Assembly: GCF_000143415.4 (NCBI RefSeq)
Contig: NW_003314272.1
Coordinates: forward strand, 1,496,374 to 1,560,373
Direction of reading: 5' to 3'
DNA: 64,000 nt
Source of the DNA: Selaginella moellendorffii
Lineage: Eukaryota; Plantae; Lycopodiophyta
In this document: in pieces, positions 1 through 64,000 of the stretch
Position numbering within the stretch: the first letter of the stretch is position 1
How the letters are laid out: each line of letters starts with the position of its first letter
Notes under the pieces: generated by a model
The model's database searches: none
Seen by the model: the letters and a program-made list of their open reading frames with translations, nothing else
Told to the model about the DNA's origin: nothing
Position numbers and translations under genes: made by a program

Positions 1-439
1 GGCGCTCGTCCACCGCCGCGAGGACGGCATCCACGGCGCCCATGTCCGCGAAGCGCTCCGCGCTGGGGAGGATCCCCCAGGCGCTCTTCCACCAGCAGGG
101 CTCCTGCTTGGGCGGGGGCTTGTAGCGCGCCGAGAATTTCACCCCCTCGGCGTCGAAAATCTCCCGGAAATCGTCCCCGTCCTCGCCGAATCGCGCCTCC
201 CGCTGCCTGGCGCGGATCGCCCGCCGCTCTTGTGCGCTCCCGGCTTCCATCTCCTCTGCCCGCGCCTCGGCATTCTCCTCCGCGCTCCTCTTCTTGCGTA
301 ATTGCCTCTCCGCGCGCTTCACCGATCGCTCCTCTCGCTGCAATTGCCGATCAAAGTACTTGTAGAGCTGGACCTTCTGCTCCTTGGTCGTAAGTCGATC
401 TTGCCGCTTTGCCAGGCAAGCCCAGCTAAATCTTACCAT
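1..439 (-). CDS. 5' part of an uncharacterised protein gene running off the window start
   Basis: Open frame from ATG at 439 (MVRFSWACLAKRQDRLTTKEQKVQLYKYFDRQLQREERSVKRAERQLRKK...) to position 1. GC-rich coding-like composition; head-to-head with the PPR gene. No family recognised. Confidence 0.55.
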   Translation of the reverse strand, partial: MVRFSWACLAKRQDRLTTKEQKVQLYKYFDRQLQREERSVKRAERQLRKKRSAEENAEARAEEMEAGSAQERRAIRARQREARFGEDGDDFREIFDAEGVKFSARYKPPPKQEPCWWKSAWGILPSAERFADMGAVDAVLAAVDER

Positions 440-444
440 GGACT

Positions 445-510
445 AAAACCCTAGCCTAGAGCAGCATTTTAGGGTTCTTCGCAAAAGAGAGGGAAACTTT
501 TAGGGTTTTT
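445..510. promoter_or_regulatory. Telo-box cluster in a very short bidirectional promoter
   Basis: AAACCCTAG near 446 and TAGGGTT near 470 and 501, lying between divergent ATGs at 439 (-) and 523 (+). Confidence 0.5.
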
Positions 511-522
511 CGCGAGCGATGA

Positions 523-4231
<3,709 letters not shown>

Positions 4232-4352
4232 GAGGTTCATATTTTTCCTGTTCATCACTTACTGTTTTCGTGATTCTACTCGTTCCAGACAACGAAGTAG
4301 ACAAGCTCCAACCATGGATAACAGGCTTGAATCTAATGATCTACGATGGTTG

Positions 4353-6314
4353 CTAGCTATAAATGCTGGCCATGATCGAGCAAGCTCCAGCCACGCTGCT
4401 ACTTCCATCACGATTTAGCAGCGCATCAAACACTACCTTCGCGATAGCTGCATCCTTTCGTTTCCAGCACGCCCCTAGCAAAGTCATCCAAGTCACAGCA
4501 TCCGCCTCGCAAGGCATCGCGCTCGCCATCTCTAGCGCACCTCGCACATCATCGGCTCTCCCAAGCACATCGATAACGCAATGGTAGTGCTCTATCCCCG
4601 GAGTGATCCCATACTTGGTGCGCATTGCCGCGAAGAGAAGCTTGGCCTCCTCGAGCTTACCGGCGTGGTTGCAAGCCGTGAGGATGGACAGGAGCGTGGC
4701 CGAGCTCGGCTCTATCCCTCCGGCCTCCATCTCCCGGTAGAGCTCGAGCACCCGAGTAGCGTCACCTTTCCTGCTGTAGCCGGCCATCAGGGCGGTCCAG
4801 GTGATGGTCGAGGTGCTTCCGGAGAGCTGGGAGTCGAAAACTTGTTGGGCATCGTCGAGGCTGCCACACTTCGCGTAGAAATCCACCACGCAAGTCGCTA
4901 GAACCGAATCGGGCTTCTCGAGTAGACCGAGCCGGCAAACTCTGGCGTGGAAAGCTTTACCGGTGGAGAGAGCCACCGCAGCACCGCAGGCCTTGAACGC
5001 GCACAGAAAGCTCCGGGAGTTTGGCCGACCGAGCTGGTTTCGCTGTAGCTCTAGCTCCATCTCTGGAAACAACTCTAGCACCAGTTCTGGATCCCCGTTC
5101 TCAGCGTAGCCGAGCAGCAGCGCGTTCCAGAGAGCCAAGGACGTGCGCTGGAGTTGGTCCATCGCATCGAAAATTCTCTGGGCATCCGCCATGCTTCCAC
5201 AGTTGGCGTAGAGATCCACCAGCGACGTGGCGACGAAGATGTTGGAGCAGTGTCCCCCCGCGAGAGCTTGAGAGTGTAGAGCCATAGCTCTTTGGAGAGT
5301 AGCCTCGTCCGGCTTCGCTGTGGATCGCGCCGCTAGAGCAGCGCAAGCTTTCAATGCCGCGACGAAAGCCTGAGCGTTTGGCACCACCCCTTTACGTTGC
5401 ATGTCCTGGAAAAACTCGAGAGCCAGCTCCGGCTCGCCGTTCTCGGCATAGCCGAGCACCAGCGACGTCCACGAGACGACGTCGTTGCGAGGAATCGCCT
5501 GGAACACTCTGTGCGCATCGGCCATACTCGCGAAGCTCGAGTACATGTCGATCAAGCTGCTTCCAACGAAAACGTTGGACTCGCAGCCACTCTCCCGAGC
5601 TCGGGCGTGAAGAGCCATCCCGGTCTCTAGAGCAAGAGTTCTTTGCCGTGGAAGACGAGTGGAAGCCTTCACTGCCGCTACAAAGCTCTGAGAGTTCGCA
5701 TTGGAGCAGCGCTGAAAGAGCTGCAAAGCTTGCTCTTCCCGGAAGTTATCAGCGTAGCTCTGGATCATCGCGTTCCACGACACCACGTCCGGGTTTTCCA
5801 TCCCCTCGAAGACGCTTCTAGCATCTGCCAAGCTTCCCAGCCTTCCATACACCGCTACCAGCGTGTTGAGCACGTAGATATCCCCGCCATAGCCAGAGCT
5901 CACTGCCAGAGCGTGGAGAGCCATGGCTCTCTCCAATCCCCCCATAGCTCCATCAACTCTCCTGGATCCATTTCCACCGCAAGCTTTGAGAGCCACGACC
6001 AAGGTCCTGGCATCCGGAAGAAATCCCCGAGCTCGCATGGATTCCAGGCACTCCAAGGCCGCGGAGGACTCGCCATTTCCCACATACCCCAGCATGAGAG
6101 AATTCCACGACACCACCGTGTGGGATTCCATCCTCTGGAAGAGCGCCCGCGCCTCCAGCGTGCTGCCCAGCCTGCCATACGCGGCCACCAGCGTGTTGCC
6201 CAGGTAGACGCTCGAGGAATCTAGCTGCTTGCCCCCGGCGGCCGCGAGCGCATGGATTTCCCTCACCTGTTGTAGATCTCTGGACGACTTGAGAGCGGCG
6301 ATCCATGATCTCAC
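4353..6314 (-). CDS. PLS-class PPR protein, intronless, partial E-type C-terminus
   Basis: 653-aa ORF with VVSWNSLMLGY, VVDFYAKCGSLDDAQQVFD and EHYHCVIDVLGRA...WMTLLGAC motifs. Confidence 0.95.
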   Translation of the reverse strand: MRSWIAALKSSRDLQQVREIHALAAAGGKQLDSSSVYLGNTLVAAYGRLGSTLEARALFQRMESHTVVSWNSLMLGYVGNGESSAALECLESMRARGFLPDARTLVVALKACGGNGSRRVDGAMGGLERAMALHALAVSSGYGGDIYVLNTLVAVYGRLGSLADARSVFEGMENPDVVSWNAMIQSYADNFREEQALQLFQRCSNANSQSFVAAVKASTRLPRQRTLALETGMALHARARESGCESNVFVGSSLIDMYSSFASMADAHRVFQAIPRNDVVSWTSLVLGYAENGEPELALEFFQDMQRKGVVPNAQAFVAALKACAALAARSTAKPDEATLQRAMALHSQALAGGHCSNIFVATSLVDLYANCGSMADAQRIFDAMDQLQRTSLALWNALLLGYAENGDPELVLELFPEMELELQRNQLGRPNSRSFLCAFKACGAAVALSTGKAFHARVCRLGLLEKPDSVLATCVVDFYAKCGSLDDAQQVFDSQLSGSTSTITWTALMAGYSRKGDATRVLELYREMEAGGIEPSSATLLSILTACNHAGKLEEAKLLFAAMRTKYGITPGIEHYHCVIDVLGRADDVRGALEMASAMPCEADAVTWMTLLGACWKRKDAAIAKVVFDALLNRDGSSSVAGACSIMASIYS

Positions 6315-6510
6315 CTTGTGCCGCTCCGGATCTGCGGTAGCGGCGTGGAGGAGCGCCAGAAATCTCCTGGAGAATTTCGAGGATTCCTTTTTCCCTCTAT
6401 TTCTTCCTTTTGCTTAAACCCTAACCCCATACTCATAAAGAGTTAAGGGGAGAAAGCTGGCAAACTTTCTAGTTTAAACAAGTAGGCAAACTTCCGCTTC
6501 TTGTTCGTAC

Positions 6511-7288
6511 TCACCTCCTCGTCTCGTCGGAGGTCCCCTGGATCAAAAAACTTAGTTTCGCACACTTCACCGTCAAACTTGCACTGCTCGATGTCTTAGA
6601 CCGTCTCGACACCCTTGGGAATCTCCATCTCCTCCGCACATCGAACGGGAACATTGTACCGCAGCAGCACTTTGCACAAGCGAATACCTGCATCGTTTGT
6701 TCCTTTAAGTATGAGCAGCTTGCAGTGAAAGCATATGCAACGAACCTTTCAGCTTGTTTTGTTACCCTACGGGACTTGTCGCAGTAGCTCTGGAAGCCGA
6801 ATTCGTCATAGTTGGATTCCACCAGGAGCAAGCAGAGTACAAACTCGTCCGGCTTACTGGTCCCGGCATAGATATCATCAACCTATCAACAACAAGAATT
6901 TGTAATGTAAGAAAGGAACAGTAGCTCACCATAGGCAGCGTAGCTCGTTACATAAGCAATGGAAAGCTCCTCAAAAACAAAGCCTTGAAGCACCTCGTAT
7001 TCACGCAACGCACTCTGCATGAAGAGCTCCAGGTCTTTCAGTTTCATCATTGTAAGAGCCAGAGTGAATTAAGCCTGGACTTCTACACTGCAAAAGTTGA
7101 GGTAGTAATCTAGGAACGAAGAACTCTTAGCCGGTTTAAAATGTAGAAGCGCCCAGGATATATCCTGCCCTCATGATTTGCCTTGCGTGATTCTTAAGAG
7201 GCATAGGAGGTTGGTATTGTTTAGCGATTTCTGGACTTTCTTCAAGAATCTTTCTTGGTTCAAAATCGGTAAGTAATCAGACCAGAGC
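6511..7288 (-). pseudogene. Degenerate gene fragment of unknown family; 6645-7288 is duplicated at 46214-46859
   Basis: Minus-strand frame LWSDYLPILNQERFLKK...MMKLKDLELFMQSALREYEVLQGF with in-frame stops and a GT-AG intron at about 6883-6929; a close copy lies after the LTR nest. Confidence 0.55.
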
Positions 7289-7289
7289 G

Positions 7290-8031
7290 GAGGAAGTGCT
7301 CGAGGCCACCAAACAAGAGGCTGCGAGATCCAAAGACGCTGAAAGTAAGAAGGTGCAAGAGCTCGAGAAGGAAGCCGAGGCTATGGCATCAAACTTTCAA
7401 GCAGAGCTCGCGAAGGTCCAAGGTGTGGCGAGCTCTCTGGAGGAAAAACTGGACGAAGCAGCCCGACTCATTTCTGAGCAGGAGAAGACGATCTCGCGAA
7501 TGCAGGAGAGCGAGGCCCAGCAGCGAGATGGCTACGCATCGGAGACCAAGTCGCTCCTCGCCAAGCTAAGCGCGATGAGCGAAGAGTTTTCCAAGGAAAA
7601 GCAGCTGCTGGATAATGAGGTAACTCTTGATTGGTCGTCTTCTTTCCTTCTAATACTTTGTGATGGACGCCAGATATCTAGTGTCAAAGGCGAGAGAGAG
7701 GATCTTCGTAAGAAGCTGAGTGAGATCCACGTAAATGGAGCGTTTGCCAGAGTCAGCCGTTGAAGAAGTCGAGGTAAGGAACCATACTTCTACAGTTTTC
7801 TCTCCTTCTTCCTCGCTTGCTGCTAAGACATCGATTTTCATCTTCGTCACAGATGAGAAGTATCTCCAGAGATTTGAGCTCTCAAGGCAACGCCGAGGAG
7901 GAGGAAAGGAGCGGCTTCTTCCGCGGGAGTTGTGGAGGAGGAGACGAGCAGTGGCAAGGACAAAGTGGTGGGAAAGCAGGGCAAGGCTTCCTCCGGGTTC
8001 CTGGGAGCAACTAGTGTCGCGGTTTCTGTGA
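7290..8031 (+). CDS. Coiled-coil protein exons, apparently 5'-truncated
   Basis: E/K/A/Q-rich heptad ORF 7296-7619 followed by short GT-AG introns (7620-7673 and about 7774-7852). No upstream ATG; it begins immediately after the duplicated segment. Confidence 0.5.
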
Positions 8032-8200
8032 GCTCCTTCTTCGTCGGAGTACTGGTGGACAGGAAACTATTTTGAGAGAGAGGAGAAAGAAAAAGTATAT
8101 ATTTTTTCTTATCTTTGCGGCTTATAGGCTTCTATTCATCAAACAAATCTGGAAACCCTGGGATCCAACTATAAATACTTTTGACAAAAATTCCCATGAA

Positions 8201-8956
8201 TCAGCAAGCCTGTATTTCTGGCAGGTCTGCCAGAAATCCCTCAATATCAAGAAACACATCGTTGAATTCTTGAGGTTGCCCCCAGCAACTGGTTTGCACA
8301 TCTCCACCTTGAACCCCACCAACAAACTCCTGACTAACTTGATCAGCAAACACTCCATCGCTAAGCTCGCTAGTTTGAGCAAACACTTCTTGCACACAGT
8401 CACCAACAGGCCCTTGACCCAAGCCTGGCAGAAGCTTCCAGTTTTGATCAAAACCCTCGTGAGAGAAAGGTTGGGCACAATCACTAACACCATGACTTTG
8501 CTCCCAATAAATAGTTTGATCAAAACCCGCAACACAGTCACCCATAACTTGAGATGATTCGCCTACAAATTCTTCTTGGACGACTGGAGCGATCTTGTCT
8601 CCCCCATGGCTCTTTAAAGTTCTCTTATTTCCACCAGTGGGCGATTGCGATACGTCCCTTACCTTGCCACCTTGTGTCCATTTTCCCTTGCACGACCTAC
8701 AAGCGTAGCGCGGCTGGTCACGGTTGCCAGTACTCTTCTCGTTGTTGTAGTAATCGAACCGCGTGTTGTAAGATTGGCACCTTGGGCACTGGTACACGTT
8801 GTCCGGAAGGTCGTGGTACTCCCACACGCCGTACAAGTTTTGATCCCTCACCTCCTCGGCTGTGAGCTTGCAAGCCCTCTCGCTTCTCAGTCGACGCTTC
8901 TTTGTCAGCACCATGATACCATCGTCTTCTCTACTTCTCTTGCTTCCTCTCGCCAT
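8201..8956 (-). CDS. Divergent Dof-type C2C2 zinc-finger protein, intronless
   Basis: CPRCQSYNTRFDYYNN...QPRYACRSCKGKWTQGG matches the Dof core (CPRC..NTKFCYYNN..QPR..C..C..WT.GG); basic N-terminal KKRR; acidic C-terminus. Confidence 0.85.
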   Translation of the reverse strand: MARGSKRSREDDGIMVLTKKRRLRSERACKLTAEEVRDQNLYGVWEYHDLPDNVYQCPRCQSYNTRFDYYNNEKSTGNRDQPRYACRSCKGKWTQGGKVRDVSQSPTGGNKRTLKSHGGDKIAPVVQEEFVGESSQVMGDCVAGFDQTIYWEQSHGVSDCAQPFSHEGFDQNWKLLPGLGQGPVGDCVQEVFAQTSELSDGVFADQVSQEFVGGVQGGDVQTSCWGQPQEFNDVFLDIEGFLADLPEIQAC

Positions 8957-8987
8957 AGCTCGTAAAGGACCCCAAAGGACTTGACCT

Positions 8988-8999
8988 TATTTATATATG
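8988..8999 (-). promoter_or_regulatory. Putative TATA box of the Dof-like gene
   Basis: TATATAAATAA on the minus strand about 35 bp upstream of the ATG at 8956. Confidence 0.5.
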
Positions 9000-9049
9000 C
9001 ACTAAAGTAAAGGCTGGGTTAGCTTAAACAGCGTAGATTCCCACTAATC

Positions 9050-9960
9050 CTGTGCGGTTTAAGGTAAGAATATCAGTCCAGAGCGCTGAAAGATGGAAGG
9101 AGCGATCAAGGTATGCGGCATCCACATCGCAGAGGGCAAGAAGGACAGAGTCTGCCGAGAAGCCACTTATGCGCAAGTATTCTCATCACAATGTATGGCA
9201 AATGGCGCAGAGTTTGGCTGTAAATACAATCAAGGCGCTAAAGGTTGATGATGGAAAAATGGTGAAGCTCAGGATCTATCTGTCGGCATTTCCATGCACG
9301 ATGTCCAGAGCGACGAGCTGTGGCTGTGACACAGATGCCTTTGTCAGCACCTTGTTGAAGATGGAAGTGCCGTGTTTGACAGGCGTTCATTCCTCCGAGC
9401 TCCGACTATGATCCAGGCCTACACTGAAAAAACGGCGAGCCACGCATTGCTCTCGATTTGTTTTCACGCATGAGAACTATTTACTGTCAGCCATCCTTGA
9501 ACGATTGTGGCTGCGTTGAAGGCCTGGTCGCTCCTGGCAGCCGAAGGAAGATAGCATACTGGATGCGACTGAGAAGAAACGCGTGATCAAGTTTGAGTCG
9601 GTGAAAATCCGAGCGGTTTTCATTCGTATGTGTGCCGAGCCCGTGCCGAGTGTGCACGCTCGCGGAGTGTTCGACAGGGCACTGGATTTTTCGACTGCGT
9701 CATGGAACAGTTTGATGCTTGGATACGGAGCACACGGGCTTGGTTCTCGAGTCGAGCTGTTTCCATTCATGGAACGATCCGGGGTTTTCTAAGCTTTGTG
9801 GCTGCGTTGAAAGCTTGCGCTAGTTTGGATAGGCAAACTTGTCAAACTCCGTGCTTTAGAAGCTGGCATGGCTATCGCTTTGGAACTCTTCTTTCGGACG
9901 GAGCTGAAAGGAGTCACGAGTGCTCATCCTCTCAACATGGTGACTTGTGAGGCAAACTCT
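9050..9960 (+). pseudogene. Degenerate PPR gene remnants
   Basis: Fragments such as ASWNSLMLGYGAHG and SFVAALKACASL in broken frames. Confidence 0.6.
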
Positions 9961-10096
9961 TATTCCTGCTTTCCAGGAAATGATCGAAGACTCGTCTGGC
10001 GGAGCCAAACGTAGAAGAACTTGACAAGGTAAGAAACACTTCTTAGTTTTCTCCTCTTCAGAAATGGATTTCCCCTGTTGTCACAGATCTACAGAG

Positions 10097-11586
10097 GGAA
10101 GAAATGCATAATACAGCACCCCTCACTCTTATGTGGTTGCCCCTTTGCCACGCTCACTCCTCGCTTCTTCCGTGGCGCGCTTAGTCACGCCCAGCTCTGC
10201 ACCCTAAAAGTTTAACGACTAACTCTAAATTAGTAACGTTGAACTTTAATTAGTAGATGTTGTTAACGGATATGTTAACGACTATAATTTTATAATTAGC
10301 CAGTGAATGAGCGGCTATAATTTATAAGTATATAACCTACGATTGGTTTAGGTCTTTCCTCATTGTGTTTTATGTTTGTGCTCCTTATATTTTCTTTCTT
10401 ATTTTATTCATTCTCTTTAGTATTATGGCTAGATTGGAATATGTAGATCATGCTCAAGATAGTATTCTTTCTTTTTCTGATCTTATTGAGAGAACTAATA
10501 GTAAGGTAAATTCTTTTAGTTTTTGTATTATGATTGGTCTTCTTCCACAAGAGAGAGAATGTGAAAAATGCCATCATAATCGAGGTTGTAAAGATGGTTT
10601 AAAGTGGAATTGTAAAAATTGCAATACCACAAGATCTCTTAGAACTAATACATGGTTTGCAAATAGTAATCTCACATTTGCTCAAATGCTTAGAGTGATA
10701 TATTGTTGGTGCATTAAAATGCCACAAGATCAAGCTCATATTGAGTGTAGTATTAAAAGTGAGCATACGACAACAAATTAGTACAACTTTTGTCGTGATA
10801 TTTGTGTTATCACATTACAACGAGGTAGTCAAAAGATTGGTGGTCCAGGAAGAATTGTAGAAATTAATGAAAGTAAGTTTGGTAAGCGGAAATATAATCG
10901 TGGTAGAAGAGTAGAAGGTCAATGGGTCTTTGGAGGAATTGAACGTGATTCAGATCGAATGTTTATGGTTCCGGTAGCAGATTGTACTGCACAAACTTTA
11001 ACTGATATATTATATACCCAAGTAAGTTTTATTTCTATTATTATTCTTAACTAATAATTATAATTAATTTGTTAGGAACAATTATTTATAGTGATTGTTG
11101 GGCTGGTTATGATTCAGAGTGGTTGAATCAATTGAACTTCACTCATTATATAGTCAACCACTCCCAGAATTTTGTTGATCCCGTGACTGGAGTTCATACA
11201 AATCGTATTGAATCAACATGGGATGCAGTGAAAAGATCCCTTCCTCGCTATGGTACAACAAAAGGATTATACAGCTCTTACTTTCAAGAATATATTTGGA
11301 GAAAAATATATATTGAAAGAAAGGAAGCTGCATTTAATATTCTATGCAGTCATATTAAGCTATACAATCAAGATAATGCTGTTATAGTAGAATAAATAAT
11401 ATATTTGATTTTGTACTTTTAAATACTTAAAAATAGTTGAAAATAATATACTAGAACAATCTTTAATTTATAGTGATGAGGTGGCATGCGCATGTAAGCA
11501 ATGAGGTGGCGTGCAAATCCAGATAAGCAAATGGGGCCCACCCTAAATAAGGGGGGGGGGGGTGTGCTGTATTGTGCATTCTACCC
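10097..11586 (+). mobile_element. Merlin-superfamily DNA transposon (IS1595/ISXO2-like DDE), full length but defective
   Basis: 8-bp TSD CTACAGAG at 10089-10096 and 11587-11594. Imperfect TIRs beginning GG (GGAAGAAATGCATAATACAGCACCCC vs reverse complement GGGTAGAATGCACAATACAGCACACC). AT-rich body with an internal transposase. Confidence 0.9.
10425..11395 (+). pseudogene. Merlin/ISXO2-type transposase with N-terminal zinc ribbon and one intron (11022-11075)
   Basis: CEKC...CKNC; IGGPGRIVEINESKFGKRKYNRGRRVEGQWVFGGIER; IIYSDCWAGY; VNHSQNFVDPVTGVHTNRIESTW. Lesions: TAG at 10779 where W is expected, first catalytic D read as N (VEINES), and a phase mismatch at the intron. Confidence 0.9.
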
Positions 11587-13105
11587 CTACAGAGATTGTG
11601 ATACTAGGGTTTTCAAGGCGGCTTCTCACGGAGGAGGCAACCACTGTCGCTTCACTTTAAGATATCCTATATTTTGTGCTTTTAATTCCATGTCCGCAAG
11701 TTACAAAAGTTCCGATTGCAATCTACTTGCCAACATTTATGAGGAGCTCAGAGGAATTTCGGGGGGTAGAACTCAAGAAAAGACACAGCAATCTTAGAGG
11801 AATTTCGGCAAGTGAAGACTGAGCAGTTAGGAAAAAAACTAAACTACTCTTTTTTCAAGGAGATCAAACTTTCCAAAAGCACAGGCCTTAATCACGACCT
11901 TTAGTGCTTTTGCAATGTTGTTTTGATAACAAAAAGAAGATTGGTGCGATGGTATTGCCAGTGGTCACTATCCGGGTCTCTTGTAGGTGCCAGAAAAACA
12001 TGGAAACTTGACAACAAAGCTAGTCACTAAAATGCTAGTTATGCTATTACAATCATTTCTACTTGTCACTAATACATGTTTTTGGAGGGTCTTGCTGGAG
12101 GCATGAGACCACTGGGACAACTGAAGAAAAGAATGAGAGAACAAGGAGCAAGAACATTGAAAATAAAATCACCACCCTAGAATGTAATTAACAGCATCCA
12201 GACTTGGAATGTGTGATTCCACCAGTACTACAACATACTTTTGCCCTGTCCCAAAGGGGAGCTACAGCTGTGACAACACTTTCATGTAAGCAAACTTGTA
12301 GGGATGGTAGTGGATATATTTTAAAATATTAAAATATTAATATATTTAAAATATGGATATTTTAGGAATGTTTGGATATTTTAGGATATTCTACCATCGA
12401 AAAGTTGTTATTCATTTAAATTAATTTTTATATTTATAATTTATAAAATTTTAAAACCATTTTTAGTATATTCTTTTTTATTCTATCATCTAATGGTTGA
12501 TATACAATAAGATTAATCTTGTGTTTATAAATTGCAAACATGATTATAATTATAAATTTTATTTAATTAATTAGATTAATAAATAAGAATAACACTACTA
12601 TTAAGAAAATCAAGCATTGTTACATGTAATGTGTAGCAATGTTTTTTACAGAATATAGATCTAGAGAGCATATACTTAGAATATATCCACCTCTAAAGAA
12701 GATAAGCAAATTAAGCAATATTTTAGTTTGTGGTTTGAGTATATTCTAACATAACATAATCAACTGTGTTTTTAATCCTTATTTTACTTTTGGATAAAGT
12801 TCAACACCCCCTCAATCGGAGAACTAAAATGGTGCCAAGGACTGACTAGAACACCCTCATCATCAGGCATTTCTGCTGCCTATCCTCAAGCACCACCATG
12901 CTAGATGGATTGCTGGAGTACATTGCCAGCATTTGCTAGGCACAGCAAATCTACGAGGGCAAGGACCCTTCTAACTATATGAAATCTTTGGTGATTGTAC
13001 AAACCAATCATGGAGAATCCATGAAGAAATTTGGTCCTCCCTCACATTAGATGCCCATATTTAGCAAAAGCTCCTAATTTGTAAATATACTTGAAAATAT
13101 TATAT

Positions 13106-13279
13106 TGTGAAGCAAGTGTACAGCTACGATGCCATATATTAATATTAGCATAGTGGGATTTTAGTAGCCGTCGGATTGGTTTCAATCTAGACCGCTCACT
13201 CTTGTATATAAGCTAGGGTTTTTGGGCTAATTGATATACACATTTTTTGTATTCCCTTTCCATATTCCAAGCACTCACA
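13106..13279 (+). repeat. 5' LTR of element A
   Basis: Direct repeat of 45944-46119; followed by TGGTGGAGATGAGGGG (PBS). Confidence 0.9.
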
Positions 13280-13512
13280 TTGGTGGAGATGAGGGGCACC
13301 TTTGATTGTCTTTAAGGAGTGCTTGGATTTGGGATTTTGGTTTCGATTTAACTTTTGCATCATCTAGATCCAGTTTTTTCCATTTCCTTTCTTTTGTTCT
13401 TTCCTTTTAAGATTTTGGTTGAGATCTAGCTTTTTGCATTGTCTAGATCTACCATTTCCTTCTAGCTTTTTGTCATTTCTCTTCTTTTGCTCTTTCTTTT
13501 TTGTTCATCTTC

Positions 13513-15510
13513 ATGGCAGATGAACAATCTCCTCCTTTGACTCTGGAGCAATAATTGGTACAATTGTTTGATGCTATGTACATGCAATTGAACAATCAAC
13601 CTTAGTTGATGGCGGCATTCACGGCACATGGTACAACTCCTCTTGATCTTGGTGCCAATCCTCGCGTTTGGCCGGAGTTCTTTTATGGGAATCCTAGGGA
13701 TGATGTGTACTATTGGTTCAATCACTTCACGGTGATTACCACATATCATTCTTGGGATGATGTTTGACATTTGCGTGAGTTTCCCATGTGTCTCCAAGGG
13801 ATGGCATTGCAATGGTACAATAGTTCGAGTGTAGCCATTCATGGGGATTGGAGTGTTCTCCTAGACGTCTTCAAACATGCTTTCGAACATGCTGACGATT
13901 GTGATGATGCCTTCCAACAATTGCATCATCTTTGCCAAGGGTCATCTGAGTCGGTGATGCAATTTGGCATTTGTTTCTGAAACCTTTTGCTTCGTGCGGA
14001 GCCAAATATGTCGAAGTGGATCAAGCTAGGAATGTTGTGGCCAACACTTCGTCAAGATCTTGTCGAATTTGTGTATGCACTTGCTCCCGCCACCCTTGAC
14101 GATGCTCTTTGCTTGGCGCAACGTTATGAAACGTTGCATCTTCCACTTCTCGCTACCTGTCCTTCAACTCCCTTTCCTATGGGTGATAGTCCTGTTCCAA
14201 TGAAGGTTGATGCTACTGTTGCTCGAGTCCAAGGACAAGGGCAAAGATGTGGTCATGGCCGTGATGTTTGTTGTTGGGCGTGTGATGAAGTTGGTCATAC
14301 TTATCGGTGTTGTCGGCATTTTCTGGATTGGTGAATTTTATTCTTTATAGCAACAGCCGTACACATGCATGTGCACAGGATGAGGTGGACCTAGTTGTGC
14401 ATGTGGGCGATCTCGAGCTTGAGTTGCAGTCATTATAGGTGGTGCCGAGTCAAGCTTTTAACCTCATTCTTGGTATGGATTGGTTGCAGCACAATCATGC
14501 CAAGTGTGACTTTGAGGCTTCTCCCCTTTGTCTCATACTTCCTTATGTATCATCCATTCCTCTCACTTTTGTACCTCTTTGTCCCCCTACTTCTACCTCT
14601 ACTTCTACCTCTGCTTCCATTACTTTTTTTCCCCCACTATTTCCTCCTATGTTTCCGTCTTGTTTTGCTCTTCCCTTTTCCGATCCTTTCGACAATCTTT
14701 GTGTTGTAGTGGTTGATCGGCTCATGCAAGAGTATTTTAATCTCTTTGAATTTGACCTATTGTTTGGGGCCAAGATTGCCACATGTCATCTGATTCCAAC
14801 CAGAGATGCTCGTCCAATCAAGGTTTTTGTTCATTGTTGGTCACCCAAGGAGATCAAGATTTAATGTGCAAAAGTCAAGGAGATGTCGGAGAAGGGTGTT
14901 ATTCGGAAGTCACAGAGTCCTTGGGCATGTGAACCTCATCTTGTGACAAAACCTGATGGGAGTATTTGTTTTTGCATCGACTATCGTCCATTAAATGAAG
15001 CGACGATCTCGGATGTGTACCCTTTTCCTCACACTATTGATCTCTTAGATTGTCTGGGGCAAAGTCGTTGGTTCACCAAGCTAGATCTGGCTTATGGGTA
15101 CTGGCAAGTACCGATGGCCGAAGAAGATATTCCTAAGACTGCTTTTCGTACACCATTTGGTTTGTACAAGTTCTTGGTGATGCAGTTTGGTTTGAACAAT
15201 GCTCCAGCAACTTTCTAGCGGATGATGGATGAGGTTCTTTGCGATATGCCAGAGGTGACTATTGACTTCATTAATGATGTCTTGATCTACTTGAAGGAGA
15301 CGTGGGAGGAGCATGTTCGTGATGTTTGTAAAGTGTTGGATCGGCTACGCGATGTTGGTTTAAAGCTGAAGTGGTCAAAGTGCGTGTTTGGGTCCAAGGA
15401 CACAACTTATCTTGGGTACCGTATTTCTCGTGAGGGTTTGCAAGTTGATTCTGACAAACTTGTGGCTATTCTAAAGTTCTCTACTCTAAAGTGTGTGAAT
15501 GATGTGTAGC
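13513..15510 (+). pseudogene. Element A gag / protease remnant / reverse transcriptase
   Basis: Gag GMALQWY and CWACDEVGH knuckle; LILGMDWL; SPWACEPHLVTKPDGSICFCIDYRPLN; KLDLAYGYWQV; KTAFRTPFGLY; multiple stops. Confidence 0.9.
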
Positions 15511-18500
15511 TGTCGCAAATGTGACTTCAAGTATTGAAAGTTACCTATCGGCTAGTCCTTATGAACACTCTTTCCTTACTGCCACAACGGTAGAAAGTCA
15601 GTATTGCTGGTTTCCTTTATCAACCCCTCTTGTTCAAGTGTTAGTAAACTGGACTTTGCATCTGTACTTGGCCGGATGAGTATAAGGACGTATAAAAGAT
15701 GGCATCAACTGTCGCTAATGGAGCCTCAACTCTCTTGAAGACATTGTTCCTCAGATTCTTAACTAGAATCAAGCCGTGTGCCTTGGCAAAGTAGTTGCGG
15801 GGCACAAAACACCCCACGACCTGCTGGCTTTCTTCAGTCGAAGTGTCATTACTTATCGGGATCTGTACGTGTTTATTCAGCCAAGCATACTTGGCCCGGC
15901 TTTTTAGTTCTCTTTTGCTCTGTCTTGCATTTGCTTGACAAGAACCCTCGCGTATTGAGACTAATCCCTCAATATCGCTGGATGATAGCTTACCGTGTCT
16001 GCCAAACACCCTCGCTATCATGCCTTTTGTGTTAGTCTCATTTCGGTCCCAAATACTATTTATGAAAAGTGTCTAGATCCGCTCATTTGGCATATCTACG
16101 AAATGTAGAGATTGGTCTAAACACAATGGTGTTCGTCCCATGTCCAAATTTGCAATTTAGCGCCATTCCGTATTTAGTTAGTTTTGAGCTTGTCTTAGAG
16201 ACTAACTTCTGATACTAAGGGAGGCTTGGGGTGAAAGCCCAAACCGTGAAATGTGAAAGGGGTGTGTTCCTCAAAGGAGGGAGGGGGGGGGGGGGGGGGG
16301 TTCCAAATGTATAGTAAGGATAGTGGGTAGGTCAGGCATGGCTGACCAACTTGAGGCACAATCTAGTTCCCGCTTGCATGCCTGTCGTTGTTCTGCGTCC
16401 AGCTTGGGTCTAAGCCCAAGTTCCATTCCATGCTAGTTGGTGGAGTACCCATATTTTCACATTAGGCTACTGGTATGCCGAAATAGCGCTAGACTCCATT
16501 TGGCTTCGTTTTACATACTGGTCTTAGAATTGGGATGTTGGTTGCTCTAGGATTGTTCCAAGTCGCTCTGGGCTCTTGTTCCTTCGCTCCTTGGGCTGTA
16601 TGCTCGGGAGTTGCTCCGTGGTCTGGTTCCATCACTCCTTAACTCCATGCTTGGGAGTTTGGCACCGTTCCTTTGTTCAGTGGCCCAAGGCTTTGAACCT
16701 CAGGTTCCACACCACTATCCTCTAGACACGTGGCATACGACACATGGCATATGAAGGGTTTAGGTTCCACTTCGTGGTGTTATCCTATAGTAAATCACCA
16801 TAGGATAAAAAGTAAAAACCACATGCGTTATATTTGGTATCAGAGGATGAGTCTCAGTGAGTACTATCCAATGAGATTGAGCAACTAGTCTCATTGCATA
16901 CATAGAGATGAAACGATGATCCGAGTGGGTACATGTTTGGGTGCAAAGGCTTCACAATTGTTCCTTGGGTATGGATTTGATTACCTTGTTGTACCTTATG
17001 ATGTGAGTTTGTTCTTGGGCTCATAAGGGGGATTGAGTTGTTCCGTTTGTACAAGTTTTTGCTTGGGCTTGTGAGTGAGGTACATTAGTAACTCATTGTT
17101 ATACTTTAAGTTGGCAGGATGAATGTTAGCCTATTGGTGGTTCCATGAGTTATTCCATGTATTGTGGGTGAAAGTAAACCTTCCCTGGGTTTACTATGAG
17201 TGGCAAATAGGCTGGTCCGTAGCTATTTAGCACGGCACTAGTCGATCCTTCCTAGGCATGATTACAAGTGAATCAACCAAGACTGTAAGGGTTAGTCTAT
17301 TGGTTCAGGTAGTCATTGCCGTGCTCTCTCATAAACTTTTCTTGGATTAGACTAAAGGCAGTGCAAACGCAAGTTTGAGGTTTAGTCAAAGATGAGACCG
17401 AAAAGACTTGGGTTGCAATGCTTAATTCTTTTCTAAGGAACCTTGCTATTGTTCTTGAATAGCTTGGTGTTGGATTAGTTTTGAGTTTGTTCAAAAAGAG
17501 AGTGGCATGAGTTTGTCCGCGTTGTGAACAAAAGTTAGTGGTGTTTAGTGTTATAAATCTCTATCGGTGGAGTGTGGCATTTATGTTACATTTTGTCAAA
17601 TTGAGTTGACACTTGATACTCACATAAACCTTTGTAGCAGTGACATGGGCGTTGCTTGTGGTATTGCTCAATTAATGATCAAGTCATTGTGATGTTATAT
17701 CATATCCATGTGATAATGAGTAATGTGTTGACAAAGTTGTTTGGTTAAATGATGATCAACCCCAAAGTGGTTGATAGTGAAGCTAATCTATTTGAATGAA
17801 GTAGCATTGTAGTAGCTTTGACTAGATTCTTGATGGTAATCCATTATGTTAAGTTTAAGTTGGTATCTTGTTTTTTCAAGGGTTTGCCCATAAAATGTTG
17901 AAAAAGGGTTGTAGCATTCACTTGCTATAGTTTGTTAGTTGATCCGTTAGCACTTGGAGTAGATTGTTGGATGGAGAAGGTGTGTAGTTGAGGCATTGAC
18001 ATTGCTAGCATTTGTGTTAGTGGAAGTGGCATTGTTATTTCGAGTGATGAGGAATTTTTCTTTAAAGCTTATTTTTCCATGTCATTTTTCATTATTAGTG
18101 TTTTGGCTTCACATTGGATCTTGAAGGTGGTTGAAAAAGAGTGTTAGTGCAATATGGATATCCAAAGATATGGTCTTTGTGATCAAACCTTAGATATTCA
18201 TTTTGCAATTTGTGGATGTTGGTGTTAGATGTCGGATATATAGGCAAAGATGTTTGATGCTTAAGCATATTATTAGATCATGAGAATTTGTGTTGAGGTG
18301 AACCTATGTGAAGTAGTAGGTAGGAGGAAGTTAGTTGAGTTTTGAAAGTTTGCATTCCTAGACTGAGAGTTATTCTTTCTCTAAGATGGAAAATTTTTCA
18401 CAAATTTTCTTAGACTTTTCCAATAACTGATTTATTGATCATTTTGCCCAAAAACTTTTCCATTTTCGTAAGCCAATACAAAGTAGTGAAGGGGTTGGCT

Positions 18501-21500
18501 AGGGGTTGGTTTGACTTTTGTTAGCCTAGACTTTAGTAGGTAGTTTGTATGATGCGGCTCGAAAGGGATGGTGACTTTTGGGGCTAAGGCAATTGAGTTG
18601 GATAGAATCAAGAGTTGGTGTAGAAAAATGGTTGTTGCACTTTTCTAAGAAGGGTGACATTTGTGCCTTTCTTCTATAGCATTGTGTTTGGTGGTAGGTT
18701 GCACTTTGCATTTCGTTAAACTCTATGAGAGTAGTGAGTTCTCATTGATATTGACTTGGTCTTGGTAGCCTTGCACCTTGGCTAAGGATAGTGATGTCCA
18801 ACTTAGTTATTTGAGGCTGAGATGTTAGTACTTGTACTATAGCTTTGTCTATGAAGAGGTTGTGTACCAATATGAGTTCATTTTATAGTCTTCACTTTAG
18901 TTTTAATTAAGTGTTGATCATGTATAGTTAGCCTCTTCAAGGCATGCTCAAAGCTATTGACTAAATGCATTTGTGAGCTTATTGTGGTTGAGTTGGATTC
19001 AAGTGGTCATTTAATTTATGCTTGTTCATGAACCTTTATCTTATACCTAGGGTATTAGGTTCATATTAGCCAAATATTTAACTCGATGGTATGAGTTTAG
19101 TGTTTGGGTCTTGTGAAGGCAAGTTGAAGGGTGATTGTTGGTTACTTTGCAACTAGTGATTGCTTGTAGACTTTGTCAAGGACTGTTGACACTTGCTTCA
19201 CTCAATGATGATTTAGTAGTGATGGGTTTACTTCACTGGATGGTGTTGTGGAGGATCATGTCTTTAGTCTTACATGGGTTTTCCATGTTGGCATGTCAAC
19301 TTTACTTTTATCAATATCATTTGGTTGCATTTAGTTTGTAATGTTGGATTTTATTGAGTCTTGGATGTGGTGATTCACTGCTTGATGAAGTGTTATCTAT
19401 ATCTGAGTATTGTTGAAGAACTAATCTCGAATAATAAATATAATATCTTTGATTTTGGTTATCTTAGTTGTTAGAGAGCTTTGAGTGGTGATTCACGCTT
19501 GCTTTCTTTTAGCTTTGTTATGGTGTTGATGGCATTGAAGTGATGTTTTGTCATTAATATTATTGATGTTGAAATTCAAGTGAAATGAGACATCTCTTTG
19601 TAGGATTGATATTGAGTTTCATTAGTCTTGATGGAAATAGTGTTGATGACTTTGTTATAGCTTTATGTTATTGGCATTCGTGCATTGCTAATTAGTAACT
19701 ATGTTGACGTTCAAACGAATTGAGTGGCAAGTTTAAGTTAGTTGTATTCTAGACGAGATTATTTAGTAGCAGTTGAGATTTGAGCTTTTCCTTGAAAAGT
19801 GATTTAGTCGTGGACTATACTAACTTTACAAGAGGAAAAGTTAGTAATCAATATTAGAATGTTTAAATCTTTATTGGATTTGAGTTAGAATATATTGGTC
19901 ATTGATGATTCTTCTTGTGCTTATTATGAAGTGAGTTAAGTCTTGCTATAGATGGATTCATGGAGGATCGTTTAGTGATCACTTGTTCAGTATAATTCTA
20001 TTGTGCTTGGCTTTTGGATTGATATAGATATGTTTCTCATTAGCTTTGCATTATGAAGTTTAGTTTATAGATGTGTTGGAGGGGTTATTATAGATTGTAC
20101 CATGATTTCTTCTTTAGCATTGAAGTTGGTTCCTACAAGACTTGTGATCATTGTTAGGCAAGACTTGGCTATAGACTTCTTCGAGCTTTTGGTTCTTTGA
20201 GTTTTCATGCTTATGGTCCATTTGTTAGAAGTTGTTGGGGAAGGCATTTTGACTCATAGCTTCGATATTGAAGTTAGTATTTGCATTTAGCAATCATTCT
20301 TAATGATTGACTATCATCTAGGATAATTGATTATCCTTGTTCAAAGGTTTTGCTTGATTATTGTTGATCTAGAATGATTTGTCATTCTTCGGGATGATAG
20401 ATTTATTTTTCAACAATGATTATGCATCTTTTTATTGATGGGATGATTGATGATCTTTCATGATAGTTAGTTACTTTCTTTGATAGCTTATGGCTTTTCG
20501 CAATATTACATGTTCTTTGCGGTTTGCTTTGGATTGGTTTCTTGGGTTTGAGACATCAATAGGATGTTGCTGATACTTACTTGAGCAACTCTAGTTCTTT
20601 AGTATTGTTAACCGGGATCTATTCAGATTAGCTAGTGCGATAGTTGGCATGAATGAGTGTTCGTTGGTCTTCCCACATTCATTTTGTTTTGTTGATTGTT
20701 GCTCAAGTTAATTCTGATAGATTATGATGTTATTTCCTTCAGGTAATACATTCACGAGTATTGTGCTTATCGGTTATTGGTACTTTGTGTTCTTTGAGTT
20801 ATTTTTGGTAAGTTTTTTGCCATACTATTTATAATTTTCGATAGTTATATTTTATTATTAAGTATCTTCGATGATACACTAGCTATTAAATTTTGTTGGA
20901 TAGTAAATCCTATGTTTTCCAATGATAGTGATCTTGGTAGTTCCTATCCTATAATACTGGTTTATCAGATGATAACTTACTTGGAATACTTTTATGTTCT
21001 AATTCAAACTTTATTCACTAATAATTAAGTCTCTGAGATATTGTTGTTCATGATTTTGATATTATCCATCTATTGATCTTTGAGTTTGGGCCAGTATAAG
21101 TAGACTGGCTTCAGCACTTCGTTTGCATGGTGAAATCTCTAGTCATGGGGTAGCTACTGTTGACTAGTCACATAACTTGCCTCTCTGTCGATGTTCCTTA
21201 TTCTGTTTTAAAGGGTGTGACCATATAAACAACTCTAACTGCTTATTTACAGTAGTCTATCTAAACCTTATCAACAAGTTTGGTTTCTTTACTTAGGAGG
21301 GTTGGGGCCTCTAACTTCTCTCTCTATGTTCCTACAAATAGGGGCCTATCACACTTTGGTAAGCTGAGTGACACCTAGAACAGCAAGGGTGGCTAACTCT
21401 GTTGGTCATTTCCTTATTGGCGATGGTGGGAAGGTGTTTGAGTTGGTAGCGCATCCGCATTAGACAAAAAGATTGCCTCCTAACTCATTTAAGTCAGTGC

Positions 21501-22735
21501 ATTTCTTATATAGTGTGATCACCGTGAACTTTTTCTAGAGTTGTTTCCTTGGTGGTGGTCTAGATTTGAGTATACATTGACAAGGACGTCGATCTTCCCT
21601 AGAGGGGGAGAGTGTTACGAATGTGACTTCAAGTATCAAAAGTTACTTGTTAGCCAGTCCTTACATACACTCTTTCTTTACTGCCACGACGGTAGGAGGT
21701 CGGTATTGCTAGTTTCCTTTATCATCCCCTCTTGTTCAAGTGTTAATAAACTAGACTTTGCATCTGTACTTGGCCGGATAAGCATAAGGATGGAATTCCT
21801 AAGTGTCTATTTAACCAAGCATATTTGGCCCAGCTTTTTAGTTCTTTTTTGCTCTATTTTGCATTAGCTTAACAAGAACACTCGCATATTGAGACTAGTC
21901 CCTTAATATCGCTGGATGATAGCTTACCGTGTCTGCCAAACACCCTTGCTATCATGCCCTTTGTGTTAGTCTTATTTTGGTCCCAAATGCTATTTATAGA
22001 AAGTGTCTAGATCCACTCATTTGGCATATCTACGAAATATAAAAATTAGCCTAAATATAATGGTGTTCGTCCCATGTCCAAATTCGCAATCTAGCGCCAT
22101 TCCATATTTATTAAGTTTTGAGCTTGTCCCAGAAACTAACTTCTAATACTAAGGGAGGTTTGGGGTGAAAGCCCAAAGCATGTGTTCCTCCAGGGGGGGG
22201 TTGTGGGGGGGATCCAAATATATAATAGGGATAGTGGGTAGGTCGGGCATGGCCGATCAACCTGAGGCATAGTCTAGCTCCTGCTTACATGCCTGTCCTT
22301 GTTCTGCGTCTGGCTTAGGTCTAAGCCCAAGTTTCATTCCATGCTAGCTAGTGGAGTACCCATATCCTCACGTTAGGCCACTGGTATGTCGAAATAGCAC
22401 CAAACTCCGTTTGGCTCCATTTTGCATGCTGGTCCTGGCATTGGGATGTTAGTTGCTCTAGAACTGTTCCAAGTTGCTCTAGGCTCCTGTCCTTCACTCC
22501 TTGGGCTATATGCTCGGGAGTTACTCCGTGGTCTAATTCCGTCATTCCTTGGCTCCATGCTTGGGAGTTTGGCACCATTCCTTCATTCAGTGGCCCAAGG
22601 AGGTTCCACACCACTATCCTCTAGACACGTGGCATGTGATATGTACGTAGCACATGGAGGGTTTAGGTTCTGCTTCATAGGGTTATCCTATGGTAAATCA
22701 CTATAGGATAAAGGGTAAAAACCACATGCACTACA
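15511..22735 (+). mobile_element. Element B: non-coding (LARD-like) LTR retroelement inserted in the pol of A
   Basis: LTRs 15511-16832 and 21613-22735; PBS TGGTATCAGAG at about 16835; PPT AGAGGGGGAGAG at 21601-21612; decayed 5-bp TSD GTAGC/ACAAC (ancestral GCAGC inferred); no recognisable pol ORF internally. Confidence 0.85.
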
Positions 22736-24587
22736 ACAACGCTTCTTGGGCAAGGTGCAGTATCTCAGTCGTTTTCTGAATCATCTTTCTGATCGCACTA
22801 CATCGTTGCAAGTGTTGCTAAAGTCATCAACATCATCTTTGATCTGGTCTTCGGATTGTGAGCGGGCATTTGTGGATCTCAAAGAGCTATTAACGACTCC
22901 TCTAGTTTTAGCATATCCTAACTACACTTGACCTTTTATTTTGCTGTGTGGATGCTTATGACATTAGTCTTGGAGGTGTGTTGATGCAAAAGAGCTTGAG
23001 TCTGCCTAGTCAGTGCCATCCCATTATGTAAATAAGCCGTATATTACAACCAGCAGAGATGAACTACTCCACGATAGAGAAGGAGTGTTTAGTAGCAGTT
23101 TGGGGTTTCAAGAAACTTTATGCATATTTACATAGTTCTTAGACATTATTTGAAGATGACCATACTGCTGTTACTTCATTATTGAAGCAGAAGAACTTGG
23201 TTGGTCATACTGCTGGATGGGCTTTGAAGCTTTAAATATATGATTTTGATGTTGTTCATCACCCAGGGAGTTTTAGGGCTGATGCTGATGCCCTTTCTCG
23301 AGCTCCTCTTCCTTCTCCACTCTCTTCTCATGTTTTTGACGAGCCTATTGTTCTAGCATCTGTGGATTTTCTAAATGAGGATTCTGTGCCATTGGCAATT
23401 GCTGTACTTGATGTTCAGTGTCCACAAGGTGCAAAGCAAGATCTACCTTCTTTTGATGAGGTTTGCGAGGCTCAAAAGATTAAGCCATGGATTCAAAGGC
23501 TTCGAGATGGGTTTGAGAATCCTGTATCACTTACTGATGATTTGCCTTTTCAGCATTTACATTCTCAATATCACCTTGAAGACGGCCTTCTTTATTTTGT
23601 GGGGATGGATTCTGATGATCATTTACGGCTGGTGGTGCCTTCTGTCTTTGTTCCATGGTTTCTCCATGCCTACCATGATTCTCCTATTCTAGGTGGGCAT
23701 ATAGTATATCGTCATGTAATTGAGAAGTTGCGCAGGTCTTTCTATTAGCTAAAGATGTGATGTGATATTATCTGGTATGTGCGTAGCTTCGTTTGGTGCC
23801 AAGCTCGTAATACTCCCCCTTGTACCGTGGAAGGATAGTTGGAGTCAATTGTAATTTCCTGTCCGTTTGAGTGGGTGGCATTTGATCTTATGGGACCTTT
23901 TCCACGGTCAACCTTTAGCAATGAATATGTTATTATTGCTTCTAACTACTTAACTTGTTGTGTGGAAGTTGGTGCTTTTGCTAGTGCCTTTGCAATTGCT
24001 GTTGGATATTTCCTCCTCAATCGAGTGGTGTTCCAACATTTTTATCCAGAGCAGATTCTTTTGGATAATGGTCCCACATTTATGGCTAAGGCATTTCATG
24101 TTTTGATGTCTCAGTTGAGGATACACCACACTTTCATGAGTGCTTATCATCCACAATCATATGGTCTGGTGGAACGGCTCATTTGGACATTCAAAAGGAT
24201 GATTGCGAAGTATGTGAACTTTCAGCATTTAGATTGGGATGGTTATTTGCCATTTCTTCGGTATGTATATGTCATAGGGGTGCAGAGTTCTGTTGGTGCT
24301 TCACTATATAAACTCCTATACGGTCATGATCCAATATTACCGATGGAGCTGGGTTTACCTTCGCGATTGCCATGAGCTGCCGATGCTAGGTCATGGGATC
24401 AGTATTTGACAAACATTCTTCCACTTGTCCGAGCAGAGTCTGCCGAACACTTAGGCCGCGTACAAGTGGGACAACAATGGCATGACAACTCCCATCATTG
24501 TCCACCTACAGAGTATAAAGTGGAAGTTTTGGTGTTCGTCCATTTTCCCCATCTTACAGTATGTGGTTTATCTAAGGGGCTCCTTGC
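22736..24587 (+). pseudogene. Element A RNase H and integrase (continues at 45687-45930)
   Basis: RFLGKVQYLSRF; NYSTIEKECL; ADADALSR; HDSPILGGH; DLMGPF; LLDNGPTF; YHPQSYGLVERL; WKGPYRV after the insertion of C. Confidence 0.9.
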
Positions 24588-25726
24588 TGTAAGGAATTGA
24601 CTCCCCGAGATGTTGTAGGCTAAAGGATCCCTGAAAGCTTGACCAAAATGACAAAGAGTTCATCGGATGGGACCGAGTCGAAGATCGAGTCCAAGACCAA
24701 CTCTGAGACCGAGTTCAAGATAGAGTCCGGGATCGAGCCGAGGCCGAATCGGAGACCGAGATCGAGACCGAGTTCGAGACGGAGTCCAAGATCCAAATCG
24801 GGTCCAAGTCCGAGTCCGAGGTCGAGTCCGAGATCAGGTCCGAGATTGAGTCCGAGATCGAGTCCGAGACCGAATCCGAAGTCGGGTCCGAGATCGAGTC
24901 CGAGATCGATTCTGAGACTAAGTCCACATACTAATACAGCTCAAGGGGTGAAAGCCCAAAACATGTGTCTCCCAGGGGGGGGGGGGGGAGGCTGCAGGGG
25001 GTTCCAAAAGTATAGTAGGGATAGTGAGGTCTAGGAACCAGTCTTGAAGGAACTCTCCAGTGGTGCTTCCAAACTGACTTGAGGTTGAGATTGGGGCCGG
25101 GGGGCCTTGGGTGGGAGTGAGCATGGGCTTGAGTGGTGCCGGAGGGGCCACCCAGGGAAGTGCTCAAGAGCAGCTCCCACTCCCGAAAGGGAAACCGACT
25201 GCGGTGCTCCCGGCTCATGTGGAGTGGTGCCCCACTTGAGTACCTTGTGGCTCATTGGTCCTCGCCCTTCCTTGGGGCTTGGGCCTTCCCTTCGGGATGG
25301 AAGTGGGGGGGTAGAGGTACCCATACCGGGCCGTTAGGCCACGGTGTTTCACCCCGACGTCCCGAAGCAAGTGCTGCACCCAAGGCTTGGGATTTAGAGG
25401 GTCCCATGATCAAGTCTTGTGGTACCAAGGGGTGTTAGGAATCTGGAGGCTTGGTGTGCTTGGCTGCTTGTTCCTGCAGAGAGTGTAGCCAAACCTTAAG
25501 TCTAGTCTAACCTGGGGAGGGGGATTAGGAGAGATTTGGGAATCTGTAGATGGATGGCTAACACTCCATTGCTCGTGCAGTGAGTAGCTGAAACCAAGTA
25601 GGACCAAGTAGGAGCTGGTACCATAGGCGGGAACCTTGGCGAGGGAACTTAGCACGAGCCAAGGCAGAGTTGGTCGGATAGATGAGGTAAGCTGGCAAAT
25701 TGGAAAGGAAAAATTTATGACTTACA
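24588..25726 (+). repeat. 5' LTR of element C with internal GAGTCCGAGATC-type repeats and a poly-G tract
   Basis: Close direct repeat of 44523-45686. Confidence 0.95.
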
Positions 25727-25785
25727 ATTTGGTATCGGAGCCTCTTCCTCAGTTCTAGCGAAGGGTAGAGGCGGATTGCTGGGAG

Positions 25786-27936
25786 ATGGCAAGGGCAGGA
25801 CGTAAGCGAACCCAGGCGGAAACAGAACCTCCTCCAGAGCTGGAGCCTCCGGTCGAACAGGAGGCTATGGATGAGGAATCCTTGCATGAGGAGGACTCTA
25901 GTGAGGCAACTTCCAAACAGGAGTCGAGGTTCGGTCATCCAAGGCTCGATTGGACGTTCTAGAAGGACAATTGGCACAGACCAATGCCCTGCTGGAGACT
26001 CTCGTACGCAAGCTAAAGCATGATGAGAAGCGGAAGAAAAAGCGAAAGACTGCGGATGCTAGCAGCGCAGAAGGTGCGGACCCTTCGGCAGAGACTAAGG
26101 CAAAACCAAACAAGGTTAAACAGACCGAAGTGGAATCAGTCCCTCAGGCAGTTCCCAAGTACAAACCAAAGCCCCCACCGGTCTTCAAGGGAGTGAATGA
26201 CTATAAGGTGGTGGAGGATTAGTTTTATGATATGGAGGACTACTTCTGAGCGTTGTAATTACCGAGCTCGGAGAAGGTCCCATGTGCAAAACCATACTTG
26301 GCAGATAATGCCAAGTCTTGGTGGAGAACGACAGAGGCCAACGAAGGACCGGTGGCCACTTGGGAAATGATGAAGGCAAGGATCCGTGCAACTTACGTTC
26401 CTCCGAATGCTACTTTGCATCTAAGGGACGAGCTGAGTAGGCTGAAGTAGACCGGAACCATTCAGGAGTATGTGAATGGGTTTATGGCAAAGAGGATACT
26501 TGTCACGGACATGGGGGATATGGATGCGTTCCATGCCTTCATATCAGGTTTGCAAACTTGGTCTCGCGGTGAAGTGATGCGGTGGAACCCGAACAACTAC
26601 AAGGAAGCGTTGGATGCGGCCATCAAGGTGCATTTCAACGATAACCTGCGAAAGGGGAACACGACGGGGTCGAGATCCACGTTTAGCAAAGGGGCCAAAC
26701 CAAGGGGAACGTTTAGCAGAGGGAAATTCAAGAAGAGTTTCTCTAAGAATGAGTCCTCGGGGTTTCGGAAAGGCAAATCCGGTGGCCAGCGAGCGAGTAC
26801 GTGGGGGAGTCAAGCGAAAAGAGACAAACCCATGGATAAGAAGGTCAAGTCGTATAGCAGCGTGGGAAACAACGTATGCTACAACTGCGGCGAAGCGGGA
26901 CACTTTTCGAGGGAATGTCCCTACCCGAAGAAGGCCAGAGCCAATATCGCCATCAAGTCGGGTGAAGTCCAAATTGAGGTATGTGATCTAGTCCCTAACT
27001 CAAAGTTACTCATTACACGAGCAACTTTGGTAGAGAGTCGTTCGCGACATCTACTAGCCCTCCGAGGGAAGCTCGGAGGTAGCTTTGTTAAGATCCTTAT
27101 TGACATGGGTGCTTCGGATAATTTTGTGGCTGCAGACATAGTGTGGCAAGTCGGACTAACAGTGCAGTGGCTAGGCGAACCAAGGACTATAGAGTTTGTT
27201 CAAGGTAGCCAAAGCACCGATGAGGTACTTCGACAAGCGAGAGTCGAAGTGGGGTCTTGGAAGGTGGATATGGATTTCACCGTAGTGGACATGGTGGGAT
27301 TTGACGTGATCTTCGGAATGGATTGGTTCAATCGGTTCATGGTAGCCTTGCATGGACAAAGTAGGAACCTTGTGGTACTGGCGAATGCCCAAGGAAGAAG
27401 GTCTAGGGTGGAGGCCCAAGATCTAAAGGTAGGGCAAAGCAAGGCCAAAGATTCCTGCTTAAACCTGGTGTCCACGAGAGGACAACTCACTAAAGGAATT
27501 AAGGCAGCCTTTTTGTGCTTACTCTCGGTGAAGAGTGACAAAAAGACAGGAACGGAAGAAGTACCTTTAGTAATCCAGCAGGTGTTGGACCAATTCTAGA
27601 ATACCATGCCGGAGGAGCTACCGGCGGGGCTGCCCCCAGCACGACCGATAGAATATAAGATTGAGCTGGTCGAGGGTGCTGAGGCGGTGGTTCGTCCCCC
27701 GTATCGTTTAAACGAAAAAGAACTCAAGGAGCTCAAGTGCCAACTAGAGGAGTTGGTGGACAAAGGGTATGTTAGGTTGAGCAAGTCGCCGTATGGGGCG
27801 CCGGTGTTATTTGTGAAAAAGAAAGATGGATCTATACACATGTGCATAGACTACTGGTTGCTCAACAAGTATACAAAGAAGAACAAATACCCTTTGCCAA
27901 GGATTGAGGACCTGTTCAATATGTTGGGAAATATGT
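25786..27936 (+). pseudogene. Element C gag, protease and N-terminus of RT
   Basis: CYNCGEAGHFSREC knuckle; LIDMGASDNF; DVIFGMDWF; [16 protein letters not shown]; [10 protein letters not shown]; several stops; truncated at the D array. Confidence 0.92.
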
Positions 27937-28658
27937 CAGCAGTTTTGGACTTGGTTAATCCACAGACCCGTAAGGTCTTATTTGTGAGGCACTAGCTCAC
28001 TGGAATACACTTCTTGCATTCCTGTCCTACTCAAAAGGACTATTTTCACAAGTGTTACTCCGGCACTTGATTTTGTTCTCTAGGGGCAACCTTTGCCCCT
28101 TAGGACTACTTGTCCATGTGATGAGAACACCAACTCATCCACTTAATACACCCCCAACTCCTGGGGTTGTTCCAGCATTTATTAGAGGTAGCCCCGGCTA
28201 CCTTTTCAAGGACTTGAGTCCTCTTCCGTATTTGACCTCCCACGGTCATTACTTCTGGTCTCACATTCATGAGCACCAACCTCAACTATATGAGGAAAAT
28301 CTTGTGACTCCTTTATTGCTTTGGAGTCTTTATCTTTCCCGTGATCCCAACTGTAGTTGTTTACCACAACTACATTAGCCAGTTTGCTAAGTCAAATGCT
28401 CATCTGGATCACATCCTCAACTCTTTGAGGAAAACCATATATTGTTCCCAAGATCCCAAAGTCGTTCCATTATTGGCCCTTTTCTATCCACCACATTGTG
28501 CCCAAGTTCACGCATGAACTCGAGTGGAGAGCCATGTCCTCTCGACATGCTACTCCTCAAGGATAGGCCCACTCCTAGGACCATCCGATGCCAACATCAA
28601 TGGTGATATACTTGAGCACCAATAAAAGTCAGACTAAGGAACAGCTCCGATACCAAGT

Positions 28659-30481
28659 TGTAGGCGACTAATTTTTCCATTCTACTTTAGTCACTTAACC
28701 ACACCTCCGACCACTTGGAGGAGTCTCATTCACAACCTCCATCAGTCCAATTCAGGACTTGGGACTTGCTAGCCCCAAGAATGGCATCCATGCCACTCAA
28801 CACTTGCACCTGGTCCAGGTGCTCCACGTGTCCGGTCCCAAGACCGACACCCAAAGGTGCCACTGACATCTCGGCCCGTTACGCTAAGGCCATGCCCATT
28901 CACCTTTGCTGCACTAGTGGTCCAATACCACTTGCATCACCATCCCGTCTCTCCAAGACTAGGCCATCTGTCCACGAGTGGTCATCCTAGATCCACACCT
29001 TAGCATCCTTAGGATGCCCACAGACCTGGGGAATCGCCTTCCCCAAAGTCCCTTTGTCAGTTCCTACCAAGTCCCTTTCTGCCCCTGGCCGTGTTTGCCA
29101 ACACTGCCACTGGATCGAGGCCCACAGGCCCGACCACTAAGTCCCACGGTCCTCTGGGACTTCCTCACCACATGACTGTGTCCTTGGTCACCACCCCAGA
29201 GGACTGCTCCTCTTCCTTTCCACAGTCTGGGCCTTTGGGACAACATTTCGGAACACCGTGGCCTTACGCGAGCCACCTGGGTACTCTCCCCACCTATCGC
29301 CTTTAGGTGCTCTAGCCATGGGCTTAGAGCGAGGTTCCGTTGAGCCACACCTGGTATCCAAATAGGTAGTGCCACCCACACTTGGACTGGGAGCATCGGC
29401 CAGTCGATCCCCCGGGGGAACTAGAGCCGGCTCTTGAACACTTCACCAAGCTACCCCGCTTGTCGGTCCATGTTCACCCTAGTCTTGGACTTCCCAGTGG
29501 TCAGCTCATCACCCAACACTGGGTCCGGCCTTCCTGGGCCAAACTGGCCTTTCCTGGCCAAACTGGCTCCACTGCAGTCCTCCCCCTACTATACTTTTGG
29601 AGCTCACCAAACCCCCCAGGGTCTGGGAGACGAACGCTTTGGGCTTTCACCCTCTCAGGCTCCGGACTCGGACTCGGACTCGGACTCGGACTCGGACTCG
29701 GATTCGGACTTGGACTCGGGCTCGGGCTCGGTCTCGGCCTCGGCCTCGGTCTCGGTCTCGGTCCCGATCTCGGTCTCGGTCTCAGTCTCGGTCCCGGTCT
29801 CGGTCTCGACTTCGGACTCCATCTCGGACTCCATCTCGGACTCCATCTCGGGTCCATCTCGGGTCCATCTCGGACTCCATCTCGGACTCCATCTTGGGTC
29901 CATCTCGGACTCCATCTCGGACTCCATCTTGGGTCCATCTCGGACTCCATCTCAGACTCCATCTCGGACTCCATCTCGGGTCCATCTCGGACTCCACTTC
30001 GGACTCCAACTCGGGTCCATCTCGGATCCACCTCGGACTCCACTTCGGACTCCACTTCGGACTCCATCTCGGACTCCATTTCGGACTCCAACTCGGGTCC
30101 ATCTCGGATCCACCTCGGACTCCACTTCGGACTCCATCTCGGACTCCATTTCGGACTCCAACTCGGGTCCATCTCGGATCCACCTCGGACTCCACTTCGG
30201 ACTCCATCTCGGACTCCATTTCGGACTCCAACTCGGGTCCATCTCGGACACTCCCACGTGTCATGTGTTGGTCCTTTTGGGTCCCTTTTTGGAGCCTCGC
30301 CTTTTGTTCGCTTCGTGCTCGTTCCTCGAGCACTTCGTTGGGAGTTCCACTCCCGCTCTTGACTTTTCAAGTCGGAGCTTTTGGTCCAAACGTGTTACGC
30401 TCGTTTGGCTCTCGCTTCAGCCACTACCACGTGGCACCCTTTCCGGCTCCACTTTGGGGCCTAGGGATTTTGTGTCTCACA
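28659..30481 (-). repeat. D LTR copy 1 (1823 bp) with TCGGAC / CCATCTCGGACT minisatellite
   Basis: TG...CA ends on the minus strand; repeat tract at about 29660-30250. Confidence 0.9.
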
Positions 30482-33400
30482 ACTCCACCACCCATAGACG
30501 AAGTTCGATGTCCTCATCGAACGGTAAACCATTTTGTAAAGTAACACTCGCATGTGTTACCATTTCCATCCTTGGCACCTAGCCAATATTTGTCAATGGT
30601 TTGACATTGAAGGCTCACCATGCCTTTTGCATATGCCTCAATGGTTTGACACCAAAGGCTCACCATGCCTTGCCTATCCTCTAAGGAGGGTAGTCTCTCC
30701 AACTTAGAGACTGATTGGACCACATATAGTGGTTCTCTCCTTTTATTGGTTTAGTTCTCACTAAACCTTTTAGAGACCCTTCGCTAAGTCAATCCTACTA
30801 CTCCTTCTTGAGTAGTCTCAATTTCCATCTATTGAATGTTTGCACCTTGGAACTTTTACTCTTTTGACTTTTTGGAAGTCAATTTCCTAGGTGTCTCCAA
30901 CACCTTGCATTGCACAGATTGTACAACTCCACTTCCCTATCCTAGGAAGTTCATTACTTGAGGGCACCATCATCCTCTCTTCTATTTCATGCCACCTTGG
31001 GCACTAAGTTCCATTTATCACACTTTGTGCTAGGCTTGTCCACCGCCCTATCATTTGGCTACCTTACCGCTCCCTCCCTTGGAGCTTCCACTTTCGCCAA
31101 ATCGGAGCAATTCGGAATCCATCCTTGGAAACACACTTCCTTTCCCGCAATTTGTTAGCGTCCAACACATTAGTGTTCCTCGCCTAACTTTGTCACTTGG
31201 ATTCCTTCCCAGGGATTCCACGGCCCTATCTTGGCCACTCATCTTTTGCTCCTATCCGTTGATTGTTGCACCAAGCAACATCGAATCTCTACCTCCCTCC
31301 TTGAGGTATTCTTTTCATTCCATAGCAAAGGCTTTGCTTTGCCAAGACTAGGGTGTTCACCCATAGTAAGTCTCTTTTAGCATCTTCTGCTGTGGGCTCT
31401 ATCCTCGGCCCAACTTTGTGACCCTCTCATGGGTCTCTTTAGAGACTACTTTCCTTAGACACACTATGCCATCGCAATGACATAGCTCATTTCCCTAAGA
31501 TGCTTTTCCCACTTGGTCACCTTGACCAAGCCACACCATCATCAATAGTTCAAATCAACACTTTGAACTAGGAACCTTATTCCTTAACCCAAACAAGGAC
31601 CTTGTCCTTATTTAGCCACAAGATCACCTAGTGATCTCACCTCGGCACCTTAACAGGTTTGCCAATAGGTACTAGGTCTTCCAGACCTTTAACTTGTTAA
31701 CTATGACCCCGGGGGCATCCCCCACACTTGGCGGTGCGCCCAAGCCAGCCCTTCCGGCCAAGGGTCCATAGCAACTGAGATTAGGTGTCCCCATCTCACT
31801 CACCACGTCTTTGGTGCCACTTGCACCAAAGCGTTCAAGTTAGATATGCCGAGCTTTCACACTAAGCAATCTAACCGTGCATCACGACTCCGAGGCATCC
31901 CTCGCTTGGCGGTGTGCCCAAACCAGTCTCCCCACTAAGAGTCCATGACCACCGAAATATGAGTGTCCTCATATTCCAAACCATCACCACGCCCTAGTGA
32001 TTTGGGACTCGAACCCAAGCACTAGAGGGTCGGGACTCGAACCCAACCTCCGTATATGCATCTACGGACGGCATCACACAAGATGCCTGGCGTGACTCCC
32101 CACGCCGGTGCACCAACTTATTTTCAAAGCGCGCTATAGATCACAGCTTAGGAACCTAGTTCCTCCACACTGTCAAGTCCTCTCACTTGACATGTCTGTG
32201 ACCATGTATGGACTCCTCCATGCTCGGCCCCATGGCCCACCCTTTTTGGAGTTATCACCTTCAACTAGGGTATTTGTTCCCCCGATGTGCCAATCTCGCT
32301 TGGCAAGTCCTCCGACCACTGTAACATGGTTCCTGCATAAGCGTGAAAGTCCTTGACCATCGACTTTCGTTCAAAGCCCTCTCTTTGAACACTTGGGAAC
32401 TACTTCCCTAACCTTGATAGCCTTGCCTCATGGCAAGCTTCAAGACCATGCTTCTGCTGCGCCACTCTGATTTCGCGCATTCCATGAACCATTTACACTT
32501 GGCCTTTCTAGGTATTAAGCTACCTAGAATCGTCTTTGGGAACCTTGAAGGAACTCTGTCCCTCAGCTTGCTAAGGCCTCCCTTTTTGCAAGCCTTCCAA
32601 ATGCCACATAGTCTAACATAGACAATTCCATAGTTTAGACTCTCCATGGCATCACGGTTGCTAGCGGTAACACCCTCGAGCCCCCACTTGATTCTCCACT
32701 CCCAGCTGGCATAACCAACCTTGGTTATGCCCTTTGATTCCTACGGTTCGGTTCTATCCCTTTACTTCTGGCTTTTTGGCTTCACACTTTTCCTTTGGTC
32801 ATTCTCCTCCAGACCAGGAGGATAGCTTTGCACTTTCTATCATGCTTTAGCAAGTATTCTTAGGGATGAACCTACCCAATAGCCTAGGGAGTGGTTCCTC
32901 AATCCGGGTATGCTCACCTTATAATCCCACACACTGGGATTACATTGTTGCTTATGGGCCTTTACATGCCCATCACTAGCCTTGCCAAAATTCCATTTTT
33001 GGCTTTGTCCAACTCGGGTAGACAGTCCTCTCCTGTCTCCGCAACCTTGGACATTTGGATAGCACCTTCTATCCATCATTCGCTAGGGACTTAGTCCCTT
33101 GGGCTTTATCCATTACCCTCGCGACATCAAACACCACCTTCTGGTGTTCTAGAGTGTTCGGGTGTCCCAATGATGGCTTTCTTGACAATGAGTATTTCCT
33201 TTTATGACATTAACTTACTATATCGCAACACAAGCAACTTATCCCCCGTAAGGGTATATCCAACTTCCCTATGCTATTAAGAAGTCTTGGGTAGCTACCT
33301 TCTACCCGTTTAACCAGTTATTTTGCACCTCTTGCTTAGTTGCCTCATAGTTGTCAAGTCCTACAACTCATTGCTTGGTGCTTTCACACCGCCATCATTA

Positions 33401-34593
33401 TCTGGGTCACCACACTCCAACTGCATGCTCTGCAGCTTAGGCTATGTTATTCCCATTTCCATTGGGATTCCTTTGGCAAGGGGTTCTCATGAACCCACCA
33501 ACATAGCCTCAAGGTATCACACCTTGGCACATTTGGTGTCCCCACACCATCGGCTCCACGAGCCTACCTCTATGACATTTCCCCTTCGTGTCTAAGTCTT
33601 TGCCAAGACCAACACCGCTCTTTCTCATGCCAACCATCCGTTAGCACTGCACCATAGAGGTCACACACAACTTTATGTCAAAGTTGTTTTCTTCTAGGAA
33701 CACCTTTTCCCATAACTTTAGCATGGCATATTTTGCCATCGATGAGATACCCTCTGTTCTCATCCTTGGATCCTATGATCCCCCCCCATCCTTTGTGGGG
33801 TACAACACACCTCAGTCCAAATGCTTCCATCAGTCCTTTTAGGACCATCTGTTGACTCTACTTGAGTCATCCAGCAGTTTTGGACTTGGTTAATCCACAG
33901 ACCCGTAAGGTCTTATTTGTGAGGCACTAGCTCACTGGAATACACTTCTTGCATTCCTGTCCTACTCAAAAGGACTATTTTCACAAGTGTTACTCCGGCA
34001 CTTGATTTTGTTCTCTAGGGGCAACCTTTGCCCCTTAGGACTACTTGTCCATGTGATGAGAACACCAACTCATCCACTTAATACACCCCCAACTCCTGGG
34101 GTTGTTCCAGCATTTATTAGAGGTAGCCCCGGCTACCTTTTCAAGGACTTGAGTCCTCTTCCGTATTTGACCTCCCACGGTCATTACTTCTGGTCTCACA
34201 TTCATGAGCACCAACCTCAACTATATGAGGAAAATCTTGTGACTCCTTTATTGCTTTGGAGTCTTTATCTTTCCCGTGATCCCAACTGTAGTTGTTTACC
34301 ACAACTACATTAGCCAGTTTGCTAAGTCAAATGCTCATCTGGATCACATCCTCAACTCTTTGAGGAAAACCATATACTGTTCCCAAGATCCCAAAGTCGT
34401 TCCATTATTGGCCCTTTTCTATCCACCACATTGTGCCCAAGTTCACGCATGAACTCGAGTGGAGAGCCATGTCCTCTCGACATGCTACTCCTCAAGGATA
34501 GGCCCACTCCTAGGACCATCCGATGCCAACATCAATGGTGATATACTTGAGCACCAATAAAAGTCAGACTAAGGAACAGCTCCGATACCAAGT

Positions 34594-36293
34594 TGTAGGC
34601 GACTAATTTTTCCATTCTACTTTAGTCACTTAACCACACCTCCGACCACTTGGAGGAGTCTCATTCACAACCTCCATCAGTCCAATTCAGGACTTGGGAC
34701 TTGCTAGCCCCAAGAATGGCATCCATGCCACTCAACACTTGCACCTGGTCCAGGTGCTCCACGTGTCCGGTCCCAAGACCGACACCCAAAGGTGCCACTG
34801 ACATCTCGGCCCGTTACGCTAAGGCCATGCCCATTCACCTTTGCTGCACTAGTGGTCCAATACCACTTGCATCACCATCCCGTCTCTCCAAGACTAGGCC
34901 ATCTGTCCACGAGTGGTCATCCTAGATCCACACCTTAGCATCCTTAGGATGCCCACAGACCTGGGGAATCGCCTTCCCCAAAGTCCCTTTGTCAGTTCCT
35001 ACCAAGTCCCTTTGTCAGTTCCTACCAAGTCCCTTTCTGCCCCTGGCCGTGTTTGCCAACACTGCCACTGGATCGAGGCCCACAGGCCCGACCACTAAGT
35101 CCCACGGTCCTCTGGGACTTCCTCACCACATGACTGTGTCCTTGGTCACCACCCCAGAGGACTGCTCCTCTTCCTTTCCACAGTCTGGGCCTTTGGGACA
35201 ACATTTCGGAACACCGTGGCCTTACGCGAGCCACCTGGGTACTCTCCCCACCTATCGCCTTTAGGTGCTCTAGCCATGGGCTTAGAGCGAGGTTCCGTTG
35301 AGCCACGCCTGGTATCCAAATAGGTAGTGCCACCCACACTTGGACTGGGAGCATCGGCCAGTCGATCCCCCGGGGGAACTAGAGCCGGCTCTTGAACACT
35401 TCACCAAGCTACCCCGCTTGTCGGTCCATGTTCACCCTAGTCTTGGACTTCCCAGTGGTCAGCTCATCACCCAACACTGGGTCCGGCCTTCCTGGGCCAA
35501 ACTGGCCTTTCCTGGCCAAACTGGCTCCACTGCAGTCCTCCCCCTACTATACTTTTGGAGCTCACCAAACCCCCCAGGGTCTGGGAGACGAACGCTTTGG
35601 GCTTTCACCCTCTCAGGCTCCGGACTCGGACTCGGACTCGGACTCGGACTCGGACTCGGATTCGGACTTGGACTCGGGCTCGGGCTCGGTCTCGGCCTCG
35701 GCCTCGGTCTCGGTCTCGGTCCCGATCTCGGTCTCAGTCTCGGTCCCGGTCTCGGTCTCGACTTCGGACTCCATCTCGGACTCCATCTCGGACTCCATCT
35801 CGGGTCCATCTCGGGTCCATCTCGGACTCCATCTCGGACTCCATCTTGGGTCCATCTCGGACTCCATCTCGGACTCCATCTTGGGTCCATCTCGGACTCC
35901 ATCTCAGACTCCATCTCGGACTCCATCTCGGGTCCATCTCGGACTCCACTTCGGACTCCAACTCGGGTCCATCTCGGATCCACCTCGGACTCCACTTCGG
36001 ACTCCACTTCGGACTCCATCTCGGACTCCATTTCGGACTCCAACTCGGGTCCATCTCGGACACTCCCACGTGTCATGTGTTGGTCCTTTTGGGTCCCTTT
36101 TTGGAGCCTCGCCTTTTGTTCGCTTCGTGCTCGTTCCTCGAGCACTTCGTTGGGAGTTCCACTCCCGCTCTTGACTTTTCAAGTCGGAGCTTTTGGTCCA
36201 AACGTGTTACGCTCGTTTGGCTCTCGCTTCAGCCACTACCACGTGGCACCCTTTCCGGCTCCACTTTGGGGCCTAGGGATTTTGTGTCTCACA
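34594..36293 (-). repeat. D LTR copy 2 (1700 bp)
   Basis: Same as copy 1 but with fewer 70-bp units and an extra 23-bp duplication. Confidence 0.9.
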
Positions 36294-39200
36294 ACTCCAC
36301 CACCCATAGACGAAGTTCGATGTCCTCATCGAACGGTAAACCATTTTGTAAAGTAACACTCGCATGTGTTACCATTTCCATCCTTGGCACCTAGCCAATA
36401 TTTGTCAATGGTTTGACATTGAAGGCTCACCATGCCTTTTGCATATGCCTCAATGGTTTGACACCAAAGGCTCACCATGCCTTGCCTATCCTCTAAGGAG
36501 GGTAGTCTCTCCAACTTAGAGATTGATTGGACCACATATAGTGGTTCTCTCCTTTTATTGGTTTAGTTCTCGCTAAACCTTTTAGAGACCCTTCGCTAAG
36601 TCAATCCTACTACTCCTTCTTGAGTAGTCTCAATTTCCATCTATTGAATGTTTGCACCTTGGAACTTTTACTCTTTTGACTTTTTGGAAGTCAATTTCCT
36701 AGGTGTCTCCAACACCTTGCATTGCACAGATTGTACAACTCCACTTCCCTATCCTAGGAAGTTCATTACTTGAGGGCACCATCATCCTCTCTTCTATTTC
36801 ATGCCACCTTGGGCACTAAGTTCCATTTATCACACTTTGTGCTAGGCTTGTCCACCGCCCTATCATTTGGCTACCTTACCGCTCCCTCCCTTGGAGCTTC
36901 CACTTTCGCCAAATCGGAGCAATTCGGAATCCATCCTTGGAAACACACTTCCTTTCCCGCAATTTGTTAGCGTCCAACACATTAGTGTTCCTCGCCTAAC
37001 TTTGTCACTTGGATTCCTTCCCAGGGATTCCACGGCCTTATCTTGGCCACTCATCTTTTGCTCCTATCCGTTGATTGTTGCACCAAGCAACATCGAATCT
37101 CTACCTCCCTCCTTGAGGTATTCTTTTCATTCCATAGCAAAGGCTTTGCTTTGCCAAGACTAGGGTGTTCACCCATAGTAAGTCTCTTTTAGCATCTTCT
37201 GCTGTGGGCTCTATCCTCGGCCCAACTTTGTGACCCTCTCATGGGTCTCTTTAGAGACTACTTTCCTTAGACACACTATGCCATCGCAATGACATAGCTC
37301 ATTTCCCTAAGGTGCTTTTCCCACTTGGTCACCTTGACCAAGCCACACCATCATCAATAGTTCAAATCAACACTTTGAACTAGGAACCTTATTCCTTAAC
37401 CCAAACAAGGACCTTGTCCTTATTTAGCCACAAGATCACCTAGTGATCTCACCTTGGCACCTTAACAGGTTTGCCAATAGGTACTAAGTCTTCCAAACCT
37501 TTAACTTGTTAACTATGACCCCGGGGGCATCCCCCACACTTGGCGGTGCGCCCAAGCCAGCCCTTCCGGCCAAGGGTCCATAGCAACTGAGATTAGGTGT
37601 CCCCATCTCACTCACCACGTCTTTGGTGCCACTTGCACCAAAGCGTTCAAGTTAGATATGCCGAGCTTTCACACTAAGCAATCTAACCGTGCATCACGAC
37701 TCCGAGGCATCCCTCACTTGGCGGTGTGCCCAAACCAGTCTCCCCACTAAGAGTCCATGACCACCGAAATATGAGTGTCCTCATATTCCAAACCATCACC
37801 ACGCCCTAGTGATTTGGGACTCGAACCCAAGCACTAGAGGGTCGGGACTCGAACCCAACCTCCGTATATGCATCTACAGACGGCATCACACAAGATGCCT
37901 GGCGTGACTCCCCACGCCGGTGCACCAACTTATTTTCAAAGCGCGCTATAGATCACAGCTTAGGAACCTAGTTCCTCCACACTGTCAAGTCCTCTCACTT
38001 GACATGTCTGTGACCATGTATGGACTCCTCCATGCTCGGCCCCATGGCCCACCCTTTTTGGAGTTATCACCTTCAACTAGGGTATTTGTTCCCCCGATGT
38101 GCCAATCTCGCTTAGCAAGTCCTCCGACCACTGTAACATGGTTCCTGCATAAGCGTGAAAGTCCTTGACCATCGACTTTCGTTCAAAGCCCTCTCTTTGA
38201 ACACTTGGGAACTACTTCCCTAACCTTGATAGCCTTGCCTCATGGCAAGCTTCAAGACCATGCTTCTGCTGCGCCACTCTGATTTCGCGCATTCCATGAA
38301 CCATTTACACTTGGCCTTTCTAGGTATTAAGCTACCTAGAATCGTCTTTGGGAACCTTAAAGGAACTCTGTCCCTCAGCTTGCTAAGGCCTCCCTTTTTG
38401 CAAGCCTTCCAAATGCCACATAGTCTAACATAGACAATTCCATAGTTTAGACTCTCCATGGCATCACGGTTGCTAGCGGTAACACCCTCGAGCCCCCACT
38501 TGATTCTCCACTCCCAGCTGGCATAACCAACCTTGGTTATGCCCTTTGATTCCTACGGTTCGGTTCTATCCCTTTACTTCTGGCTTTTTGGCTTCACACT
38601 TTTCCTTTGGTCATTCTCCTCCAGACCAGGAGGATAGCTTTGCACTTTCTATCATGCTTTAGCAAGTATTCTTAGGGATGAACCTACCCAATAGCCTAGG
38701 GAGTGGTTCCTCAATCCGGGTATGCTCACCTTATAATCCCACACACTGGGATTACATTGTTGCTTATGGGCCTTTACATGCCCATCACTAGCCTTGCCAA
38801 AATTCCATTTTTGGCTTTGTCCAACTCGGGTAGACAGTCCTCTCCTGTCTCCGCAACCTTGGACATTTGGATAGCACCTTCTATCCATCATTCGCTAGGG
38901 ACTTAGTCCCTTGGGCTTTATCCATTGCCCTCGCGACATCAAACACCACCTTCTGGTGTTCTAGAGTGTTCGGGTGTCCCAATGATGGCTTTCTTGACAA
39001 TGAGTATTTCCTTTTATGACATTAACTTACTATATCGCAACACAAGCAACTTATCCCCCGTAAGGGTATATCCAACTTCCCTATGCTATTAAGAAGTCTT
39101 GGGTAGCTACCTTCTACCCGTTTAACCAGTTATTTTGCACCTCTTGCTTAGTTGCCTCATAGTTGTCAAGTCCTACAACTCATTGCTTGGTGCTTTCACA

Positions 39201-40405
39201 CCGCCATCATTATCTGGGTCACCACACTCCAACTGCATGCTCTGCAGCTTAGGCTATGTTATTCCCATTTCCATTGGGATTCCTTTGGCAAGGGGTTCTC
39301 ATGAACCCACCAACATAGCCTCAAGGTATCACACCTTGGCACATTTGGTGTCCCCACACCATCGGCTCCACGAGCCTACCTCTATGACATTTCCCCTTCG
39401 TGTCTAAGTCTTTGCCAAGACCAACACCGCTCTTTCTCATGCCAACCATCCGTTAGCACTGCACCATAGAGGTCACACACAACTTTATGTCAAAGTTGTT
39501 TTCTTCTAGGAACACCTTTTCCCATAACTTTAGCATGGCATATTTTGCCATCGATGAGATACCCTCTGTTCTCATCCTTGGATCCTATGATCCCCCCCCA
39601 TCCTTTGTGGGGTACAACACACCTCAGTCCAAATGCTTCCATCAGTCCTTTTAGGACCATCTGTTGACTCTACTTGAGTCATCCAGCAGTTTTGGACTTG
39701 GTTAATCCACAGACCCGTAAGGTCTTATTTGTGAGGCACTAGCTCACTGGAATACACTTCTTGCATTCCTGTCCTACTCAAAAGGACTATTTTCACAAGT
39801 GTTACTCCGGCACTTGATTTTGTTCTCTAGGGGCAACCTTTGCCCCTTAGGACTACTTGTCCATGTGATGAGAACACCAACTCATCCACTTAATACACCC
39901 CCAACTCCTGGGGTTGTTCCAGCATTTATTAGAGGTAGCCCCGGCTACCTTTTCAAGGACTTGAGTCCTCTTCCGTATTTGACCTCCCACGGTCATTACT
40001 TCTGGTCTCACATTCATGAGCACCAACCTCAACTATATGAGGAAAATCTTGTGACTCCTTTATTGCTTTGGAGTCTTTATCTTTCCCGTGATCCCAACTG
40101 TAGTTGTTTACCACAACTACATTAGCCAGTTTGCTAAGTCAAATGCTCATCTGGATCACATCCTCAACTCTTTGAGGAAAACCATATACTGTTCCCAAGA
40201 TCCCAAAGTCGTTCCATTATTGGCCCTTTTCTATCCACCACATTGTGCCCAAGTTCACGCATGAACTCGAGTGGAGAGCCATGTCCTCTCGACATGCTAC
40301 TCCTCAAGGATAGGCCCACTCCTAGGACCATCCGATGCCAACATCAATGGTGATATACTTGAGCACCAATAAAAGTCAGACTAAGGAACAGCTCCGATAC
40401 CAAGT

Positions 40406-42233
40406 TGTAGGCGACTAATTTTTCCATTCTACTTTAGTCACTTAACCACACCTCCGACCACTTGGAGGAGTCTCATTCACAACCTCCATCAGTCCAATTC
40501 AGGACTTGGGACTTGCTAGCCCCAAGAATGGCATCCATGCCACTCAACACTTGCACCTGGTCCAGGTGCTCCACGTGTCCGGTCCCAAGACCGACACCCA
40601 AAGGTGCCACTGACATCTCGGCCCGTTACGCTAAGGCCATGCCCATTCACCTTTGCTGCACTAGTGGTCCAATACCACTTGCATCACCATCCCGTCTCTC
40701 CAAGACTAGGCCATCTGTCCACGAGTGGTCATCCTAGATCCACACCTTAGCATCCTTAGGATGCCCACAGACCTGGGGAATCGCCTTCCCCAAAGTCCCT
40801 TTGTCAGTTCCTACCAAGTCCCTTTGTCAGTTCCTACCAAGTCCCTTTCTGCCCCTGGCCGTGTTTGCCAACACTGCCACTGGATCGAGGCCCACAGGCC
40901 CGACCACTAAGTCCCACGGTCCTCTGGGACTTCCTCACCACATGACTGTGTCCTTGGTCACCACCCCAGAGGACTGCTCCTCTTCCTTTCCACAGTCTGG
41001 GCCTTTGGGACAACATTTCGGAACACCGTGGCCTTACGCGAGCCACCTGGGTACTCTCCCCACCTATCGCCTTTAGGTGCTCTAGCCATGGGCTTAGAGC
41101 GAGGTTCCGTTGAGCCACGCCTGGTATCCAAATAGGTAGTGCCACCCACACTTGGACTGGGAGCATCGGCCAGTCGATCCCCCGGGGGAACTAGAGCCGG
41201 CTCTTGAACACTTCACCAAGCTACCCCGCTTGTCGGTCCATGTTCACCCTAGTCTTGGACTTCCCAGTGGTCAGCTCATCACCCAACACTGGGTCCGGCC
41301 TTCCTGGGCCAAACTGGCCTTTCCTGGCCAAACTGGCTCCACTGCAGTCCTCCCCCTACTATACTTTTGGAGCTCACCAAACCCCCCAGGGTCTGGGAGA
41401 CGAACGCTTTGGGCTTTCACCCTCTCAGGCTCCGGACTCGGACTCGGACTCGGACTCGGACTCGGATTCGGACTTGGACTCGGGCTCGGGCTCGGGCTCG
41501 GGCTCGGTCTCGGCCTCGGTCTCGGTCCCGATCTCGGTCTCGGTCTCAATCTCGGTCCCGGTCTCGGTCCCGATCTCGGTCTCGACTTCGGACTCCATCT
41601 CGGACTCCATCTCGGACTCCATCTCGGGTCCATCTCGGGTCCATCTCGGACTCCATCTCGGACTCCATCTTGGGTCCATCTCGGACTCCATCTCGGACTC
41701 CATCTTGGGTCCATCTCGGACTCCATCTCGGACTCCATCTCGGGTCCATCTCGGACTCCACTTCGGACTCCAACTCGGGTCCATCTCGGATCCACCTCGG
41801 ACTCCACTTCGGACTCCATCTCGGACTCCATTTCGGACTCCAACTCGGGTCCATCTCGGATCCACCTCGGACTCCACTTCGGACTCCATCTCGGACTCCA
41901 TTTCGGACTCCAACTCGGGTCCATCTCGAATCCACCTCGGACTCCACTTCGGACTCCATCTCGGACTCCATTTCGGACTCCAACTCGGGTCCATCTTGGA
42001 CACTCCCACGTGTCATGTGTTGGTCCTTTTGGGTCCCTTTTTGGAGCCTCGCCTTTTGTTCGCTTCGTGCTCGTTCCTCGAGCACTTCGTTGGGAGTTCC
42101 ACTCCCGCTCTTGACTTTTCAAGTCAGAGCTTTTGGTCCAAACGTGTTACGCTCGTTTGGCTCTCGCTTCAGCCACTACCACGTGGCACCCTTTCCGGCT
42201 CCACTTTGGGGCCTAGGGATTTTGTGTCTCACA
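40406..42233 (-). repeat. D LTR copy 3 (1828 bp), 5' end of the array
   Basis: Ends TCTCACA directly against the RNase H sequence of C (AQRKWPAHEKEL). Confidence 0.9.
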
Positions 42234-44119
42234 GCTCAACGGAAGTGGCCTGCCCACGAGAAGGAATTGTTTGCGGTGGTCAAGGCACTCAAGGAGTGGC
42301 GACACTACCTTGGGAGACACTTCAAGGTTTACACGGACAATGTGGCAACGAAACACTTCTTGTCACAGCCCGACCTGAGAGGGAAACAAGGTCGGTGGGC
42401 CAATGCCTTGGCTGAGTTTGATTGTGAGATTCTGTACAAGCCTGGGAAGAGCGACATCGTGGCGGATGCGCTAAGTCGAAAAGCGAGCTTGAGGTTGGCA
42501 ATATCCAGCGCAACAGCAACCTTCTGGGACGATGTGCGCACAGCATATGAGAACGATGGTCTAGCACAAGAAGTGTTGCTGAGGAATCTAGAGGCACAGG
42601 AAGCTCACCAGAGAGGTGAGCTGCCAACGGAAGAGAAAACGGCCTATGCAGAACGCAACGGACTCATCTATTACAAGCAAACGAGGGTGTATGTTCCAGA
42701 AGGGGAACTAAGGAAGGTAGCCTTAGAAAAGTGTCATGACGGACCTCTTGCGAGACACAGCGGAGTGCCCAAGACGATGGGCTTACTCAAGAGGAAGTAC
42801 CATTGGCCAGATATGGCTAAGGACGTCCAAGACTATGTAAAGACATGTCCAACATGTCAGCAGGTAAAAGCCGTGACTAAGGCTAGTGGGGGCTTGTTGC
42901 AAAGCATCGCAATTCCAGATCGTCTGTGGAAATGTCTTACGATGGACTTCATCACGGGACTCCCCCCAAGCGAGGGGTTTGATACGATATTCGTGGTGGT
43001 GGACCGATTTTCAAAAATGGCATATTTCATACCCACCACAATGGAGGTGGATGCGGAAGGTGTGGCGAAGCTATTCTTCGAACAAGTGGTTCGAGTGCGG
43101 GGAAGACCGGAAGAGATCATCTCAGATCGAGATAAGATCTTCACCAGTAGGTTCTAGAGGACTCTCCTGGAACAGTATCGCACCAAGTTGAAATTCAGCA
43201 CAGCCTATCACCCACAGACAGGTATGGGGTATTAAGTCAAGTTGTTGGCACTAACACTTCTTGACAGACGGACAAACGGAAAGGGTGAATAGGTAGCTGG
43301 AGGATTATTTGCGATGCTATATCTCGGGAGACTAGACCGATTGGGTAAGTCATTTGGGACTTGCGGAAATGTGTTATAACAACTCACCACATTCGAGTAT
43401 CGGGGTGAGTCCATGGGAAGTCATAAATGGGCGAGCTATTGAAGGTCCCGTGGAACTCGGCGTAGCCGAGTATCATGGAGAGTTACCCGTAGTGGAGGCA
43501 TTCACGGTGGAAAGACTCAACATTTGGAATCTAGTGAGGGATTCCTTGGAACGAGCTCAACAAAGGCAAACCAAGTACGCGAACCAGAAGTGTCGGGACG
43601 TAGAGTTCCAAGCTGGGGAGAAGGTGTGGCTGAACACCAAGAACCTCAGGCTACCAAGTGGGATCAGCCGGAAGTTGACCCAAAGGTAAAAATGCATGTA
43701 TTCCTGTAAATGAATTGATCTTGAGATCCTTAAGCAGGTTCGCTGGGCCTTACGAGATTGAGGCATGAATCGGTAAAGTGGCTTACCGACTCCGACTTCC
43801 TCGAGAGATGGGGAAGATGCACCCAGTGTTCCACGTGAACTTACTCAAGTCGTACTTTGAGGATCCGCTTCACAAGGACCAAGCAAGACCTTTACCTGAG
43901 GTTATCCAAGGGGAAGAGGAATACGAAGTTGAAGCCATCCTCAATGCGCGCAAGAGCAAGCGACAAGGACGCGAGGTGAGAGAGTTCCATGTGAAGTGGA
44001 AAGGATTCCCACACTGCGAAGCAACATGGGAACTGGAGGAGAACCTAGCGAACGCGCAAGATCTAGTGGAAGAATTTCTGCAAGGCAGAACTCTATGTAC
44101 TTATGCAAAGTTCAATTAA
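42234..44119 (+). pseudogene. Element C RNase H, integrase and chromodomain, with two introns (43222-43267, 43686-43737)
   Basis: HEKELFAVV; VADALSR; HDGPLARH; CPTC; MDFITGLP; IISDRD; spliced HPQTDGQTERVN and KLTQRFAGPY; YEVEAIL...VKWKGF...ATWE chromodomain; a few TAG/TGA lesions. Confidence 0.92.
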
Positions 44120-44205
44120 AAATATCAATTTGCAAAGTTGAGCAAGTGGCATATGTTGGGACCCGAAGGCGCACCGAAGGTAAGCTAATTAGCATGGGTT
44201 AGATA

Positions 44206-44465
44206 GGTCGACCAGGCGTAGGGCACTACACCCGACTCCCCGTGAGGATGTCAAATCCGTAGACGTATTCTATGGAGGTTGGGTTCGAGTCCTAACCCCC
44301 TAGTAAAGCAAGGCTGGGTTCAAGTCCCAACCCCATACTAGGGCGTGGTGAGGTGAGGGGTATAGGGACACCTATATTCCGTTGTCATGGGCTCTTGGCC
44401 GGGGAGGCTAACTTAGGCACACCGCTAAGTGGGGGGATGCCCCCGGAAACATGGTCAACAAGTCG
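44206..44465 (+). other. Conserved structured-RNA module in the 3' UTR of C (homologues in D at 31695-32114 and 37507-37926, minus strand)
   Basis: Series of hairpins with compensatory changes between C and D, including two GGG-TTCRAGT-CCY T-loop-like hairpins. Confidence 0.65.
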
Positions 44466-44522
44466 TAGGATAAAAAGAGACGTTCGATGTGGGCATCAAA
44501 CTTCTTTTATGGGTGGTGGAGT

Positions 44523-45686
44523 TGTAAGGAACCGACTCCCCGAGATGTTGTAGGCTAAAGGATCCCCGAAAGCTTGACCAAAATGACAAAGAGTTCATCG
44601 GATGGGACCGAGTCGAAGATCGAGTCCAAGACCGACTCTGAGACCAAGTTCGAGATAGAGTCCGGGATCGAGCCGAGCCCGAATCGGAGACCGAGATCGA
44701 GACCGAGTTTGAGACGGAGTCCGAGATCCAAATTGGGTCCAAGACCGAGTCCGAGGTCGAGTCCGAAGTCGAGTCCGAGATCGGGTCTGAGATCGAGTCC
44801 GAGATCGAGTTCGAGACCGAATCCGAAGTCGAGTCCGAGATCGAGTCCGAGATCGAGTCCGAGATCGATTCTGAGACTAAGTCCACATACTAATACAGCT
44901 CAAGGGGTGAAAGCCCAAAACGTGTGTCTCCCAGGGGGGGGGGGGGGGGGGCTGCAGGGGGTTCCAAAAGTATAGTAGGGATAGTGAGGTCCAGGAACCA
45001 GTCTTGAAGGAACTCTCCAGTGGTGCTTCCAAACTGACTTGAGGTTGAGACTGGGGCCGAGGGGCCTTGGGTGGGAGAGAGCATGGGCTTGAGTGGTGCC
45101 GAAGGGGCCACCCAGGGAAGTGCTCAAGAGCAGCTCCCACTCCCGAAAGGGAAACCGACTGCGGTGCTCCCCGCTCATGTGGAGTGGTGCCCCACTTGAG
45201 TACCTTGTGGCTCATTGGTCCTCGCCCTTCCTTGGGGCTTGGGCCTTCCCTTCGGGATGGAAGTGGGGGGGTAGAGGTACCCATACCGGGCCGTTAGGCC
45301 ACGGTGTTTCGCCCCGACGTCCCGAAGCAAGTGCTGCACCCAAGGCTTGGGATTTAGAGGGTCCCATGATCAAGTCTTGTGGTACCAAGGGGTGTTAGGA
45401 ATCTGGAGGCTTGGTGTGCTTGGCTGCTTGTGCCTGCAGGGAGTGTAGCTGAACCTTAAGTCCAGTCTAACCCGGGGAGGGGGATTAAGAGAGATTTGGG
45501 AATCCGTAGATGGATGACTAACACTCCATTGCTCATGCAGTGAGTAGCTGAAACCAAGTAGGACCAAGTAGGAGCTGGTACCATAGGCGGGAACCTTGGC
45601 GAGGGAACTTAGCACGAGCCAAGGCAGAGTTGGTCAGATAGACGAGGTAAGCTGGCAAATTAGAAAGGAAAAATTTGTGGCTTACA
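44523..45686 (+). repeat. 3' LTR of element C
   Basis: Direct repeat of 24588-25726; preceded by the PPT. Confidence 0.95.
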
Positions 45687-45943
45687 CTTGTGTAGTGGAA
45701 AGGACCGTATCGGGTGTTGCAGCAAGTTAGACCACAAGTTTATGAGGTTCACCATGACATCTAGCAAGCCAATCCTCTAGAGATTGTGCATGTACAGTGG
45801 TTGAAACGCTTCATACAAAGAGATCAGGAGCAGTTAATACCACCTACAGATCCGCCGATGCTTCCTCTTGACGTTCCTCCAGATTCCGGCCCGTCTACAA
45901 GAGAACCCTGATTGTCTTCTATTATTCTGAGAGGAGGGGATGA

Positions 45944-46119
45944 TGTGAGGGCCAAGTGTACAGCTATAATGCCGTATACTAATATTAGTGTAGTGGGATT
46001 TTTGTAACTGTTGGATTGGTTTCAATCCGGACCACTCGCTCCTGTATATAAGATAGAGTTTTTAGGCTAATTGATATGCACATTTTTTGTATTCCCTTTC
46101 CATATTCTAAGCACTCACA
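45944..46119 (+). repeat. 3' LTR of element A
   Basis: Direct repeat of 13106-13279; preceded by the PPT. Confidence 0.9.
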
Positions 46120-46213
46120 ATATATATTTTTAAATATGTTGTATGTAGCAATATTTAGTTTGCTTAATAATAGTATTATTCCTATTTGCTTTGTAGTAGT
46201 GGATATACTTAAA

Positions 46214-47093
46214 ACGGGAACATTGTACCGTAGCAGCGCTTTGCACTGGTGAATACCTACATCATTTATTCCTACATGTATGAGCAGCTTGCAGAGCAAG
46301 CATATGCAACGAACCTTTCACAACTTGTTTTATTACCCTATGGGATTTGTCATGGTAGCTCTAGAAGCCAAATTTGTTATAGTTGGATTCCACCAGGAGC
46401 AAGTAGAGTACAAACTTGTGTGGCTTACTGGTCCCGGCGTAGATATCATCAACCTATCAACAACAAGAATTTGTAAATGTAAGAAACAAATAGTACCTCA
46501 CCATAAGCAGCATAGCTCATGTGTAAGCAATGGAAAGCTCCTCAAAAACAAAGCCTCGAAGCACCTTGTATTCATGCGATGCACTCTACATAAAGAGCTC
46601 AAGGTCTTTCAGTTTCATCATTGTAAGAGCCAGAGTGAATTGAGCCTGGACTTCTACACTGCAAAAGTTGAGGTAGTAATCTAGGAACAAAGAACTCTTA
46701 GCCGGTTTAAAATGTAGAAGTGCCCAGGATATATCCTCCCCTCATGATTTGCCTTGCATGATTCTTAAGAGGCATAGGAGGTTGGTATTGTTTAACGATT
46801 TCCGGACTTTCTTCAAGAATCTTTTTTGGTTCAAAATCGGTAAGTAATCAGACCAGAGCAACAATTGTAGTGCTCTGAAGCAGCTTCCATATGCTGGAAG
46901 CCATCCTGCACCTATTTCTCGAGCATTTCGATGAGCACATGGAGTTTAAAAGCTAACTGTCTTGCTGGCCGTCCCTGCTCCTTGACATCTTCCTGTAGCA
47001 TTTGCTGTACGCATTCTTTCAGAATGGGAAGTTGAACCAAATCTGCACTAGCCAATGAAATTTGCACTATGGTGTCCCCAAACTTATACTTCA
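46214..47093 (-). pseudogene. Second copy of the unknown gene fragment at 6645-7288, extended upstream and ending at the Copia element
   Basis: Collinear nucleotide match 46214-46859 including the intron; coding-like frame KYKFGDTIVQISLASADLVQLPILKECVQQML continues to about 47093. Confidence 0.55.
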
Positions 47094-48083
47094 TGTTTGC
47101 CCAAATCTCAAGACTACGCAGGCTAGCCTGAAGAGTTTCTTGTTACATGACACACCTCGCCACGTAGACATTAGGGTTTTCCTATTCTGTCTGCTACCAT
47201 GGTGCGCTTTGATCCCGATTTGTCTCATGGTATCGGAGCTGGGATAGTGCTATGGAAGGAAAGCCATCCATCCGTGAGTTTGATGGAGAAGGGTTTGAGG
47301 GATTCAAGATCCATCTTGAATCCTATCTCTTGTTTCATAGTTTGTTGGGGATTGTAGATGGGACAGAGCCATCACCGGCTCTAGGCTCTAGCGCTGCTGA
47401 GGTGTGTGATTGGAACCTTCGGGATTCCAAGGCTAGAGGGAATCTTGCGATGTGCTTGTTCTCAAATGTTCTCTTTGCTGCCCCATTGATTCTAAAGTCC
47501 ACTGCGGCAGAGCTCTGGAAGTGGCTGAGCGACACCTATGGCACCAAGAGTGAAATGGATGTCTTCAACATCCATTCACAAATGGATTCCTTGAGGCTAG
47601 AGGAAAATGGCAGTATCCAGACTCACACTACCAAGCTCCAAGGCTTCTTCACACAACTTGCAGCTGCTAGGGCAAAGCACTGTCTCACGGACGAGCAGCA
47701 AAGGCTGCAGCTTTACATGTCCTTGCCAACTAGCTGGAAGAATGCAGTTGAGAGCCTACTTCTCCAACCAGAGATGACTTGGGCAAATGCCATGAGGAGT
47801 CTTCACAACATTAAGGCCATGCAAAGTGAGAGAGCTGAAATGCTGCAAGCTATGTATGCTTCGCAGGCTTCTGGTGATGCCAAGGTGGCAAAACCGCTTG
47901 CAGCTGCAAATGCCCAGAAAGGGCAAAATTCTGTGGTATCTGGGTGTGCTAAGCCCAAACTTGCTAAGAATCAATGTGCTTGCTGCTTGGAGATGGGCCA
48001 TTGGCTCGAGATTGCACTGCTCCCAAGCCTCTCAAGTGACTAGCTACGACGGCAAAACCTCAGCATCCTCATTTGCTAATAGT
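47094..48083 (+). mobile_element. 5' end of a Ty1/Copia element (short LTR, PBS, gag), cut by the assembly gap
   Basis: ...TCTCA then TGGTATCGGAGC at 47228; ORF 47252-48043 with FDGEGF, LLGIVDGTEPSP, TAAELWKWLSDTY, LYMSLPTSW and CACCLEMGHW (Copia-type gag). The LTR start is uncertain. Confidence 0.8.
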
Positions 48084-48183
48084 NNNNNNNNNNNNNNNNN
48101 NNNNNNNNNNNNNNNNNNNNNNNNNNNNNNNNNNNNNNNNNNNNNNNNNNNNNNNNNNNNNNNNNNNNNNNNNNNNNNNNNNN
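48084..48183. other. Assembly gap (100 N)
   Basis: Run of n characters. Confidence 1.
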
Positions 48184-48319
48184 CTTTTTTTTTTTGTTTT
48201 TTCATCTTCTTTAGTTAAAACTTTGGTGAGCTCAAACTCCATTTTGCTCTTTAAATCTAGCTTAGTCTCACATCTTGTTAAGAAAGTCTGGAACTCTTCT
48301 CTCTTCAATATTATAAATA

Positions 48320-48730
48320 GGGTGGTGCATTTCCTTCACAAAATCCTGGTAAAAGACATGCATCATACTGTATAGATTTGGAAGAGGAAAGTCAAGAAAT
48401 ATCTGTCTCAGTTTGGACCATCATCCTCTATGTGATCTTGATCTCAGGGCTGTTCCATTTGTAACTAGGCCTGGTGGATTGATCAAGGAGGGAGGCAAGC
48501 ACGAGCTCATCATTGGCGAGGATGATGAGCTGCTCAACACTAGCACCAAGAGCATTCTGTGTGGCCGAGGTACTCAGGCGAGAGAGTAGTTTTACTTATT
48601 GCTTTCTTCCAATCTTCTAACAAGGAAGCCAAGAACAAAGGATTTGATCTTGCTTCCAAGCCCGAAGAAGGAGGCACGCCAACGTGCTTGTTCTCTGGGG
48701 TGGGTGACAGCCACCTTCTGAGAGGTTCAT
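48320..48730 (+). pseudogene. Degenerate copy of the 3' half of the Rossmann-fold gene
   Basis: Collinear with about 3700-4240 (GATTTGGAAGAGGAAAG, GGAGGCAAGC, GAAGCCAAGAACAAAG) with many short deletions. Confidence 0.85.
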
Positions 48731-48818
48731 ATTCTTCTAAATCATCAGTGATTCCACTGCAACGAAGTAATGAAAGAATGATAAGTTTCAGTCAGGAACC
48801 TAATGATCTACGATGGTT

Positions 48819-50340
48819 GCTGGCTATAAATGCTGGCCATGATCGAGCAAGCTCCAGCCACGCGAATCAAACACCACCTTCCCGTCAGCTGCATCCTTCG
48901 CACGCCCCGAGCAAAGTCATCCAAGTCACAGCATCCGCCTCGCTAGGCATCGCCCTCGCCATCTCTAGCGCACCTCGTACATCATCGGCCCTCTCAAGAA
49001 CATCGACAATGCAGTGGTAGTGCTCTGATCCCATACTTGGTGCGCATTGCCGCGAAGAAGAGCTTGGCCTCCTCGAGCCTACCGGCATGGTTGCAAGCCG
49101 TGAGGATGGAGAGGAGCGTGGCTGAGCTCGGCTCTATCCCTCCAGCCTAGAGCTCGAGCACCCGAGTAGCGTCCTGCTGTAGCGGCCATCAGCGATGTCC
49201 AGGTGATAGTCGAGTTGCTTCCGGAGAAACTTGCTGGGCATCGGCAAGACACTTCGCGTAGAAATCCACGCTAGAACCGAGTCGGGCTTCTCGAGTAGAC
49301 CGAGCCGGCAAACTCTGGCGTGGAAAGCTTTGCCGGTGGAGAGAGCCACAACACCACCGCAGGCCTTGAATGCGCACGCAAAGCTCCGGGAGTTTGGCCG
49401 ACCGAGCTGGTTTCGCTGTAGCTCTAGCTCCATCTCTGGAAACAACTCTAGCACCAGCTCTGGATCCCCGTTCTGTACGTAGTCGAGCAGCAGCGCGTTC
49501 CAGAGAGCCAAGGACGTGCGCTGGAGCTTGTCAATCGCGTCGAAAACTCTATGGGCATCCACCATGTTTCCACAGTTGGCATAGACACCAGCGACGTCGC
49601 GACGAAGATGTTGGCGCCGTGGCTCCCTGCGTCAGCTTGAGTGTGTAGAGCCATTGCTTTCTAAACAGTAGCCTCGTCTAGATCTCGCCGCTAGAGCAGT
49701 GCAAGCTTTCAGTGCCGCGACGAAAGCTTGCGCGTTTGCCTTCTCTCGTTGCATGTCCTGGAAGAACTCTAGTGCTAGTTCTGGCTCGCCGTTCTCGGCA
49801 TAGCCGAGTACCAGAGACGTCTACGAGACGACGTCGTTGCGAGAAATCGCCTGGAACATCCTGTGCGCATCGGCCATACTCGCGAAGCTCGAGTACATGT
49901 CGATCAAGCTGCTTCCTACGAAAACGTTGGAGTCGCAGCCACTGTTCGAGCGTGAAGAGCCATCCCGGTCTCTAGAGCAAGAGTTATTTGCCGTGGAAGA
50001 CGAGTGGAAGCCTTCACTGCTGCTACAAAGGTGTGAGAATCTGGCAAAGCTTGCTCTTCCCGGAAGTTCTCAGCGTAGCTCTGGATCATCGCGTTCCAGG
50101 ACACCAAGTCCGGGTTCTCGAAGACGCTTCTAGCATCTAGCTCCATCAACTTTCCTGGATCCATTTCCACCGCATGGCATCCGGAAGAAATCCCCGGGCT
50201 CGCAGATTCCAGGCACTCCAAGGCCTCGCCATTTCCCACGAGCGCGTGGATTCCTGGACGATTTGAGAGCGGCGATCCATGATCTCACCTTGTGCCGTTG
50301 AGGATCTGCGGCAGCGGCGTGGACGAGCGCCAGAAATCTC
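48819..50340 (-). pseudogene. Degenerate copy of the PPR gene at 4353-6314
   Basis: Matching peptides (QRTSLALWNALLL, MELELQRNQLGRPNSRSF, ADAVTWMTLLGAC) in broken frames; about 1.5 kb versus about 2 kb. Confidence 0.92.
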
Positions 50341-50419
50341 CAGGGCAGGGTGCCTCTCCCGGCACGGCCAAGGGCCCCATTGCTCTAACCCCACATTTCT
50401 TAAACCCTAACCCTCTCTC

Positions 50420-50992
50420 CTTGCTCCCGCCGCTCCAGCGCTGCCTGTCCTCTTCGTCAAATCCACCAGGACGGTGCTCTTCCTCGAGGCCAACAAGAAG
50501 TTCGTGGACGCGCTCCTCAGCCTCCTCCTCCTCCTCCCCATGGGCAGAGTCGTGAATCCGCGGCGCCGCTGGCATGCACGACAACGAGCTGGGCGCCATC
50601 GCCAATCTCCACGGCAGCGTCATCGACAGGCTCGAGCTCCTGTCGGTGGCCAAGGAGGCTCTCAGCCAATTCCGCAGCGCCTATGGCTTCCCGGGAGCGA
50701 TGCTAGCCATCCGGCATAGCAGCGAGATGCCCACCTTCCTCCCCAAGGTCTACAAGTGCTCGAGCTCGACCTCCACCGTCAAGAGCATCATGCTGCTCGT
50801 CAAGAACAGGGGGATCTGGGCAGCATCGAGATCACGGTCACTCGCGATCTGGCAAGTCTTTCTCTCAGTCATTGTTTGATGAATCGTTTGATTTAACCTT
50901 GTGTCCTGTAGATGGTGAAGATATTGAGAAGATCTATGGTGTCAAAGACGGTTCTCAACGACGTCTTCAAGGCCGACCTGCCTGCTTGATTA
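50420..50992 (+). pseudogene. DUF674-family pseudogene
   Basis: LFLEANKKFVDALLSLLLLPMGRV, LGAIANLHGSV and ILRRSMVSKTVLNDVF in shifted frames; no intact start. Confidence 0.75.
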
Positions 50993-51094
50993 ACTCGGTT
51001 TGGTTTTAAAAGGTGGTTATAAAATTAGCACTAATCATACTAATTAAAGAGCTGGTAGAAAAGGCCTTACAATTTTTTCGATCGTTGTGTTGCG

Positions 51095-51736
51095 ATGGAT
51101 CTCCCGGTAAGGCTGCTCTACAAGAAGCCCACCAAAGCGATTCTCTTCCTAGAAGCTAACATGGAGTTTGTGGACCATCTCTTCGGCTTCCTTTTGGTGC
51201 CAATCGGCCGGATGCTCAAGCTCACGGGTTCCAGCAATCTGGGAGCTATTGCAAATGTCTACTCGAGCGTCGAGAAGTTCCAGTCCGGCAACATGGTGGT
51301 GGCTAAAGAGCTGCTCACGAATCCACAAATTCCACCGACTTATCGTATAGCTACTGACCATTCCGGCTATCGTCATTCACAAACACCGCGTTATTATGTG
51401 AAGGATGATTCGGCACAAGCTACTTTCGTGAAGGGAGGTGTCGAGTACATCGTAACCAATGATCTCGAGATCTTTCCAGCGCCAGCGTCGACTACCAAGA
51501 CCCTTGAGCTGCTCCGCAAAATGAAACTTGAGAACATCCGCGACCTTGGCATTGCGGAGATTGCCGTCACTCCGGCTCGCGTACTTACTTTTCCATCGTA
51601 GATGTGGAATGAGCTTGAGTTTGTGCCTTTGCTGTAGGTGCAGGAGCTGCTGAGACGATCACTGGTTTCGAACACTGTTCTCACGGATATCTTCCTGGGC
51701 GATCTCAAGGATGCCTCGTCGGGTGAGAGCTTGTGA
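51095..51736 (+). CDS. DUF674-family protein, two exons (intron 51581-51637)
   Basis: ILFLEANMEFVDHLFGFLLVPIG, GAIANVYSSVEK, FVKGGVEYIVTNDL and LLRRSLVSNTVLTDIFL. Confidence 0.85.
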
Positions 51737-52639
51737 TCACTTTCTTTTTGTTTTTTCATCCTCCTCTAGTTAGAACTTTGGTGAGCCAGATCTTTCGGTC
51801 GCAGGCTCGGCTGCACCAGTGGTACCTTGCAAGGTCACTCATGAAGAAAAAGAAGGACCAAAGAAGTGGAAATGAACCGTGCGGCTCAAACCTAAGGAAG
51901 TAAGTAGTAGTTACCTCCGATTCATATTTGAGCTAAATGAATCGAGATGTTTGGTACCAACGGCATTCTTTTCTCTATCAAAGTTTCTACCAAATAAAAA
52001 CGCCTTACCACCGCATGGTACTCCCCCAGTAGCATCCAGCCCACCAGATGAGCCATGCAGCCCAGCAAGCTCCTCCTCGAGCTGTCCCAGCCGCCCCAGG
52101 CTGTTCTCTTTTGACAACATATTGAATTGCTATTAATCTTACCAAACGTTGCAGTCGAGGATGGTTCTTTTCAGTTAAAAAGAGAATGTTCTAACTTTGA
52201 ATAGTATGACATCCCATTAGACACAAACAGATGTATTTTTGAAACTAAATAGCAAGGCCTGAAATGTTGCAAAAGAACTGGGATAATGAAACCTAGGTAT
52301 AGAACTCTTCCAATTCTAGATTTAGTCCAGGAAAACCATACCTCAGAAATGTATCTAAAACCTGAAATTACATATCAAGTGCAAATTTCTTGCAGTTCAA
52401 CAGTCATCTCAAGTCGTGCTACCTCAAGTCAAAAGGCAAGTTGTGGCAAGAAATTGGAGAAGTGACAATAGATTGCGACACAGATGGTAAGCACAAAATC
52501 TTTGTTTTTCCTGTTTGCCTCAGTTCCTAAGTGCCTTCAATGCTGCCAAAAGTATATCAGTCACCAAAATGAAGCAGTTTAAACATGTTTATAATTTATA
52601 AATTTTCCTAAACGCTTTCTAGTATTCAGGCTCACATGG

Positions 52640-53064
52640 GATCCAGACACCGGCTGGCGCAAGCTGCCTTTAGCTCCAAGCTGGGGACATTGAGATTAGG
52701 CTTCAAATCCACCATCTTCTCCAATTCAAAGCGTCTCCCTTTCTCAACCCACTCCCAACACGAAGGTTTCAGAATCAAATTTCACAGACAGAGCAACAAA
52801 TGTATCTTTCCCATGCGTCCGGCATTCCATGGTCCCAATAATACCTGGTTCCATTTCTTGAGGTAACGTTGACACAGTCTTCCATATCCAATCACCACCA
52901 CCTTGCTGCCTATCCAGAACCACGACTGGTGCAGGATCCGTCATCAGGTGAAGCATTCCAATCTCACCTCCAATTTCCAGCATATACACAAACTCGCCAC
53001 CCCACTCCCCACTGTGAGGCCCCTTGCAGATAAGAGTGGCTCTGAGCCATCTGGCGCAAACCAA
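52640..53064 (-). pseudogene. Coding-like remnant of unknown family
   Basis: 106-aa frame (..GGGDWIWKTVSTLPQEM..) with an apparent frameshifted continuation; family not recognised. Confidence 0.25.
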
Positions 53065-53123
53065 GATCGCAAAGCAGGAGATACTGGCTGTAGAAAGAAC
53101 CTGTTTTTGTTGCTGTTGTCATA

Positions 53124-53227
53124 ACAGGCTTGTATTTCGAGTTCTAGACACTGTTTGTCATAATGTCCTGTGTGCACAGGCTTGTATTTCGAGTTTTAGA
53201 CACTGTTTATTATAATGTCCTATGTGC
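53124..53227. repeat. 52-bp tandem duplication
   Basis: ACAGGCTTGTATTTCGAGTTYTAGACACTGTTTRTYATAATGTCCTRTGTGC present twice. Confidence 0.9.
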
Positions 53228-53645
53228 CAGAGAAAGAAGCTTATGTTGTCCTTGGCCCGTAGTGCTCTGAAATGTGGATCATATAGAAGGCTAGCACACA
53301 AAACACAACAGCGTTACATCCTCAGCCGGTACCCGAGATAATATATGCTTTTCAAGTTCTCATCCAATACGAAAGTGGCATAAAAAATAAGCGGATTAAT
53401 AAGCAATGCATCATCCTGAAACTGCAGCTGCATATTTCAAGCGACGAGCACGTACGAATCTGGACGCAGCAGGGTGATGACGCGTGAATTATCACCACAG
53501 CCAGCAACTTTGCACGAGGAAGAGCTTCCAGTTCTCAGGGTCGTGTGAAACTCCAGCGATGGGTGATTTAGACCAGCCCCCAGTGAACTAAAAACACGCC
53601 TTTTCAGATGTCGTTAGAGGTACAACACACATTTGAGAGCAGTCA

Positions 53646-55145
53646 CTAGCTCACGGCTGCTGCTCGCCTGTTTCTCCCGTAGGACAGGACCATGAGGAAG
53701 TCCTTGCCCAGCGCGCTTGCGCGGTCTTCCGGGGTGCTCGAGAGTTGGTCTTTGGTGAGCCAGATCTTTCGAACGCTCTCCAAGGGCAGGCTTGAGACTA
53801 CTGGCTGTCCCTTGCAGGTTATCTCCACCTATAAGGGAAAAAAAAAAATGAAATGAAACTGTGCAGCTCAAAAACGTAAACAGTGGCTGTACCTCGGATT
53901 CGCTCTTTAAATCCAGCTTCCTGACCAAGTACTTCTTCACGAAGGAGACTGGAACTTTTCCATCCCTGCAACATAAAAACTTGTTAATACCGTCGATCAG
54001 AGATGAGACTGACGAGGAATGCTGGTACTTGATTCTCAAGTAAGGCGATTTGATCTGTGGAAGGCCCTCCTCGCCTCTGTAAATCCCAGAGCTCCAAGTC
54101 AGAAACGAGGACAGAAAATAAAGAGAGTGACTCACTGGTTAGTTGTTGTCAAAGTGAACCAAAGCCCGTTGCTTTGAGTCGATGGCGAAGGCAACGTCTG
54201 GCACTTGAAACCACCACCACCATTCGCAGCAGCCTTGGCCTGTGACGACCGTCGGACATTCTTCGTAGCTCTCAGTGACGAGGCTTCTCTGCCTCTAGCC
54301 TCCTTCATGAGCCCCGAGCTGGCCCTGCCCTTCTCGTCGGCATGCGCTAGCTCTGCAAGGCAGGCTAGCGGAGATAAGAAGCTACCCCCAGACTGCTTTG
54401 CTTCGGCGTTTCCCACGGAGTTGCCACGAGTAGCCCTTTGCCTTTTCGAACCGCTTCTCATGGGTGACTTGGTATCCGAGTCGAGCGTCTCGGAGCAGTA
54501 CATGGTGTCCTCCGGAGACTCATCAGCTGCGTCGCTGCTGTTGTCGTCATCGTCCTCCTCTTCCTCGTAGCTCTCGCTCGATTCCGTCACCCAAGCTTTC
54601 CTTCTCGACTTGCGTCTCGAAGACGACGGCACTGAAGTCACCCCGAGTGAGGACAGCGACCGTTCTTTTCTGCGAGCGGGCGTGTGCGAGGGTGGCGACG
54701 CAGCAACGGGAGCAGCGGGGCGCTTCTTCGGATTGAGATTAAAAATCTTTGCTTGCACATCATCCAGCTGAGGATCGGCCCTGCAAAGATATTAAACTGA
54801 GAAGAAATGTATCCAAGGTCCAAACTTCTTACCTGAGCTTCTCCAGTGGCACTGTTCCTAGATCAACATTGCACATTGGACAAGAGTTGGTCTCTTCGTC
54901 ACTGAATCGATCGTGGATACAATCCTTGCAAACTACGATAGAAGAACACAAAAAAAGAGGAAACGAGAAAACAATTAGAAGTACTATCCAAGCCGAATAC
55001 AAAACTTACAGGTATGGAGACACTCGGAGATGGTCGTGGCCTCGCGGAAGAGATTGCCGCAGAGAGGGCACGTCAAGCATGCAACAATAGGAGCTTTGGA
55101 AACTCTAGCCATTGTCTCACACGGTTCCTTGCTACTGTAAGGCAT
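53646..55145 (-). CDS. DRIP2: DRIP/BMI1-like RING E3 ligase (PRC1 PCGF family), multi-exon
   Basis: LTCPLCGNLFREATTISECLHT..CKDCI..CPMC RING; GLWFTL; LPQIKSPYLRIK; VPVSFVKKYLVRKLDLKSESEVEITCKGQ RAWUL domain. Start at 55145 or 55112. Confidence 0.9.
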
Positions 55146-55543
55146 CTCGCGTTGGAAGAAGACTCCTCATACGATCACCTACAAAGCAAAGGAAGAAAGA
55201 AAGAAATCTTAGAACACTCCCCAATGCTAGGGTTAGAGCAAGGAGACACACGAGTGCCACTCCCAAGAGAGAAATCTTCCAATCTCCCTCCCGGGAGCGC
55301 TCTTGGAGACGCTAGAAGCACAGATCGAAGCCGAATCCCAGGGCGGAGGACTCACCGCATTGCTCCAGTGATCGCTCGCCGCGAGCCCCATTCCCTGTCC
55401 ATCGCATCGAAGAATCCACACGCTGGCTCCACGATCATGGCGCTCTAAAAAGGAAGAGAGAAATAGGGTTACTGTGATAAATAGAAGGACGAGGGTATAT
55501 TCTCGCGTAGGGCGTAAGTAGGGTTTTTGGAGGGAGAGGGGGG

Positions 55544-58452
55544 ATGAGCTCGGCTATGGAGGCGTGCCTCGTCGACAGCATCAATGCGTCCTTGAAGCTC
55601 TACATGTATCGCAATGCCACATTCCTCTGCGAGCGCCTCTACGCGGAGAGCGCTACCGAGGTGAGAAATCGAGAAATCTCTCCAGCATCGATTTCATCCA
55701 TTTCTTCTGTTCTTGCAGGCAAATCTTCACCTTCTCGCGACCTGTTATTTTCGGAGCAATCAAGCGTACCGCACATATTACCTCCTTAAAGGTTCGTTTT
55801 TGCCTTTTTCTCTCTTTAGAAGAGAAAAATGTAGTTCTTTGCTATGGTTCATTCACTGGCTTTTCTGATTTCTTCGTAGTTCTAGGGCGTAGTTCTTGGT
55901 TCTTCTTTTGCTTGTTGAAATCTTTCATTGTGCCGTGGTGTTGTTCTTCCTTTCAGGCATTAAATCGCCACAGTGTCGGTATCTATTTGCACTGGCCTGC
56001 TTTGAAATGGGTAACATGGCTGAAGCTGAAGCTGCGCTACAACCCAGTGATTCTCCATCCGAGGTACAGGAGCCACATTTTCTCTCATGCGTAATTTTTT
56101 CTTGGTGGTTTTGCCAAGGTTCCAAATGGAGCAGCCGGTTGCTATCTGCTAGGACTTATCTGTCGGTTTACGGACCGCAGACAAGCTGCTATTGCGCACT
56201 ACACGCAGGCGCTGTCTGTGGATCCATTCTTTTGGTCAGCTTACGAAGATTTGTGTCTGCTAGGTACTTTTGAGCCGTCTGAGTTGAGCTGGTTGTTTTC
56301 AACGTTTTATTTTCCAGGTGTTGAGGAAGATCCACTATCACAATCTCAGTGGGAAGTCAAGTCTCAGTATACATACAACACGCCTTCTCCAAGCGTTTCT
56401 CAGGTTTGGCACCTTAAGTTTTGATATCGACTTTATTTTTCATTTTTGAATCGGTTTTCCAGTTAGTGACTACAAAGAGTACTGTTGCTCCCGTTCATCC
56501 TCAGAGACGAAAGTTCCTCGACGAGGGAAAGCTTCGAAAGGTGGTTCTTTTGGTTTCCATTTTATGGTCTGTTTTTATTCATTTGCTTTCAAAGTAGGTG
56601 TCCGGTAGATTATTCACTGAGCCTCCCAGGCGGAGTTTGAGGCTTTCTGCCGAGTCTCCATCCACAATCAATGTTTGCTCAATTCCAAGTCCTGTAGCCG
56701 TGTCAACACCTACGTCAACTGCGAGCGTCCGGGTATCCAGCAATAGCTCCGTCCGTGTTTCTAATTCGCGTAAGATTATTTCCGGAAGTGCCGAAGGTCC
56801 TCTTGATGATGGTAAGTGTTATGTTGCGCATGGACACTAACCGAGCATAATGTATTTACAGGCCGAAGGGTTTACGAAAGCTTAGAAACTCTTGGAAGCG
56901 ATGAAATGTCAAATACCAGCAGCCAGCAGTCTTCTCCTGTGATAGATGAGGAACTTCGGCGCAGTGTCTCCGTTGGCTTTGTGTCCCGGGGCTCGAAGCT
57001 TGGGGAGGGTGCTACAGAACTCTTGGCTCTTCTAAAAGTTCTTGGTGAAGGCTTCAAGCATGTTTGTATGTACGAAAGTCAGGTATTGAACTTTATTCTT
57101 TCGCTTTTACATTTGAAAGAGCTTTGGTTGCAGGAAGCACTAGAAGCTTTTGCGAAGCTCCCACAAAATCAGTATGAGACTGGATGGGTTTTATGCCAAG
57201 TGAGTCTTTCGGTTTTCCAACTGTGTTCAAGTATTCATTGCTACATACAGATCGGAAGAGCATACTTTGAGATGGTGGATTACGCAGAAGCCGAGCGTGC
57301 TTTCAGTTGGGCTCGGAGAGTGTCACCCTACAGGCTTGAAGGAACTGACATCTACTCAACCGTGCTCTATGTGAGTTGTATCTCGTTCATTTCTTGCAAA
57401 AGTCGATTAATAAGACCATACAGGTCTGTTTTATTACTCCCAGCACATGAAGAAGGACGTGGAACTGAGCTATCTCGCGCAGGAAGTGGTATCAATGGAC
57501 AGATTGTCTCCACAAGCATGGTAAACTCTAGTGTTCTACCTTATTTTGGTGAACTAAAATCATATTGTGCAGGTGTGTGATTGGAAACTGCTTTAGTTTG
57601 CAGAAAGACCACGAAACGGCACTAAAGTTTTTCCAGCGGGCCTTACAACTCGATTCTCACTTCACATACGCGTACACTCTATGTGGACACGAGTAAGTTG
57701 AATTGATTGTTTTGTCAAGCTCCGATTTGATTGTATGTTTCTTGTAGATATGTTGCAATGGAGGACTTCGAAGAAGGCCTTACTTGCTATAGAAACGCGA
57801 TACGTATGGATGGACGGCACTACAACGCGTGGTAAGCTTTTTCATCTGATATTCTGTTTCCTTAACTTCTTCATATAAAGGTATGGACTTGGTACAATCT
57901 ATCTACGCCAGGAAAAATATGAGTTGGCTGAGTACCACTTTCGTCGTGCCTTGCAAATCAATGAACGCTCTTCAGTGCTCCACTGCTACCTGGGAATGGC
58001 GCTGCATGCTCTAAAGGTAACGATCTCATATCGACAAGAATACTCATAATCCAATTGTATCGCAGAGGAGCCACGAGGCTTTGGAACTGCTTGGCGAAGC
58101 GATACGGGCTGATCCCAAGAATCCTCTTCCAAAGTACCAGAAAGCGAACGTTCTAATGAGCGAGGAGAGATACAACGACGCTCTCGGAGTCCTGGAGCAA
58201 CTCAAAGAAGTCGCGCCTCGCGAGAGCAGCGTCTACTTCTTGATCGGGAAAGTCTACAAGCGGCTTGGACAGCCAGAGAGTGCCATGTATCACTTTTGTG
58301 TCGCGTTGGATCTCAAGCCATCCACTGCAGACGTGAATCTCATCAAGGTATGTAGAAATTTTTCCAATGATCTCAACATCTAACTGTGAAGTTTGCAGAA
58401 TGCGATAGAGAAGCTTCATGTTCCAGACGAGTCAGAAGAAGAGAACTTGTAA
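55544..58452 (+). CDS. CDC27: Anaphase-promoting complex subunit CDC27/APC3, multi-exon TPR protein
   Basis: YRNATFLCERLYAE; DPFFWSAYEDLC; QYETGWVLCQIGRAYFE; DIYSTVLY; GNCFSLQKDHETAL; RHYNAWYGLG; APRESSVYFLIGK. Confidence 0.95.
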
Positions 58453-58509
58453 AACTGACAGGCCTAACAATTAACGTCGCAAAAACAGTTGATAGTGGCC
58501 ATCGATAGG

Positions 58510-60316
58510 CTACCTCATCACCGACTCTTTCACAAAGTGACGATCTCCGCAGCTGCCAAAGGCACCACAAAGCTTGTCACAGAGAGAAAACGACCAAACG
58601 CTTACCTGTACTCTATGTGAACGTTCAGAAAGCGTGGATTTTCCTTGCACTGCGACATTGTGAAAGTTCCCGAGATCAGATTGTCTTGCTGAAGTTCGAC
58701 AGGCTCGTAGACGTAGAGGATTGTCTGCTCAAGAAAGTGTAGAACAGCGAGATGGAATTTAACGTGGAGCTTACACACCTGAGCCCAGTGTGTGGGAGGA
58801 TCCTCCGGAGCCGTCGAGAGAACAAGTGGGATTGTCCCATTGCTCGCTGCTTTGCTTTTTGGCAGGGAAGAAGCATCACCACCAAAGGACACGTTAAACC
58901 AGAGAGCAAATCCATGTAGATGGGCTGCAAGATGTTAAAAATGATCAAAGAATTCTTGCATCTTTTTTGTTTCAAGGAATACCTCTCATGATAGAAGGCA
59001 CACTGAAAGTTGTAGTTACTGTTTCCAGTTCTTCCAGAGTAACTGTGCTACAATCGATGCGCTTCACCTGAGTTACAGAATGTCAAGGACACTAAAAATC
59101 TTGTCTTATCACAATACCAGAATCGGGAATGAGATTACATTCTCGGCGGTGATCACTTCCACGCATGGTTCTTCGAAAGCACATTGCTTCGCAAGAGGCA
59201 AGATGGCAGACACTGGATAAACCACAAAAAGAGAAAAACACACGCGTGGTTAGACTTACAAAAACGAGAAATCAATATCTTACTGTCAAATCCGTAGACA
59301 TTGCGCCAGAAATCGATGCTCTCGCCATATCTGTCGGGGTTAGTGATGGGAGCCATGTAAAGCTTAAAAAAAAAAAAACCAAGGAAAGAGTTAAATCCCT
59401 CGCAGCGAAATCTTTTGGGACTTACAGTGGCAAAAGAAGGAAGCATCAAGCCTCCGGGCTTCAGCCAGCGATCCCTCGCACACACGACGCTCGGCAACAT
59501 AGTCTGCACGTTCGGAGAACGTTCTCGTCCTAAGTGCCGATTCAAAGAATTCCAGATAGTTACTTCACCGAGTCCTATGCACTCGATAAATCTACCTCGT
59601 ATAGCAGCATATAGCCCATCCATTCGGAGATGATCACGTCAGCCTTCTCCTCGAGTTGGATCTCCTGGAAGGCGAGAAAAAACGTTAACGAAACATCACA
59701 GTAAATCGAAATCGATCGCAAGAGATCACTGACCTCCACTCTTCCTACTATCACTGTTATAACATCCGAGAAGCCATTAGCTTTCACAACCTCTCGAGCC
59801 TGTTTCCAAAGACACAATTCTCAGCACGAAAACACGGGAAGAACACAAAGAAGAAGTGTACCTGGACAGCGATATCACTCGCATCCACTGCATACACCTG
59901 TGGTGAAAGAAAAAGAAAGAAAAAAGGATGAGCGATCCGAAAGTAGCGGATTCTACCTTTCTCGCTCCAGCAGCAGCGCAGAAAATCGAGAGTATACCAG
60001 TTCCACACCCCACATCAATCACAACCTGGGAGAGAGAAGAGAACAGCTAAAATTCGAGCAAACAGAAAAAGAGCGAGCTCTACCTTGTCTTTGATCGCCT
60101 CCTGGTGCGCGAAAATGGCATCGCGATAGGCCTCGGTGCGAATGCGATCCTATCATACCACATTGAGCTCCCAAAACCCAAAACCCGAGAAGCTCTCACC
60201 TTGATCATCTCCTCGTGGATGCCGACGTGATTGTAGGAGTGGAAATACGCCGCATCCTGCTGCGCCGCCGAGAGGCGCACGGGAAAGATCTGCGTGCTCA
60301 TTCTCCTGCTGCCCAT
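58510..60316 (-). CDS. PRMT6: Protein arginine N-methyltransferase, PRMT6-like, multi-exon
   Basis: YFHSYNHVGIHEEMIK; VIDVGCGTGILS; DVIISEWMGYMLLYE; RDRWLKPGG; LSTAPEDPPTHW. Confidence 0.9.
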
Positions 60317-60431
60317 CGCTCTCTCCTCCTCGCCTCTCTCGCCCTAGGGTTTATCACTGGGTAGAGAGAATGATATAACTCGGTGTTAAACAACAATCTC
60401 TATAAATTAGCCTAGTGGTAACTACTTAGTG

Positions 60432-61918
60432 CTAGCTAAGATTATGTTTGAGTAGCTCGGTGCTCATGGTTGGAACAGTGTCCCAGGTGTAGCGGCCGAG
60501 CTTTCCCACACGGTACAAACTTAGAAGCCTCCGCACGATTCGAAAGTCCGTGATGATCCTCCGGCTCGTCCGGACGCTCTCGTAGAATCCGTGCAGCGCT
60601 CGGAACTGATGATCCACGAGCCTTTGCATCTCGCCCTCGCGGCGAAGATCTCCCTCGAAGCTCAGCAGCTCCGTCGCGATTATCCCCTTCACTTGCACGA
60701 AGTTATCGTCGAGCCTTATCAGTTTCTGCGGGAAAAGATGTTTAGAGATCGAAGGAAATGGATGGATCTTCGCTTACTCTGTCGGTTTTCTTGGTCTTGT
60801 CTAGCGGGTCTTTCATGAATCTCTTGGCCTCGAATTCGGCTTTCCACACCGAGTGGACGCTGGAGCGCATGGAGTTGATCACCGCAAGGAGGAAGCGAGC
60901 AAGCTTTACCTCGCCCACGACCGAGTCTTGCATCGCTCCTGCGGGTGCAAATAGAGAAAAGATCAAATTTTTTCCATTGGTAAACTTTGGAAACTTGGAT
61001 ACCTGTGAGACAGAGCTTAAGCCCAGTTTCAGCGTCAAGAATGGTAGGATACATGACTGATGGAGTGTCCATTGCGTACATGGGAGGACGGTAGCATATC
61101 TGATAGCAAAAGTGGTGGCAACAGATGGGAAACGAAAAAAGAAAACACCAGACCTTGCAGTTGAAGAAGGACGTCGTTTGATATGGAGTGAGGCTAACCT
61201 TGCTCAGCGTTAGCTTCTCCAGCACTGGATCAAAAAGATAGAACACAAAGAATGAGAAGAGCCACGAGAACTTTGGGCTTACTTTGCACACGACGCCTTC
61301 CAATGCGGTGGAGGCCATTTACGAGCGTTGTCTTGCCAACGCTGGGAAGGCCGACGACCATCACAACTTTGGTAGAATCCGATGGAGAAGCTTCGAGCAA
61401 TCGGGCTTTCAAGAGAGACATAAGCTAAGAGAAGAAAAACGAAAAATTCATGAGCCTGGAAGAGAAAGAATGGAGGAACTTACCGCTGATACGCAGTGCC
61501 TGCTATAGGAGTTCAAGAAGAAATAGTTCTCTCCTTTGAAGTAGTTCTTCCATTCCTGCCAAGAGGAAGATCAAAGAGAGAAGAAAGAAAAAGAGAATGT
61601 AGACTCACTGCTAGCTTTTCTTTGTCGGCGAGATCGATCTTGGTGAAGACGGTGATGTGGTGCTTCCATTTGAGGAAGCGCTGGAACTGGAGATTCGCGG
61701 ACGTGAATGGGACCTGTGCGGCGGCATCGCAAAACCCTAGCTAAACCCCGGAGAGAAATGGCGACCCATACCCGTGCGTCGCGGACCTCGAGCAGCAGAT
61801 GAACGCGCCGCGCCTCCTCCTTGAGCGCATCGAAGGTTCTCCTCCGATCGGGCACCAGCCAGCTCTTGGGCGCGATCTTCTGGGCGATCGTCTTGATCAC
61901 TGGGGCGCTCAGCGCCAT
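60432..61918 (-). CDS. YlqF/RbgA-type circularly permuted GTPase (DAR GTPase / MTG1-like), multi-exon
   Basis: LLLEVRDARVPFTS; TKIDLAD (G4) precedes VVGLPSVGKTTLVN (G1) and MDTPSV (G3); C-terminal YRVGKLGRYTWD. Confidence 0.85.
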
Positions 61919-62099
61919 AGGGCGATAGTTTAAAAACCCATGAAAGAAATGAAACTTTATAGTATGAGTTAAAGAACGAAGAAGAGGAGATTTGCATCAA
62001 TGCAGCTCTCGAGCAAAGGATATCCTTGCAGTTCTTGCTTCCAGCAGCAAATTCGAGGACAAAGAATGGCAGGACTTTGAGAAGAATGTAAGAACTTTG

Positions 62100-64000
62100 A
62101 GAGTTCTTACGTAGCAAAAACGGTTGAGAAGGAACCACGAACAGAAGAGAGTCGATCAAACCAATTACTTTTTTTTCTTCTTCGCAGCTGCTTCTTTCTG
62201 TGGATCCAAATTGCGCTCGCGTCAGTAATGACAAAAAAGAACTCACACAAATCACACCTTCTTGCGAGCGGCTTCTTCGGCCTTTTTCTTCTTGATGAAG
62301 TAGCGATATCTTCGCTGTATGATCCTCGCGCATCTGTTGAACTTGAAGTTTGCTCTCTGTGAAGCAAGAACGAGGAGAGAAAAATGTGATTTTCTATCAG
62401 CAAACAAAGCACTTACCGCATTGGCATCCTCCAAGCTTTGGCGTTCATTCTCCTGCAATCATCGAAGCTCGCGTTACAATAAAGGAAGAAAACAACCCGG
62501 TTATAGAAGCAGACCTCCCATGCACACTGGCGATAGTATTCTTTGTAGAATCGCATTTTCTGGTCCACTTCTTTGTGTTGCACCTGATGAACAATTTGTG
62601 GAGCAGATCAAGGGAGGAAACTTTCGTCAAACTTACGGATAATCTGTCAAGCTCATCCTTCTTCTTTGCGAGCTCAGTTTTGTAGTCTCGCAGCAAGTTA
62701 GTCACCTCCTCCACGCTCTGTTCTTTCTTGCCGCGCGCAGCGAGCTCCAAGGCACGATTGTCCTCCTGCAACTCGACAAGTTATGTGATACTTGTCACGA
62801 ACCGGAAACGAGGACCTGCATTTTGTCTATGGTGCTGGCTAACTGAGTGCATTCTTCGGAGAACTTCTTTTGCTGGAAAAAAGAGAAACGAGCCAGAAAT
62901 CAGCAACGAAAGTAAAGCATTTGTAGCCAACCTTTTGGTTGAAACTCTTTGATTCATCGTCTTCAAGGGCGTCGAAGTCCTGTTGAAGCTGTCTCAGCGT
63001 TGCCAAAGCCTCGTTCTTTTCCGCTTGTATCTCTCCTGCAGTCCCAGGTGTGTTACGTAATGACCCAATGCGTCAGTCACGGTAGAGGCTGTGTGCCTTG
63101 CAAGTGACGCTCGGAAAACTTGAAGTCCTCGAAAGCTTTCGAGCGTAGATCTCGTTCAGTCTGCAACTGCTGAGACAGACTTGTGTGATCTTTGATGGCC
63201 TGACAATAAAACGAGAAGTTCTCAGAAACTTTCGACTAGAAAAAACACGCCATACCCTCTCCTCGCGCCGGAAAACTTCATCCAAGTAGGCATTTATCGC
63301 GCTTTCTTCCTCGAGTGTTGTCGTCAATCGTTTCACAACCAGACTCCTGAACTGGAAAATTTAGATGTTTCGATCACAGAACCATGACAAAGAAAAGCAC
63401 GCTTACCTTTTCCAGTATACTAAAAAACATCGACAGGCTCTTCGATTGCTCCTCCCTCGTAGAAAAGAAGTAATTTAGTGCCGCCCCGCGAGTCTATTCT
63501 TTGTAAGCAAACGCATCAAAAACAAAACGTTTAGCGATCATTTCAAAAAAAAAAACGCGAGAATTTTCATCTACACTGAAGAGCCGGCAAGCTCGCCACG
63601 TCGCGATGGAGAGCTCTTTCTCCTTGATGGGAATATCAGGCCCGCTCGCAGCCTCGTAAGCTACCGAGCAAAGCCTCACCTCATTGAGTGCCGCATAAGC
63701 TTCCTGGGCTTACAAAACCACGCACAGAAAATAAAACCATCACGAAACCAAAGAAGGAAGCGAAGAAATTCCTCTTTACCGAATCCAGGCTTCCTTTGGA
63801 CAACTCCAGCTTCTCCAGTGTCTTCTCGGAGACATAGGTGAGGCACCTAAGACGAAGGAATCGCCCACATTTCGATCAGGAAGGAAGAGGGCGCCACACC
63901 CAAGCTTACTTCATCATCGCGAGCGCCTCGTCGACCATGGAGAGGAGAAGCTGGCAAGTGGGCGCCGGCGCGGAGTCGCGGATCCGCGCCGTGAAGGGCC
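62100..64000 (-). CDS. Coiled-coil protein with C-terminal IQ-like motif, probably dynein regulatory complex DRC10/IQCD; start outside the window
   Basis: Many short exons; KRLTTTLEEE..YLDEVFRREER; long heptad region; C-terminal ARIIQRRYRYFIKKKK. The family call rests on remembered architecture only. Confidence 0.55.

Follow-up and report, generated by a model that had tools for sequence, protein, structure and literature searches.

The question raised by this locus is whether a DNA transposon with a bacterial-type transposase, embedded in the genome of the lycophyte Selaginella moellendorffii, is intact, is new, and was retained in the lineage or acquired horizontally. The window analyzed here, the whole stretch of 64,000 nucleotides, begins at scaffold position 1496374, so that window position 10425 corresponds to 1506798. 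A preliminary description, made from the letters of the window alone, had proposed a full-length, intron-containing Merlin transposon that was novel for land plants. The element at 10097-11586 is regarded here, with a probability of about 93%, as a copy, no longer functional, of the S. moellendorffii Merlin family catalogued as Merlin-1_Smo. The name is taken from the statements of Lopes et al. rather than from an alignment to the consensus, and the copy is among the loci reported alongside Merlin-1_Smo.

Element structure and insertion site

The element spans 1490 bp on the forward strand (Table 1). Its outline is as originally proposed, with GG-initiated terminal inverted repeats (TIRs) and an exact 8-bp target-site duplication (TSD), CTACAGAG, abutting both ends; by chance, two 8-mers at a given pair of positions would match with a probability of 1.5e-5. 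The left terminus reads GGAAGAAATGCATAATACAGCAC... and the right terminus, in reverse complement, GGGTAGAATGCACAATACAGCAC.... The TIRs are approximately 26 nt long and imperfect, with one indel, and start with GGAAG at the left end and, in reverse complement, with GGGTAG at the right end. A GG start is common to all Merlin families (Lopes et al. 2021, PMC8101967). Within the window, the 16-nt core of the TIR was found only at the two ends of the element (0.06 matches expected), and neither further copies nor short TIR-sharing derivatives were found there.

Table 1. Features of the Merlin copy, in window coordinates
Feature	Position	Strand	Evidence
Left TSD copy, CTACAGAG	10089..10096	.	sequence; shared 8 letters in the run X1 empty-site contig
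Merlin element, 1490 bp, decayed copy of the S. moellendorffii family	10097..11586	+	termini, TSD, transposase domain
Left TIR, starts GGAAGAAATGCAT	10097..10122	+	inverted-repeat search; same terminus in three other copies
Exon 1, first part: 118 codons, N-terminal CxxC...CxxC cysteines	10425..10778	+	collinear with full-length Merlin transposases
Premature TAG for Trp codon TGG	10779..10781	+	most other copies TGG
Exon 1, second part: 80 codons, first catalytic motif VEI(D)ESKFGKRKYNRGRRVEGQWVFGGIER	10782..11021	+	translation, NCBIfam IS1595, alignment
AAT (Asn) for the first catalytic Asp	10866..10868	+	aligns to the VEIDES column
Predicted intron, 54 nt, GTAAGT donor, CTAAT at 11051-11055, TAG acceptor	11022..11075	+	sequence; homologues collinear without the intron
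Exon 2 including stop, second DDE half; codon frame from 11075	11076..11395	+	open frame, PF12762, alignment
Right TIR, reverse complement starts GGGTAGAATGCAC	11561..11586	-	inverted-repeat search
Right TSD copy, CTACAGAG	11587..11594	.	sequence; run X1 empty-site contig

A G+C content much lower than that of the neighboring genes had also been claimed for the element. The values are 0.34 for the element and 0.59 for the two PPR genes upstream, but the element is not alone in its low G+C: the adjoining 2 kb on the right are equally AT-rich (0.35), and the 2 kb on the left have 0.48. The insertion lies in unannotated DNA beside a decayed PPR fragment, and the annotation of the locus places no gene in the element region. 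PPR, NmrA and Dof genes adjoin the element on scaffold GL377576.1 (2.9 Mb), and the 843-aa PPR open reading frame at 523-3051 is the exact annotated product on that scaffold in GCA_000143415.2.

The search for an empty site, which had been suggested at the outset, yielded one. A single contig of run X1 joins 10088 to 11587, skipping 1498 nt with 8 letters that fit both sides, and consists of flank, a single CTACAGAG, and flank, a precise empty site. The sample behind run X1 is not the one that matches the window, and in both flanks run X1 differs from the window at fixed positions. The depth of the empty-site contig, 332.9, equals the entire depth of run X1 over the right flank. In run X4, a 740-nt contig is identical to 10844-11583, including letters private to this copy; among the subset of contigs listed, none bridges a filled junction with at least 31 letters on each side. 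The insertion is thus polymorphic, being present in the reference haplotype and missing from another genotype or haplotype. An empty allele speaks for a genuine transposition of no great age and against a chimeric assembly; together with the plant scaffold and its genes it bears out the proposal of a true integration.

Transposase gene and intron

The transposase is distributed over three reading-frame pieces (10425-10778, 10782-11021 and 11075-11392), which were searched separately. Its classification as ISXO2-type is upheld by Pfam family PF12762 (DDE_Tnp_IS1595), which matches the exon-2 piece with E=5e-8 and 33.4 bits against a curated cut-off of 27, and by NCBIfam IS1595 (NF033547), which matches pieces 2 and 3, piece 2 weakly. 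Pfam gave no family for piece 1 or piece 2 alone; for piece 1 none appeared at E up to 1, an N-terminal zinc-ribbon domain included. In alignment, the three pieces tile Merlin transposases of 292-343 aa collinearly. Exon 2 carries an Asp at 11093-11095 (IYSDCW) and a Glu at 11210-11212 (NRIESTW), 38 residues apart; a spacing of about 36-38 residues is typical of the second D and the E in Merlin. At the level of the family, the catalytic D, D and E are found in VEIDES, IYSDCW and NRIESTW of sister copies.

Membership in the Merlin superfamily is supported by the IS1595-type DDE domain, the 8-bp TSD and the GG termini. By analogy with the superfamily, the transposase would bind the GG-initiated TIRs and excise the element by DDE cut-and-paste; a staggered 8-bp cut of the target would then be repaired into the 8-bp duplication. 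The transposase gene would comprise two exons, exon 1 coding for the cysteine-rich N-terminus and the first Asp, and exon 2 for the second Asp and the Glu.

The intron between them, already proposed from its GTAAG, CTAAT and TAG motifs, has a G+C content of 13% and contains stop codons, and its CTAAT lies 20 nt ahead of the acceptor. Short, AT-rich introns are typical of S. moellendorffii. In a sister copy with an open frame, the donor reads ...GAACCAG/GTAAGT and the acceptor ...GTTAG/GAACAAT, the phases fit, and the predicted junction product is ...YVEPG TIIYSDCW..., within a motif (PGT.I.SD.W.AY) that is uninterrupted in every aligned Merlin protein. A homologue from a metagenome contig (L005) lacks the intron and runs in one frame, collinearly, through the intron site. 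Coding is likewise continuous through the site in those Merlin copies of S. tamariscina and S. kraussiana that were read (...YVARGSIMFSDCW... and ...YVEKCSTIYSDCW...). The comparison supports the prediction of a spliceosomal GT..AG intron. Because the other Selaginella copies and L005 are continuous at the site, the intron is best read as a probable lineage-specific gain, at a CAG/G site, in the S. moellendorffii lineage; it would provide a small example of intron gain at a CAG/G proto-splice site within one genus.

The intron bears on the published picture of the family. The translations of Lopes et al. run past the donor into the intron, ending ...YVEPGKFYFYYYS; their CD-search found the domain to be C-terminally incomplete, and their S1 Table lists Merlin-1_Smo with a 'Partial' domain and no DDE (PMC8101967). 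Lopes et al. 2021 (PMC8101967) nowhere use the word 'intron'. With the second D and the E contributed by exon 2, the domain would be complete and not truncated, and the published 'truncated domain, no DDE' looks like an artefact of an overlooked short intron.

Previous records of the family and locus

The claim of novelty fails. According to Lopes et al. 2021, Repbase already contains an S. moellendorffii Merlin as Merlin-1_Smo, and Yuan and Wessler 2011, as cited there, reported Merlin in embryophytes (PMC8101967). By tblastn, Lopes et al. (PLoS One 16:e0251133) found uncontaminated Merlin in S. moellendorffii, S. kraussiana and S. tamariscina; most plant tblastn matches were contaminants, but for Selaginella there was no evidence of contamination (PMC8101967). 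Record NW_003314272.1:1506798-1507397 of their S2 Appendix (PMC8101967) covers exon 1 of the copy described here, and its protein agrees, letter by letter and with stop and VEINES included, with what 10425-11024 encodes. Both the family and the exact locus are therefore already known. The preliminary description had named, as the case that would remove novelty, a catalogued family widespread in land plants; the Merlin family is catalogued yet not widespread in land plants.

Compared with Merlin-1_Smo and the loci of Lopes et al., the present element is of the same species and the same family and is this very copy; the DNA is no different, and only the interpretation differs. New, on a modest scale, are the overlooked intron, its absence in copies read from two other Selaginella species, the open-frame sister copy, and the insertion polymorphism. 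As a discovery the locus carries little weight, the Selaginella Merlin having been catalogued since about 2011 and re-surveyed in 2021. Its residual value lies in the correction of the published 'truncated' reading and in the lead given by the sister copy.

Origin of the family

A HMMER search with exon 2 against 1.84 billion representative proteins gave 4347 matches, the best of which were 45-63% identical. The named ones among these best matches belong to Mytilus and a pseudoscorpion, the others come from metagenome or Logan contigs, and none is from a plant. The best of the unnamed matches lie on long ENA metagenome contigs, which are uninformative as to taxonomy. A separate homologue search with the exon-2 piece, confined to proteins within a length window, gave a single protein of 133 aa, a result with no bearing on full-length relatives. 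The Mytilus ISXO2-like proteins (XP_076106327.1) are about 300-345 aa long and have the same order of motifs with D/D/E in the same columns; pieces 2 and 3 are 59% and 53% identical to one such protein, and the N-terminal third approximately 30%. Their host belongs to another kingdom. Over 106 exon-2 residues, the S. tamariscina Merlin shows about 66% identity (hand count), and it has Selaginella-specific stretches, including YDSEWL..QLN..HY.VNHSQNFVDP, in common with the window copy; a related Merlin copy is also present in S. kraussiana. The Merlins of these two species belong to the same transposase lineage, and differ in that the copies read are without the S. moellendorffii intron.

As no relative nearer than the S. 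tamariscina Merlin was found, an old residence in the genus appears favored over a recent horizontal arrival, an interpretation that Lopes et al. suggest as well (PMC8101967). Of the two origins that had been left open, retention or horizontal acquisition, the comparison thus leans to the former and makes a recent transfer the less favored one. A recent transfer into S. moellendorffii from an animal or another eukaryote would account for the rarity of Merlin in land plants (PMC8101967), for animal proteins (Mytilus, pseudoscorpion) being the closest named ones in the library, and for copies that are fairly alike and include one polymorphic insertion. It is nevertheless considered improbable: the best library matches are only 45-63% identical over exon 2, whereas the S. 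tamariscina copy reaches about 66% with the shared stretch and S. kraussiana has a related copy. The element moreover has a short AT-rich intron of a kind typical of the host. Lopes et al. saw no sign of a recent horizontal transfer (PMC8101967).

A derivation from bacterial IS1595 or IS1016, by contamination or misassembly, has been rejected and is given practically no credence. The transposase domain is indeed common to bacterial IS1595 (PF12762, NF033547), and most plant tblastn matches in Lopes et al. were contaminants (PMC8101967). The bacterial elements, however, are prokaryotic and intron-less, whereas the window copy has neither a prokaryotic host nor an uninterrupted gene: its scaffold, 2.9 Mb long, carries PPR, NmrA and Dof genes, and its coding sequence is split by the predicted GT..AG intron. 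Further points against contamination are the approximately 110 loci in the assembly, the empty-site allele, relatives that are eukaryotic Merlins of 290-345 aa, and the explicit statement of Lopes et al. that none was evident for Selaginella (PMC8101967). The 8-bp duplication is a feature of bacterial IS1595/IS1016 as well.

Decay of the copy

The designation 'full-length' holds insofar as the termini and the coding segments are present, but the copy is a pseudogene that has lost 21 nt and 10 nt and whose frame is broken in three ways. Four lesions private to this copy were called against contigs of other copies from public runs and against three sister copies in the contig file of Lopes et al. 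(PMC8101967). At position 10780, within the premature TAG, A is replaced by G in 3646 of 4139 depth units of run X1, and sister copies read TNWYNFC. At 10866, in the codon of the first catalytic Asp, 4569 of the 4816 depth units in the same run carry G instead of A, which gives GAT.

A 21-nt in-frame deletion near 10575/10576 leaves CHHNRGC here versus CH(Q/R)PMRY(R/Q)SDNRGC elsewhere, as judged from loose contig ends at 10576 and one sister copy that carries the extra 21 nt. A 10-nt frameshifting deletion follows 11017, just 5' of the intron. The absent letters, ATATGTTGAA, are present after 11017 in 587 of 732 units of run X1 depth (one contig) and in one contig of run X11. Exon 1 of this copy measures 597 nt (phase 0) and exon 2 requires phase 1; once the missing 10 nt are restored, the phases of the two exons fit, an argument of arithmetic only.

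Both point lesions are G-to-A, and where copies differ from one another, C>T and G>A changes prevail, a pattern that would be expected of methylated, silenced repeats. In the history suggested by these differences, the copy would have inserted at CTACAGAG and decayed afterwards by the Trp-to-stop and Asp-to-Asn changes and the 21-nt and 10-nt deletions. The copy is dead, with its reading frame broken and its first catalytic Asp lost. Its transposase must come from another copy, and it could therefore be mobile only in trans.

Two further readings of this copy are rejected on the same lesions. That it is a domesticated host gene recalls the Merlin-derived domesticated genes of other taxa discussed by Lopes et al. 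(PMC8101967), and is almost certainly wrong in view of the in-frame stop, the frameshift and the lost catalytic Asp, as well as the retained TIRs and TSD, the absence of an annotated gene, and the absence of the insertion from another sample. That it is an autonomous, full-length and working element, as the presence of both termini and all coding segments might suggest, is dismissed with equal assurance: TAG interrupts the frame at 10779-10781, Asn stands at the first Asp, and the 10-nt deletion shifts exon 2, so that there is neither an intact triad nor an open frame.

Other copies in S. moellendorffii

The copy count called for at the outset is available from the file of Lopes et al., which holds 110 loci for S. 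moellendorffii, 60 for S. tamariscina and 16 for S. kraussiana (PMC8101967). By exact-string counts among the S. moellendorffii copies, the donor junction is preserved in 4, EIDES in 36 and SDCW in 27, which suggests that few copies retain intact motifs. Sister-copy sequences were taken from the supplementary file and translated by eye. Three other copies are flanked by 8-bp TSDs of their own, GAGGAGTC, GCCTACGC and AAGAATAA; one sister copy is without exon 2 (internal deletion), and another has several stops.

The open sister copy lies in NW_003314411.1:249986-252639. Its exon 1 is open, with a 218-aa translation given by Lopes et al. (PMC8101967), and its exon 2 differs from that of the window copy by only five substitutions, none of them creating a stop. 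By hand translation, the predicted spliced frame of this copy (approximately 250.7-252.2 kb) comprises about 315 codons and contains D, D and E. The conserved KRKYNRGR/FGGIER motifs of this copy are also altered, by R>W, R>H and G>R, and it may be crippled in consequence.

A wider reading is offered tentatively, the balance being against it: the family may have a complete, intron-split transposase, its intron gained after the split from the Merlins of S. tamariscina and S. kraussiana, with the open copy and the insertion polymorphism as possible marks of recent movement and perhaps of an autonomous element. Were such an element real, it would be the sole candidate among land plants for an active Merlin, and Selaginella would provide a plant-based Merlin system.

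Read joints were observed at 10496>11442, 10574>11458 and 10682>11409, and contig depth in the left subterminal region far exceeds that in the middle of the coding sequence. Joints and depth together point to the existence of internally deleted derivatives, contig depth alone being only suggestive.

Merlin homologues

A Merlin-type transposase on the metagenome contig L005 shares 50-54% identity with the catalytic half of the transposase encoded by the Merlin copy in the window. The two are collinear, and the metagenomic gene is read in a single frame without an intron at the site occupied by the 54-nt intron of the Selaginella moellendorffii gene. In one passage of the supplementary S. tamariscina contigs of Lopes et al. 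2021 (PMC8101967), the sequence TATGCATAATACTGCCCC lies downstream of the transposase stop. It is similar to the 16-nt core of the S. moellendorffii terminal inverted repeats, yet stands in forward orientation, and may belong to a second copy that is nested in this one or lies beside it.

Genomic neighborhood and other repeats

The left part of the window, from 523 to 8956, is GC-rich and densely packed with genes (see table). The NCBI annotation places no gene from 8956 to 13051. Close to the Merlin insertion, on its left, is an ORF at 9583-9792 whose translation (...SWNSLMLGYGAHGLG...) looks, by eye, like a decayed PPR repeat.

Coordinates of genes and repeat arrays in the window and of the transposase gene on L005
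Feature	Position	Strand	Location
PPR gene	523-3054	+	gene-dense stretch
NmrA-like gene	3149-4231		gene-dense stretch
PPR gene, second	about 4353-7050	-	gene-dense stretch
Dof zinc-finger gene	8201-8956	-	gene-dense stretch
12-nt-period arrays	29648-29983; 35600-35935; 41412-41747		one per tandem unit
Merlin-type transposase	L005:5591-6372		ENA ERZ25073694 contig ctg130146, 104-kb metagenome contig

Further to the right, 27937-42230 consists of three units repeated in tandem, each about 5.8-5.96 kb long, with 100% identity across 300-nt blocks and an internal array of 12-nt period in every unit. The triplication is flanked on both sides by direct repeats (24588-25274 and 44523-45234; 91-98% identity, spacing 19.9 kb), which may represent a long-terminal-repeat pair. 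Another direct-repeat pair is located at 15866-16165 and 21800-22099 (89% identity, spacing 5.9 kb). It is adjoined by an ORF at 14883-15218 that on visual inspection resembles a reverse transcriptase, and together the pair and the ORF probably constitute another LTR retrotransposon.

Follow-up and report, generated by a model that had tools for sequence, protein, structure and literature searches.

That an element passes through an RNA intermediate is classically proved by the introns it loses when it transposes. Introns occur in the gypsy-like integrase genes of Ginger DNA transposons and domesticated GIN integrases, where they are unproblematic since such genes either transpose at the DNA level or are immobile. 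Among otherwise intronless plant LTR elements, Ogre and EVADE were named as exceptions in a 2025 review (PMC12786077). In Ogre, which belongs to the non-chromovirus Tat/Ogre lineage, one intron of ~270 bp lies between protease and reverse transcriptase (RT); it is spliced from a subset of the transcripts to give the whole polyprotein (PMC6317226) and gates RT, RNase H and integrase jointly. In BARE1, the packaged RNA is uncapped, unspliced and non-polyadenylated, and the capped RNA undergoes splicing and translation (PMC3735527). Alternative splicing with separate RNA pools and a small 104-nt intron characterizes BARE1, EVADE and other Ty1/copia elements, in which splicing yields a short Gag-only message and the unspliced RNA encodes the intact polyprotein (PMC3735527, PMC5580714). 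For Arabidopsis gypsy elements, no conserved splicing was observed (PMC5580714). Penelope-like elements also retain introns, and an intron was inferred for one of their families in Selaginella (PMC8557442).

The family that the locus of this study resembles was described as SM1-Galahad by Novikov, Smyshlyaev and Novikova in 2012, with hundreds of copies in Selaginella moellendorffii at 95% similarity, LTRs of 1076/1146, poly-G tracts of 11-25, a 13-bp Met primer-binding site (PBS) and a length of ~7.5 kb (PMC3350952). The published reconstruction, made from several copies, comprises an ORF1 of 1295 aa that ends in the core integrase without a chromodomain, followed by two more ORFs, one of 316 bp and a final one of 309 bp that carries a group-I chromodomain; these numbers are not consistent with one another, 316 being no multiple of 3 and the 309 bp being termed 113 aa. 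No intact copy was found in that survey, and many copies were deleted. The sister family SM2-Galahad consists of hundreds of copies and is intact, with a single ORF of 1577 aa (PMC3350952). The strings 'intron' and 'splic' do not occur in the text of PMC3350952.

The window analyzed here is a stretch of 64,000 nucleotides of the S. moellendorffii genome, and all coordinates refer to it. A PPR protein encoded in it falls into a 90% cluster with proteins labelled S. moellendorffii. The original prediction described the 3' half of an element; analysis of the whole window located the 5' half (LTR, gag, protease and RT start) at 24588-27936. The 5' LTR (24588..25726, + strand, 1139 bp, TG..CA, poly-G of 14 at 24975) and the 3' LTR (44523..45686, + strand, 1164 bp, TG..CA, poly-G of 18 at 44934) are flanked by a 5-bp target-site duplication (24583..24587 and 45687..45691, four of five positions matching). 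A PBS on the + strand at 25730..25742, which we take to be of the initiator-Met tRNA type, is followed by gag (Retrotrans_gag, with a CCHC knuckle), protease and the start of RT (25786..27936, +), a region with one frameshift near 25930-25960 and five in-frame stops. The copy is interrupted by a nested tandem non-coding LTR element on the opposite strand (27937..42232, -), across which ~735 nt of RT/RNase H are absent. Beyond it lie the 3' part of exon 1 (42233..43221, +; end of RNase H, integrase zinc finger and core up to HPQT; one in-frame stop), exon 2 (43268..43685, +, 418 nt; the rest of the core and the first half of the SH3/GPY module; two in-frame stops) and exon 3 (43738..44119, +, 382 nt; GPY motif, SH3_Tf2-1 and a group-I, HP1-like chromodomain; one in-frame stop), and a polypurine tract (PPT) at 44511..44522 (+).

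Exon 1 matches residues 1158-1267 of Ty3 Gag-Pol, the integrase core up to HPQT, with an E of 2.8e-17. Exon 3 matches Chromo (E 4.7e-16) and SH3_Tf2-1 (E 5.5e-14), and the best PDB match of its chromodomain is HP1 (E 3.9e-09). The direct LTRs, PBS, PPT, target-site duplication, gag-PR-RT-RH-INT order and a chromodomain downstream of the integrase GPY/SH3 module, as in chromoviruses, identify the element as a decayed, full-length Ty3/gypsy chromovirus copy. Since the TG..CA LTRs, PBS, PPT and target duplication are intact, the copy with its introns arrived by retrotransposition. Ginger and GIN lack LTRs, gag and RT, in contrast to this element, which has direct LTRs and encodes Gag, protease and RT. 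A DNA transposon with inverted ends was considered and rejected, the inverted repeats stemming from the related LTR of the nested element. The two LTRs differ by a K2P distance of 0.036 (35 transitions and 5 transversions in 1139 aligned columns). With one frameshift, nine in-frame stops and the RT/RNase H gap, the window copy is dead. Rfam gave no match over 24500-46200. A strong donor-like site at ~44180, in the 3' untranslated part just past the chromodomain stop, marks a candidate third, non-coding intron. Positions 44088-44241 are without read coverage in the RNA runs.

Two inserts interrupt the integrase gene on the + strand. Intron 1 (43222..43267) is 46 nt long and runs from GT to AG, with a CTAAC motif whose A lies 13 nt from the 3' end; intron 2 (43686..43737) is 52 nt long, likewise GT..AG, with a TTGAT motif whose A lies 19 nt from the 3' end. 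These borders are those originally proposed. Both lengths are 1 mod 3, and the integrase reading passes through three frames across them; retention of insert 1 leads to a stop four residues on and retention of insert 2 to an immediate stop. The exact restoration of frame and motifs claimed in the original prediction was confirmed with an uninterrupted homolog, P0012. In tblastn it aligned in three pieces in three frames, joined residue to residue at both sites, residue 1287 being the end of exon 1 and residue 1428 the end of exon 2, with the next pieces resuming at the following residues. Without the inserts the integrase is continuous and no residue is gained or lost. The catalytic aspartate codons are at 42945 and 43125 in exon 1 and the glutamate codon is at 43279 in exon 2; once insert 1 is omitted, exactly 35 residues separate the second aspartate from the glutamate (D-X35-E). 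Both inserts have the GT donor, AG acceptor, branch-like motif and AU-rich composition of U2-type introns, with a GC content of 0.41 (intron 1) and 0.33 (intron 2) against 49-51% in the exons. Introner-type mobile introns would have copies at unrelated sites; elsewhere within the 64-kb window, no match longer than 11 nt to either insert was found.

Disabling insertions are another possible origin of such breaks: the lineage would then have been moved in trans by a helper, either SM2-Galahad or an intronless SM1 master, and any splicing would be incidental. Non-autonomous relatives with an identical PBS and PPT are abundant within the window, and the existence of the intact, single-ORF SM2-Galahad in hundreds of copies beside many deleted SM1 copies (PMC3350952) fits such a history. 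The structure of the inserts speaks against it. In a chance model with 200,000 simulated random inserts (40-60 nt, target duplication of 0-6 nt, any register), GT..AG borders could be read in 2.7% of the inserts, so that two independent sense inserts with exact restoration are expected by chance in ~0.07% of cases. The host-like donors, the branch-like motifs and the low GC content of both inserts, together with their exact removal in contig X15/1 (see below), further weaken this explanation, which we consider improbable.

Introns of the host provided a yardstick for the two inserts. A total of 30 introns was taken from automatic models of three host genes of the window, in one of which a PRMT donor is apparently misplaced; a fourth host gene (a GTPase part) was left out of this count. 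The three control genes, at 3149-4231 (+), 55959-58452 (+) and 58510-60316 (-), contain 5, 13 and 12 short introns, and from their resemblances we take them to encode an NAD(P)-binding protein, CDC27 and an arginine methyltransferase, respectively. The stretch 3792-5826 has a decayed repeat at 48356-50138. Host introns (n=30) measured 49-92 nt, with a median of 57.5 nt and a median GC of 0.38. The agreement with the short intron size of the host that had been proposed for both inserts therefore holds for the 52-nt insert, which is typical, and the 46-nt insert falls just below the range, 3 nt under the shortest of the 30. On a scale of our own rough weights, the donors score 2.9 and 2.8, which places them in the higher portion of the 30 host donors (0.7-4.0), and the acceptors score 0.5 and 1.3, in the low and middle portion of the host range. 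The shortness of intron 1 and the small distance of 13 nt from its branch-like A to the 3' end weigh against its being an ordinary intron. A junction repeat of 5 nt at intron 1 and of 4 nt at intron 2 was observed. The repeat at intron 1 (GACAG) had been regarded as a possible footprint of intron origin, a suggestion that found no support here: one of the 30 host introns has a repeat of 5 nt and nine reach at least 4 nt. As host introns carry comparable repeats, these say little on origin, and the repeat was rejected as proof of it.

Related elements served as a control for the uninterrupted state. Among 453 related genomic loci from metagenomes, 80 were kept, with 44-51% identity. Site 1 is spanned in one frame without an insert in 72 of the 80 and site 2 in 54, and no insert was found at either site among these spanning loci. 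In the remaining loci kept, the site is uncovered, too diverged or, in one case, frameshifted without an insert; this last locus, a distant gypsy relative (L072:2851-3047), has a plain frameshift at the intron 1 site. Among 147 homologous proteins, the HPQ[T/S] motif continues uninterrupted in 137.

Four sequencing runs were compared with positions 42240-44520: a contig from X15, whose RNA nature is a guess, and raw reads of X22, X23 and X24. About 12/100 of each raw run was read, and 11 matching reads were obtained from ~27.6 million, eight in X22, three in X23 and none in this ~12/100 of X24. In contig X15/1 (2500 nt, depth 11.2) precisely the 46 and the 52 nt are absent; both skipped segments have GT..AG borders, and at least 255 letters flank each junction on either side. 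One of the eight matching reads of X22, a raw RNA-seq run, skips the 46 nt of intron 1; none of the 11 matching raw reads skips intron 2. The RNA check that had been proposed thus came out positive at both junctions in contig X15/1, from the run guessed to be RNA, and at intron 1 in the X22 read. Exact GT..AG skips in RNA-derived data mean that the inserts behave as introns, and we conclude with high confidence that they are true introns. One read of X22 passes unspliced from exon 2 into intron 2, an entry deduced by arithmetic on the depth table (75 bases in a bin with 60 exon bases, and 8 more in the next); the depth of X23 points to such an entry as well, though less uniquely. None of these 11 reads reaches 99% likeness to the window copy. 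The words of the region occur at 0.34-0.58 in 14 DNA-like or unlabelled runs and at 0.08-0.17 in five further runs guessed to be RNA, values to which we attach no evidential weight.

Contig X15/1 differs from the window copy at 74 of 1,729 bases (4.3%). The third codon position accounts for 24 of the 40 contig differences listed (p 0.0005), and in 39 of the 64 typed differences the window copy has A/T where the contig has G/C. Stronger decay of the window copy would produce such an A/T excess. The third-position excess indicates that the contig comes from a sibling lineage at another locus, evolving under selection for the protein. Descent of the contig and the window copy from one shared master was rejected, as the excess points to separate lineages. 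The sibling behind the contig could be processed or intronless in its DNA. This bears on a further explanation, a mixed family in which introns are common, spliced RNA is sometimes copied, and intronless siblings supply the integrase in trans and give rise to the skipping RNA. That the contig belongs to a sibling lineage which evolves under purifying selection and lies 4.3% away from the window copy is compatible with it, as is the loss on transposition of an intron placed in Ty1 (PMC12786077); splicing would then be no strict gate. The 2012 survey argues the other way, since it recorded single-ORF elements of SM2-Galahad, Fogey and Diluvium and no intact SM1-Galahad, and since the multi-copy SM1-Galahad reconstruction has both breaks, where a young intronless sub-lineage should have shown itself (PMC3350952). 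We regard a mixed family as unlikely, if the most serious of the alternatives.

Comparison with the published family was made by description (lengths and features) and not by sequence, the supplement giving 0 hits. The window element shares with SM1-Galahad the host, LTRs of more than 1 kb with TG..CA ends and poly-G, a Met PBS, a PPT and a length of ~7.5 kb (~7,540 bp in the window), as well as an ORF1 that stops within the integrase core and, downstream of it, two short ORFs, the second with a group-I chromodomain. Read without splicing, ORF1 of the window would run into intron 1, where a stop ends it at ~1298 aa, a length inferred across the missing RT stretch (1293-1307 over 36 homolog gap lengths). 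The downstream ATG ORFs measure 318 nt (ORF2, 43369-43689, +, beginning in exon 2 and ending in intron 2) and 309 nt (ORF3, 43808-44119, +, inside exon 3), against 316 and 309 bp as published. On this description the window element is likely SM1-Galahad. What was published as three ORFs is read here as one gene with two introns in the gaps, and the match implies that the published majority sequence breaks where the window introns fall. The agreement in unspliced lengths makes it likely that the breaks are family-wide, as do the reads that extend into intron 2 although their likeness to the window copy falls short of 99%; most copies of the family probably carry the introns. Further introns in the missing RT, which the original prediction proposed to look for, are unlikely, at least of a frame-breaking kind, because the published ORF1 of 1295 aa equals the intron-free estimate.

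The original prediction weighed packaging of unspliced RNA against gain of both introns after insertion and held the latter to be unlikely. That both were gained in the window copy of an otherwise intronless family is very improbable. The window copy is the one family copy read directly, and all the distant relatives spanning the sites (72 and 54, among the 80 of 453 kept) are uninterrupted; set against this, the published multi-copy layout fits both breaks, reads of non-identical copies enter intron 2, and the window copy is young and decaying. Of the two options, introns shared by the family are thus the likelier. Separate translation or recoding of the three ORFs, with no need for splicing, might be suggested by the ATG starts of ORF2 and ORF3. 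However, ORF2 begins ~30 codons past the catalytic glutamate and ORF3 past GPY, so the enzyme would not be restored, and stops lie in the non-coding stretches of 46 and 52 bases that readthrough would have to traverse. We consider this the least probable of the explanations.

The reading that we favor, with a probability of roughly 0.65, is that the introns are family-wide, the whole integrase is made from spliced RNA and copying proceeds from unspliced RNA. The unspliced RNA would encode Gag, protease, RT and RNase H, followed by a truncated integrase that has both aspartates but lacks the catalytic glutamate, and the full-length unspliced RNA would be the pool that is reverse-transcribed; if so, this would be why hundreds of copies keep the introns. 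As predicted from the sequence, fully spliced RNA would encode a polyprotein of ~1,560 aa with active integrase, SH3 module and chromodomain. The integrase dose relative to Gag and RT would be set by host splicing, and RNA retaining intron 2 alone may give an integrase without its targeting end. By analogy with BARE1, separate RNA pools are the likeliest route by which the packaged pool could escape splicing. In the stricter form of this reading there is no intronless master, the two introns, located in the active-site and SH3 regions of the integrase, have survived hundreds of reverse-transcription cycles, and the spliceosome alone switches integration, intron 2 adding or dropping the chromodomain; we lean slightly towards this form.

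Among described elements the nearest parallel is Ogre, likewise Ty3/gypsy, with an intron kept through retrotransposition and splicing needed for the full polyprotein (PMC6317226, PMC12786077, PMC3735527, PMC2533021). A Pol-gating intron is already known from Ogre, a precedent that the original prediction overlooked. Unlike Ogre, the window element has two introns of ~50 nt within integrase motifs, and integrase and chromodomain alone are gated. The Ogre type is defined by a tRNA-Arg primer and an extra 5' ORF; here gag, PR and the RT start form one frame without an insert, the PBS is of the Met type and a chromodomain is present. The element works like Ogre but is not Ogre. Relative to the Ty1/copia elements, with which the proposal shares alternative splicing, separate RNA pools and a small intron, the polarity is reversed, the intact polyprotein coming from spliced RNA. 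Penelope-like elements differ in being non-LTR, in lacking a DDE integrase and in their replication. No report of introns in SM1-Galahad or within an LTR-element integrase was found in the open literature searched, and the part of PMC2864245 consulted mentions no such intron; subscription journals, Repbase and the REXdb tables (PMC6317226) may annotate them. Splicing-gated Pol is thus of a known kind, two host-sized introns in a chromovirus integrase are apparently new, and those of SM1-Galahad seem to have been overlooked so far.

A high-copy family that keeps two ~50-nt integrase introns must sort its RNA, spliced for protein and unspliced for copying. SM2-Galahad resembles the window element in its Met PBS, 5-bp target-site duplication, group-I chromodomain and total polyprotein length, and differs from it in one uninterrupted ORF and 919-bp LTRs, which makes it a natural intronless control. 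With this single-ORF sister in the same genome, both the long-debated choice of RNA for packaging and the gain and retention of introns have a built-in control and become testable through sequencing alone. The published annotation of three ORFs and no intact copy is corrected accordingly; copies that appear broken to ORF-based pipelines may be intact, and similar intron-bearing families could go unnoticed elsewhere.

In a quick tree with 71 rows, 70 of them the best-ranking among 249 homologs that cover the full span (unfinished tree search, unlabelled clades), the window branch, of length 1.41, falls between two groups. The best BLAST scores are mostly those of angiosperm-type elements with a YEGP motif, which we presume to be linked to Galadriel. 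Protein collections contained no close family member: the best identity was 49% among 120 of 1118 matches, 47% (27 matches) and 50% (among the best 150 matches) in further searches, and 46% (8 matches) for exon 3. The ORF2 and ORF3 products have no exact sequence in the protein collection, the best identity among the 80 of 453 metagenome loci kept was 51%, and viral and prokaryote contigs contained no related locus.

The remainder of the window contains several other elements. The nested array at 27937-42232 (-) is arranged head to tail, with three LTRs of ~1.8 kb and units of 5.8-5.9 kb at 96-99% identity; its left end is cut ~700 bp past the PBS. Its PBS and PPT are identical to those of the element that it interrupts, the LTRs are ~69% alike and the similarity at the 3' end is 74-77%. 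No match to pol was found in the array with five tblastn queries, and it is likely a non-autonomous parasite of the machinery of its host element. An older gypsy integrase, in which a chromodomain is not obvious, hosts the chromovirus copy in turn (22719-24587 and 45692-45940), and its LTRs may be represented by a repeat of 167 bp that occurs at 13113-13279 and again at 45953-46119. A Copia-type gag ORF (E 5.2e-18) occupies 47213-48183, where a Met-type PBS lies at 47228, and ends at an assembly gap of 100 N. Two ORFs at 10311-11392 presumably encode a DDE transposase of the IS1595/Merlin kind. An ORF at 8204-8986 (-) has what we take to be a Dof-like zinc finger, and its product forms a single-member cluster in the protein collection.
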